This document shows positions 1 through 64,000 of a DNA stretch of 64,000 nucleotides, piece after piece. The stretch is taken from positions 19,348,857 through 19,412,856 of the forward strand of contig OZ316893.1 of the NCBI GenBank assembly GCA_973895155.1, written 5' to 3'. The stretch's first letter is position 1. Every line of letters begins with the position of its first letter. Source of the stretch: Marsupella aquatica. Lineage: Eukaryota; Plantae; Marchantiophyta. A program made the translations under genes and the position numbers. The notes below the pieces were generated by a model that was not told where the DNA came from, made no database searches, and saw only the letters and a list, made by a program, of their open reading frames with translations.

Positions 1-3000
1 CCGAGAGTTGTTACAGACGCCCTTCCCAGACGAGACGAGAGGGAGAAGAGATTATCTTCGTCCAATCCTGCTGGCTACCGCTCCAGCAGTGCAACCCGAG
101 CTACCAGGGAGGAACCACCTGTTTGCAGAAGCTCGTGCAGGGAGTTCGGCGAGGAGAAAATTTTGTACAGGAGGTCCCTCAGAGCCGGGAGTAGTGAGCG
201 TAAAGTAGTAGCGGGTCGTAGAGATGAAAAATCAGCTGAGTACTCCACCAGGTACAGCACCATTTACCCCAGCATTGCATCGTCCTCTGGGCTGGGGAAG
301 GGAGCTAGAGACTCTCCATCAATTGATAGGACAGCCCTCAAGTCCGGTATTTCACAACGTTTGGAGCGGCTAGGAGGGGATGCGGACCTGAACAGTCATC
401 TTGTCAAGGCTTCTCCCCTTTCTCCTGCTCTGTTGAGGAAGTCACCTCGTTCAGCGACAGCTGCTGTTGCTATTTCTGAGGCGTTGAATGTGAATCCCAC
501 CAAATCTGCTGCCACCTCGCCGGTGATCAGTCTTCCGGTCAAATCTAGCTGTAAGTGTGGCGCATTTCGCACTAGCTCGGACAATTCACCAGGATTAGTG
601 GGACTGACAGTGGATGACAGGCGCCGAGGTCAATCACCTTTAGGCAATGGGGAGTCGAGAGAGCGAAGGTCCTCTCGGGAGGTGGTGGAAGGGAATCAAC
701 AAGGGACTCCTTCCCTTCGAACCGGTAGCAGTGGCAGTAAAAGCACTACTCCCACCTTTCTCCAGGGAAGGCTTGCTCATCTGGAAGGGAGAGTGACCCA
801 GATAGCTGCTGAGCTGAAAGCAACCAAGGACCTCCTGGATGCTAATAATCCTGCGTGCTCCAAGGCCGTGTTGACAGACATTCAACTGAAGATCTCCGGC
901 ATTGAGAAAGCCATCAATTACAGGCTTGCGAGAGAATGTGGTCTGATGGACCAATTCGAGGCAGAGCAGCTCAAAGGAGCGTATATTCAGGCAAACGATG
1001 CTGTTCCTTGTATACAATTATTGCCTTCCGAAGCCCAGCGAAGGACTACAGGAGCAAAGGTGATTAAACCTCTGACCAGCAGCAGCAGTGAGATTGTTCC
1101 CCATGGACAGGGAATGTTCGGCAAGGCGTATAAGGCTGAGCAGAAATCCAGAGCCCTGACGAGGAGCAGCGGTCCAGCAGCTCATGATCGGAGTAGATCA
1201 ATGACCCCTTCACAACATTTCGCAAACATGGCGTCGTTAGATCATGCTCCCACCAGGACGTCCAGGGACCGTCAACTTCCTCTTTCCCAGTATCTAGATC
1301 AAAGCCTCTATGCAGCACAAGAAGTGGGAGGCTCTGCCCCATCCAGTCAAGTCAAGCCGGTTTCCGATTATGATGATTTTGAGGAAAGGCTGTTCCCTCA
1401 CCAGAAACTTCTCCGGAGCAGGCCTGCTGTTCACCAGAAGCTCATGGACAACAGGGCTGCATTGCACCAAAAGCTGATGGAGAACAGCGTCCTTCTGAGG
1501 AATAAGTTGGCTGCTCTGGAGGAGCGAGATGGGGTGAATTGTGGAGGAGCTTTCGATGATTCAGATGGGGCAGCGGAGTTCATCACCTCCTTGAAACAGC
1601 AGCATTCTTACATCGGGTCGAAACTGGAGAGAGATTTCGAAAGAGGCAAGCCATTCAAGGGCGATTCTCGTTCATCCAGAAGGTCCCCCTTGCAGCATAT
1701 CTCTTCCGTGGGATTGATCGATGTGGGAGACTCGATTCCTCACTCGGGCTCCAATGGGATTTTTGAATATGATGGAGAAATTGTTCCCAACGTCCTCACC
1801 AGGGAGAGGAGAACCTCCAGGGAAGGCAGAAGGTCATCAGGATCCAGAAAAAGCTTCTCAGGGACGTCAGCGGAACTGAAGGGTGAGCTACCCTTTCACC
1901 CCTTGGAGAAGGTTTTAGCCTCGGGCGGCAGGCACGAACGCAGAAGGAGAAGTTCCGAAAAGAGGAAAAGTATCTCCACCTCCCCTGAGCTCATTCAGTC
2001 CACCAGCCAAATAGTCATGCTCGAACCAGCAGGCAAATCTGCCTCATGTTCTCCACAGGAGGTCGCTCTTACCGTCGCTGCGGCACCAAAAGAGATCGTC
2101 GAGGTCGAATTGGAATGCACAGAGACGTTTGCAGATGAAAATCTCACTGTTGAGGACGGACATGGCAAAGAATTTTGGATGCCTGAACCTCAGAAGATTA
2201 ACGGGATAACGAAGATTGTCCCACTTCCGTCACAGTTCTCCAAAGAATCCGCCGCTACTATCAACCTTGGTTGTGAAGAGACCCTTTCATCAGATGACAC
2301 CACCGACGATATCCCTGACTACCCTCTCAATCCGAACCTCGATGCTGAGGATCAACCCTATCTTGGAGAATGCGAAGACAATGATCTCCCTGGTGAGAGG
2401 CTTCACCAAATTGGAGATAAGGTTGCCATGGCTGGATGGTTTATCTCCGAAGGCGAGGGAATTCTTCTCGCCCACGACGACGGCTATTGCTCCTTTTATG
2501 ATGTTGCCAATAGGGAGGTGTGTAAGCATTTAACCTCGAATTGCTGGCCATTAGAATCCCTCTTCTGTCTGGCTTCTCTTCAGTCTTAAGTTGTACCTTC
2601 CGCAGTTTTGGTGGAAGCTGACACTTTTGGGGAAAATCAGGACTGAGATGCTGCGCATAGTCGTATCTTGGGTGTCTGTCATGTGGTGTGTTTTGGGGAG
2701 TTTCAGAAAAGTCGTTCGAATTTTGCTGGCACAACTGTTCTGCATGAGAGTTTGACACCAGTCTATTTGGGATTATTAGCGGTCAAAATGTCGAAACTTC
2801 AAGTAATATCTGGAGTATTAGAAGCCTACGACAGTTATTATTTGATTTATTTTTACTTTCTCAATTCCTCTGCAAGTATTGTGTCAGTAAAAATCATTTC
2901 TTTTTCGTGCTTTGCAGGGTAAAGCCACCTTCAAGGGTCCTCCTAATGTCCTCTACAGACCGTGGGGTGACTGCTGGTTTGTAAGAGCTGCTGGTCCCGA

Positions 3001-4327
3001 TGGCACCATCAACAAATACGTCGTGGCCGCGACGGTTGGCAGTGGAGTGGATTCAGCGTTCTGCTCGTGGGATTTTTATGACAGAAAAATTACAGCATTT
3101 CGCTCCGAGTCATCTCTCGTGGCATCCCCAAGCCCCATCAGCTTCAAAAGTGCAGGTTCCAGTAGTCCAGAGCGTCGCCATTTCGCATCTAGGGACGGAA
3201 CGAAATCAAACTGCTTCTCCTGGTATAGTGGTTCAGACAACGCTCAGCTCCTGAAGGGTAGAACTCCTAATAGACCTCTGTCTCTAGACTTGGCATCAGG
3301 GGGCTCTTGCCCATCAGACGCCGAGAACCTGGACATTCCCAGGTGGTGGTACAGACCCTGTAGTCCTCTGCTCGCATCTGCTGCTAGTGGATTGAAGACC
3401 GTCACCCTCTATGACGTGCGGGATGGCGACGTGGTAATGACTTGGGACTTGTTTAAGTGCGTAGCATCTATGGAGTTCAGTTGCCCCATTCAATGGCGAA
3501 ACAGGGGTAAGATAGTGGTGGCCGAAGACGAGGCCATTAGCCTTTGGGATGTCAACAGCATGACACCGCAACGGTTGCACAATGTCGATCTCAGTGGAAA
3601 GGAGCTTCGAGCATTATATGTGGGCAACTCTGATGCTGACTTCAGTTTAGGCATTCGGCAAAGGTGACTATACATTCTCTCTCTTTATGACCAAGATTGC
3701 ATCCAATAATATACTTGTACTTCTATTTTTGTTTAGCTCTCACCGACCACATGACTGTTCTGACTGGCACATGACTCCGTCTCACTCGGATTTGAACTGT
3801 GTAATTTTTCCAGAGCCAGCTCGCGTGACAGTGTGAGCGGAGACGGGATTCTATGTACCCAAGACGCAGTAAATGTGCTGGATTTCAGGGTTCCTTCCGG
3901 CATTGTCCTTAAAATTCCAACTTTTGGTGAAACTGCAAACTCGTTGTACGCTAATGGTGACTCCGTCTTTGCTGGAGTTACCGACTTCAATCGAGTAGCC
4001 GGGAGTATCCAATCCAAAGTGAATGAATGGTCCATCAAGCAGGGTCGGCCAATGAGCATGTACAAGCTCCCAGAATCTACTGCCCATCGCACGCTACAGT
4101 CAGTGTGTCAAGTTTGGGGGAATTCAGACACAGTGGCTGCGGTAAATGGCAATGGTTTATTTATGTTTGACTCGTTAAACGGAGCTCCTCCCAGACGGGA
4201 TGGAGCTCAATCTGCAAAGGAAGTGTTAGGGACCGATGACCTGGTCCGACCATCGTTTGACTGTTCAGAAAACAGAGTATTGCTTATCTCCCAAGACAGA
4301 CCAGCTTCCTGGTGTAACTGGCCTTGA
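1..4327 (+). CDS. KIN14B-interacting protein At4g14310-like (coiled-coil plus C-terminal WD40-like region); 5'-partial; exons 1-2517, 2918-3663, 3814-4327
   Basis: Frame 1 is open from base 1. GT-AG introns 2518-2917 (phase 0) and 3664-3813 (phase 2) join the three ORFs in frame. Motifs GWFISEGEGILLAHDDGYCSFYD, WWYRPCSPLLAS, DGILCTQDAVNVLDFRVPSGI and PSFDCSENRVLLISQDRPASW match this plant family as I recall it. Confidence 0.85.
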
Positions 4328-6986
4328 CCTATGGAATCAACACAAGAAAGTTTTGGCAACTTCGCATATCTCGAATGTGATAATTGCAGAGAGTATGACT
4401 TTCCTACCAAGATTCGAGGCAACTGAAGTCCTGGGCTGCCAGCGATTGCCTCGACAGATGTCTGAGGTCCGATGTCAAGGACTTTCCTTTTCTGGGCATT
4501 GGTGAGCTTCAGTTTTCCTACCATGCAGTGGCTGTGCGACCTGTACAAAACTCCTGGGACTGCCATTCTGTCTCATGGCGATAATACGATGGGCCTCATG
4601 TCAGGGACCGTTCCAATACTGAGCCTGTATTTAAACCTAAATATGTTAAGCATTTGTGTATCCCTGTACTGCAAGCTGCCATACCTGAATCCTCAATAAT
4701 TACCCAATTCGTTCTGGACCACGTATACCCATCGTATCAATCGTGTGATAGGTGTACAGCTGTACCCGTGCGCGCAGTCCTTCGATACCCGTCATGGACC
4801 AACTCAAGATGCTCTGACCACCTGAAACGCACCCGAAGGAGATCTCGGACTTGATACTCTTTAAAAATAAGAGATGTAAGCTCTTTATGTTGTAAAGGAA
4901 ATCAGGAATAGAGAAGCAGCACCTCTTGAGGTGGCCTGTATCACATTGATTAAATCCCAAACTACTGTCTTTGCAAAGACATTCCATTTCAAAGGCATTT
5001 ACTACCTCACTATACAGCTCTCATTCTGACTAAGATCAATAGTCCATTGAGCTTTTGAAAGTCAAACTTGGTGCCTCATCCTCTCTTGGATATGTTGGTC
5101 GTTTCCTTCTGATCAGTCTTAACGGTGTGATAGGACAACCAGCGCCAGGCTCATAACTTTGCAGGTGTCTACCTTGTCCCGTGTACCTTCATTGTCTAGC
5201 GAGTGGTTAAGATTTCACTTCGAAATTCATATCACAATCACAAACATATCCTTGTTGTCTTCCGAGTGTTTACGGCCAGGCATATCGGGAAATTTGACGA
5301 GACACTGTAGAAATGTGTAAGTTGTTCAACAATTATAGGGTGGTTCTTATATTACTAAGTAGCAAGCTTCAACTGTACGATAAGTTTGCATGTTTCAATT
5401 CTGATTTCAACTGGTGCGATTAGTCGTACCTAAACGTTCGATGCAAGGTTTTACTTTCGATAGTAAAAGTACGCTTGGTGGACAAATAATTGAATGTTGT
5501 ATTGTTGGGCTGAACCAACCCATCTCCCCCACCCAAGGAGTGTTGAGTGGCCGTGAAACTTTTAACTTTTCGTTGAGTTTCTCCGGAACCACATATTTAT
5601 TCGAGCTCAAGACACGTCAATGAGCAACCAAAAACGACATTTTCACGTTCAATATCTGAATGTGTTCCGTTTGTTACAACTTGATCACACTCTCATGACA
5701 TCCAGCTGCAAATTGGTTCCGAAGGGACTATGACCCTCCAGCCAACCGTCCGCAAAACTCGCTGCTCAAGAAGCATTACTGGAAAAAATCTGTGCAGTAC
5801 TCACAAGAACTCTACAACCGGTTTTTATACTTCCACTCCAAGATTCGCATTTCCTTCACAGCCGACCGGCGCCAAGACTTGTGAAAGCCACGTGGTGGCG
5901 TCATGGCGAAAGACGATGACACGCTTTTCCAGAGCGGCCTAAGGAACCTATAGGCAGATGCGAGTTACTTTGAGATGTATAGGATCAAGCAGAAACAATA
6001 CGTAAAACATTCTACCCAACATGAATTTCACGAAAGGTGAGACGCGGCGGATGTCGGACAGTCTAGCCATGGTGCAAGTGATGCATGCAAGGCCCACAAG
6101 TGCACTGTATTCAATGATTCTGCTACGACTAATCTATCCGGCTACCGGAGGAACAGAGGAGTGACAAAAACATGGAATCCAAGCCCGGTGAACAATTTCC
6201 AGATTTCTATCACCTTCTCTATTCAAAAGACCACCAGATGTCCTAGTGCAGGAAAATCGTAGAGCTCCGATCTCTGACTACTTTTCTTTCAGAACTGCCA
6301 TGCCATGTAGTAGTCTGTCCCAAGTGTCCAACAGGAACTCGTGAGAACATGGAAGTCAATCAATTCGGACCCGAAAATGGCCCACCTATCCCAGAGGAAT
6401 CTTACCTACATCCTACGTAGGAAGAGCGCTGTGAATAAAAAGCCAGGCAATACCGCAGATTTTGCTTTCTGAACGAACTAACATCACTAGACTACCACCA
6501 TTCACCCACAGACAGAATTGTCCTTGGACAGAGCTTCCCACATTCTAACCATGGCAGAGCTAATATCATTCTATTGTAGTTTCGACCATTGCACGGCATC
6601 GGTCGATCAGATCGGTGAGAGACCACACCTTCAGAACACCTAAACGACCCAGGTTTCGGGAAAACTTAGTGACTACTCTCTTGTGCTGGTTTGGCTCAAT
6701 ATGAAGCCTATAGCGCTTGGGTACGGGAAAATATTCAAGCGAAAAAAAACGAGAGCAGGCTTCGTCATGAAATGAAGGTATTTTGCAGCTTCTCATCACA
6801 CGAGGATTCGGTTCGAGGGACCTGCATCGAGAAGCAGGACAAATCTTAGCATCGTAATGACCTCAAATTGGACGCACGTAAGTAAAGCTACTGATACTGA
6901 AGAGAGAGCCATATCCTAATAAACTGAGGGGAATGTGAGACGCAGGCAGACCTGCAAATTGCATGAAAGCCGTATATTTGATGAAC

Positions 6987-8447
6987 CTAAACTTCCGCGA
7001 AAGGATTCAGACCAGGCTGAAGAGCGGAAAGTGTCCAGTAGTACTGCTCAGGCTCTCGAATATAAAAGAATCCATTCCACAAAGGCAACCGGGACTTGGG
7101 CATCTCCCAAGCCGAGGTATGGTAAGTCCACTCTTGTTCGCGGACGTCGTACATCATCATGGGAGTTTTGCGGACGTACTTCCCTCCAAAATAGATGGTA
7201 TCTCCGTAAGCAAGGACTTGATCAATGGTCACACCAACTAGTTTCTCTCGAGGACATTTGGACACCTCCTTGATCTGTCCAGTGGATAAATCCAGCTTGA
7301 ATATAAGGAAACTGTGGGCTCGGACGAACACATCCCTGTAAATCACGGGTTCTGACGGAACCTGACCCGATCCACTCTGGTCCAGGACCCTCGCCACCAG
7401 TATCAACTCCGAGCCACAAAGGAGGACATGATACTTGACAAGCTGCCGTGGCTGGACGGGTATGGGAGGCCTCTCGGTGTTCCAGGTGCCCTTCTCCACA
7501 TTGTGAGTTACAAGCAATGGGGGCCCAACCGGGGACGTGCTTCCAGTGGCTATGTAGAAAACACCATCGAGATAAACGAAGTTATAGAGGCTCGTTCTCA
7601 GCTTTGGCAGGAGTGTCTTCGAGGTCATCTCGGTCCAAGAATTGGTGGAAGAGTAGTAAATTTGTGTGACTACGGTGCTGGTCACGCAGGAGCCTTCGGT
7701 GTTTTCCAGCTGTGTGAGTAAGATGAGTTTGTAGCCAGTGGATCCCACAGCAATAAGGTGCATAATGTTCGGTCGTTGCATGGTGGGACGAGGAGGCAGT
7801 CTCTTCCAGTTTCTGGTGACCACATTCGCAACATAAATCTCGTTGTCTAAGGGCTTGTAGCTCCAGGGTTCCTCGCCAAAATTTGTGTCGACAGTGCTAA
7901 GAAAATTCACACTCGCAAAACAGACTAGAGCTCCCGCACAGCTGGTGATGGTGGTGGTGTCGATGCCTTCAGGAAGGAAGCAATCAACCATATTCAGATC
8001 GAAGATCTTCTCCCAAGCCTTGCTCTCGCTGCTGTAACCCACCAGCCCATCCTGGAACAAATAAACTGGGCAGTAGGTTGGCCACTTTGATGAGACTGAA
8101 GCGATAGCCTTCTCGAAGAAATGCGAGGTATGCTGCTGCTGCTGCGTCTTCGGAGTCGGTCCTCCCCGACCATTCCACCTCCAAGCGCGGGACAAAATCC
8201 GGCTCTGAAAGAGCGATTTGATGGGCAGCCTTGCAAGCGCTTCCTCCACTAACGCTTGTGGCAAAGAACCCCACAACTTCCCATCCATGTCACACTTGCA
8301 ATCATCCTCTTGCAGCCTCCACACCTTCTTCAAGATAGAGTCAGCATACACATTTGGTGGGTAAAATGTTTCCAGTGCCAGTGCTCGATTCTGCCTCAGG
8401 AATCCATCCATTGCTGTAGACGATTCGGATGATAGTAACAGCCTCAT
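6987..8447 (-). CDS. F-box protein with C-terminal kelch-like/beta-propeller region, single coding exon
   Basis: Long uninterrupted ORF with first ATG at 8447. F-box motif LWGSLPQALVEEALARLPIKSLFQSRILSRAWR is followed by typical segments (YVANVVTRNWKRLPP, QIYYSSTNSW, MYDVREQEW). Confidence 0.85.
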   Translation of the reverse strand: MRLLLSSESSTAMDGFLRQNRALALETFYPPNVYADSILKKVWRLQEDDCKCDMDGKLWGSLPQALVEEALARLPIKSLFQSRILSRAWRWNGRGGPTPKTQQQQHTSHFFEKAIASVSSKWPTYCPVYLFQDGLVGYSSESKAWEKIFDLNMVDCFLPEGIDTTTITSCAGALVCFASVNFLSTVDTNFGEEPWSYKPLDNEIYVANVVTRNWKRLPPRPTMQRPNIMHLIAVGSTGYKLILLTQLENTEGSCVTSTVVTQIYYSSTNSWTEMTSKTLLPKLRTSLYNFVYLDGVFYIATGSTSPVGPPLLVTHNVEKGTWNTERPPIPVQPRQLVKYHVLLCGSELILVARVLDQSGSGQVPSEPVIYRDVFVRAHSFLIFKLDLSTGQIKEVSKCPREKLVGVTIDQVLAYGDTIYFGGKYVRKTPMMMYDVREQEWTYHTSAWEMPKSRLPLWNGFFYIREPEQYYWTLSALQPGLNPFAEV

Positions 8448-10985
8448 GATCCAGTCCAGTTCAGGAATTGAGCTTCTATGATTGATTGCTCCTCCCAAGG
8501 TGGTTCAGCCAAATGGAATTCTCAGAGCTGAAGTCGTTGTGCACAACCACCACCTGCCTGGGAGAAGAAATTAGTTAATACGGGGCAGACTTCCAGCTTC
8601 AACGAAGTCTCCATCCAAGCGAATGCAAGTTCCATGCGGCCATCCTCCTCGCAGATACTTCGGGACAGAGAACTCTATCTGACGGTAAAAACGAACAATC
8701 TACAATGAAGTATTAATATTTAGCAGAGAACCTGCAGACGCCAATCTACCATGCTTGTCTCTCATGTATCCCCCTCGATCTGTCCTGTAAAACGACTCTT
8801 GTGATCCTCTTAACTTACGAACTGTAACGGCAGGTTAACAGCAACTATGATCGGGGCATTCCTAAATTGTGGGATGCCCCGAGCCGACTCTGAAAATGAC
8901 CCATCAAACACACTCGAAAGGTGGCACAGAAGCCATGTGAACGCAGAAGACAAGTTTCTAAACTCGTCCATTCTAAAGACTCTAATCACATCATTTATCC
9001 CTTGACCCCACAACAAGGTGAAGGGCAGTGGAGACCAAATGGGCCATGAGGTAAATGGCAGAGAATGCAGCATAAGAGCCAATGAATTAGTTACGCACCG
9101 GTGAGCAATCACAAGCTAGCAGATTGTAGCTGTGGGATCGAGGAGAGGGCGTGCTCTCGTCGTCTGGTCTGGCAGGAGTGAAAGTAAGAAGCAGAAGCAG
9201 TAGGATGAAGGAAGATTTTCGCTTTGCTATTGGTCTTCCCCATCAAGAAGCGTCTGTATCAGGACAACTTCCTATGACGCCCACCCCCCACCGGCAACGA
9301 TTGTCAGTCTCTGGCGTTGCGCTCATTGGCAGAATCGAGTACACCACCACCACCATCTCCGGATGAGGAAGCGAGCGCGGCATATCTCCTCCTCTTCTTG
9401 ATCTCACGCGTGGAAGGATGTACTCACGTTGATGATGAGCACTGGGTCTCCTTTCCGGATGACAATCCTGATCGGGCTCGATTAATCCCCGAATGTTCAT
9501 TCACGTCCCCTTCCTTGAATATGATCGGTTTACCTCTTGTCTATCTATCTACCGGTCTGTCTATCTGACGGAGTGTCAGTTTCAGAATCCTTCAAGTCCA
9601 CCTCTGAGGTGCACCTTCTCACAAAACAGCTCATAAGCGCAGGCTTGCGAGTCACGCCGCTGGTCTCATTCGGACCGACCTACCGACAACTCTACCACTC
9701 TGTTCTCCTCTTCGCCAGCTCCACCCAACATGCAAGAAAGGACGTATGCGCTTGCAGACTTGGAGATTGAATCTATCACATGGTAGTAGCCTTCTTTACG
9801 AGTACATGACTCAGCTTGATTCGCGGCTCCCTCCTTCCATGTCTATTCCGCTTCATGTCTTTCAGACAAAGCAATCTACACCAATTCCTTGGGAGTTGGG
9901 AGTTGGGAGTTGGGAATGCTATGCTTCGAGGAATGGATAGTTTCTTTCTTTCTCTCTCCCTTTCTTTCAGGAATGGGCAGGTTGGCTGGCCGGCCGGCCG
10001 GCTGCTATTGCATGGGATGGATAAGAAGAAGGAAGTGCCAACGATACTAAGTTTCAAACCAAACCAAAACAGGAAGAGCTGGTTGTTGTTGTTGATCAGG
10101 CTTTCTTCCTCAAGCACGCAGGCACATACGTACGCCAGCAGAAACGAAGACACCACTCGTAAAAGTCGACAGACAATGATGAATGAAACTATGAACGAGA
10201 GTAGGGACTACGTGACGTAGCCAAGGGCGTTCATCAGCGACATAAACAAGTACAGGAGACGAAGAGCACACTCCAACAACGCGCTCGTTCATGGACAGAG
10301 CAAGAAGGAGTCCAACCTAGAGGTGGGTCATTGCAGCATTTGAGGGTGAGGGGATGGTGCTGACCAGGAAACCGTGATAGCCGTGATGAGCTCATTCCCA
10401 CTGGTACAGTGATGTTATGAGCGAGTGAGCACGGACATTGAAGGTGAGCAAGGGCTGGGTAAAAATTATAAACCAATCCACTCCGCAGCACCGGCTTCAG
10501 CGAAGAAAGCGGGAATTCGGGGACCCACCAAACATCTGAAACCCGATTTCGCGTAGGCTCGAAGGTATGGGAGCAACGACACAACAATCATCCTCGGCCC
10601 TTTCGTAGTGAGACAAACTCGCTCGCCCTTCCCTAGTTCCCTCCCTCGCACTGAGGACTCGACGTGCTTCCTTTCCTTCGTTCCTTTCACATTGCTTTCG
10701 CTTGGGGATTGGCATCGCGGACTTTATTGACATTAACTTGCTCGGAGAGGAAACTGCGCCTGCCCTTGCGCTGGCTCGCTGGAACTGTGAGCCATGGCAA
10801 AAACAATAAAATAATGTCGAGAACCCAATCTCCGCAGAACCATGCAGTGAGATACAGAACTCAGTCTTCGAGATTATCGTGTTTGTAGCTCGAATCTTTA
10901 CACCAGTCCTGGCGCAGCACCTGACTATACCGGACCTCGCAGACCTACCGGGTAATTATAACAATAGGGGTCTCAAATAAATAGA

Positions 10986-11652
10986 ACCCCGAGTTAAATC
11001 TACATCACATTAATGTTCCCCCCACTTCCCAGGGGCGCCGTACACCCCGTCCCAGTCCCCGATGTTGCTGCCTGCTCCGGCCCAAGTTTGGCAGAACATA
11101 AACCAATACTCTACAATTTAAATCATGTGCTCCGGCCCGATTAACTTTGCGCCATCGACTTCAGGTTTATGTTTTGGCACCCAAAATGTTTTGTCGGCCG
11201 CTCCGGCCCGATTGACTTTGTGCCATCAACTTTTTGGAAGAAGTGTTGCCAAAACATAAACCACCACTCCATAGAGAATAAATATTTGGCACAACATAAA
11301 CCAAGACTTTATAAATCATGACTCTTAACCAAAGTACTAGGTTTGCCCTGAACACTTAGACTCTGTTGGAAAGAAGTGTTGCCAGAACATAAACCAAGAC
11401 TCCACAAGGAATAAATCGATGACACAATCTTAAGTCGTCAGGCCGGAGCAAGTGAAGGTGCCAAAACATAAACCCAAAGTCAATGACCCAAAGTTTATCG
11501 GGTCGGAGGGCTTGACAAAATGGTAGAGTATTGGTTTATGTTCTGCCAAACTTGGGCCGGAGCGGGCAGCAACATCGGGGACTGGGATGGGCAGTGTACG
11601 GCGCCCCGGGGAAGTGGGGGAGCATTAACGTGATGTAGATTTAACTCGGGGT
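10986..11652. mobile_element. Non-autonomous Mutator-like element (MULE-MITE), 667 bp
   Basis: About 130-bp terminal inverted repeats (ACCCCGAGTTAAATCTACATCAC... / ...GTGATGTAGATTTAACTCGGGGT). Perfect 9-bp direct repeat ATAAATAGA at 10977-10985 and 11653-11661. Internal repeats of CCAGAACATAAACC; no ORF. Confidence 0.85.
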
Positions 11653-12265
11653 ATAAATAGAGCATCTCAAACTTTAGAAGACGAACTTTTAGGTGACGTT
11701 GAGCCGAGAGTACACGTTGCTGGATGCGGACCCAAAATGTGCAGTACACCACGTCGGCAAACCGCACTTTTTGGCCCGGGCTTGTTTGCTAACATTACTT
11801 CTCCAGTTGTTACGACACCTCTCAAAGTTATCCCCCCAACCCCGTGCTTACTCATGCCCAAAAAGTAGGACCTGGCCCTAGTTTCGGCCTTGTTTCTGGA
11901 GGTCAAGAGCCCGGATGGCTCTCGAGAGAAGTAAACTTTGAGACACCCTCATGGACCACTCGGGCAGTCTCATGGCAGTTTCGAGGGATGTCTTGCAAAA
12001 ACATGCTCCACTCCCTGAGCCTATGTCTCACAGCAGTTTTGGACAGCTGCCATGAAAAAATGTCATGGGATTCCAATGTTTCCTGATGGCCGGTTGCCCC
12101 ATCACGGGCTACAGTAGCTGTTCTGGGACTGATAAAACTTAACCTCCAAAAGTTTGCATCAGTTGAATAACCCGTAGGCCACTTAGGGGCACTGGCGGTG
12201 TCCAGCGAAAGAGCACAAAGGGTATAGGATAAAGGGTTTAGGGTGTCTCAAATCTCTTATTTTGT

Positions 12266-12480
12266 CATTGGTCACGGTCAAGGTATGTTTCCCAAAACTA
12301 TAGTGATTTTTCCATCTCTAAATTTAGTCATTGGTCACCAAGATCAAGGTATGTCTCCCAAAACTATAGTGGTGTACATTTTTCCCTCTCAAATCTATAA
12401 ACTTAGTCATTGGTCACCACGGTCAAGGTATGTTTCCCAAAACTATAGTGGTGTACATTTTGCCCAAAACTATAGTAGGG
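12266..12480. repeat. Imperfect tandem repeat (CATTGGTCAC...CAAGGTATGTTTCCCAAAACTATAGTG), about 3-4 units
   Basis: CCCAAAACTATAGT recurs four times between about 12290 and 12476. Confidence 0.75.
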
Positions 12481-12762
12481 TGTCTCAATCTTTGGAGTTG
12501 CGGGAAAAAAATGAGGTCTGGGATTAGCAGTTTAGGTCACGGTTCATCAGTGTGTGGATATGTATTTTTGTGTCCGCCACCTTTTTCCCCGGATTCCATC
12601 TCTGACCGCAACCGAAGCAACAACACGAAATTTGAGACGCCCTAGTGGCGGACACGAGAAAACTTGTCCGCTAGAGCCCAACACAAAAAGGAAACTGGTA
12701 CTTTTGGGCCAGTATTTTCTTTGCGGCCCTACAAGGTTGAGAGCCCTATTTGAGATCGTTAA

Positions 12763-12998
12763 GGATCGTGGGGTGATTCTTACAGTAGCTGGCCTACCAG
12801 ATCTTGCCACATAAGCAGATTTATATTTGGTAATTTTGCACCGTATTTTTGGGTGTATTTGTACACAGGTATAAGATGACAAGGCAGCAGGTGCATGTAC
12901 CCTAACTAATCTCAGCCATTGAAATTGACGGTCAGATATTAGGCACGGGGAGCTTTCGATCTGGTCCATTCGATTGAGTCAATCAATGGCCACAATCC
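12763..12998. mobile_element. Putative 236-bp TTAA-flanked MITE
   Basis: TTAA|GGATCGTGG ... CCACAATCC|TTAA: 9-bp inverted ends with one mismatch, TTAA on both sides. Confidence 0.45.
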
Positions 12999-13105
12999 TT
13001 AACGTATGTTTATGGCTGCCCCCTGCTCCTTAATGGGGTATTTGAGCTTCAGTATGCCTCCCCGCATACGCGGGTCGACATACGGTCACTCTAATATCCC
13101 ATTAA

Positions 13106-13119
13106 ACCGCCACTGTCCA
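13106..13119 (+). repeat. Left TIR of the Kolobok-like element
   Basis: ACCGCCACTGTCCA, preceded by TTAA. Confidence 0.9.
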
Positions 13120-13999
13120 TATAAATAGCACTAGAGCCAAGCGCCGGTCAGCTCATTGTTCCGGACTCTGCCCAAAGGCTCTGCGACCCTGCCAGAGCCC
13201 GTAGCCCTAGCCAGGCTCCGCAATACGTGGTGGGTCGTCAGTGGTCCAAAAAGTGAGGTGGGGCATCCCGTGAGTTCGTTTGTTCGCGGAATGCCGTGGT
13301 TCGTGAGTGAGATGGGCTAGAAAACATGCTGCCATAGCCATGAAACTATCCGAGTGTGCTGGGGTTGGTGCATGTGCTGGGTTGAATGAATGGTGGAATT
13401 GACATGTTCTATGAACTCAAAAACTAATCGCGCCCAAAGTCGCGACCAAAGGAGCACACAAAAATTCCAACCGCTCTTGCACATGGAACATTGTCCATTC
13501 AGTTGAATGTAAATAGAGACCCAATCGAGTTTGCAATTTGGTCAAGAATTTATACTGCACATAGGCATGCACAAAGGCACTGGCAAGAGCCGTTCTCTAC
13601 ATTTTGATCGTATCAACTGCTCGCCAGTCAGAAATGGTCGTGCATACTATCGGACCTTGAGTTTTGGCTACAACTATTGTCATTCTGTTTTGGAAGACGT
13701 GGAACAGTAAGTAGCCCAAGAATAGCAATTGACAATGGAGGCCGAATTCAGTCGTCACACACAAGGACTTCGCCGCTGGTGTTCAACATTGCTCGTGAGC
13801 ATATCCCGGGGCATATCCAGAACCTGAACGAACAAAAAATAGAGAGTTTGTTGACCTGTTGAGTGATCGATCCAAGCAATTACATCGTCTGACTAGCAGC
13901 CTTCTAAAGCCGACTATACAAAAGACGAAGCTATCCCAATCTCCATAAATTCTTGAGTGCACGTCATATCTAGTGAGTCCCTAATGTATATGACAAGAA

Positions 14000-14900
14000 A
14001 CCAACCTCTCGCATAGCGGTCGCGCATTGGGATCTGCTTGGGTACACCGAGCGGCCACTTTCATCATCCATAGCACGCAGCATTTGTTTAACTTAGTGCA
14101 TTCCAATCGCCAATCCAACATTCTCCTTTGGATGTTGCACTCATCCGATGACTGGATCGCTTCAACTGTCTCTCGGCCCTGTATTACTCAACCCAAATTG
14201 TCTCTTGGCCCTGTATTACTTGTATGTGCGTACTCGCAGCAATCGGGTGCCCACCACTCCTGAGTGCAGACTACTCTATTACTGTCGTGCTTGCACCCTC
14301 TCCGTGGTGCCGTGGTGGCTCTGAAGCCCGTCCACTTGTGAAGCTCGTGGGGCAACATCGGATAGCTAGTTGACATAGTTCTCACCCATTCGCCAAGATG
14401 TGTCTCTGTTTTGTTGAGTTGGCAGAAAGCAGGGCGTCCAGTGATGAGCTCGAACACAAAACCCCAAAGGCGTAGACATCCTGTGGCATGGAAAGCTTCC
14501 CTCCTGGTTCATACTTTGGACCCAAGTATTGGCTAAGCTCATAATGGACTACCCATCAAAGTAGTGCCTAGAGGACAATGGCCGCAAGAGCTTTGTCTCA
14601 TGAATAGACATAGCTTTCTTCTTAGAGTTCAGGGTTTGATCTGCTTCCTTATCGTTTCCAAGAATTGAAGGACTCATCGACATTTCTTCGTTCCAGTTTT
14701 TGACATCAGTGACCAGGGAATCCCTTCTTCTGTAGATGAAAGTCTGTGGTGCAAAGTTCAGCAAAGTATTGTCAGACCCAAGCCACCATGCCAGATCCGG
14801 AAGAGCTTCACACAATTTCAAAAATGGCACTAGCAATTCCGAAACTAAGCCACCATGTCCAATCCCCAGTAATTCACGGAAAAATGCGGATCCGGACTCC
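14000..14900 (-). pseudogene. Degenerate receptor-like (RLK/Pelle) protein kinase fragment inside the transposon
   Basis: Minus strand gives YLGPKYEPGGKLSMPQDVYAFGVFVFELITGRPAF (subdomains VIII-IX) and KVAARCTQADPNARP then AMREV after a frameshift (subdomain XI). TTDFHLQKKGFP upstream is a weaker subdomain V-like match. Stops and frameshifts are present; boundaries are approximate. Confidence 0.7.
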
Positions 14901-15416
14901 GCTGAATCCTGCTTTTCTCCAGTGTTACACACGTCTCAACACCCGTATTACAGTATCACGGTTCTGTCGGTGTAATCAATCTTCATCAAATTGGAAGGCT
15001 GTTGGAAAGTTGCCATGCGATTATGTATCTTTCTAAGACACATAAGGCAAAAGGCGACAAGCAAAGCGCAACTGCTACTGGGATGAGCCACCAACTATAT
15101 CGATTGCTCTATTATAAGCTACGATTGCACACAAGCTGTCACTCTCTCGAGTCATTACTGGCAACATCATGTTTGATTTACATCTTTGCTCATTACATTC
15201 CCCAATGATGTGCGCACATTGCAACGCAAAAGATATGTCAGCTTTGGCAGGGCCGCAACATTGTCCCATGAATCTTTCATTATCCTACCTCTGCGATAGG
15301 GGAAAGCAATCGGCTGAGTAGAGTAGCCGAACTGTTCAAACCTTCTCTGTGCATCCTGCCTAAGAAGCACAATGCTTGTGAGAATCACGATTCGTGTACG
15401 CTCTTCCTTTCTTTTG

Positions 15417-15715
15417 CCATGCACTTCAACACTGACACGAGCCGGGTAGTTCTTTCGTGCAATTATTGGTTTACACAAAATGACACAGCAGGGGAAAGAT
15501 CGTTTACATTGAACGGGATCGTTTACATATTGAACGGGAGCCGGCTTGTTGTATGGTGTGCCATGCACTTCAACACTTACATGAGCCGGGCAGTTCTTTT
15601 GTGCAATTATTGGTTTACCACACGGTAGCGGCTTGACGGCACAACTGAGAACAGGGTCAGGGCAGGATGGCATGGTTTACCACACGGTAGCAGCTTGACG
15701 GCACAACTAAGAACG
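15417..15715. repeat. Nested direct repeats upstream of the transposase gene
   Basis: CCATGCACTTCAACAC...GTGCAATTATTGGTTTAC twice, GATCGTTTACAT twice, and GGTTTACCACACGGTAGC.GCTTGACGGCACAACT twice. Confidence 0.75.
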
Positions 15716-16058
15716 ATAATGCGCATGGAAAGGGAAGTAGCCTTCGCTCATTGTAGAGGATGACAGTGAGTGTAAAATGAGTGCACTCATGAGTGTAAAA
15801 TGCAGAATTGATGCCGGTGAGACCACCCACTTTTGTTTTCCGATTCGCCGAGTAGCAAGGCACTGACTTGGTCAAATACACGGCATTTGCATTTGTTGTG
15901 AAGGAAGGTATGAACTTACTAACTAAACTCTTGCATCTTCATCCACAAGTGCATTGTAGACTTGAAGCATGAATATGGTAACCATACAAATATATGAGGA
16001 CGTCTAATTTGCAAAAATTGTTGTTGTCACTATTGTTTTGGTTGCCAGAGTAGGACAA

Positions 16059-19000
16059 ATGGTCCGTCAACCGCACAGGAGGGATTATCACCAAGTTGGG
16101 GGCAATCTTCGATGTAGGCTTCCAGGAAGTCATATACGTACATACCATGCCTTACAGGGTGCCCTCAAATGGTCCCATGGGAAGTTGATGGCTTGGCTCA
16201 TGGATGGTATGTCCATGCAAATCTCTACTGTTATTAGCGGACATCATCGACGGTATCAAGAGGAAGTAATAGCATTTGAGGGCCCAAATGACTTTGGATG
16301 GATAAATAGTGAACACCTTGCTAATGAAGAGGACTTGGGAACATTTGGGATCATTTCAGAGGTAATTTTAATATCAATTTTCATTATAGTTCCAAGATTA
16401 CTTTCTTTCACTAATCTTTGTTTTCTAGGTTTTCATTTGAGTAAACCTCTTCCAACATCTCTCCTTTTTGATGTATTTAAAAAATTAGGGTTATCCAAAA
16501 TTTAGTGGTTTTATCTTTGGTACATCATGATTTAGTATTGTTGACCCATGTTTGTCTTTTTTTCTTGCAGCCATCTTGTGGTGCACTATCATCCGGTCCA
16601 AATAATGAGGAATCCATTCCTGACGAGGCATCACCTTCAGACGGAGAGCAAGATGATTCAGACTTGAACACTAGTGTATCTGACCACATTGAGTCTGGTG
16701 AGGAGGATGCAGAGCACATTCCGGATTCCAACATACACGTGGAAGATGGCCCTATGATGTCCGATTCCCAGGTAACTTTTTAAAGGATTTTTAATCCTTT
16801 TGTTTAGTGTTACATGTTTTGTTCCATAAAATAGGAACACATGCACAAAATAATGCACACTGTAATTTTTATGTTTTGCACACATTGAATTAATGACAAA
16901 ATATGATGATAACAAAAAGTTTATGTTTTAACCTCACATCTGTACATGATAATATGCTAAAGAGGATAATCTTCAATTATAATGATAGGACTAACTTTTG
17001 AGTCCTCACCCTGCCCAACCTACATACAATACAAATCAATGAGGGGTCACTACTAAAAAGAGGTTTAAGGAGGTCGTTCCCTAATATCATTTTTTTTGTT
17101 TTTTTGCTTTTTCACCCTAAACCCTCAACCCTAATATCATGCTTAACTTACTCCTTTGACTTATTTGGCCCTGGCCATGGCATATAGTAATCAGGTTCCA
17201 CACTATCTTTTCTATCAATTGCCATACTTTGTTTAATGGGTGTCAAAAAGATTTGAGCATTGAAGATGGTATCTGTAGAGGTTGGTTAGGGGTCCGGGGA
17301 AGGGAATATTTTTTCTTTGTTTAGGGAACAGCTGTAAAATGATAAGTCATGCAAACTAATCAGGAACTTTACTTTACATAGGTAATGCATTCATTTTATG
17401 GAAACCGTACCTTCAACTAAAAATCAAAAATTGCACCCTAAACCCCTGGCTAACAGATTTCAAATGAGGATGGAGCCATTGGTTTGCTGGAAGGCAGTGA
17501 TCCAACAACATTTGGTTTCGACAGTATGGTTTTCATGGATTCCGGGTTTCAAGAGAATGACACTCAGGTATTCTATATTTTCACATTGTTGTCCTTGTCA
17601 TTTGCATCAATTCATAGTTATAATTATTTATTTTAAATAAATTGCATCTTTACATAGCTTACTAATTATCGTGTGTTTTTCAAGGCATCTACTTCTTCTG
17701 AGCAAGTACATGTTGACTCTCGTTTGGATTTTGAGTATGAGCCATCCTCTCAAGAAAATACAACCCAGGCCGACCCTAAGAGCCTGGTGGAGTATGCTTT
17801 TTGGCAAAAAAGCAAGGTCCACGAATTTTTTCGGGAATTTTGTGTGAATTGTCGTGTTGAAGGTTGTGTTGGTAAGTATTTGGTTGAGGACATAGTGACA
17901 CACCATCAGTTGTGGATATTGAAATTGAAGTGCCCACAAGGGCATACACAATCTTTCATGACTGGGGAGAATGAACTTCATAGAGGTACGTCATCTGCTC
18001 AAATTAATACTATTTGTTTATACTATTGTACTTATTTGATTTAATATTGTCCATTTTAAAACAAAAAGTTTATAAGTCAAGTCTTGTTTTCTTGATGAAT
18101 ACAGGTGTTCCTGCAATCACTGGACTGATTTACCACTCTGCTCTCTCTGCTGGTTTAACACACAACATCATATGTGAACTCTTTTCTCACATTGAGATCC
18201 ATGTTCCAAGAAACACCCATTGGTTTCGATTTCAAAATGGAGCCCGAAGAGACATTGGATGGATTGGAGCAGTGCTGCAAGTCTGGAATGATAAGAAACA
18301 AAGGTTGCAACAAAGCTTAGCAGAAAGAGATGGTATGTCAATCTTCTTGTAGTGAAACACTTGTTTTGCTAGCTAGTTGATTGATGAGTCTATCAATTTA
18401 TTACTATTAGGTTGTTAGTGCATGCATGTAAATGTTGGTTTCTAAATATTTGGTGAATTTATGATAATTGTAGGTTCCACTCCAATGATTTTATATGTGG
18501 ATTGTCGTTGGGACTCATCACGTTCTGGATACCATGGCACTGTTCCTGTCATAGACGTGGCTACTAGTAAGGTAGTAGAGCTTGTAACAATCAACCGCGT
18601 TGAGGCTGGGAATTCAGGCGCTATTGAGGCAATTGGTGTTCGTCGTGCCCTCCAACATCTTCAAGATGTTGGAGTTAGAATCAATGAGGTTGTTCATGAT
18701 GATAACAACACAGTTGATGCTATTCTTCGTGAGCTCAATGTTGATAACCAGAAGGATTTATGGCACAAATGTAAGAATCTTTTGAAGCAATTTAACAAAG
18801 AGCTAGCAAATGTGAAAGAAACAGCACCTGTTGGTGGGATCGATGGTGCAGTATCCTTGCAAGAATTGGGCAGATTCACTGTGCGAGTGTTGTCAGATTG
18901 GTGCAAGAACCAGCTATTGAGGCACACAGGTAATAAGACAGAGTTGGTGCACCGCATTGGAAGACATAAAGGGCTTTTGGAGGAGGACATCACATTGCAC

Positions 19001-19875
19001 ACCAGGAGGCAATTGAAGTATCCAGAATTGACAGAAAAACAACTTGGTGATAAATTGAAGAGTTGGTTTTACTATTGTTGCTGCAATGCAAAAGAAAGGT
19101 ACGATGGTAACTATGGTATTCAATTCCATTCAAACTAACTTGAGCAATTATTGAATTCTTTCATTATTTTGAACTAAACTAACTCTTGAATTATATTGTA
19201 ATGACTACTGTCTTATAGAGGAAATGATGATGCTACCATGTTGGCTAAGGAGATCATCACAGCAGCTGATCATTGGGCTGGTAACCATGAACCCTGCAAA
19301 GATTTCCTTCCTTGCAAGTGTTGTGAGGAAGGTGTAACTTACATGCCATACTATGTTGAAGGTAAGTTAAACGCTACTATCCATTAAACTTGGTTGTAAA
19401 TTGTGTATGAGATAAATAATGAGTTTTATATTGTTATCTAATGTAATTGGATTGTTACCTAATGTTTTGCAATTTATAATATTTTCAAATATGGATTCTT
19501 GTGGGTTTTGCAGGGGGCGCTACACATAGAGCTCTAAAGCAATGGTTGCAGAAGAACATCACTGCAATCAATGTTCGCTTTTACACTAGAGCCCGAGCAA
19601 ATTTTTTTAGTGAAACATTTCATGGAAACATCAACAAGTATGCTATGAAGAGGATTCATTTTTCCATGACTCATGAAGCCCGAATGGCATGTGCTGCAAT
19701 GTGTTGGAATGAAAACATTGGTCGAGAGGTGGTACGAGTTCGAACACGACAGCCTAGTAATACATGTACACGTCAGCGTACATCAAAGGTTCGTGACCTA
19801 GTTCCTAGAAGCATCAGGTGGAAGAAAGACGTGGCCCATATCATATTTGGAAGAGGTGTAGACTATGATATGTGA
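16059..19875 (+). CDS. Kolobok-type DDE transposase, 8 exons, 757 aa (16059-16361, 16571-16771, 17457-17567, 17685-17985, 18105-18332, 18474-19098, 19219-19361, 19514-19875)
   Basis: All seven introns are GT-AG with matching phases (0,0,0,1,1,2,1), giving a stop-free 2274-nt CDS. Motifs: Cys/His zinc-binding region (CRVEGC...CPQGH), YVDCRWDSS (first D), VVHDDN (second D), DLWHKCKN, and SETFHGNINKYAMKRIHF...ARMACAAMCWNEN (E). The three acidic N-terminal exons are less certain than the catalytic ones. Confidence 0.8.
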
Positions 19876-20778
19876 TACTTGATACAGTTGTTATTTTGGC
19901 TATAAACTTCCACCCTTGTCATGCATTTGACATTTAGGAGATATATAAGTTGTGGGTTTTGCTATATTCATATGCCATTTTTTACTGTCCCATGTATCAC
20001 CTTGCCATCTAATTTTGTTTTGTAATAGAATGTATATTGTAGGATGTGAAGTTAGGGTTTAGCACCATCAAATAACAAAAAGTTGTGAGTTGTGTTGTTG
20101 TATTACAACTTTGGGAAATGGCCATGGACCAAGTGTCCATACTTGACCTGCCTATGATAGAAGAGTAACATGCATTCATGGCATTGCATTGCAAACTAAC
20201 TTGGTGGATACATTGCAAATATTTATCTGAATTTAACAATACTCCAAAAGGGAATTGAACCCTCATGCTGCCATCCAGTAGGAGTTCCAACCCAAAGGAG
20301 GGGGAAGGAGGCACAAGCCAAACAAACACAAAAATCAAGTAGCACAAAGAACCCACACAATGATAATACTAGGAATAAACAAATAAAGACAAATTTAAAA
20401 ACTAAAACTAAAAAACCAAAAGAGGAAACCAAGATGGTATTTGCCTCCCAATCTCCACGGTTTTGTAGTGCAATTGGGAGAAAGGAGGCACATGCCAAAC
20501 AAAGAAAATGAAATAGTATAGATAGTAGAACAAACTTAAGAAACCTTGGAGCAATAAGTAAACATGGATGAAAACATAGTTACACAACCTTACCAAACTA
20601 AAGGATATACCGACATGGTTGCTTAGCAAGGCCCAAATTGTTTACACTTGCAGTTGGGAAAGGAAAGGAGGCACATGTGAAAAAAACATGAAAAAAATTG
20701 GTGAAACAAAGAACCCATGAAAGAATAACTCACGTGATGAAACAACAATGATGAAAAGAAAAATTACAAAATAAAAAC

Positions 20779-21682
20779 CTAAAATCGAAAACCCACATGT
20801 TGTTCGCCTGGTAGCTCCCAAGTGGACTGCACAGCAGCTGTGACTGCTGCTGGGAAGGGTGTTCTATCTGCAAAGGAAGCAACATATGCAAGTTTGCGAT
20901 ACACAACATATCGCTGTCGACGAGGAACTGTTTCAGTGTATGCCCATGCGGCACACATATGAAAAGCTTGAGCTGTTGCAGGGGAAAGAACCTGGGCAGA
21001 GTTTAGGTCCTCAAGGTTGTCGTCTATGGCTCTGCAAAAATCAGGGAACCTGGAAACTATGTCTCCGTGTCTCAATAGTCAAAATTTTCGACGCCCTGGT
21101 GGAGGAACTGGCCATGATAACCGATATATGTCGTTTCCATAGGAGATCAGTTCCGCCGGTCTGTTCTGATGCTCGGCAGTCCTTCAAAACATAGGAAATT
21201 CAAGATCGATGTGCAATTAGTATCCCTATAAAACTAAGCCATGTAATAATTGTTGTTTGATGGAGGTTATATTTTACACAAAATTGAGCAAGAACAAGCA
21301 AGTATTATGCATGTGTGCATGAAGGAAAGTCAATTAGAAACCAAATCACATATTTGCAAAGGTAGGCCAAGTATATGCATGCAAAGTGGCCACATGGCAA
21401 TGTACACATGACCAAAAAGAAAATGAAGAGTAACTACCAAGTTTTATGCATGCATAATTCAAGGTCTTCAATCAATGGGTACAGAATTTTAAGATGCTAG
21501 GCATGCAAGAGTGAACAAACCTGGAATTATTCATGTTGATTGCAAGGTGATGAAATAACCCTGTCAATAACTCAGGTAAGTCTATTCCAAAGGAATGACA
21601 GCAACTGAACTCCAGAACGACCTTCCGAACCAAAAAATGAACCACAACACTGGTTGAAGCACACCCTTCTTCCTGGAGCGTC
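20779..21682 (-). pseudogene. KolX / P2X7 cytoplasmic-ballast-like accessory gene, convergent with the transposase; inferred exons 21682-21521 and 21181-20779; in-frame TGA at 21081-21079
   Basis: C-terminus RRQRYVVYRKLAYVASFADRTPFPAAVTAAVQSTWELPGEQHVGF resembles the RY.AYR...R..P.C.V..IR..FP....Y.GF ballast motif. The phase-2 splice join is consistent. The 5' exons are not resolved. Confidence 0.65.
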
Positions 21683-22100
21683 CTAAACACAATGAGTTGG
21701 TTAGCGAACTACGAAGGGAACAAGAAAATAAGTTGTAAGTGTACTAGTTGAACCATGCCCTTCTTCTTGAGTCGTAAAGTAACCAAAAAAGTGAGAAGCA
21801 ATACTAGTAAACCCAAAAAGTGAGGAGCACAACGAGTGGGCTGCCGAAAGATGAAGGGACTGCAAGAAAACGAGCTGCAAGTGTACCAGTTGCACGATGC
21901 CCTTCTTCCGGAGTCTGCAACAAAAAAGTGAGAAGCAGTACTCGTAAACCCAAAAAGTGAGGAGCACAACGAGTGGGCTGCCGAAAGACAAAGGGAACAA
22001 GAAAACGAGCTGCAAGTGTACCAGTTGCACGATGCCCTTCTTCCTGAGTCTGCAACAAAAAAGTGAGAAGCAGTACCCGTAATCCGAAAAAGTGAGGAGC
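21650..22100. repeat. Three to four tandem ~139-bp units, each with a micro-exon-like core
   Basis: Minus-strand TTGTTGCAG-ACTC(A/C)GGAAGAAGGGCATCGTGCAACTG-GTACAC repeats near 22020-22055 and 21880-21920, with diverged copies near 21740-21775 and 21650-21682. Confidence 0.8.
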
Positions 22101-23768
22101 AATAGAAGCAGAGAATTTTTATATACACAATCTATGTGAGCTGTGAATGGGCCGTTCACAGTAGGCATGGGCAACGCATTCTATATTGAGCACCAGTAAG
22201 TGTGCGTCACTGCCATAGTAGCGCAACTGTCCAAAGTGAGCTTCATTGGATGGGCGCCCGTATGGGAGGCCAAGTAATTGAGAGTGATTGGCCATGGATT
22301 GAGAGTGGCAGTGAGTATACATGATGCCAAATAAGTTTTTCACAGAATGCGAAACATGCTGCTCCTGTTATAACGAGGATCGAGTCACGGGGGCTGAAGC
22401 TCGGGGGGACGATTGAGTGACAGATCTTAATTTACATGAGCCAAACGAGTTGTCCAATTGCGTTGTTCAAGTGAGAATTTTGTTTTCACTGAGAAGTTGG
22501 TGCACTGTTCACCCAGGAGTTGAATCCCGTTTGGCTGGAGTGCGATCCATCACTACTGCACCTTTTTTAGAAATCTGCACCTTGTTACGTACACTTCAAT
22601 TGGTAAGATAGTAACAGAGGAGCCCATTTTTTGAGGCTTTTCTACAATTATTTGGAGGCGTTCATGAAGGCGCTCCACAGAAGGTTGCATCGGGACTCAT
22701 GGTGCTTGATCGGGCGGCTGATTTGCAAAGTGTTGGTTAGAGTCAAGTTCCGGTACATTGACAACGAGTTGTTATGCTCGATCTTTGAGCAGGTCTAAAC
22801 CTTTTCAAGACAGATTTGCTTCACCGGCACAATTAAAACCTTTACTGATTGTGTCCTGGATGAAAGTCTCTATAGCAGATGCTCAACCTGTACACTTTGA
22901 GGTAACCAAGTAATCAATCCAAATGACGGCTACGAGACAGCTAGAGGGTAGCAGGATTACACACGAAGTCGCTTGTTCTGGTGACTCTCATCATCGAAGG
23001 TTACTCTATCGTCTTCATAACCTCCTCCCCCACCAGACTTATCCTTCTTCTTATTATTATCTAGTATCTGATTGATTTTATGAAGCTCGTAATTGAGCTT
23101 CTGCTCCATTTTCTGTTTCCGAATTTGCCAAGTTGAGATCCACATGTGACATCGCTCAACTTGCCTTGTGAACATTCTCTTAGCATCGGGGGAGTAAACG
23201 GATCGATCGATTCTGCTTTCATCGCTCTGAAATCAAGTCCAATCAACTGCCGAACAACCCCTTCGAAAAAGAAAGAGAAAGATAAAAAGCTTCAAAACGC
23301 CCTCCACACACCACTGCTGCAATCACCGTAACTCACCACAGTCCCCTCCACACACACGGACACTTGGCTGCGCTTGTTTGATAACTTTCTCTCACGGCTT
23401 TACAACGAGACCTTGTTTGATCACTTTCTCAAACAACTTTACAACGAGACGACCGCTGCATCGGCTGCTTCAACTCCGACTGTTACTAACTTGAGACTCA
23501 ATTGAACAATTCTGCGTTCCGTTTTTGTTTCCTCTCTCGCGCAGCATGTGACGATGACTCTACTGACTACTCTGGATAGCGCAGCATGGGCTAGAGGACT
23601 TGCCCCACCTAGGGTTCATGAAATTGCGCCCTCCGTGAAATGAGGCTGGACACTGGTACACGTGTACAGCTGACCGGGGCAAAAAGTGACCTTCGAGAAA
23701 TAGTTGAGAATGCCCGGAGCTCAAGTGTCGGCTATATTAAGCAATGTGGTGGATCCACATTTTGGAAG

Positions 23769-23782
23769 TGGACAGTGGCGGT
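23769..23782 (-). repeat. Right TIR of the Kolobok-like element
   Basis: TGGACAGTGGCGGT, followed by TTAA. Confidence 0.9.
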
Positions 23783-26700
23783 TTAAGAAGCATGACGAGA
23801 CCGTAAACATATATATAACCCAGCACCCCCGTAATAGCGATCGGATAAACATATCCCGTCAATGTTATCCTTGCCCGATGATTGCGAGGCCTTGGATTGG
23901 CCGAGGCACGGGGGGCAAACTGCCAGTGAGGCGCGGCCCGGTACTCCGGTACTACTCCGGCCGGTACGCCCTCGTACCGGGCCGTGCGGGAGCCAAGGGC
24001 CGGTACAGTGTATTGAAATTGAGCTCATTACGGTGTCTTGATACGGTGTTCCAACGTTTTCTGTACGGTATGGAGTACGGGCAACGGCCAAGTCACAGTT
24101 CCGTCGTAAGTGGGACGGAAATACCGGCAATCATGAAGTACGGAACCGCACTACAGTTACTCCGCGTGTTAGAAAAAACGCCGGAAACTTATGATGATAA
24201 TTGTTTGGTTCGTAGAGGGGTAGAGTCAGAAACAAGTTGTGGAATGAATATTATTTCTCGTCGATCGCCTTTTCGCGCGCTAGAGTGACTCTGCCCCGCG
24301 CATGATTTGCTGTCATCGATCAGTCTCGCACCTTTCTTTCCTGTGATTAAACAATTCATTCAAATGTGCCATCTATTTTGGTCTGGTGACAAAGGACTTG
24401 AGAAATTTATAAAAGTGCGTTTTTATTACCATATGTGTGAACGTCAATTACACACGTTGAGGACTGAGAGCCTTTGGCTTTTTATTCGCAAGTGACATGG
24501 GGTAATGGAGACCAAGCTTGTTCTGCCGACAACCCTGACTGTCAATTGGAAACAGGGAAATTGAATGTACGGTGCTATTCCTAATGACTTGTCTAGTTGA
24601 GTTGATGAACACTTTGCGGATTGAAAACTATTTGGCTCTCTACTATTGAGTTACAAGGGTAACCTGACTGCATGTTAAATTTATGTCAAGTTAAATGCAC
24701 TCCATATACCAAAACATAAATCAATGCACTATATTTATAATTTACAAACTAAATAATTTGAACGACATATGTCTTGGTTTATGTTCTCATCATACAGCTC
24801 ATGTAGATTTAACGGCCATGGTAACTTGCAACGAAAACAAAGGCTATGAAACCAAGAACCCTGAATGTCAATTTAAAGTTGGGAAAAGGAATTTAAGCTG
24901 GTATTCCTAGTAGCTTTGACACAAAACCGGTTGCAACATTAGAGTGTCTCAAATTTACTGTTCTACTGAGGTTTCCAGTGACTGGAATACTCCGGGCAGG
25001 GTCACAGGTTGAAATCTGCAGTTCCCAAAAATGTTACCGCCACTAGCTCCGGCGGTAAGTGCACCTGTTCCGCACCAAAAATTGATATGCACAAATGTAT
25101 CAGCACCCGTCAAAAATAGATGTGACATGGGCGGCTGTGATCCATCACAAACCCAAAAGCCCATGGATTAAATTAGCCATTGCTTGGTAATTCAGTCTGC
25201 TGACCATAAAAAAACTGGCAATAGCTGGTTTGAGACACCGCAATGGACTACAAGGGACATCCTGTTCTCTTACAGTTACTAGTAATCTTAGATGTAAAGT
25301 GTAATATTGGAGCATATTTCAATGTTTACACCAGGTCTATGGAGGCTGTGCTAGTCCATGTGTGCTTCTCCTTCCAAATGGGGCCAGAGAAGTAAAAATC
25401 CTTCACAGCGCACATCAAAAAGGAAACCTAGAACGAACAACATTCGCTGATATAAGAAAACAATCAAAGTTGTCGTGGAATTTGAAAACCCATTAACCTG
25501 TGAGCATAGGTCACGTAACACAGTAAGTCCTTTTTTTACGTGCATTTATCGCCAGTCAATCTCCTATACGCTTAGAAAGGTCATAACAAGGCATCTATTC
25601 TATCCACAACTATGTTACTGTTGTCCTCCTAACAATTATTCCACGTGGAAACCAGAGCGCATTCAGCGACTCTAGGCAAAGACGAACCCATGTCAACCCA
25701 CAAAACCCCAAAATCCCAGGCAGTGGAGCATTTTGGCCAAGGCAGAGTAATTAGCTGCCAAAATGATATATTTAGGTACACGAAAAGTAACATGAAATGC
25801 TGGGACGTCAAAGTAAACTGTTGCTGAGACTGCGAAATTTGTAGAATTCAACTCAACACATGAAAGAAAGGGCCGGGTGGGAGGAGGACGGATGAGGCAC
25901 TGAGCAGTCTAAGATGTCTCAATCTCTGTGTAAAGGGGCAATTTGGGATGGAAACTCTGTCTAGTAGACAACGCTAACGTCAAGTGTTCTTGGAGGGATG
26001 CGTCTTGTGGTGGTTTGTGTGGGGCCGATTTATACGGTTGTATGTTGCTTTTGGTTGTTTGGAGGGTTACTCCTCCTATGTGGGTACAGTACTACAGTCT
26101 TCCTTCCAAAACAAAACAGATAGTTCTTGGAGGAGGATTTCTGGTTCAGGAGTGCAGTTGAACAGAAAATGTCTAGGTGAGACATAAAAGTGCAAGTGAG
26201 ACAAAGAAGTACTGTGGAAGAACAAAATTGTTTAATCATTTCATGTGTCGCCAATGCAAGGGTGGGTCTTTGAGACAGGAAGGCATTGAGGCACAAAAGT
26301 GTTGTCAAGACAAGGAAGGCATTGAGGAAAAGGAAGTGTTGTTGAGGCAAACAAGAGTCACTGAAGGTGCTGCTGATGCCAGGGTGGATGCAATATTGCT
26401 ATCAAAGTCAGCTGCATCACAAATCAGGTCGCCATTTCACAGTGCAATGCTGTTGATCATTTGTCAGGAGGGCAAGTGAGGGAGGGATGCAAGGGCAGGG
26501 GTGGGGTGAGCCAAGAGATGCCTGGCCTGAGAGTCTTCAGGTCCAAGCATGGTGATTCATGCGAGGATCAATTTCATTTGTTTATCTTGTAATTCCTTAG
26601 CAAGATCCTTGAATAAACCACCAAAACTTGCATAGACCATTCTGAAATTAATTTAGATGATAACATATTTTGATTGTTGCATAAATGCTTACCTTTTGAG

Positions 26701-29700
26701 GTATACAAAAGTGTTCAGTTCATCATGTTGTGTTGTGGCTGAGACATCAACTTCTATACTTTTTGGATGTCTTACATGTTGTAACGTATATCAAAGTGCC
26801 AGAAAACAAAAACGCCAAACGGGGAGACATGGTCCCAAAGGCAAAGAAACTCAATAAAGGGAAGGGAAAAAGTAATCCGCATGACTTTTCCACTTGCACA
26901 ACTGAATTTGGCAAGGAACACGATTGATCTGACGTTTGATAATTGTAAAACAAGCTGTCAACATAGAGTAGGATGGAGCAGGTTCCTCTCTGACGAGCTC
27001 CCTGCTCTACTTTGTTCAGTGTTCCTTGTTGTTCTCTGCCTTTAGGGGAAATGTTCAGTGATAATATCCATTGCTCTTGTCATCACTGATCACTCTCAAA
27101 TGAGCTGTTTTGACTCTAGCGCAAATGAATCGGCTACAATTACAAGGCAAGACTTTGCACCAGTCTCTTGGAATAGAATACCATACATGCTTTATAGGGA
27201 CACAATCGTGCAGCTTTTGACATACAACATGGACCACGATGTCTGCTTTTGAAGTACCATACAATATAAAAACTCAAAGCAAGTTGTAGCTGAAAGTTGG
27301 CTACAACTTTTTCGAAGAGGTATGTCAATAAGTTAAGCCTTATGTTTGCACGCGCAGAGTGAAGCTTTCTTTACATGATGATTGTAAAGGGGGGTACTCA
27401 ATTAATGGTTCTATTTTGGTGGCAGTTCATGCACCATCAAAGTTAGGAGTATATTAAATAACTTGCCAAGGAATATTTGTGAGATAGAACAGGGTTACCC
27501 AGCTACTTTGGTATGCTCTGAACTAGGATGGTGACAAAGGTACCCCTCGTGACATCTTAGGCTTCCGCCTCACTGCCTGCCACCCCCCCCCCCCCCAAAA
27601 AAAAAGGAAAGATGAAACAATCTTTCTTTGAACCAAGGTCAGCCCCCACCCAAGATTTTCTGTCATGCAATTGGAATGAATTCTCTTGGGGGGAGAACCT
27701 TCAACTTGATAACAAAGGAGAAACTCACACAAGCCCAACTGGCAAAATATCACCAAAAACGTCGTACAAAACTGCAACAACCAAGAAAGGCAACAGCAAA
27801 GGACTGCTGCCCTAAGATTCAAACCTAAGAGGTATTTGCTTGATGGGACCCCAAAATGAAAAGTGTTACTTGGGGTCCCATCAATCACACCTTTATGAAA
27901 ATGAATCACATCACATAAACTCTTTGCACACCTTTATGCAAATGAATCATATCACATAAACTCTTTGCAGCTTACATCTAGTCCCATCTAAGGTGCTGTA
28001 ACCTCCATACAACAGAAACTGGGCCTGTCCACACATGGGTATTCACTGAGGAGGTTTAATAGTTTGTCTGCTGGAAATCTATCGTAGAGAATTCCTTTGA
28101 ATTGAATGGTGCATCGCCAAAACACATGAGATTGGGCAAACATTCAGTGAGAATGTAATCAATGATATGGAGTTATTTTCTGGTGGTATGGAGCATTGTT
28201 TTTTAGGATTCTCGGCTGGGACTTGTTTTTAAACAGTTCTTGTTTTCCTACATTATAACATATTGCATTGCAACCAGAATGAAAATGGAGCTTTTCACTG
28301 TCTTCCCAACTTACAACTCATAGGGAATATTAACTTTTATCATGAGGGATTTCAGGCTTACTAAGTTGCTGCAGGTTTCACGAATGGAGAGCCACTACAA
28401 ATTGCACTCTTGCAGGATGGAAGACTGCTTATGAACATTAATTCAATGTAACTTTATGCCACATTGCAGTGCATCAATTGAGTATTGAGCCTGTAAGGGT
28501 GGCTTTACGGGGACACATTGTCTCCTTTTAGATTAAATCTAGTCTGTATAATAAGTGGGAGCAGATGCAGTTGGCTTTAGAAGAGCTTGGGGCCCATTCA
28601 AGTCTGTTGTCTACAAATACTCCTGGAATTTATTTTTTGTCTAGGAGTTTACACCACCTCCACAGGTGGTCCAAACGTTTCCAAACTTGGGCTCCCTTTT
28701 AAAAATAAAATAAAAACTTTGGCTCATTCACTCAAGGGGTTTGTATTTGTTGAAGTTCATCTCAAATTATCTTTGGTATGGACTCTTTGGTACCAATGTT
28801 CTTTAAAGGGTCCCATGGGACTTAAGAATGCCCGAGGTCATGGAAGTCATATTCCTAAATCCTAATCAAATAACTCTCAACCCAACCCAACCTTAACTGA
28901 ACTGAGCTAACATAACTTTCATATAACCTTCAATAGCCTTTTTTTTTTTAACAAGGCCCTCTCTTTTCCTCCCCTTCATTGGGTTGCTTACTTGCTTTGC
29001 CTTTGAGACCTTGTCTCCGGGTTTGGCGTTTTTGCCTTTGGGCACTGATATATATATATAAGTATATATAGGTGCATAACACATGATAGGGGACTAGGGG
29101 TACCTTTGCCAGCAGCTCACAGTCTATCCTAGAACAACCCCACCATGGCACCATCGGAATCGCAGCACCAACCTGCGGACAAGAGCGCATTTACATACGA
29201 GCGACTCGCGGACGTGCAGAGAGCCGTTCAGCACCACACAGAGAGACCAGGCTCTGGGCTCCTACTGGTGCACTCGAAGTCGCCAACCAGACAACTGACA
29301 ATCCGAACTGATAACCACATTACGAGGATGACACGGCGCGACGCGGAGAACTGCTGTTCCGGGACTTTTGCGGCGGCTCGGGAAACTGGGGGCTACAGGC
29401 TTTCGTGGCGTTACGTCGTCCGTTTTTTAATTTCCCGGCGAAGTCGCGATCTCGCCAAGGCGTCTATCCTTCCCCTATCAAGACGACCTTCGAGATGCGC
29501 TCTCATTTGTTTCGGCGATAAGTCCGCGTCCCTCCAACAGAGGACCGTCATGGGGACCTTTCCTCCCGTCCCGCACTTCCCGGGTACTCGTTGTTCGCTA
29601 GATTCCACCTCTAGACATCTTCCCCGACTGGCGAAAACCAACTACCCTAGAAGGAGGTTTTGTGGAAGCCTTCCAGTAGCCATTTTCCAGTCACTGCTCC

Positions 29701-32679
29701 GACGAAGCAAGGATAGAATCGGACGGACCGTTGATTGCCACATCCACCTAAACGTACATGCGTGTCGTACCTGAATTTGCTGGGAATGTCCCGGCACGAT
29801 GCAACCGGGCCGGGGCTCCCTACGCGGGTGTAGGTTTATGAACAAGCGAACAGCGAAAGCGCCATGCCGCTGAATGAGCTAAAAATATCGGATTGGAAAC
29901 TATTAAAATAATGTGGAGCGGAAGAAATCGCCGGCAGATAAGGTAGTTTTGGCGAGGTCGACTCCGGGAATAAATGTGAGGCCCCGGATAGCCGGAATAC
30001 GATCTGGATTTTCTCGTTTGTCGAACTGAATGTCGACATGTCAGTGGACAGCACCGTATCGGCAGTTTGTCAGGACAGAGAGACAGAATAGTGTTTGCGT
30101 CCGGGGTGTAATTTTATATCCGTCATGTCAGAAGCATTGACTCAGGACTCGTATATTATATCCACTTGGAAACTCGTCTTATGATATTCCCTTCCATTTA
30201 GGTGAAACGCTTTTTACTTTGACAAAATCACTAACCTTGCTTAATTAAACCACATTATAAGGTGCACATTAAGGTTGACTGGAAATGGACTGTCTTGGGC
30301 TCCATTTTTTAAGGTGAGTGTTTTGGTGAATACATTCTTCACTAAGAAACAAGAACGAGCATTTTTGTATGGGCATGTGTGGTTTAATCATACTAGAGTA
30401 ACCCAACTGACAATAGCCTAATTGGCCTAGAGACTCAAAGAAACTCATAATTTTGCCAGGTTGATCCAACCTGATTGTAAAAATGGGATAAATGTGGAGG
30501 ACTAAAACACCATCGAGCAAATTGTGAGTTTATGTGGATTCACTGCCGGTTTCATTCAGAAATACAAAGACATGAACGCTCATGTCTTCACCATCTATGT
30601 TAATGGGAGTCTCGTGGGACAACGAAATCCCAGGGGTGCATTGTTGAGAACTGTGCACTTGGATATTAATTGTCTCCAGACAGATTCCTCGAGCAATTCC
30701 CACCATCAAACTAGTATAATTCCAATGTTCTCAGTTTTTTTATGATGAATAAAATAAAATAAAATGCATCCAAGTGCGCCTTGTGACTATTCGTCCCGCT
30801 AGTTGCACTTATGCACAGGTCACGATGCAATGTTGCATTATAGTAATGGAAACCACTTATTGATCAAATAAACTGATGGACGCAAGCCAGTGTTCAACTT
30901 TAAATATCACTCTCTCGTAGTGATTTGACGGCACAAATGCTGCATGGGGTTAGCAGTGACATACGTGTCGCCATCCAGGGATTTACGTAACGTGATGGAG
31001 GGTGGCTCTTTATGGTAGCCATAGAGAACTGGTTTAAGGTTTTATTGCAGTCATCACAGATTCATATCACGCCCAGATAGAGTCCCACCGGCCGTATATC
31101 GTGTGATGTGAGGATCCAACGGCGGGGAAACGTACAGCACATCACCATCACTGAGGTACCCAAACGCCGTTTTTATAGCCAAGTGAGCAGAGGAGGCTAC
31201 ATTGCTACGAAACTCCAGATATCCTCTTTTGGTGTCGTCCAAACGTTTTCGACTTGGGGACCGCCCAGAATGGCAAGCATGGCAGCTAATGTACGTCGGT
31301 ACCGTAGGCCGTATCGCTACAGTTCTGTAGCTGTTCCTTACCGTGCGGGTCCAGTTATTAGTGTACCGACCCCCCCCCCCCCCACACCCCCCCCCGTTCT
31401 TCTTCTTGCCATTCCTGGCCATTCCCCGCCCCCTGCCTTCTAGACCCGTTGTGCCTATTCTGCCCCCTTGCTCTGTGTAAGGGCCACATGCCCCCTCGAG
31501 TTGCAATCAGCCTGGCAGGCAGGGCAGCTAGCATTGTTCACAGCATGGGGTAGTTGCAAAAGAAAAGCAACAGCTTAAGGTGTATTGTGCTACTTGTCAA
31601 ATGTACACAGGTTGAGGTTGACCTGACTTTCCATATGATGATAAACACAATTATTCTTTTATATAGCTGAGTGCTTTTTATGTGCAGTTACCACTACAAT
31701 TGTGTTATAGGGGATTGTTACTTATTCAAGACCTTCCCTTGTACTGTACACTGGGTAATCCTCTCGTTTTGTGTGCGTTAGTTAACTTATTTTCCTCTTG
31801 TACTTTGGCTTCGTTGTCTTACGTCCTTGACTTATTGTGCTTTGGTTTCAATGGTGGAGCGAGTTTTTCTTTTGTTTTCTCGTTGCTTCTATATTTGATC
31901 GGAGATTGGTGATAGTTTGGCATGAGGGTTTCGACTGTACCATTTGTGGACCCAACTCGAGTTTCTGGGTCAGATTCTCCTCACGTGTCACCGAGTATGA
32001 TCCATCAATATTCTCTCATTTACCAAGTATGATAACTAGTCATGGAGGAATGAAAAATAATAATGCACTAGTGATGGTGATGAATTGGGTGACTTGTCTC
32101 GAGGCTGCACACGAACCCCCCATTTGTACATCCTACCAATGTTCGTTATTATTGGTTTCCAAGGCATAAGTTATAGACCACCCACGCTTGTAGTTTGTAA
32201 CACTTGTACCAATAGTATGGAATGTGGTGTTGAGAGATTCTTCTGTGTAGAGGGATCGCTTCATCTTTCAGTTTTCTGTATTCATTGTTTTCTTTAGACA
32301 ATACAATTGCACTAGAGCCCGCTCAAGCATTCACCCATTCTGCAAATGGTCAAGGTTGTTGGTTTGGGGTTCCCCCTATGCAATTTACTTGGAACTTTAC
32401 CAGGCCTTCAGTTGATTGGTTGGTAGAGCTTTAGTTCTTTTGCAGTTGTGGGGAATTCTCAAACTTTTCAGGCTCATTATTCGTCCTAGGTTTTCCCTTG
32501 TGTTCTCTCCTTTAATGGGTGGTACTCCAGTTTGGCGCTTTGGAGTGTGGTACATACTTTATGGAAACCACACACCTATTTCATGAATTTGCAAGTCTGG
32601 AATTTAGCGCCCCAAATGAGGTTCTACAAGTTTTCTTTGGTTTTACGTACAAAGAGTTTCACAACATACTTGGATCTAG

Positions 32680-33520
32680 GGTTGGCGTTGCATGTGCGAC
32701 CTAGCACTGTGTCTCAAGAGGTCCTTGGGACAGCTTCCATGGAGGATAGGAGAGGAAGGGATGCGAACGTTGCATATGCACAGGATATGTGATAGAAATT
32801 CCGTATCTTTAATTCTTAGACTGGGCCACAGTGGAATCAACCTCTTACCAAAGATCCCCTCTCTCACACGGAAGCAATCAAGATCGTCATCAAAACAATT
32901 GTAGGGGCACTGCCACATGCTAGTTCTCCAATCAAGCCTCCACCCCTGGCACCCCATCTCGCTGTTCTTGCAAGCATTGAATTCACGAGAATTGGACCTA
33001 CTACCTAGGTGATCCAGACAGAAGAGCTTATTGTTTAGCTACTGTAGTACAAATAGAAATACGACATGATTGTGACTGTCATATCTGTAATCTTAAAGAC
33101 AATTCTCGTAGGATTCGAGATTTGCGTCGAACTTCCAGTTCGGCGGACTTGTGGAAATAGCCACAAGAACTTAACGTGCGTTGGGGACTCGCTCGTGCCT
33201 CCAGAATAAAAAATTAAGGCAAACGTTTGCAGGGTACGACATGCCAGACTCACATAAGGGGACTAAACTAGAAGCGAGCCCGGAGTGATTTTAGGGGCCA
33301 CATGCTTTCTGCTTCCACAAAACGCTTGTCCACCTCTTTCCAGAAATTGGAAACTCGCAGAAAGAGCTCGTGACCGCACACGGACGCCAAAGTTGATAAA
33401 TACAGATAGAGGGATGCATCGGTACAGTTTGTCATACGAGGTCGACCACCTCGAGCGCACAATGTGTGTGGTTGCTTCTCCATCACCTTCAAAGTGGAGG
33501 CAATAATCGTCTGGGCCCAA
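32680..33520 (-). pseudogene. Possible decayed F-box-like gene
   Basis: Weak F-box-like segment DASLYLYLSTLASVCGHELFLRVSNFWK followed by stop-interrupted reading frames. Tentative. Confidence 0.25.
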
Positions 33521-35086
33521 TGGGCTCTGCTCTCCAATCGTGGGCTCTCATCCTGAACTGGGTAGGTAGGGCACTCATTCTCATCTTGCTTGGCCCTTCG
33601 ATTTCTCAGATGGCGGCCTGAAATAAATATTGCGAAAATATAATTGGATCTCTGGATCCTCACAACTGCCGTTGGACCGGGCCTTCCGTAGTCTGAATCA
33701 GTTGGTGGGTAGGTCCCAGTACCGTAGTAGAGCTTGCAGAGGTCCCAGTACCCGTAGTAGAGTAGAGCTTGCAGAAATCTTGGACAGCGTCCTACGGAGG
33801 GGCCAGGGGGAGGCCGATATGGGTACAAAGTGAGGAGAGTCAATCGTGAAGTCGTTGGTCGATTCCCTTTGAGGATGTGGGAGCTCACCATTTGTTGGCA
33901 CTTCGAATTCCAAGTCTCGTTTCAAGAGTGTGAACCAGCTTCTTCTTTTTTTAGTGGCGAAAATTAGCCAAATTCCACCTCCCCAAAAATCTTTGGCCAC
34001 TTTTGGCAAAAAATGAAAATTGGCTACTATTTTTCTGTCTCATTAGCCAGTGTTCCATTTAATCACAGACCCCATTATCCAGAGTTTGGTTAGCCTTAAA
34101 TCTACGGTTAAATCTAGGGAGACCTGATGGTCAGGAATGTAATTGGATAGCGAATCTTCTGAGCATCTTCTCTGTCACACGATGTACATTAGCCACTCTG
34201 GCAAAAAAGTAAAATCCTTTAAAAATATGCTCGTGTGAACCAAACTTCATTGTGGGTGTCAGGGAACAAATTATTTTCTTCCATGCATATACGACTATGC
34301 CAAATTATTTTTCTTCCATGCATATAGAACTATATATATGACATTGCCCAATAATATTCTTTGATGGATATAGAAATATATATGACATTGTCCAATTAGC
34401 TTGGTTGATCGATATAGAATTATATATCTCACACTGCCAAAAAGACAGAACCACCAATCCGGGAGACAACATCCCACAGGCAAAAAGGACCCAATAAAAG
34501 GAGGGAAAAGAGAAAGACCCTGAGAATACCAAAGAGTCCCAACAAGCAAAGGAGTTCTCACAAGCAAAAAGACCCAATAAAGGGAGTGAAAAGGGAAAGA
34601 CCCTAAACGAAGGCCCACCAAGCCAAGGAGTCCCCCACAATGACCCCCCACAGCAACACAGGATAACTTACAAGCAAGGGCTTAGGGGACGCACTAAGAT
34701 GGGCACAGGACGGAAATACCAACAACACAGGGGCGTGGGGTCACCCAAGCGAGCAACCTCCCCCCCCCCCCCCCACAGGGCCGGGAGGTCACCATTCATG
34801 ACAGCCAGTGGTCCTCTCCCAGGTTGCAGGTAGCAGACCTCTTTAACTCCTCACTCCACACCTCCCAAACACACAAGCCATGGCAAACTAGAACACTAGA
34901 ACTCCTACTCTAGTCCACTTTTACAATGAAGAGGTTGCATTTCTATTTGCCCTTCTGCTTTGATTCTCAGTTTCTTGTTCCAGATTATACAAAGAAAAAG
35001 AAACATATACTACACAAAAAGGGCCAAACAAAGTATAATGAAGGGCAAACAAAAGGTACACTGGTAATTGGATATCACTATACTGC

Positions 35087-35240
35087 TCATGACATCACTC
35101 CATACGGGGATACACCAAATTATTCTCATCACTCCATACCCGGATAAACCTAATTATTCACTGAGTGTTATGACATCACTCCATCTTAAGATACACCTAA
35201 TTATTCTCATCACTCTATACCAGGATAAACCTAATTATTC
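35087..35240. repeat. Two tandem ~81-bp units with internal subrepeats
   Basis: ATGACATCACTCCAT...GATACACC.AATTATTCTCATCACTC.ATACC.GGATAAACCTAATTATTC occurs twice. Confidence 0.75.
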
Positions 35241-37407
35241 GCGTCTTCATAGGGTTTTGTAATGAAGACCTGGATTGGTTGAGGGAAGGAAGCTGCTTAC
35301 TATTTGCAGTTGGTGAATCCTTCACATTCCATAACAATATTGCAACAGGCAGCAAATGCCCCTTCCAACGTCCACTTCCGCACACTGGGTCAGCAGTCCA
35401 GATAATCGGGATAGACTAATATTTTCCAGGCTATTGTTTTCATTCATGTAATGGTTTCATATGAAATTCAACCGACGACTGCTGCTGCACTCCAAATTTC
35501 ATTCTTAAACCTATGAATGTCGCTTCAGCCTTTCAATGAATACTGCTTCCTCGTGTCGAATTTCTTGTGAGTGCAGGTGCCGAAAGAAAGGTACGCAACA
35601 TAAACTTATTGAACAAGAGCGTTCAACAACGAATTCTACCGTGTAAGGAACTGTGTCTTATTTGGGTTTAGTCCGCAGGCAGGAGGGGATAAGGAACTGT
35701 TTCGCGAGTTCCACCAACCATGATAGATGTGCATGTCTAGGCTGCAAAGCAAGCTTAGCAAACCAGATCAAAGAGGGACCCGCCCAAATATCTCTTCAAG
35801 AAAAAGAAAACACCCCCTTAAAATTACATGACCACTTACTAGCTCGGAAAAAGTTTTTGCAGCTGACAGCGAACTCAGCATCTGAGTCCGATGGCACGAA
35901 ACTGAAGTCTTGGTGCATTAAATCATAGGATAGCAATGTCGAGCTTTAGACCAAATCTTGAGCTATAAAACTGGTACTTTAAAGAGTCTAGATAGATGGT
36001 GAACAGCGTGCTACCCTCCCGATGTTTTATATCACCTGTTATGAGCCGACGAGGTGCCTCTCTCTTCAAAGACAAAGCAGGGATAGGACAGGACGGGGCG
36101 CAAGGCAGATATTCTCAATATTGGGTTTTCCCTTTATTGGGTCTGTTTCCTTGTCGTGTCTCCTGTTGGTTGGGCGCCTTTCGTTCTTTGGAGTATAATA
36201 TACATCTACGTCACTCTGAGGAAGCATGAAAGAGTATTTTATAACAGAAACAAGAAGGCAAGAATGAGTACTATATTTCTTTTGTGTTTCTTCTCTTTGA
36301 ATTTCTTTTGTTTGTGTCCTGGTAATCACACATCAAAATGTGATAATATAAGGTGTAAACTCAGGCGGAAATTGCCATTATCCAAGAGAAACGCCGTGAG
36401 AGAGCTAGGTAAGTTAGAAAATGATGCTCCCATGGACCACAACGTTGATCTTTTGAAACCTCAGTCGACCACATTTCCCAAAATTTGACATTTATTATTA
36501 TGTTTTGGTGACAAGGCAAATCAAAGCCCCCTTTGACAAAGAAAAGCAGGTCAGATGAGCAGAGCACTCTAGCCCGTTTTTTCACCTCTCTGAAATGAAT
36601 GGGCAGCGTAACCTTCTCCGAACAAGTGAGACAGGTCATGATATACTTGTCATAGAGGCACCTCCTAACTAGTGTGACAAGTCAATATATAGTTGTGATA
36701 GAATTTCGTTTAGTACTGACATCCACCTGATGTGTCAGTCTTAAGATCATGTAGGTGACTACAATGTCTTTACTTGACATACCATTCCTTGTAGCAAGAC
36801 TTATTCTGAATTTGGTTCCAGAAATTCTTAGATTCATCACGGATACGCAATGCTTCCTCCCTTTGAATTCTTACTGGCTAACAGAGAGCAATATAAGAAA
36901 ATTGACAGTCTGATATAAACCTAATGGTCCACAGAATGTACATTGTTATTAAGAGGAGGCCTGAATGTCATAAATGAGGGATTACCCAACCTTTTCAAAT
37001 GCGACTGAAGACGAACTCACCTTCAATATGCAGGGGGGGATTGAGTAGCTAAATTTGGAGGAACGTCCAAGATGACCGTTTGTCAAAAGGTCTCGTGAGC
37101 TATTCGTCTCAATCCTGTGAAAAGACAAGATATAGGACAAGATAGAAACTCCTACCCAACAACCAAGCCATATCTAACATTCTCATAGAATCGATTTTAT
37201 TTCTGTCCTACCGTGTCCATGCAAGGTTAACGTGTCCCGATGGCAATCTCCTGGGCTGTTAAATCTTTTAGTTTGCAACAGACTACTTGGCACTGAAAGG
37301 CACCACTTAGTGTACTACAAGCGCTAGTTCACTGAAAACAGAGGCTCCCATAGATGTCAACCTTGACAGCCACCTCAAATTCAAGGCCTGAGGTGAGACG
37401 AGCATCC

Positions 37408-38572
37408 CTATTTGCAGTTCGGTCCAGCATCTGCTAACTCCTTCAGCTTGGCATCAATTTCAGCCTCAGTGAGGCCATCTAGAGCTACACTTCGCTCCAC
37501 TCCATAGTCTGCGAAATCCGGACAGTATGAGAATTTAAGAAATCAGGACATCCGGGGAACAACGGTGCAAAAGAAGAAAGAAAAAAGAAAAAAACGCAAA
37601 AGAGGGTCGTTGATTCCAAGTCAAGTTGTACAACCTGCCAATGTCAGTCAACCTATGTATTCAAATACATTGCAAGTGAAGGAGCTCGTCCTCAACCCTA
37701 AATTGTCAGCAGTCGAATATCAGTCGTGGGATTTCCACACTACGAAATTGGCAGAGCGTAAAGATTTCGCACAATACCACCAAAAACTGACCACTGCAGT
37801 TGTAAGGAACATTACTGAGCGATCCAGAAAAGATCAACTCCTAAACCCTAAATTGTGCAGAGTGCCAACAGAAGACCTATGCATACGAGCAGAGAGCCAA
37901 AGTGAGATACCTGGTATAATGTGAGCAAAGCACAAACCCTAAATTGTGCAATGTATAGCATGACAATTGACTGGATATTGGTCTCAGCGAAAATGAATCA
38001 GGCACGAGACTAGGGTCGATGAAGCGAGATTTTCATCGTAGGAAGAATGACATACCGTAACGGGCCCAGATTCGAGGTTGGATCCCACTACACTCGCGAA
38101 TTAGTATTGGGAGCCGGGGGTTCAGAGTCTTCAGCTCTTTGTAATTCTTCACAATGAAGTCCCTGTGAACACGTTTGTAACTCATCTCATCAGAGAAACG
38201 AGACTGAACCGAGTCCGTTGCTTCGGTGGCACATAGTAAAGCTCACAATCAAAAACGAAAGTCGAGAACCGAGAGTCGATTGGACTGAGACCAGAGAGGT
38301 GGCAGGACGGCATTCAAACATGTATTCAAAGGCGAACAAAGAAACAGAACCAAGGAAAGAGAATATAGACACAAATGCAATCAGGAAAGGCGGACTGCAA
38401 CATCAAAGAGAGAAAAGCAGCAGGTAGGTCCATTTAAATCGACATCTCAATTAAGTTGCATTGAGGAGAAGGGATGGGCTTCGAACCGAGTGACTTTGCT
38501 GGCTGCAGAAGTCTGGCACAAATGGATGCGCAACTCCTGGAGCGATTCCGCGAGCTTGCCCCTCCACGCCAT
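37408..38572 (-). CDS. NDUFA2: NADH dehydrogenase (ubiquinone) 1 alpha subcomplex subunit 2 (complex I B8); exons 38572-38487, 38162-38056, 37508-37408
   Basis: Spliced translation [101 protein letters not shown] introns with consistent phases. Confidence 0.95.
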
Positions 38573-38844
38573 TTTCCCTTGCTTGGGTTGGGTGCTCTCT
38601 GGAGCTTCAAATACTTCTGCAGTACTTGCACTACTTCGTCACACGGTGAGGAAAAGGAGAATTGAGCGTAGGTAGTCACCCAATAAATGTGAGTTATACG
38701 GTGCAGTCGGCTCTTTATAAGTGCAATATAAATAAGTGCATAACCTGGCTAATTGGATTGCGTCCTTTTCTTCCCTTTTTCTCACGACCATTCTGCACTT
38801 CTTTATATATGTGCAAAGAGCCCTCGTTTACACAACAAATATGT

Positions 38845-39525
38845 AAGTGCAAAACCTGTACAAGAAATCTAATTAATGAAACCTGATCACAAGCTAGTTC
38901 CTGAGCCTAGCATACATTGGAGGCTCTAGACACTAACTATGAGTGAGGGCATAACTAAAAATGAGGGGCTCTAGACACTAACTATAGGTGAGGGCATAAC
39001 TGAAAATGAGGGGCTGTAGACACTAACTTTAAATGAGGGCATAACTGAAAATGAGGGTGCACAAGGACATACCCCACCCAAAGTGCAAAACCCTGTACAA
39101 GAAATCTAATTAATGAAGCCTGATCAAAAGCTAGTTCCTGAGCCTAGCATACATTGGAGGCTCTAGACACTAAGTATAAGTGAGGGCATAACTAAAAATG
39201 AGGGGCTCTAGATACTAACTGTAGGTGAGGGCATAACTGATAATGAGGGGCTGTAGACACTAACTTTAAATGAGGGCATAACTGAAAATGAGGGTGCACA
39301 AGGACATACCCTACCCGAAGTGCAAAACCTTGTACAAGAAATCTAATTAATGAAGCCTGATCAAAAGCTAGTTCCTGAGCCTAGCATACATTGGAGGCTC
39401 TAGACACTAACTATCAGTGACATTGGAGGCTCTAGACACTAAGTATAAGTGAGGGCATAACTAAAAATAAGGGGCTGTAGACACTAACTTTAAATGAGGG
39501 TGCACAAGGACATACCCTACCCGAA
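38845..39525. repeat. Higher-order tandem repeat: about three ~237-bp units built from ~37-bp subunits
   Basis: AAGTGCAAAACC...TACAAGAAATCTAATTAATGAA starts at 38845, 39081 and 39318. Subunit is GAGGGCATAACT.AAAATGAGGGGCT.TAGACACTAACT. Confidence 0.9.
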
Positions 39526-40837
39526 CCTGGGATCCAGTCACAAACTGTCTCCCTTGGCAGCCCCTATCACTAGTGATGCAATGCATCCACTAGCTTGTTG
39601 AGATCACTTGTATATCTCAACTTTATGGCCCATCAACCAGGGATGATGCCAATGGCACCACCCTTATACAACTACTCAAATTTGGCTGTTTCATAGAAGT
39701 TTTTTCTAATTTTTCTGATAGTTTTTGTAACTTTTACTACTTAACTAAGAATCCGCATGAAACAACTCTTAGTGTATTGAAAAGCCCTTTGAATTCTGCT
39801 TCTTTCAAGACTAGAAATGTCAACTCTGATCTTAAAACAAAAACAAAATAATTGATTGAATTTGCTGTTTCTTGCAGCACATATGTCCAGATTGATCTAT
39901 CTGTGAATTTTGGATTTGATTACTTGCTAGTTGTGTGATGGGGTCCCTGTCCTTAAAGACCAACCTTAATTGGTTACGGAGTGTTTTTAATGTAAATAAA
40001 CTGTAAATAACCTATTTTCAACTTAATTTTTATTTTTTTGCATAACTAAGTTAATGAGACAATTCTGTGTGTTCATGGAGCATTGGAGGGTCGGCGCACT
40101 TGGAGCCGGGGAGAAACTCAATTTTTATATGGCCCCTTAACTCACTTCGTGGCTGGCCATGCCGTGAAAATAGAGTACCTCGGCAGTTTGAGTCTCGGCT
40201 AAGGCTTGTGGCTCTTGGGGGGTTTAACACTCCATTTTTTAAGGCTAGCCAGGAGAGAGGGGGCCATAAGGAGCAACCCAAAGGCTGCCACGTGGAATCT
40301 CCAAAGGGAGCTCATGGGCAGCCAAGGGGGGGATGGAGCCCGGCAGTAAGGCGGAGCCCGGTAAGAAGGTGACCCCGGCAGTTAGGCGGAGCCAAAGTGA
40401 AGGGGCCCGGCAGGAGGCCACATGGAGGAACCCGGCATCGTGGCGACCCCTGCATAGGGAGGCACGCCCAAGGAGAGCTGAGAGGGAAGAAAGGAGCCCG
40501 ACAACAAAAAATAACCCTGGCAGGGGGGCGTAAGGAGGCCGGGGCAGAGCCAGCTAAGAGAACCCCGGCTGGGGTAAGCAAGGCGCGAATAAGGAGGGCA
40601 GAAGGGGCGTGCCAAGGCAGGCGCGCATAAAAGGCAAGCCCCGGCATAGGGCCGCAAGCCATTCACGATGAAAGACAAGATCGAGGCTCATAATGAGCCT
40701 AACGTACCTTTTCGCCGCTTGCTGCCCGCACTTGCTGCCCAAACTTTTTTCAAAGTCATATTTTTTCTAAGTGTGACTAGAGTGTGAATGATCCCCACTT
40801 TTGGCTGGGGTGAATGACAAAAGCGCCTTTTGTTGCT

Positions 40838-40900
40838 CACCAGATTCAAACCTGAGACCTGTTGCATCCCAAAGGAGCTGCTCTACCATCCAGCCTTGGG
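40838..40900 (-). pseudogene. tRNA-like relic (pseudo-tRNA or SINE head)
   Basis: Minus strand GGCTGGATGGTAGAGC (A-box-like) ... CTTTGGGA (possible TGG anticodon loop) ... GGTTTGAATC (B-box-like). No good acceptor stem. Confidence 0.35.
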
Positions 40901-41122
40901 GTAGTTGGTGTCCAGACTGATTCGCTCTAGGTATTTAATCACATACTAACGTGAGAAATACTGGGCAGCGGGCAGTCGATCACGTACGGGGCTAATCAAT
41001 GCTAATCACATTGATGAGCCTCGATCTTGCCTTTCGTTCTTAATCACGAGCCGTGGTCAAGCGAGTTAGGGGGGTGGGGCCATTAAAAGTCCCCCGATCC
41101 TGGGGGAAGGCAGGTACAAAGG

Positions 41123-44100
41123 TGTCGTGCGCATACACATCGCTACACAACATACATCGCTTGTCACATACATCCAGACATAGTCACATTGCCACATCAC
41201 AAACACAAGAGAATGGAATACAAGTGGAACTCATGTCCACACATGTCCAAAACCCACAATAATCTCCTCAACAATGGCAACAATAATCTCCTCAACAATA
41301 CCCCATCGATCCCGCACCGATCCGATCACACACGTATGTCAAGCCAACGCACCTTGCACTACTCAAGGAATCCACGTTACACAAGCGGAGCTCACAGCCA
41401 CCATAGCCACACTCAAGCTCCTCTCTCTCCAAGGCTCAACATTGAAAGATGACCTTTCAATGCCTCACAAGTGAGAAGTACCCTCTCACACAAACCTAAT
41501 GGAACCTTATCGGCTCATATAGCACACATACCAAACATACAGATCTAGATAGTATGATACACTCTAACACTACCTAGAATGGTGTGACAGTTGTCGTGCG
41601 CATACACATCGCTACACAATATACATCGCTTGTCACATACATCCAGACATAGTCACACTGCCACATCACAAACACAAGATAATGGAATACAAGTGAAACT
41701 CATGTCCACACATGTCCAAAACCCACAATCGCCCCCTAGCTAGGAGTAAGGTCCCCTAACTCTAGCTAGCCATGAGTTCTACAAGGTTGATATACACCTT
41801 TTTAGGTGTGAAGATCAGGAGGCCGAGTGCAAGTGAGCCCCATCAATCACCTACCTGCAATCCATATCTGCCAAGAGAACACAAATGATAACTAGTCGGC
41901 TTCACCGACACTGAGGACACAACCATGATCCACTAGGAATCACCTGCAATGGTGGTGTCAAACATGACATGTGCCATCCTCTAAAACACTTATCACAAAT
42001 CAACATAGTAGTTGCTCCCTGAGCAGATCCACACAACATACATTTCAAGCCAGCACGAACATGTGCCAAGCTTGGATCTACTGTACCATCAATGTTGGGA
42101 AGGTGACATGGTGCACAGTTGCGGACATGATCCTTCCAAACCATACCATCGTGTCCCTCCAACATCAGGACACCAGAAGGCAACACTTCACGCACACGTA
42201 AGATTATCCGGCCTGCGGTCACATCAAGTGTCGCGGGTGCTGTCTGCTACAAATAAACATAATCACCAGGATGAAATCGTCGAATGCTTGCACAGTAACC
42301 TCCTCCACGAATAGTGGCATACCTCAAAGTATCACGATGTTGGGCAATGGCAAGGTTGTCAAAAGCCATGGGCATCACTCTTTGAAATACCCGTGCTCTC
42401 TCTGAACACACCTTGACCCAAACATCAGGATCATCCAAGTTCACAACTGGTGCAGCATCATGACGAATAGCTGCGGGAATAGTTGCTGGAAAATCTGGCT
42501 CTCTACCATAGAGCAAAAAGTAAGGTGAGAAGGATGCAAGTGATGCTTGCCGACTGAAACGGTAGCCCATAGCTAACCAAGGTAGCTGGAGATCCCAATC
42601 TCCCAAATGACCAACCTGCAAGCCATACTTACGCAATCCTCTCTTCACAGTTTGCACAACTCTCTCAGCTAATCCATCTGCCTCAGGATGATCACGAGAG
42701 GTAGTACGATGATCAATCAGAGCTTGTTCACACAAACTCTCAAACTCTTCACGGAACTCAGTTCCCTCATCAGTCAATACCTCAGCTGGTGCTCCAAAAT
42801 GACTGAGTACACGATCCAAAAATGTAGCAGCAACTCCTCCACTAGCTTTATCGGGCAACGCCACTAGCTCAATCCACTTGGAGAAGTGCTCCACCATGAC
42901 CAAAACATACCGATTATGACGTTGGGTAAGAGGTAATGGACCAGCAAAATCCAAACTCCAACGATATCCCAAACCCATGATCGACAACGGGTGCAACTGG
43001 GAGTGGGAGCATTAAATGATGCTCTCACTCTATCACATACCACACACTTAGCTATCAACTACTGGACATGAGTGTGCATACCACGCCACCAATATTGTGT
43101 CTGCAACAAGCTATAAGTGCGCTTCACACCAAAGTGCCCCAACTCCTCGTGTGCATGTCGCACCAAATGTACTCGTTGTGATGGTTTTGGTACCACCAAC
43201 ACCCTACCATCATGCAGTACTCTCAAAAGATGGTTTCCCTCCCATCGAAACCTCTTGGCTCTCTATAAAACCCTGTCACGTTCTTTGGCATCAACACTGC
43301 CAACAATAGAACCACTGCACAGATATTCCAACACTCTCACATCATTGTGAATATCTTGCTGTCCAGAAGTTACCTCACCAACATCCACATATGAAGACTC
43401 CTCATCCACTCCATCTAATGAGGTAGAGTCCACAGATCCACTGTATGCTGGCACCCAACAAAGAAAGGCAGATGCATGTCATCCTGGCACCATCTCCTTA
43501 TCTGACTCATCATGCCATCTGGCTCCAGTCTCATCCTGTTGACTGGTACATGGATTGCGGCTTAATCCATCTGCATCCAAGTTCACTTTTCCAGGCCTAT
43601 GCACCACCTGGAAATCATACTCCTATAACAACAATGCCCATTGTGCAAGCTTCCCTATAAGCTTGTCAGACTCCATTAACCACTTAAGAGGCTGATGATC
43701 AGTGATCAAGGTGAAGGGGTTACCAAACAAGTAGCAACGAAAGTGTGCAACAGCCCACACTGCTGCCAAACACTCTCCCTCATACGAGCTATACTTAGCC
43801 TCTGCTGAATTGTTTGATCTACTGGCATAAGCCACAACAAACTCATTTCCCTCATCATCCTTCTGAGTCAGCACTGCTCCAAGTCCTACTCCACTCCAAT
43901 CAGTGTGTAGCTGAAATGGTCAACCTAAAATGGGTCTTCTCAAAATAGGGGATGATGCCAACCTTTGCTTCAACTCCTGAAAGGCATGCTCCTGGTCATC
44001 ACCCCAAATCCATTCCTGATCCAACTTAGTGAGTATGGTCAAAGGTTTAGCAAGCTGGCTAAATCCTTTAACATACCTCCTGTAGTAGCTCGCCAATCCC

Positions 44101-45856
44101 AAGAATGCACGAACTCTACTCACATCAGTAGGACAAGGAATCTGTGTAATGGCCTCCACTTTAGTCTGCTATACACCCAATCCCTAAATTGTGCCCCACT
44201 TCGAGTGAAACCGGTCCGTCATCCATCGGGTAACCCAATAACACCAGAAGAATCCGTGGTGACCAACCCTAACCTAATCTATGTGCTAACCCTAAGGGCA
44301 ATCTGTCCCTATCAGCACCACAAGCACTCACCATGGTGTGTTGGGGGCATCATTCCAACATCACCAGGAGAGAAATACACAACACACTAGAATGACCGGT
44401 TGCAAACCCGGATCACTCCTATGGAATCAAGCGCCCATACCGAACCAACATGGCGCATAAACAGGAAACAAGTGTGGAGAGGATCCAATCAACAAGAATA
44501 GTCAAACACTAACTCTCCACACCAAGAGTGATCACACATTGATCAAACAAATATTCATAATGTTCAATGAAAGGCCTTCATAATAGGCTTCATGATGTTC
44601 TAATGTTATAGATGAGAAACCATGCAAAATTGGTTCAATCTGTGTATTTAGATGAACTCTGAACTATCCAAAATCTCTAAAGAGGCTCTGATTTGGCCCG
44701 AAACAAGGCTCTAAGCAAACCGGAAAGTGTATAAAGTCCCCTAGCGCTTGAATTTAAACAAGTTGTGAAAACTTGTGTATACACAAGGTGGGATGAGAAC
44801 TTGTCAGTTAAGCGCCTGCGGCTGGGAATAGCCTCGGGATGGGTGACCTCGCGCTTCGCCTTGCGCTCGCGACTCGGAATAGCCCTCGTGCCTCCCCTCG
44901 CGCTCACGGCCCGGAATAGCCCCGCGATGGGTGACCTCGACCTTGCGCTTGCCTGCGCTCGCGAAGGGTGACTTCGTGCTCGCGATTGGGAGCACTTTCG
45001 GGATGGGTGACCTCGCGCGCCTCACACCTGACCCCAAAATGACTACTTTTTTCATGAAAATCTCCCGAAAACTATCGATTTTCTTCCCAAAAAGCTGTCG
45101 ACCAACAGGAACCCAAAAATTGTCGAAAGCTCTTTTCTTTTCTTCCCGAAAAATGGAACAAACATCGACCAAACGATATGCAGATTCAAATCTATAGAGC
45201 AGCCCGCTACACGCACAAATCCTTGTCAAAGAGCTCACAATAATCACCCAATCAGCTTATCAAAGGCTTCACAATGATCGAACGGCACCACCGATCTGCT
45301 TGAGAACTCTGTCCAAAAACCGTCAACAGCAGAACTTTAGAACTCGGATCTCCCACTTCAGATCCGTTACCAACAACCAACCAAGATGCCAACGATCTAT
45401 TCAATACGATCCGAGCTACCACGGATCCACACAACGATTTCCCCAACCGTCGCCAACTCAATCAACACATACAAACTTTTGTTTGCACAGTCCGCACAGC
45501 AGACTTTGCATCTGATCTTTCAATGTGATCTCCTCAACAATCGGCACAACGATCCCAATCAACAATACCCCATCGATCCCGCACCGATCCGATCACACAC
45601 GTATGTCAAGCCAACGCACCTTGCACTATTCAAGGAATCCACGTTACACAAGCGGAGCTCACAGCCACCATAGCCACACTCAAGCTCCTCTCTCTCCAAG
45701 GCTCAACATTGAAAGATGACCTTTCAATGTCTCACAAGTGAGAAGTACCCTCTCACACAAACCTAACAGAACCTTATCGGCTCATATAGCACACATACCA
45801 AACATATGAATCTAGATAGTACGATACACTCTAACACTACCTAGAATGGTGTGACA
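41123..45856 (-). mobile_element. Composite Ty3/gypsy LTR retrotransposon relic
   Basis: TG...CA ends flanked by AAGG on both sides. 136-bp LTR-like repeats at 41123-41258 and 41592-41727. 297-bp direct repeats at 41293-41589 and 45560-45856. PPT-like GCTAGGGGGCG next to 41727. pol order is RT-RH-INT. Confidence 0.8.
41902..44180 (-). pseudogene. Disrupted gypsy pol: RT thumb/connection, RNase H, integrase, C-terminal PHD finger
   Basis: VRAFLGLASYYRRYVKGF; VVAYASRS...YSSYEGECLAAVWAV...TDHQPL; WSLDFAGPLP...VLTDEGTEF...DGLAERVVQT; CMLCGSAQGATTMLICDKCFRGWHMSCLTPPLQVIPSGSWLCPQC. Several stops and frameshifts. Confidence 0.9.
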
Positions 45857-48519
45857 AAGGGCGAGTGTTAGGGGGGGAAAGTAAATTCCCCGATCCCGGG
45901 GGAGGCCTCGGAAGCCGGAGGCAGGTGCATAGGGCCTCGCGTCCTTGGGGAAACAAAATAAAAGCCCCAACCCTGGGAGGCAGGTGCCGCGTAAGGGGGG
46001 AGGGGGATGGAAGCTCCCCGGCCCTGGGGCCTAATAAAGGCTTCCCTGTAATTAGAGAGGCCTCTCACTCTTAGCTTTGTTCAAGGAGAAGTAGAAGTAG
46101 CAAAGGTTTGCTTATCTGGAAGAGCGGTGTCTCACTTTCAATTGCATTGTTAATCATTATGATATGGAGATAATACAGGAATGAGATGTGTGGAATGGTA
46201 AAAAGGAACTATGGAGTGAAAGTGATCCATTTTAAAACATTTTAACCTTACTTGAAGCTTATTTAGGTGTATCCGTCACCCCTTAATCCATTTTAAGCCT
46301 CAAAGGAATGTTATGGAAGAAAGCTAAGAAGTTTGAGTTTGGAAGGAGGAATCGCTTCGGGAGGAAGCAGAAGAATCGCTTTGCAGAAAGACTGGCTGAA
46401 GAATCGCTTTGGAAGTTGGAAAATCGGTTTAGACTTTTGGCAACAACTTTGACGGACGATTGCGGATCGGTCTGATGTCATTTTGAGTAGATTTTTGGTG
46501 CGTTGGAAAGCTCTTATCAAGGGCTATAAGGAGAATTTCAGTTTGGTCCCAAAAGACCAACTTCAGAATAACCCAAACCGATTCTCCAAGGTTTTTTGGC
46601 ATATGTTACTTAAATCGTTTCCTATCTCTTTTCTCACCTCTTCAGCTTTCCCATGAGTTAGATAGAGTAGGATATAGAGGGACATAGTTTAGTGTACCTT
46701 TAGGAATTAGATTTAGAGAGTCTTAGACTTATTTTACCTTTTAGGACCCTAAGTTTAGATGAGAAAAGGTTTTTAGGCTTCTAAACCTTTTAGCATCTTA
46801 AACCTTTTGAGGGAGCCTTACAAGTGGACTCCCAAGATCATGATTCATTGTCTTTTCTTCAACATTGATTTTTGACCAAGTGTGGGTCTTTTTCTCATGC
46901 CAAATTGGGCTTAGGAGAAAGAATTTAATGGAGAAGACTTGTACCACTCACATCAATTGAATTTCAAACATTTCATGAATCAAACTTAAGTATTCAAGTT
47001 TTGATGTTTGAATTAGTCGTAGGAAATAGATTTGAATGGATAACTAAGGTGTGCCTTTGAAATCTAGTTGAAATGGGAATTGTACCAACCTTCATGACGT
47101 AAAACCGATCACTACTAAGTGTATAAGGAAGTTAGAGGGAAGAGAAAACCTTTCAATCTATCGAGAAGAAGCCGAACCTAAGGAAGTTCATTTCAGCATT
47201 TGTGACGTAATAATCGTTTCAGGATTATATAAGGAAAAACAGCAAAGAAATCGCTTGAAGATTTCGAACATCACAAAACCTTGGTAAATCGCTTTGTTTA
47301 TTCTTTACGGGACCAAATCTTGGTATTTAAGGATAAAAGTATATACATTTATATTATTCCACTTACCATAAGATGCATGCTGAACAATGGAGGAGCTTTG
47401 TTCAGCTCTGTCAAAACACAGTAGCCTGTTTGACTTGCTCTATTGTTCTCCATAATCCTATGTCTGGAATGAGTTATGATGTCAAGGAGGCGCCCGGCCC
47501 AGTAGGCTCATTAATTCCCATTGACTTAACAAATTGCCACCAGAGTCTTTCTCTATGACTCTGTTGTTTGATTTTTTTGCTAAGTGGTGAGAAATCTGCA
47601 TTCGCACTAACTACTTGTCCTATCTGAGTGATGCAGATCTCTTTGTTGTTTTCACCTTCAAAACATCATTTGATCACAAAAGTTTTCTAGAAACAAATAT
47701 GGCAGAATTCAGGCTGAGGATTGGACATTGAGGCTCAAGACATTGAGGTAATAAATTGGTTATGGTCCGGGTCACAATGGTAGAAAATGATGTTGCTTCA
47801 GGGGAACTGCCCATGTGTAGTTTGTCTTGCCATTTTCACTATGTCAGCAGAATTGGTGACACTGTAGGCAGGTAATGTTCAACATAACTCACAAACGCTC
47901 AATCAGGGATGTTAGAAACATAATTTCTCCAATGTGTAAGCAAAAACCATCAAAAAACTGAACCTTTCGTTTGATAAACCAAAGAGATCATCTCAACCAA
48001 GACCACCGAGAGACTCAAAACCATCAGTTACCACCTTGTTGTAAATTGATTTCACTTCATCACATGCACACACATTCCTTGGATGAACATGGGGGTCCAC
48101 GGATTAATTGGAGGAGATAGTATTGCTTACTTTGCACTTTCACTTTCACTCCAAAGGAACTTTAGAAGCGTGGTCATGGTTTTCAGGAGAAGGTATTTGT
48201 CCTTTGCACCAGACCTTAGAAGATTGTTTGTTTGTTTAATGTGCAGGATGCCTGAAGGGACAACACAGTTGTCAAATGGAGATTTGAAGGTCAAGTTAGA
48301 GCACTAGAGTGTTGGCTTCCTCCTCATTGTGGGAGTCGTTGCACACAGGTTTACCCTTGAATTGAGAGAATCAAAATGTTAGATAATATGTACTCCTTAC
48401 AATATAGAGATAGTTTAAATGATGGATCTGTTGTCAAGACTGTAGACTCCTAATTGTAAATCAGATCTTTTTAGTAACCAAAGAAGCAGACATTCCCACA
48501 AGGTCGAAGTATCCTACTA

Positions 48520-48790
48520 ACTATTCTACAACAGTACGTTAGAGCTCACAATAGAAGGTGCTCAGACTGATACTAGTTAATGTAGTTAATCTTTTTGATC
48601 GGGATTTAGGTGTCATTTTTCTTGCTTACGAGGGGCTGCATTATTTGAAAGAAATAGTACTATACAAAGGTCCCTCGACTATTCTACAGCAGTACGTTAG
48701 AGCTCACAACAAAAGGTACTAGTTAACTTAGTTTGTCTATTTGATCAGGAGTTAGGTGTCATTTTGCTTGCTTACCGGGTGATGCATTAT
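48520..48790. repeat. Diverged direct duplication (~158-bp spacing)
   Basis: ACTATTCTACA.CAGTACGTTAGAGCTCACAA and TTTGATC.GGA.TTAGGTGTCATTTT each occur twice. Confidence 0.7.
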
Positions 48791-49202
48791 CCTAAAAAAA
48801 ATTGTATATGTAAAATTCCCTTGAAGAAATTTGTAAACACTAGATTGTGATCTTGTCGCAAAGTAACCTTGTAGGATTTACAGAAATTTTTAATTCCTCA
48901 AATGAGCTTGTTTGTTTATACAAGTGACCAATCTGTCAGGTCCAAGGGGTTTGACTGATTCTACATTGATCCAGATCTATGGCTGACTTGGATTTTGTTC
49001 AAAAAACTGCTATTGGAATTTGTCACAATCTTTGCAAATAATCATCCGTCCAAATAGCTTATCAAGTCTAACTAAACTGGTGATGGATGATATTGAGTTT
49101 GATTAGATCTGATTCAATGAGATCTAATCAAACCACGATCACATCAAACTCAATATTAGATCTAATCAACGATCTGATCTGATTACATCGTGGCGACTGA
49201 TT

Positions 49203-50083
49203 AATCATGGTTTCTTCACCAACGGGAGAGGAAGCCACTGGAAGGTCTGCGACGGAAGCTGCTCCAGATGCAACCTTGGCTTTGAAAACACCGACCACCT
49301 CTTTTTCACCTGCAACACAGTGACAGAAAGATGGCGGGAAGTGCAACAGTTGATGCAAGGCGCTACCGCGTTCAGCATTAGATACACATCACTCTTTGAT
49401 GCTATTCAAAATGCCATTCATCACCAGAAGAAGAAACCAGGATCAGTGGTACTCTTGATGGAAATGTGCAATAGTATTTGGCGTGAGCGCAACGCTGCCA
49501 CCTATTCTCAGTTTCTTGGCCGCCTCCCAGGTTGGGTGATAATCCGCTACACTGAAGCACACATGAAAGCTATGATGGATAGATGTTTTACTCCGAAGAA
49601 ACAAAAACAACTCCAAACCGCTCTTGAACAACTACAGATGGTGCTGAGACCTTGGGAACACAACGAGACTCCTCTTCCACTTACCCCCAGTTCTGAGGAT
49701 GAGGAGGAGACATATTAATAGTTTTAAAGAGAGGGATTTTGAGATACCTGCCATTGGCAAGGAAATTAGGACTGTTCAGAGGAAGCTTAAGACTCAAGGT
49801 ATAGGTTATACTGGTAGCAATGCAACTTCTCTACATGGCTGGATGAATTACAAGGAGAGCCGTATTAGAGACACATACAGAAGGCATGTGGAGCAAGACA
49901 CCTGCGGGTGGTTTCTCCGGGTTCCCTGGCCTGACTAGGCCTTGTTTTGTTTGGTGGTTTTGGCCTTCTGTCGCCGCTGGCCCCGGCTTGTTTTCTTCCT
50001 GGGCGGCCTTTGCCCCCTGGTTGTCCTCCCCCCGTGGGGGGCGTTTTCTTTGGAAAAAAATAAAATTAAAAATTAAAAAAAAA
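49203..50083 (+). mobile_element. 5'-truncated L1-type LINE (ORF2 C-terminal zf-RVT region, 3' UTR, A-rich tail)
   Basis: CSRCNLGFENTDHLFFTC zinc knuckle followed by IWRERN; ORF ends at 49718; A-rich tail at about 50053-50083. Confidence 0.8.
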
Positions 50084-50349
50084 TTGGTACTTTACATAGG
50101 AGTAAGCAACACAATTGGAGACCACTACTCAAGGATGGCAATTGTCTCGTTCCTTGTTTGCCATCTTGATCAAGCGGGTGATCAAGTTAATGTTGGATTG
50201 CAAATGTTGTTAAAGAATGTCTCAATGTGTTGCTCATGTTTGCACATTACTTTGGTAAGATGGAAAGTGAAGGAGAAGCTTGAGGAGCTTGTACAATGTC
50301 TCATGGTTTGCATGGGTTGTCGGAGTGAATTTGAGATATTGATGTAAAA

Positions 50350-51370
50350 TAGGAATAATGTATCCCATGGCAAAGCAGTTGTAGAAGAAGTTTTGGAAAA
50401 AAAGTGAATTACCAATGGTTGACAAGTATCCTATTGGAAGAACAGTGAAATATATACCAATGGTGGTCAAGTATGTTTATCTTAGAGCTGATTGGGGGAT
50501 GAACTTGTCTTCCAATAGTGCCATTTTGAGGTGCCATTAGGGGCCAAAGATCTTTAGTTAGGCTAGATATCGAAGCATGACATATTGCTAGGTGATAAGA
50601 GGTACAACATACATTATGGTGCACTTCTTGGGCAGTGCTATCACCCAACGCCTACGTTTCACTGTGTCCCAACAGAAAGATCAAACTCATATAATTATGG
50701 TATATGGCGAGTGTCCTCACAATGCTAGGTGAGGCTTCCACTTGGGTTGCTGCTAGTCCTACTCCTTTGTGTACATACGATCTATGAAGGGTCCAATGTC
50801 TAGTGTACAAGGGCAAGGAGTTCTCATTCTCAGTTTGCTGGCACATCTTGAAAGATTGTCCAAGGTGGGCAATGCCTCAAGGTCCAATGGCCAAGGGGAA
50901 GTCGAATCCCAAACAGCCAATTGCCTGGAAGCAAAAGCAAATTCACAATGAGCAGGTAGACAAGGAGAATTCCCCTCAGTTCTCTGATGGCAACATTGAT
51001 TCTGACATTGACAAGGAGCCGAGCGACAATGGCAGTACAGTGGGAACATCAATGAAGAGACCCCCTAGAAGCAAGATGGCAAAAGACAATGCCAAGAGAT
51101 TGAAGGCCCAAGAAGATGCATTTAAAGTCTCTGCCCAAGCTCAAAAACTCATTGCATAAACTGGTCGTCGGTGTTTGAGAGTCCTTGAGACATCCACATT
51201 CATGAATATCCTCAGCATGCCCACAGATCATCTTGACTATGCCACCCAAGATTTTTTGTGAGTCTTTAAGGAGCAAGAGATGGCTAAATTGAAAGAGAGG
51301 ATGACGAGAGAGAGCAACCCACTACCCCCCATAGCAGCAAGGACCTCCCTGCCAGTTCCTGTGGCACCCT
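50350..51370 (+). pseudogene. Harbinger Myb/SANT-like (NAM-associated domain) accessory gene relic
   Basis: KEFSFSVCWHILKDCPRW ... KRPPRSKMAK motif; surrounding frames are disrupted; boundaries approximate. Confidence 0.7.
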
Positions 51371-51941
51371 GTGATGAGGGGGATGATGAGCCTTTTGAGA
51401 GTCAAAGGCCCGATGATGTAATTTTGTGAATTCTATAAATGAATTCACGTTGGAAGGAATTCCAGCTTTTATTATAAGTTTAGCAATTGATGTCTGATGT
51501 GTTTCTGTTTTCAATCCTCTGCCACAACACTAGACACCACGGCACAAAAAGTCCAAACAATTTGCTCATTATCTCGCTCATTATGTCTCGGTCTTCTCGT
51601 CATTTCTTTTGCCCTCTACAGTAGTGAGGTCACCATTCAGAATAATTGATTGCAAGGGGATGGGACGACAATTGCAGAGCACACGGAGTTGTCATTTGTC
51701 TCAATGTTATCTCAATCTTAATGTCTATTGGTAGCACAGTAGTGTCTGCATTTCAGAGCACCATTTTGGATTTCATAATCTAGGAAAGTTGACAGCTACA
51801 TTTATGTCTATAGCTCTATATATGTAGCTCCACTCGTTTCCACATTCAAACTGTCTCTCACTACAATGTCAAATCTGCATACGTTTCATCCAATCTGCCA
51901 TTTTCACCTCACCCTTCCGCTTCCACAAATGCTCAATAAGA

Positions 51942-53245
51942 TCATTTCGCAAATTGAAGTGTCCAGAGTGACTTTCGAGTTGGGCAGTGGCAGCCAAGTA
52001 GTTCCTTCCATGGCATGGTTCCTCTCTGCGTGGGCAATAACTGACCTCCCTCCATCCGGAAATCCTCATGCACTTCTCCTCTCTCATCCTCAATAATCAT
52101 GTTATGAAGCACAATACATGCCATTAAAATCATTGTCACTCTTTCGAGGTGCCAAGATCTGGCAGGCTGCTTGACAATGCCCCATTGTGCCCGGAAGACT
52201 CTAAAGGCTCGTTCAACATCTTTTTTGACATCTTCTTGGCATTCTGCAAAAAAACATTTCTTCTCAGACTGGGGCTGGTGAATGGTTGTCACAAAACAAC
52301 TCCACTTCGGATAAATGCCATCAACAAGAAGATAAGCTCTGTTGTACTCTGTGCCGTTAATTGTATACTTGACCTGATCATAGGTGTCATGTAACATGTC
52401 ATTCACCAGTGGAGATTGATCTAGAACATTAAAGTCATTGTTCCCACCAGGCAACCCCAAAAATGCATGCCAAATCCACAACTGTTGATTTGCAATTGCC
52501 TCAAGCACTATTGACTTCAAGCCGTCTTTGTCAGTGAATTGTCCCTGCCAAGCCATAGGACAATTCTTCCACTCATAGTGCATGCAATCAAGTGAAGCAA
52601 ACATCCTGGGAATACTCTCTTCTCATTCACAACAATGAGTCTCTCAAAGTCATTCTTATCTGGCTTCCTCAAGTACTTTTCTTCATACAATTCTCGAATT
52701 GCTTTGTAGAACCTTTATAGGGATTTTTGAGCATTAGACTCTCCCAGTCGACAATACTCATCAGTAGCATCCGCCCCAACTCCTTGTGCAAGCTGTCGAA
52801 GTGCAGCAGTAATTTTTTGGAAACCAGACAAACCCAATTTCTTTGTAGCATCTCGTTTTTGCTGGAAGAAATTGTCATGTGCACACACGGCAGTGCAGAT
52901 TCTTTTGAAGAGTCTCTTCGTCATTCTAAACCTTCATCTAAAATCTACTCCATCGTATGTACAGTTTTCAGCAAAATAATCGTCCCATATCATCTGGTGC
53001 CCACGTTCTCTCCTTCTCTCTTTATTGGCCCTCTTGCCAGGTAGTGATCCTCCTCCTCGCTTGCGTTTTTGAGTAATTGAGTCCACACCTTGCATGGACG
53101 ATGGCCCAGTGAACAGCAATTCGTTAAGCAAAGCTTGCTCTTCCTCCATTTCAGCCAACTCCGATTCGATCTCTTTCTTCAAATTCTCTCTCCAAGCCTC
53201 TAGTCGCGCAATGTATGCATAGGATTGAGGTTCTGGAATCACCAT
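51942..53245 (-). pseudogene. PIF/Harbinger (plant ALP1/HARBI1-like) DDE transposase, disrupted
   Basis: DYFAENCTYDGVDFR*RFRMTKRLF, MFASLDCMHYEWKNCPMAWQGQF, YLLVDGIYPKW, KDVERAF, ACIVLHNMIIEDE. Premature stops and frameshifts. Confidence 0.9.
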
Positions 53246-54629
53246 TGCTAATGACAGGTTTGAACCAGGCCGCTTAGGTTCAAACCATAGGTTACGTTCA
53301 TTTGGCAGCCCAAAAGGAGGGCACGGGTGCAAACTGTGCAAAGCACATTCCTGCAAAAGAGTACCCTGCCAAACAACACCCCACCAAACAGCACCGGATG
53401 GCAGCCTGCTTGCCCTCAACCGGTGCGGATGCTCTAATATACCAAAACCAAAAGTACTTCTCAAAGCTCAAAAGTTGATAAATTTACCTTTGTACTTAAG
53501 GTTAATCAGGGCGGCTTGGCCAGATTAGAGTCTTTTGTTTAGTTTGGCGGGTGCTGGGCCCGTTTGTTTCCTTCTTGAGTGGCGTTTGTCCCCTTGCGTG
53601 TTATTGACGGCCTCTGCACCCGTTTAGGGCGCTAGATAAAGACAAAAATGTAAGACTGTCAATATCATGAAGTTTGCTAACACCCAGATAGTCCCAGCCC
53701 AGTGTATGTTCTGACTTAGATGCTAGTGCATTATATGGGCTTTCAAGAACTTGACTGCAATTTTTTTTTCCTTTCCTATGTGTGAACATGCAATCCTAGC
53801 CATTCAAAGAATGAAATAGACCAGACTTCACTTCACATAAACTTGGGGGCACAATCAGGCAATTGAAAACAGTCACCCAGAGTCACTTCACGTGAACTTG
53901 GGGGCACAATCAGACAAAACCATTACCTATCCAAGTAGTCTGCTAGTTGGCCCCTTATGGGTCCCCATTTTTGCTGACGTGTGCATGGTTTTTTTGTGCA
54001 AACCCACTTAAGTACACACCAGTTGTAAACTCCTCCCATTGTATGTTACTCTTATGGATAAATGCGAATACCCAACTTTGCACTTATGACATGCAAATCC
54101 AGTTGCACACCGGATGTAAACTCCTTGGTCCATTGCACATTGAGACACTATAAGCTCTTATGGATATATGCAAACTCCAAGTTTTTGCACTTATGACTTG
54201 GTGCAAGCCCAGTGAAGTGCAGACCGGAAGCTGCTTCCAGGAGTGTGCACTTAGAGAGAGCCAACTTGATGACGACATTTCTTGGGCGTATGCACCAAAA
54301 CTGGCAGCACTGTACAATCCAACTCTTCGTAAAATCACCGTCGAAAAGTCGAAATCGAGGTTGGACCAAAGCCTCTCTTCTCTCTTCTCTCTTCTCTGCT
54401 GTGACCAGAATCAAATCGATAGCAAGCAGAGCCGCAGTGCGAATCGAGAGCTACAATCAGTAGTGGAGCAGCTAGGAGGGCTGAGTTGGGCTGAGTTGGG
54501 CTGAGTTCAAGAGTTACGGATGAGCTACTGCTAAGCTGAGAGGTCTGAGAGCTTTTATCTCTTTTCTTCTGATTCGATTTGCTCCTCGTTGCAGCAGCAG
54601 TAGTAGTAGTGGAGCACACGCCAGGGAGC

Positions 54630-57618
54630 ATGATGACCGCCGCGGCTGCGACCTCAATTCTTTCCTCTCAAGCTTCTTCGATCTCCCTCCGCACGTACAC
54701 GACCGCATTTGCTAGAGGATTGGTTCCCAACGCGTCCCTTATCTCCACCGCCTCACACTTGGTGCCTAGGCGTTTGGCTTGGTCTACACCCTTGCGCCAG
54801 ACGAGCGCTCCTCGTTGCATTCCCATCCGGACGGTCGCCACCGCCAGCGTGCTTCAATCCGGTACGTATTCGGAATGTATGCCCCGGCCTCGCAGGGCCG
54901 TTTGGTGGAGTGTTGTTTTCTGTCTCGCCTTCATTCGATTTTGAGGACCTTTGCGGTGCTGTGGAGTGGGAACAATCCCGTAATCCTTCGTGCCTGTATT
55001 CTCTGGTCGTCCACGGCTTCCGCTCTTGTGCCGAGCTTTGATGGTATGGATTCAGCTGTTGTGAGTGGTACGTCACAGTCCGTGCCACCGTTGCCTCCAC
55101 GCTAGGATGCCAAAAGTTGTCCTTGTGCGTAACGGACCGTATGGGACGCAAGCTGGCCAAACTACAGTTTACCATATATCGACAAATGCGTCGTCTCTCC
55201 TTTCCCGTACCAAGAATGCAGTTCAAAGTAAATTAGGCATTGACATTCCCCTCACAGCAGCTCACACCGTATATACTGTGAATTGAATGCAACAATGAAG
55301 GTTGTCATCGCCGTCCGTGTCAAAGGTAGCTGCTTCGTAGTTTTTGCAACTGCGGGAATTCTTCCTACATTTTTCCAATTAGGTGTGACGGCTTTTCATT
55401 TCGTTTTTCTATCCGTCAGATCATCTGCTCAGTTTGTCGAACTAGGTACACTCCTGAGGACTTATCCTTTGGGATACCACTTTGTACATACTTTCCTGGA
55501 TTCTTTTTTTTGTTTCTCGAGCTTGAATAGGTTTAGAGGGTTGCTTCGATGTGACAAGTCTGAGCGGAGGTCGTCCGCCACCACGTGAATTGTAATGATA
55601 AGTAATGACGATTGAAGCCGAATTGCAAAGTAGCGAGCTGGAAAATTGAAGAGTAGGCTGTGAGCGTAACAAAATGTAAAATCTAATTCATAGAGCTTAA
55701 GGTCAAGGTCAGACAAAGTGTTATCGTTTGTCCTTGGAAGAGGCTAGTCTTGAGGTAATTACTGTGACTTTCTCATCCTCAGAGGAATTGTTATCCCTAT
55801 GTTTATGGAAATTCGTTCTTTCTGTGCAGCAATGAATGTGGAGAAGCAAGCCGTGGTGACCGATAAAGCACCTGCAGCTCTTGGCCCCTACTCTCAAGCT
55901 ATTAAGGCTAATGATCTTCTTTTTGTGTCCGGTGTCCTTGGCCTTGTCCCCGAGGTAAAAGTCCTGAGTGTTCGTTCGGTCAATCGTTGAAGATATATGT
56001 GCTTCTGTTGAACGGAGAAGGAAGGACGTCCTCTGCCAGATCTGCGGGCATATTTGTGTGTAGAGACTGAATTGGATATCAATGACTGTTGGTCGGGCGA
56101 AGTGGTCACAAGGGAGAAAGCAGCAGTGATCAATTTTACATGTTTCTCTTTTCCAGTGTGACCAGAAGCTGATGGTAAATTTTGATTGCAGACAGGGAAG
56201 TTTGCTTCCGAGGAAATCGAAGGGCAGACGGAGCAGGTTAAATCATCTACACCAATTTTGCTTCCAGTTTCCATAGCCAATGGAGCATTTAAAGTGGACT
56301 CCTCGTAGTTGATGTGGATGGTGTGTGCCAACCTAGGTGTCCTTGGACTCTTAAGCCAGCTTTCTGCGCAACATACTTAGGTCGTGAGTCTGCTTAACTT
56401 AGATGTGGAAGCTCTACCCCATCTTATATCGTAGGGTGAGAATTTCTCGGTCATATCGTAGCTAAGAAGGGAATGCAACCTGGTTTCTATCACTGGAGAT
56501 TCCCTGAACGCTGTCTTTATCTAGATAGTCATCCATGCATTGATGATTTTTATCTCTTACCAAGTTAGTAACCCCACATCCTTCAATCTAAATCTGGTGT
56601 GAGTGGAAACGAACTAAACAGCATAATTTGTGCGCAGTAGGGTAGCATCACCGACATTTAGACTTTGGTCTTATTGAACGTGTGTCTCCGCAGATAATGA
56701 AAAACATGGGAGAAATATTAAAAGCTGGAGATGCTAGCTATGAATCAGTTGTAAAGACAACCATCATGTAAGTGCCTTCTTGTCCTTTCTAGCTTTTCTT
56801 GGAGAGAACGAGGATTATACTCTTCCCATCGGCTCTCCCTTGAATCTTGTAGGGCGGGAGCCGACTATGTACTGAAGCTGGATGTGCAATGTACAAGTGT
56901 TGAATGTCATTCAGATTGGTACATGTTGAGTAAAAACGAGTAGCTGGTGTTATTATGTGCTAGATAATCTTGCAGCAGATATGTGCTCCGGCATGAATAT
57001 TGTGTGGTTTATACTTAACCTTGCAATAACACTCAGATTGGTTACATGTTGAGTAAAAACGAGTTGCTGGTATTATCATGTGGTAGATAATCTTGGAGCA
57101 GATATGTGCTCCGGCATAAATATTGTGTGGTTTATTCTTAAACTTGCACTAAGTTTGCATGGTGAATGATGCATCTCATTGGCCTTTCATCTGGATCAAT
57201 TCAGGCTCGCAGATCTTGCCGACTTCCAGGCTGTGAATAAGATCTATGCCAAGTGTGAGTTAAACATCACATGTATTTCTCTTGGTGGATTTTATGTATT
57301 CTTATGGAGAAATTCAAAAGATGGTTTCATTCCCATACTGGTCTTTATCTGTTGAGGCTTATGCATACGAATATTAAGACCTTTGAATAAAGTCCTGAAT
57401 GGCGGGTAATATTTATCTTAAATGTGATTTAATCCTTCCTCTACTGTCACAACTTCACGTTAGCACTGTCTCGCAAGTAGCTGACAAAATATATCTTGGA
57501 TACAGTTTTTCCTGGAGCGGCCCCGGCACGATCAACTTATCAAGTAGCGGCTTTGCCATTGAATGCACGGATCGAGATTGAATGTATCGCCACAATCAAA
57601 TCTCAGTCTTTATTGTGA
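54630..57618 (+). CDS. RIDA: Reactive intermediate deaminase A (YjgF/YER057c/UK114 family) with transit peptide; exons 54630-54861, 55830-55954, 56192-56236, 56694-56767, 57205-57254, 57506-57618
   Basis: Spliced product: Ser/Thr/Ala-rich N-terminus, then KAPAALGPYSQAIKANDLLFVSGVLGLVPETGKFASEEIEGQTEQIMKNMGEILKAGDASYESVVKTTIMLADLADFQAVNKIYAKFFPGAAPARSTYQVAALPLNARIEIECIA. All introns GT-AG and in phase. Confidence 0.95.
56912..57148. repeat. Tandem duplication (~122 bp x2) within RidA intron 4
   Basis: CAGATTGG(T)TACATGTTGAGTAAAAACGAG...ATATTGTGTGGTTTAT occurs twice. Confidence 0.85.
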
Positions 57619-58764
57619 ACAGCAGCTGAGGTATGATGTAGAAGATTGAAGGAAATGGGGGTAATGATAAGGAATGACTCAATAGTTTACAATTTGAAGG
57701 AGCTCGTTACCTCGCTGTATCTGTCAGACAAAATGCTCATCCTTCCTGAACGATTGATTGTCAGGTCAAGCTCCGCACTCGAAATTCGAGTTGTTAGGTT
57801 CAGTACGAAGTTCATTCTTGGTACTTGTCTTACCACTTCCATTTTTTTCATACATCTATAAACAGGATTCTAAACCATCAGTCTACTTCTCGACTACTCA
57901 ATTTAGAGCATCGGTTGTGATATTAAATGCTGGTATGGAAGGGGGGTGCATTTGTGATCCCATTACATCAGAAAGGACTCGGGAGATATGGAAGGAGTAC
58001 CAGGACTCCATGAGTATCTCCTTAATTTGACGACATTGGGCACTCACGAGAGGAATCAACGAAAATCCTAGATTTCACATTTTGACTGTTTTTAGAATCA
58101 ATTGTCAGTATCACTCACCCAAGGTGAAAAAGTAGTTACTGTGCTCGTGGATATTTCTATCCTTGTAACTCTTATAATTTCTCGAGGGTTAGTAACGCCG
58201 ACTAACTCTTGAGTTGGATCATACTTCACTTGTGAAACAGTCTGTGAAGGAGGAGATTGTTCACCTTTAGTTTTCCAGTAAGCACAGCTTGATTATGAAC
58301 GTTTGAGGACATCCATCTAGTTTATTCATGGTCCCAAATTCCCATATGCCGTTCCTGAGCCAGTGATCCACACAATGAGGGACAAAGTTTAGTGCCTTAA
58401 ATCGAATGAGCGCACTACGGTTTGCCGCCCCTCTGACTGGTGTGCCGATTTTGAGTTTACTCTGCTCAATACTACTCGTGATATCGCAGTTTGATGCACA
58501 GTACTCCACACCAACGAAAAACAACTCGTCCACAAATCTTTCTAAGGAGAACTACAATTCTAGAATTTGATTCATGTCACTGTGCAATGGGTTGTCAGAC
58601 CGCAAGAACGCAGACGCCTTAGTGCTGCCAAATCCATTCCAATCGGAAGACTCTCAATCACAGGTTACCGTTCTGGAAAATCAGATCATAACCAGATGAC
58701 GAACGGTTAAGACTGTGCCATAGTCCCTATTACTTTTAAGCTTTGAAGTGTTATCCTCTTTCTA

Positions 58765-58852
58765 GACTTCAAGTTGAATTCACTTAAAATTCAAGAAGCG
58801 ATTCCATGGACTTCAAGTTGAATTCACTTAAAATTCAAGAAGCGATTCCATG
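58765..58852. repeat. Exact 44-bp tandem duplication
   Basis: GACTTCAAGTTGAATTCACTTAAAATTCAAGAAGCGATTCCATG occurs twice. Confidence 0.9.
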
Positions 58853-59288
58853 GTGTAATATTGAGACAATTCTGATCGACGACTGACTGCTATGGCTTTT
58901 GCAAATTGCTTCACAGTGGGTGAGTAGTAGCAATCGAACAAGCCAGAATGACTCCACTGGGGTCTATTAGCCCTTTTCAACAGATTCGCCAGTCATGTCA
59001 AGCACGTTAAGTTAGTTCTCTTTTTTAAAGCGATAAGGGCTTGAGATATGGATGATTAAGATAGTTGCATTTGAGAGTGTTGGGGAAGCAATGCTGAGGT
59101 AAGCTGAACGACACCCTTAATTTCTCCTAGGATTCTATGTTACTGTAGTGATAGATTACACGGCAAAATCGGTTTGAAAGTACTCACTCAGTTCTCAACG
59201 AAAATTGGGGATGCTGGTGCGATTAGAAGCCTCGTTTCAATATCTGTCCAACGCAATTTTTCACGTTTCATTTCATTCACATTTTGAG

Positions 59289-59502
59289 TCCAAAATATTC
59301 TGCTCTCTGGAAAGATTCTCCGTTATAAGTAAGACTTCGATCTATCACAACTTGCTCAAAACGTAAACTTGTAGGATGCTGTTGTTGTTAGCACTACTCC
59401 AAAATATTCTGCTGTCTGGAAAGATTCTCCGTTATACGTAAGACTTCGATCTATCACAACTTGCTCAAAACGTAAACTTGTGGGATGCTGTTGTTATTAG
59501 CA
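59289..59502. repeat. ~109-bp tandem duplication
   Basis: TCCAAAATATTCTGCT.TCTGGAAAGATTCTCC...GGATGCTGTTGTT occurs twice. Confidence 0.85.
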
Positions 59503-61546
59503 GTAGACTTTGGAGCCACTTCTGTTGCAGCATAGCGCGCACTTCATTTCGTTTCGAAACGGCACTTCATTTGGTTTAGAAACGGCTCGCAACGTTAAAT
59601 TTTTGCTCGAGATTCTGCAGAAGGCGAATTCGATCTGTCATAACTGGTTTAAAACTGGAGTAAAGGAAGGCATTGAGTGCCTTTGAAAAATAATTTTCCG
59701 GAGATCTTTGGAACGCACCATAGCCTTCGCAATTTCGTCGAGAGTCGGCTGTGCCATTAATTCAAAAACATTTTGCTTGACAGAACATTTTGTGAGGTGC
59801 TCCGTTTTTCATGTTACCACGAAAGGCGAGAAAGAGCCAGGGAAGAAAAAACCCTCCCTGAAGTTTGTCAAACCTGGTCACTGTCCATTCACATAATTAT
59901 GAAGGACCCGCTGGCCTCACTCCTTTCAACAGAGTTGTGCCTGAGAAGTTCCAAGGCATGTCCCGAAGGAACACGAAGTTAAAAACGAAAAGACCGGCCT
60001 CACCCTTCCATCAGAGTTGTGCCTGGAAAGTTACTGTCCGTTCGACATACATAATACTAGGGCGTCTCAAAACTTCATAGTTGTAGATGTTGGCCATAAT
60101 CAAATGACCATAGCTTTTTACAGGGTTCTGTTAAAGCTTTTTCTCACCAGCCTCTACACTGACTTATGGTCATGGTCATACTTTGTGGCAAAAACTATGG
60201 ATAATGAATTTAATAATCGATAACTTTTTCTGTCTGTGACCTTTAGTACTAAGTTAAGGTCGAGACCCCCTTTTGGGACGGTTTGGCGAAGGAATAAAAT
60301 GTCCCGAAACAACAGAAAACGGATAAGTTCAAAAAGAGTAGGAATTCAGATGGTGCCATTACCTCCAGCAGTATGACGAGAAGAGAATGGGCAAAAGCTT
60401 CCGCTCCACGCCTCACCTGGAAAGCTGACTTGGCAGGTCTGGTTGGCTCTTGGCTCTTGCGGCTAGAAAGGGCAATAAATTAAAGTGACAGAGCAAACAG
60501 TAGGTAGAGATCATCAGCCTGCTTCGACAATGAGGCGGAGAAGAATTTATTGTCCTTGTGTCATTGTTTACAAAATGCCTGAAGGAGTACCATACCGTAA
60601 TCTTGACAGTCCCGACACGAGAGGTACCGTAGCGACCTCTACTGGACATGTCTTCTCGCTTTGCGACAGAACGAATCATATCCTTTCTTGGGGTCACCAT
60701 TGTTCTGAAGGGTGCAGATGCATCAGAGGTGACTCCTCGAGCTGCGAAGGAAGAAGTAGCCTTCGGTGTTTGTCCTTCGTTTGTCGCTTCTAATTCTGGG
60801 CACCCAATCCAGGATTCTCGCCAGGGTAATTTTTAAGGATTTAAATTTAAATTTAAATTTTGTCCAAGGAGCCTCATGTTCCTCTTGTGTCAAGGAGACG
60901 CTAGGAGTCCACACCCATATGAAATTCACTCGTGTCATGTGTTAAGAGGAAAAAGATGGTGGGAATATTCCATATTTTGAATTTCCTAGACTAATAATTG
61001 GCCGTTAGATCTTTCTATTTAAGAAGTGGGCATCAGATTCTGGCTAGTAGGCCGTCGGGCTTGGTGGGAAACTGGCTAATGTGACCCAAGAGTCCAGCAA
61101 ATATTTGCCAAGGTGGCAAGAGGCTTTTGAGATGGCAGATGTTGGCAAAAACTAGCCACTTAAAAAATGTCTATTTCGCTGCTGCAGTCCATGTGTGGCG
61201 TTTACCCCACAACGTTTTTGTCTTGGGATGGCTCACCGAGTTAAATGTGACAAGACTACGCATTGTCTAAACCAGAATGACAAAAAAGAAAAAGAAAAAG
61301 TAATCCAAATAAAACAATATAGCAAGAACGGTTCCGATGACGAGGCAGCTAGTGTGGATAAGGCAACTGAGATTCTTATTGAGTATCTTACTCAAGTACA
61401 GCCATGCTTGCCTATGCTGTTTCTTTCCGCTAGTGGGATAAAGAAATACATAACAAGTAATCTAAATAAGACAAGATAGCTAGAAGGGTTCTCACTATAA
61501 AGAAACTGAGATAACTTAGAAGAAAAATGAGCCATAATCTCCATAA

Positions 61547-63380
61547 ATGAGCCATTTGCTGGGCCTCGGTTTACGGGTTCAGCCTGTGAAGAGTCGTACA
61601 TGGAGTCCAGCTGGGTTACCCTCTGATCTTGCGCTTCCTCCAGGGTTCTTACGTCCAGCCGATGGTCTTCGGGTCCTTGGCTCCCCAGTCGGTACCGCCT
61701 CCTTTTGCTCATCTTTCATCGCTGACGCTCTATAGGCCGCCTTAGCCCCTACTCCTATGCTCCCTAAGTTAGCAGATTCTCAGGCAGCATTTGGGATGTT
61801 GTTGAGGTGCATCCACCCTCGTGCATCTTATCTGGCTCGGACACATCCCCCTACCGAGGATCTTTGTCTCCACCTTCGAGCATTTGATGTCTCCATTCGT
61901 GAGACTCTGGCCTCTCTTTTAGGGCCGGGTACGTTGCTCTCATCTCCGTGGCTTCATCGAAAACTCGGTCTTCCTATTTCGCAGGGTGGTTTTGGTCTTA
62001 CTTCCATTGCGAGCCTTGCACCTTTGGCCTTTTTGGGTGCGTGGGCGGCCGCCTTCTCATTGTTGGCCGATCGTTTCCTTACTGAGGATCGCCCTTTTTT
62101 ACTTTCATCTCTCATGGAGGTAGAGGAGGGTTCCCTCCCGTTTCAGGTTCATTTGCGCGCGACGCGGTCATCATTACCAGATCCCGTTCGTGTTGCGTTA
62201 CCTTCTTTTCAGGAGTTTTTATCCTTGGATCCCGTCCGTCTTCAGGCAGACCTCGCTGGGCGTATGCATGCTTTCACCCTTTCCAGCATCCTCTCCGAGG
62301 CACCTGACACAGACCGAGCTCGGATTCTTTCTTCCAGAGGGAAGGGCGCAGGAGGATGGCTTCAGGCCAATCCAGCCATTCCTCATTTGCGGATGTCTTC
62401 AGCGGAGTTCTCCATAGCCATGCGTCTTCGTATGGGGCTGCCCCACCCACTTCTTGCAGGTTTACCTCCTTCTTGCCCTTGTGGGAAGCCTTGTGATGCC
62501 ACAGGTGTCCATCTTCTTCGGTGCAGTTTGGGAGGTGAAACCATTACTGTTCACGACGCGGTGCGCGATGCAACTGCTCAAGTTCTCTCTGGCTCTTTGG
62601 TATGCGTGCGGCGGGAGGTGGTACTCGAGGTTACCTGGTCCTCCATCCCAGTGGTTACGGGTGGATCTTACTATGGTCCGTGAGGGTCAACGTACTTTGG
62701 CAGATGTAGTGGTGGCAAACCCATTGCGCCAAGACATCCTTGGGACAACGGCAACAACAGTAGGGGCAGCAGCGTCACGTGCGACAACAACGAAGGAGGC
62801 CAAATATGCTGCACGCGCTTCATCCGACAGCTTCCTCCCCCTTGCTCTGGAGCTCTTCGGGCGTCTTCATCCTCAGTTTGATGGGCTTCTTCGGCAAGCT
62901 GCCCGGGATGTTCATGGCCGAATGGGTCCCACCGGACCCCCGCTATCTGTTTTGACCACGCACTTTCGCCAACGCATTTCAGTCACCTTACAGCGTGCTC
63001 AAGCTCGGGCCATCTATCGTCGATCTCTTACAGTGGGTGCTAGTGTGCCTCCGCAGCGGCTAGCTCCCCTAGAGGATGTTCCAATCCCACTTGCCGATCT
63101 AGTTTTGACCCTTGATGTGGACCATTAGCTTTTTGTCACATTTGCTACGAATGATGTGGACCTCGGTCCGGTTGGGTTAGTTTTAGTCCCTCTTTCTTGG
63201 TTTTTAGGGGTTCCCTATTGCTCATTTCTTACTTTTAGTTCCTCTTTTTTGGTGTTTTGAGGTTCCCTTTTGTTCACTTCTTTTCGGTTTGGTTTGTCCA
63301 CTTGGACCCTCATTTGTTTGTTCTTGTGTACAGTGTTTGGTCCCTTTCTATAAAAAGTGTGTGTATATATATATATCTAT
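61547..63380 (+). mobile_element. 5'-truncated CRE-like non-LTR retrotransposon (RT C-terminus, CCHC knuckle, restriction-like endonuclease), ending in (TG)n(TA)n
   Basis: GLRVLGSPVG, LGLPISQGGFGL, GAGGWLQANP...FSIAMRLRMG, CPCGKPCDATGVHLLRC...HDAVRD, RVDL...LADVVVANP...KEAKY...FLPLALELFG. In-frame TAG at 61733-61735, frameshift near 62620-62660, stop at 63128. Confidence 0.85.
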
Positions 63381-64000
63381 ACGAAAAGGAACAAACAAAT
63401 ACAAAGAAGGGAAAGCAAAAGAGGTCAACAAACACCAAATGTAAAAAAGAGGCAAATGCAACCCAAAAACTGGGGGAGAGGGTGGAGTAAAAAAAAGCTG
63501 AGATAACTCAAGATATACATTTGACGGATCTCTAACTTGAAAAAGTGTTCCTTGATGGACCCCATGGGATTCCGGGTAAGTTAATTTAAGGTTCACCAAC
63601 TGTCTGCCGGATCACTGATGGGGTCCATCAAGTAACATTTTAGGATTCCATGAAGCATACCTCTCAATAAATGCATTATCTTACCAAGGGGGTTTTACAA
63701 GAGGGGGGGGGGGGGGGCATTCAATATCTCTCCATCCAAAGAAAAATTGAGACCAATTTCATACACTAAAGTTAAAATGCCTGAGTCAAAATGTGTAGCT
63801 TTTGGAGATAATCAATGCAATTCCCTGAAAGGAAGTGGCCCCTTGCTCCATTTTTCTAGACCACCTCAAGAGGAGGTCTAAGTTTTTGACCAAAAAACTT
63901 TTTTTTTTTAAATGAGACCCACTAGGGGCCTAGCGAAGATGACTAGGTCAGGTAATGGTTTTGCCTGATTATGCCATCAAGTTCATGTAAAGTGAAATCT

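Follow-up and report, generated by a model that had tools for sequence, protein, structure and literature searches.

A 64-kb stretch of DNA from the liverwort Marsupella aquatica (hereafter the window) raises the question of whether Kolobok transposons, whose plant hosts have been given as Micromonas and rhodophytes only (PMC9587614), also have a lineage in land plants, and how such a lineage would be built. We conclude with considerable confidence that the window holds a full-length, multi-copy, TTAA-flanked TIR transposon whose Kolobok-type DDE transposase is predicted to move it by cut and paste, that its lineage has likely been inherited in streptophyte plants, and that the N-terminal domain of the transposase likely shares ancestry with the TCP domain (Table 1). 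Kolobok-type transposons would thereby be extended into land plants by a lineage with its own anatomy, in which AC ends are combined with a SAP insert and an N-terminus resembling TCP.

In keeping with the original prediction of a possibly undescribed plant lineage, the literature search, which lay outside Repbase, Dfam and subscription papers, returned no description of a Kolobok lineage of land plants; in the excerpts of the plant literature consulted, Kolobok appears just as a repeat-annotation label (spinach, Brassica, Metrosideros). In 1007 plant genomes surveyed with a screen that included Kolobok, active clusters were reported for seven other superfamilies only (PMC12973397), and an intron-split gene with no Pfam match, as in this element, would likely evade such a screen.

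Table 1. Features of the element, in positions of the window.
Feature	Position	Strand	Basis
Left TTAA target-site duplication	13102..13105		Window sequence
Left 14-bp TIR, 5'-AC start	13106..13119	+	Inverted-repeat comparison
Fragment resembling a plant receptor-like kinase, frameshifted (subdomains VIII-IX)	14350..14543 (approximate)	-	PDB matches
Transposase gene model, 757 aa, 8 exons	16059..19875	+	GT-AG-bounded open frame; alignments of relatives
Transposase exons	16059-16361, 16571-16771, 17457-17567, 17685-17985, 18105-18332, 18474-19098, 19219-19361, 19514-19875	+	Predicted splicing
TCP-like/ribbon-helix-helix-like N-terminal domain, aa 1-58, predicted end-binding	16059..16232	+	Family profile
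Catalytic core: D391, D457, DLWH (H479), H613/C616/C622 zinc-finger region, E671	18494..19623	+	Signature matched by eye to Data S5 of PMC9587614
SAP-like insert between DxxH and zinc finger	18866..18958	+	Pfam, PDB, insert length
Convergent accessory-gene exon (5' exons outside the model)	20779..21181	-	ORF, motif, high contig cover
KolX/ballast-C-terminus-like motif	20788-20913	-	Comparison with Data S6 of PMC9587614
135-bp tandem repeat, 2.8 copies	21714..22101	-	Unit resembles pyrimidine tract + AG + short exon
Subterminal GTGG-n-CCAC inverted half-sites, TCP-site-like	23746..23758		Post hoc motif beside the right TIR
Right 14-bp TIR, GT-3' end	23769..23782	-	Exact reverse complement of left TIR; contigs of other copies
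Right TTAA target-site duplication	23783..23786		Window sequence; contigs of other copies

Termini and Copies of the Element

The original description of perfect 14-bp TIRs 10.7 kb apart, with TTAA on both sides, holds to the letter. Together with the TTAA they form the sole perfect inverted pair of at least 18 bp in the 64 kb, besides one MITE and one AT-rich palindrome. The termini read AC...GT, as does the right end of other copies, and so differ from the published RR...YY of Kolobok, as had been pointed out; a one-base register shift would give AA...TT, but with TA alone duplicated, and the DNA fits both readings. Long terminal direct repeats, also reported as missing, were found in none of the 20 largest of at least 60 repeat families in a repeat search. 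The two convergent genes said to lie inside are present as the transposase model and, on the minus strand, an ORF at 21078-20779.

The element is multi-copy, and other copies end exactly after the TTAA in unrelated flanks. Whether other copies end at these TIRs had been singled out as decisive: 14 contigs from four public sequencing runs leave the window just past the TTAA (eight at 23786, six at 23787), with unrelated flanks, among the best 26 of 42 loose-end matches. Six of the 14 come from run X1, possibly the window's own sample, and those seen in X1 and X3 may belong to the same copies. Hundreds of contigs, 88-99% alike, lie over both genes in four of four runs, and differences between copies fall in 26 codons, 13 of them changed synonymously and none to a stop (best 40 of 998 matches). 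An empty TTAA site was seen neither at the right end in five of six runs nor anywhere in X2 and X4, among the matches listed, so that the target-site duplication itself is inferred.

We also considered an assembly chimera or contamination and rejected both. The left junction is bridged by contigs from X1 (13021-14397, no differences) and X2 (13053-14263, two differences), the transposase gene has plant-style introns, and the window carries plant genes, namely an At4g14310 propeller (E 6e-50), F-box/KIB1-4 and Plant_tran (Pfam). At the right junction the sole covering contig is 56 bp long and includes 26 flank letters, under the threshold of 31.

Transposase and Catalytic Core

The spliced length of 757 aa given in the original prediction was reproduced from eight GT-AG-bounded exons, running from the ATG at 16059 to the TGA at 19873-19875 with no internal stop. 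The splicing, with its seven plant-style introns, is a predicted model, and two alternative junctions between exons 6 and 7 are open as well. The protein aligns with P0026 of Calypogeia at 63% and with P0001 of Riccia at 42% over aa 143-749, with a further match at aa 7-65 (E 6.5e-5).

A TTAA-targeting, Kolobok-type DDE transposase in a land plant, the core of the original claim, is borne out by the D-D-DxxH-E arrangement, by a zinc finger and by the signatures of Data S5, compared by eye. The putative finger, read from sequence, lies between DxxH and the last E (H613, C616, C622/C624) and is aligned in relatives; the first two aspartates are 66 aa apart with no CCHC finger between them. Between DxxH and the zinc finger sits an insert that matches the Pfam SAP domain at E 0.0023 on the window exon and above the cut-off in relatives, with SAP domains also matched in PDB. 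The distance from the histidine to the tryptophan is accordingly long, 76-313 aa in 26 of the 27 members of the element's clade, against 29-38 aa in 14 of 15 sequences outside it. A structural model of the Riccia relative (pLDDT 85) has an RNase H fold nearest to the IS256, hAT and P transposases, with Z scores of 12.8 for IS256, 11.9 for Hermes and 6.9 for piggyBac.

Relationship to Kolobok and Other Superfamilies

A phmmer search with the core gave 211 matches, extending to sequences with the signatures DGRxDSPGHSAKY and TDARH, which by eye are those of Kolobok_1_XT, BF and DR and of Kolobok_1_OwFu (Data S5, PMC9587614). Structural neighbours in the Atlas comprise clusters of PF20700 partnered by THAP, YqaJ or RNase_T, as well as one from Parabasalia, in agreement with the published Kol0, KolobokE, KolobokD and trichomonad designs. 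With Kolobok the element shares TTAA and a DDE core with C/DxxH and a pre-E zinc finger (PMC9587614). Given AC...GT rather than RR...YY, we speak of a Kolobok-related lineage and not of canonical Kolobok or Kol0.

In a quick tree with the insert removed, the window's protein falls into a clade of 27 sequences with proteins of Calypogeia, Riccia, Chara and Closterium (SH-aLRT 94, unstarred). The tree was built without named Repbase sequences, and kinship with Kolobok was judged by signatures and neighbour designs. The clade is not purely streptophyte, since unnamed proteins from metagenomes and a cluster that bears both a Pyramimonas and a Prorocentrum label also fall inside it, and the window does not unite there with Riccia in a group of liverworts alone. 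Scans of metagenomes for relatives of the element found none. Kolobok_1_KlNi of Data S5 (PMC9587614), whose name we read as Klebsormidium nitens, has a CCHC finger and therefore looks like another branch. Traits of KolobokP, E, D and H were missing, with no LTDRs among the largest repeat families, no His-Me, lambda-exonuclease, DEDDh or RecQ partner by Pfam in the scanned ORFs, and none of the CCHC finger that in KolobokP, E and D follows the first D.

MULE/Mutator elements create duplications of 8-11 bp and have long TIRs, and piggyBac elements encode a DDD transposase that is not known to have DxxH. That the element belongs to either family and merely has unusual ends seems to us highly improbable, even if IS256 is the best structural match, Pfam names PF20700 'Mutator-like', and piggyBac also uses TTAA. 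Some piggyBac elements moreover have KolX-like ORFs (Data S6, PMC9587614), with which the element shares a cysteine-poor accessory protein and the spacing R-x3-Y ... P-x10-W-x8-GF. However, the duplication is the 4-bp TTAA and the TIR is 14 bp long; neither the MULE domain PF10551 nor a piggyBac Pfam domain was matched on the window exons or in any of 11 close relatives, and MULE matches in eight of 52 further relatives all stayed under the cut-off. A DDE triad combined with DxxH and a pre-E zinc finger fits Kolobok, and the relative's model places piggyBac at a distance. Against a grouping with MULE, which the original prediction had named as telling against it, the transposase bears Kolobok signatures rather than those of MULE or piggyBac.

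An ordinary Kolobok of the Kol0 group (transposase plus KolX), possibly of horizontal origin from animals or fungi, is a closer contender that we nevertheless regard as improbable. Like Kol0 (Kolobok-1_XT), the element has TTAA, short TIRs and a convergent second gene with a ballast-like C-terminal motif, lacks a CCHC finger behind the first D, and at about 10 kb falls inside the 6.8-13.9 kb of Xenopus Kolobok elements (PMC6004289). It differs from Kol0 in its AC...GT ends, in the insert of about 70 aa, in an accessory ORF that is cysteine-poor and unmatched in all searches, and in its N-terminus, which is TCP-like where Kol0 has THAP, the usual N-terminal domain of Kolobok transposases (PMC6004289); no THAP match was obtained with Pfam on window exons or relatives. 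Its gene has seven plant-style introns, its closest relatives are liverwort and streptophyte-algal proteins, and its hosts are land plants and streptophytes. In the quick tree the Kol0-signature transposases form a separate clade, and joining the window and Calypogeia with seven of them was disfavored at a borderline AU p of 0.045, for sequences picked by motif after the tree had been viewed.

A TCP-Like N-Terminal Domain

Transposases of this family open not with THAP but with a domain that resembles the DNA-binding domain of plant TCP transcription factors. A family profile of the N-terminal ~60 aa, from an alignment cut by hand, matched TCP15 (E 3e-6 and 5.5e-6), TCP10 (0.043) and PCF6 (0.099) in PDB. 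A profile from the machine-made full-length alignment reached TCP at E 0.018 and 0.028, and one from ten different members at 0.043 and 0.055, with partial ankyrin matches outranking TCP15; a narrow 13-sequence full-length profile gave no TCP match. Three of four profiles were thus positive, as against neither of two single-sequence searches of PDB (P0120, and the window N-terminus, which matched C1q instead). Pfam TCP matches in three members (E 0.012, 0.019 and 0.021) fell under the cut-off, and trimming reduced them to none and 0.1; because the best PF03634 score is 16.6 bits against a cut-off of 23, we call the domain TCP-like, not TCP.

The match extends over 52 columns, 20 of them identical to the consensus when counted by eye, and takes in, besides the D-x-H loop, GR..IR.P, LG and WLL..AEP. 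With the TCP domains of AtTCP15 (7VP6/7VP3), AtTCP10 and OsPCF6 (PMC9841405) it has in common this loop, the R-x-R saddle position (RCR in the window), the helix-LG-helix and WLL..AEP, whereas the element's version forms the N-terminus of a transposase and scores below the Pfam cut-off throughout. The Riccia model places helices at 32-44 and 49-57; at full length, where the catalytic domain fills the lists, it returned no TCP chain among the top 50 matches. The domain was undetected in all seven proteins of the Closterium clade.

A putative TCP site, GTGG-n-CCAC, also adjoins the right TIR, where it is the only one in the element and one of three in the 64 kb. Canonical TCP sites do not account for the left end, which has one GTGG in its first 60 bp. 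In the mechanism we propose, the transposase would dimerise via its TCP-like domain, which would bind GTGG/CCAC half-sites in and beside the TIRs; the SAP insert would supply an extra DNA contact, and excision of the element and its joining into TTAA would fall to the RNase H core. The product of the convergent gene is likely a cysteine-poor KolX-like helper, which may be broken in the window copy.

The ancestor of TCP is called unknown in two reviews, as far as their excerpts go (PMC10049435, PMC9682074), and might have been such a transposon, which makes domestication testable, with the direction running either way. We consider possible, at somewhat below even chances, that the TCP family (TB1, CYCLOIDEA, PCF) is the domesticated N-terminal end-binding domain of a SAP-bearing, TTAA-targeting, Kolobok-related transposase of streptophyte algae, that active elements of this lineage persist in liverworts, and that the terminal GTGG/CCAC is the ancestral TCP motif. 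Precedents for a transposon DNA-binding domain founding a plant transcription-factor family are ALOG, from DIRS1-type elements, and WRKY-GCM1 (cited in bioRxiv 10.1101/2022.11.22.517060), while the excerpts of that literature suggest no descent of TCP from a mobile element; nor did any of the titles listed in a search on TCP domain, transposase and origin concern a transposon-derived TCP. The origin of the TCP domain, which governs branching, the shape of leaves and the symmetry of flowers, would gain a concrete candidate in the element and become testable through phylogeny, structure and DNA-binding assays.

Two other readings leave the element as described and differ on the domain, and we consider both rather unlikely, to a similar degree. 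The likeness could be generic, reflecting separate ribbon-helix-helix-like folds or chance: one member group scores better on VAPB_antitox (E 0.003-0.075), TCP goes undetected with single sequences and with the narrow profile, and strong significance is reached by just one of the three positive profiles. Against this, no bacterial RHH chain appeared at E<=10 in the three positive profile searches (none among the 28 matches of the family profile), and the match includes the D-x-H loop, the DRH loop being described as TCP-specific (PMC9841405). Alternatively, the domain may be homologous to TCP and have been captured by the transposon from a host gene, as the element seems to take up host fragments and the named carriers, Chara and the liverworts, belong to lineages reported with TCP genes (PMC10049435; disputed for algae, PMC6679135). 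Yet it varies widely from transposon to transposon (10-41% identity to the window), it occurs in the Pyramimonas-labelled cluster, a doubtful label, chlorophytes being reported without TCPs, and a weakly similar stretch (6.7 bits) opens the outgroup transposase P0123.

Accessory Gene and Other Cargo

The original prediction of a convergent KolX (P2X7 ballast-like) ORF stands in part. The ORF is present with one C-terminal KolX-like motif, which in a post hoc comparison has a single match in the window and none in 60 random sequences of 64 kb, but it had no match in Pfam, PDB or homologue searches, and the best Atlas value was 0.80. A single-sequence model (pLDDT 64) gave no Foldseek match and just generic helical VIA matches, with no P2X7 chain among those listed. 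The accessory read of 133 aa has two cysteines, against seven conserved in the ballast fold of Kol0 KolX. An in-frame TGA directly precedes the ORF (21081-21079) and is either a nonsense change or, possibly, part of a 90-nt GT-AG intron at 21121-21032. In other copies, one codon of the exon reads AGC for TCC (Ser/Ser) and another GAT for AAC.

Several features had been passed over in the original prediction, namely the SAP insert, the streptophyte-algal relatives, the TCP-like N-terminus in place of THAP, the TGA of the accessory gene and the kinase-like fragment. Judging by their make-up, units of the 135-bp repeat are possibly upstream exons of the accessory gene. In the left arm, all 14 PDB matches of the kinase-like fragment are kinases aligned at the same position, each at just E 0.33-1.6, and the piece in the second frame alone had no PDB match. 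Contig depth over the fragment in X1 is near flank level, and from its sequence it is likely captured cargo.

Ends, target site and copy family

The element is real and full-length. Both ends were read directly (see table) and bear out the original observation of perfect 14-bp TIRs flanked by TTAA, the two TIRs being exact reverse complements; with one MITE and one AT-rich palindrome excepted, they form the sole perfect inverted pair of at least 18 bp in the window. We sought other copies in the contigs of four public sequencing runs. Contigs of two of these (X1 and X2) span the left junction. Among the 26 of 42 loose-end rows listed, 14 right-end contigs from the four runs match the window up to and including the TTAA before departing from it (8 at 23786, 6 at 23787), and none ends within 23766-23785; X1 supplies six of the 14, and X1 and X3 may show the same copies twice. 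TTAA is the target of a multi-copy family. No empty site was seen in the contigs of these runs. Each of the four runs gave between 291 and 1581 contigs over 11500-25500, mostly 90-99% alike, a depth that does not equal copy number, with pile-ups on the transposase gene and on 20373-21306. Exonic differences touch 26 codons, 13 of them synonymously, and create no stops (best-supported 40 of 998 differences). Both flanks (12814-13087 and 23784-23812) are sequences that recur in the genome, with short inverted motifs directed towards the element, which may lie between small repeats or within them.

Features of the element and its surroundings (window positions)
Feature	Position	Strand	Remarks
Left TTAA	13102-13105		sequence read directly
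Left TIR, 14 bp	13106-13119		starts AC; sequence read directly
Transposase gene model	16059-19875		eight GT-AG exons, 757 aa; open throughout, splicing modelled
Convergent ORF (accessory gene)	ends 20779		
Right TIR	23769-23782		exact reverse complement of left; sequence read directly
Right TTAA	23783-23786		sequence read directly
At4g14310-like beta-propeller gene	2891-4327	+	E 6e-50
F-box/KIB1-4 propeller protein gene	6987-8504	-	
Nested 45-bp and 237-bp tandem repeats	38851-39525		
ORF like non-LTR retrotransposon C-terminus	49128-49718	+	zf-RVT match
PIF/Harbinger-type transposase	51942-53467	-	frameshifted; Plant_tran E 1.7e-76

The transposase and its relatives

As had been claimed, two convergent genes lie inside the element. 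The introns of the transposase model measure 117-685 nt, its start is backed by the match of aa 7-65 to a Riccia relative, P0001 (E 6.5e-5), and the catalytic core comprises D391, D457, DLWH, a His/Cys cluster and E671. The 11 matches of a word-based search include nine from Riccia sorocarpa; phmmer with the largest exon produced 211, of which 150 were listed, and sources were established for 24 of these 150. Twenty relatives divide into Calypogeia (1), Riccia (3), Chara braunii (3), Closterium (3), a dual-labelled Pyramimonas/Prorocentrum cluster (1) and unnamed sources (9), the closest transposase being that of Calypogeia fissa (63% identity); no moss, hornwort or vascular plant occurs among these 20 of the 150 listed. 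The propeller, F-box/KIB1-4 and plant Harbinger genes of the window (see table) mark the host as a land plant, and the Calypogeia match makes a liverwort likely. The JGI proteins P0006 and P0012-P0025 come from a cluster of 18 members whose ORF runs for 527 aa without interruption and shares about 39% identity with the transposase of the window, apparently an intronless relative.

Assignment to MULE or piggyBac finds little in its favour: neither Pfam family matches the window or 11 close relatives. The AlphaFold model of P0001 (pLDDT 85) comes nearest to IS256 (Z 12.8), Hermes (11.9) and P (8.3), with piggyBac (6.9) far off. Two signatures of named Kolobok rows, DGRxDSPGHSAKY and TDARH, recur in distant matches (compared by eye with Data S5 of PMC9587614), and in the Atlas the structural neighbours of P0001 belong to PF20700 clusters that contain THAP, YqaJ or RNase_T.

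A tree of 42 rows (59 core-covering matches, less 12 that were nearly identical and 11 that were gappy or duplicated, plus five partial ones and the window; insert columns excluded) paired the window with Calypogeia (support 98) within a 27-row clade (SH-aLRT 94, quick tree) that also takes in Riccia, Chara, Closterium, the protein labelled Pyramimonas and metagenome rows without a name, and the same clade was recovered by a 53-row tree with the insert kept. Common to the clade is an insert after DxxH that matches SAP domains: the next conserved W follows at 76-313 aa in 26 of 27 rows, and at 29-38 aa in 14 of 15 rows outside. Liverwort rows do not form an exclusive group, and deep branches are poorly resolved. 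A long history within streptophytes fits the pattern better than a recent arrival from animals. One of the related proteins, P0104, carries a homeodomain.

Classification and novelty

Kolobok is characterised in PMC9587614 by TTAA, termini of the form RR...YY, a C/DxxH motif and, ahead of E, a zinc finger. The element appears to work like Kolobok, sharing TTAA and the DDE/DxxH core, but departs from it at the ends, whose AC...GT termini, as originally noted, fail RR...YY. Membership of Kol0, the lineage of Kolobok-1_XT, is also disfavoured: there is no THAP domain at the transposase N-terminus, and a topology uniting Calypogeia and the window with the rows of Kol0 signature was weakly rejected (p 0.045). 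Because these tests failed, we file the element as a Kolobok-related lineage. Of the plant Kolobok lineage originally inferred, and possibly undescribed, the Kolobok-type core is supported. As to novelty, no described land-plant Kolobok element was found in the literature in its accessible parts (including PMC8616336, PMC6004289, bioRxiv 10.1101/2021.09.26.461848 and 10.1101/2022.11.22.517060); entries may still exist in Repbase, in Dfam, in the subscription literature and in the bulk of the supplements. In the portions available, the plant hosts on record are Micromonas and rhodophytes (PMC9587614), a Data S5 row interpreted as Klebsormidium carries a different finger, plant mentions of Kolobok are annotation labels (PMC6337768, PMC6482515, PMC13084152), a 1007-genome survey that screened for Kolobok reports none active (PMC12973397), and the word is absent from the main text of the Riccia genome paper (PMC11735767).

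The two termini, TTAA as the target, the uninterrupted frame, the catalytic residues and the family of copies are shown; from the DDE/DxxH class one would expect cut-and-paste transposition with insertion into TTAA, and judging by likeness, the TCP-like domain discussed below would recognise the ends and dimerise, and the SAP insert would provide further DNA contact.

A TCP-like N-terminal domain

A domain some 60 aa long at the N-terminus is present in 41 of the sequences compared, all within the clade, and was not detected in seven Closterium-clade proteins. A profile of ten N-terminal pieces, with no TCP sequence included, was searched against 177,635 PDB sequences and placed the plant transcription factor TCP15 of Arabidopsis at the top (E 3e-6, 5.5e-6), followed by TCP10 (0.043) and rice PCF6 (0.099), with no bacterial ribbon-helix-helix (RHH) protein among its 28 matches. 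The alignment spans the DRH loop, RIR saddle, LG and WLL..AEP, with 20 identities in about 52 columns (counted by eye). When 17 full-length proteins were aligned by machine, TCP was recovered again (E 0.018, 0.028), and ten previously unused members matched TCP over the whole domain (E 0.043, 0.055), below partial ankyrin matches at 0.02; both short N-terminal profiles represent the same domain. Pfam TCP reached E 0.012-0.021 on three members, under the cut-off and with lower scores once trimmed, and no TCP match was returned by a narrow 13-sequence profile, by the related protein P0120 alone or by the window's own N-terminal piece. TCP domains are described, in the text available, as RHH-like dimers binding GTGG-n3-CCAC (PMC9841405). 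The only GTGG-n-CCAC of the element adjoins the right TIR, and five GTGG/CCAC words fall in the final 60 bp, a level reached by 0.08% of windows in a post hoc test; the left 60 bp are unremarkable.

We regard specific homology of this N-terminus with the TCP domain as probable. Given such homology, the direction from transposon to TCP is modestly favoured, and an origin of TCP from this transposon lineage, falling a little short of an even chance, is offered as a hypothesis open to testing. Together with a Kolobok-type lineage in land plants, this candidate origin is the main significance of the element. As far as their available text goes, two reviews state the TCP ancestor to be unknown (PMC10049435, PMC9682074), and algal TCP presence is disputed between these and PMC6679135; the literature searched offered no paper that ties TCP to a transposase. 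An 891-aa transposase is on record in near-identical form for Pyramimonas sp. as well as for Prorocentrum cordatum (P0060, P0172-P0175), probably through cross-contamination, and since its N-terminus is among the most TCP-like, its true host matters. Two outgroup Kolobok-type transposases from Logan contigs (P0123, P0148) have N-termini that look RHH-like by eye, P0123 scoring 6.7 bits on the N-terminal family profile.

Accessory gene and surroundings

All database and fold searches with the accessory ORF were blank (Pfam, PDB, homologue, Atlas, fold). Its C-terminus shows the spacing R-x3-Y-[KR]-x3-Y ... R-x2-F-P-x10-W-x8-GF of a KolX-like protein of Data S6 (PMC9587614), a motif built post hoc with one match in the window and none in 60 random sequences. 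Differences of other copies in this frame (TCC>AGC, which keeps Ser, and AAC>GAT) suggest constraint. A TGA at 21079-21081 in this copy would be either a nonsense change or part of a possible 90-nt intron whose removal keeps the frame. In the left arm lies a frameshifted fragment resembling a kinase, all 14 of its weak PDB matches being kinases.

Elsewhere in the window, a MITE-like sequence at 10986-11652 contains long inverted repeats nested in one another; its contig depth is very high, and at 11652 it is joined to many unrelated flanks. The interval 41120-45856, where 298-bp direct repeats (97% alike, 4267 bp apart) flank an integrase ORF (42247-43011, minus strand), is likely an LTR retrotransposon. 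By its motifs, an ORF at 61736-63128 (plus strand) presumably resembles a non-LTR retrotransposon C-terminus. Inverted repeats at 53823-53941 and 63937-64000 lie close to the PIF/Harbinger-type transposase.
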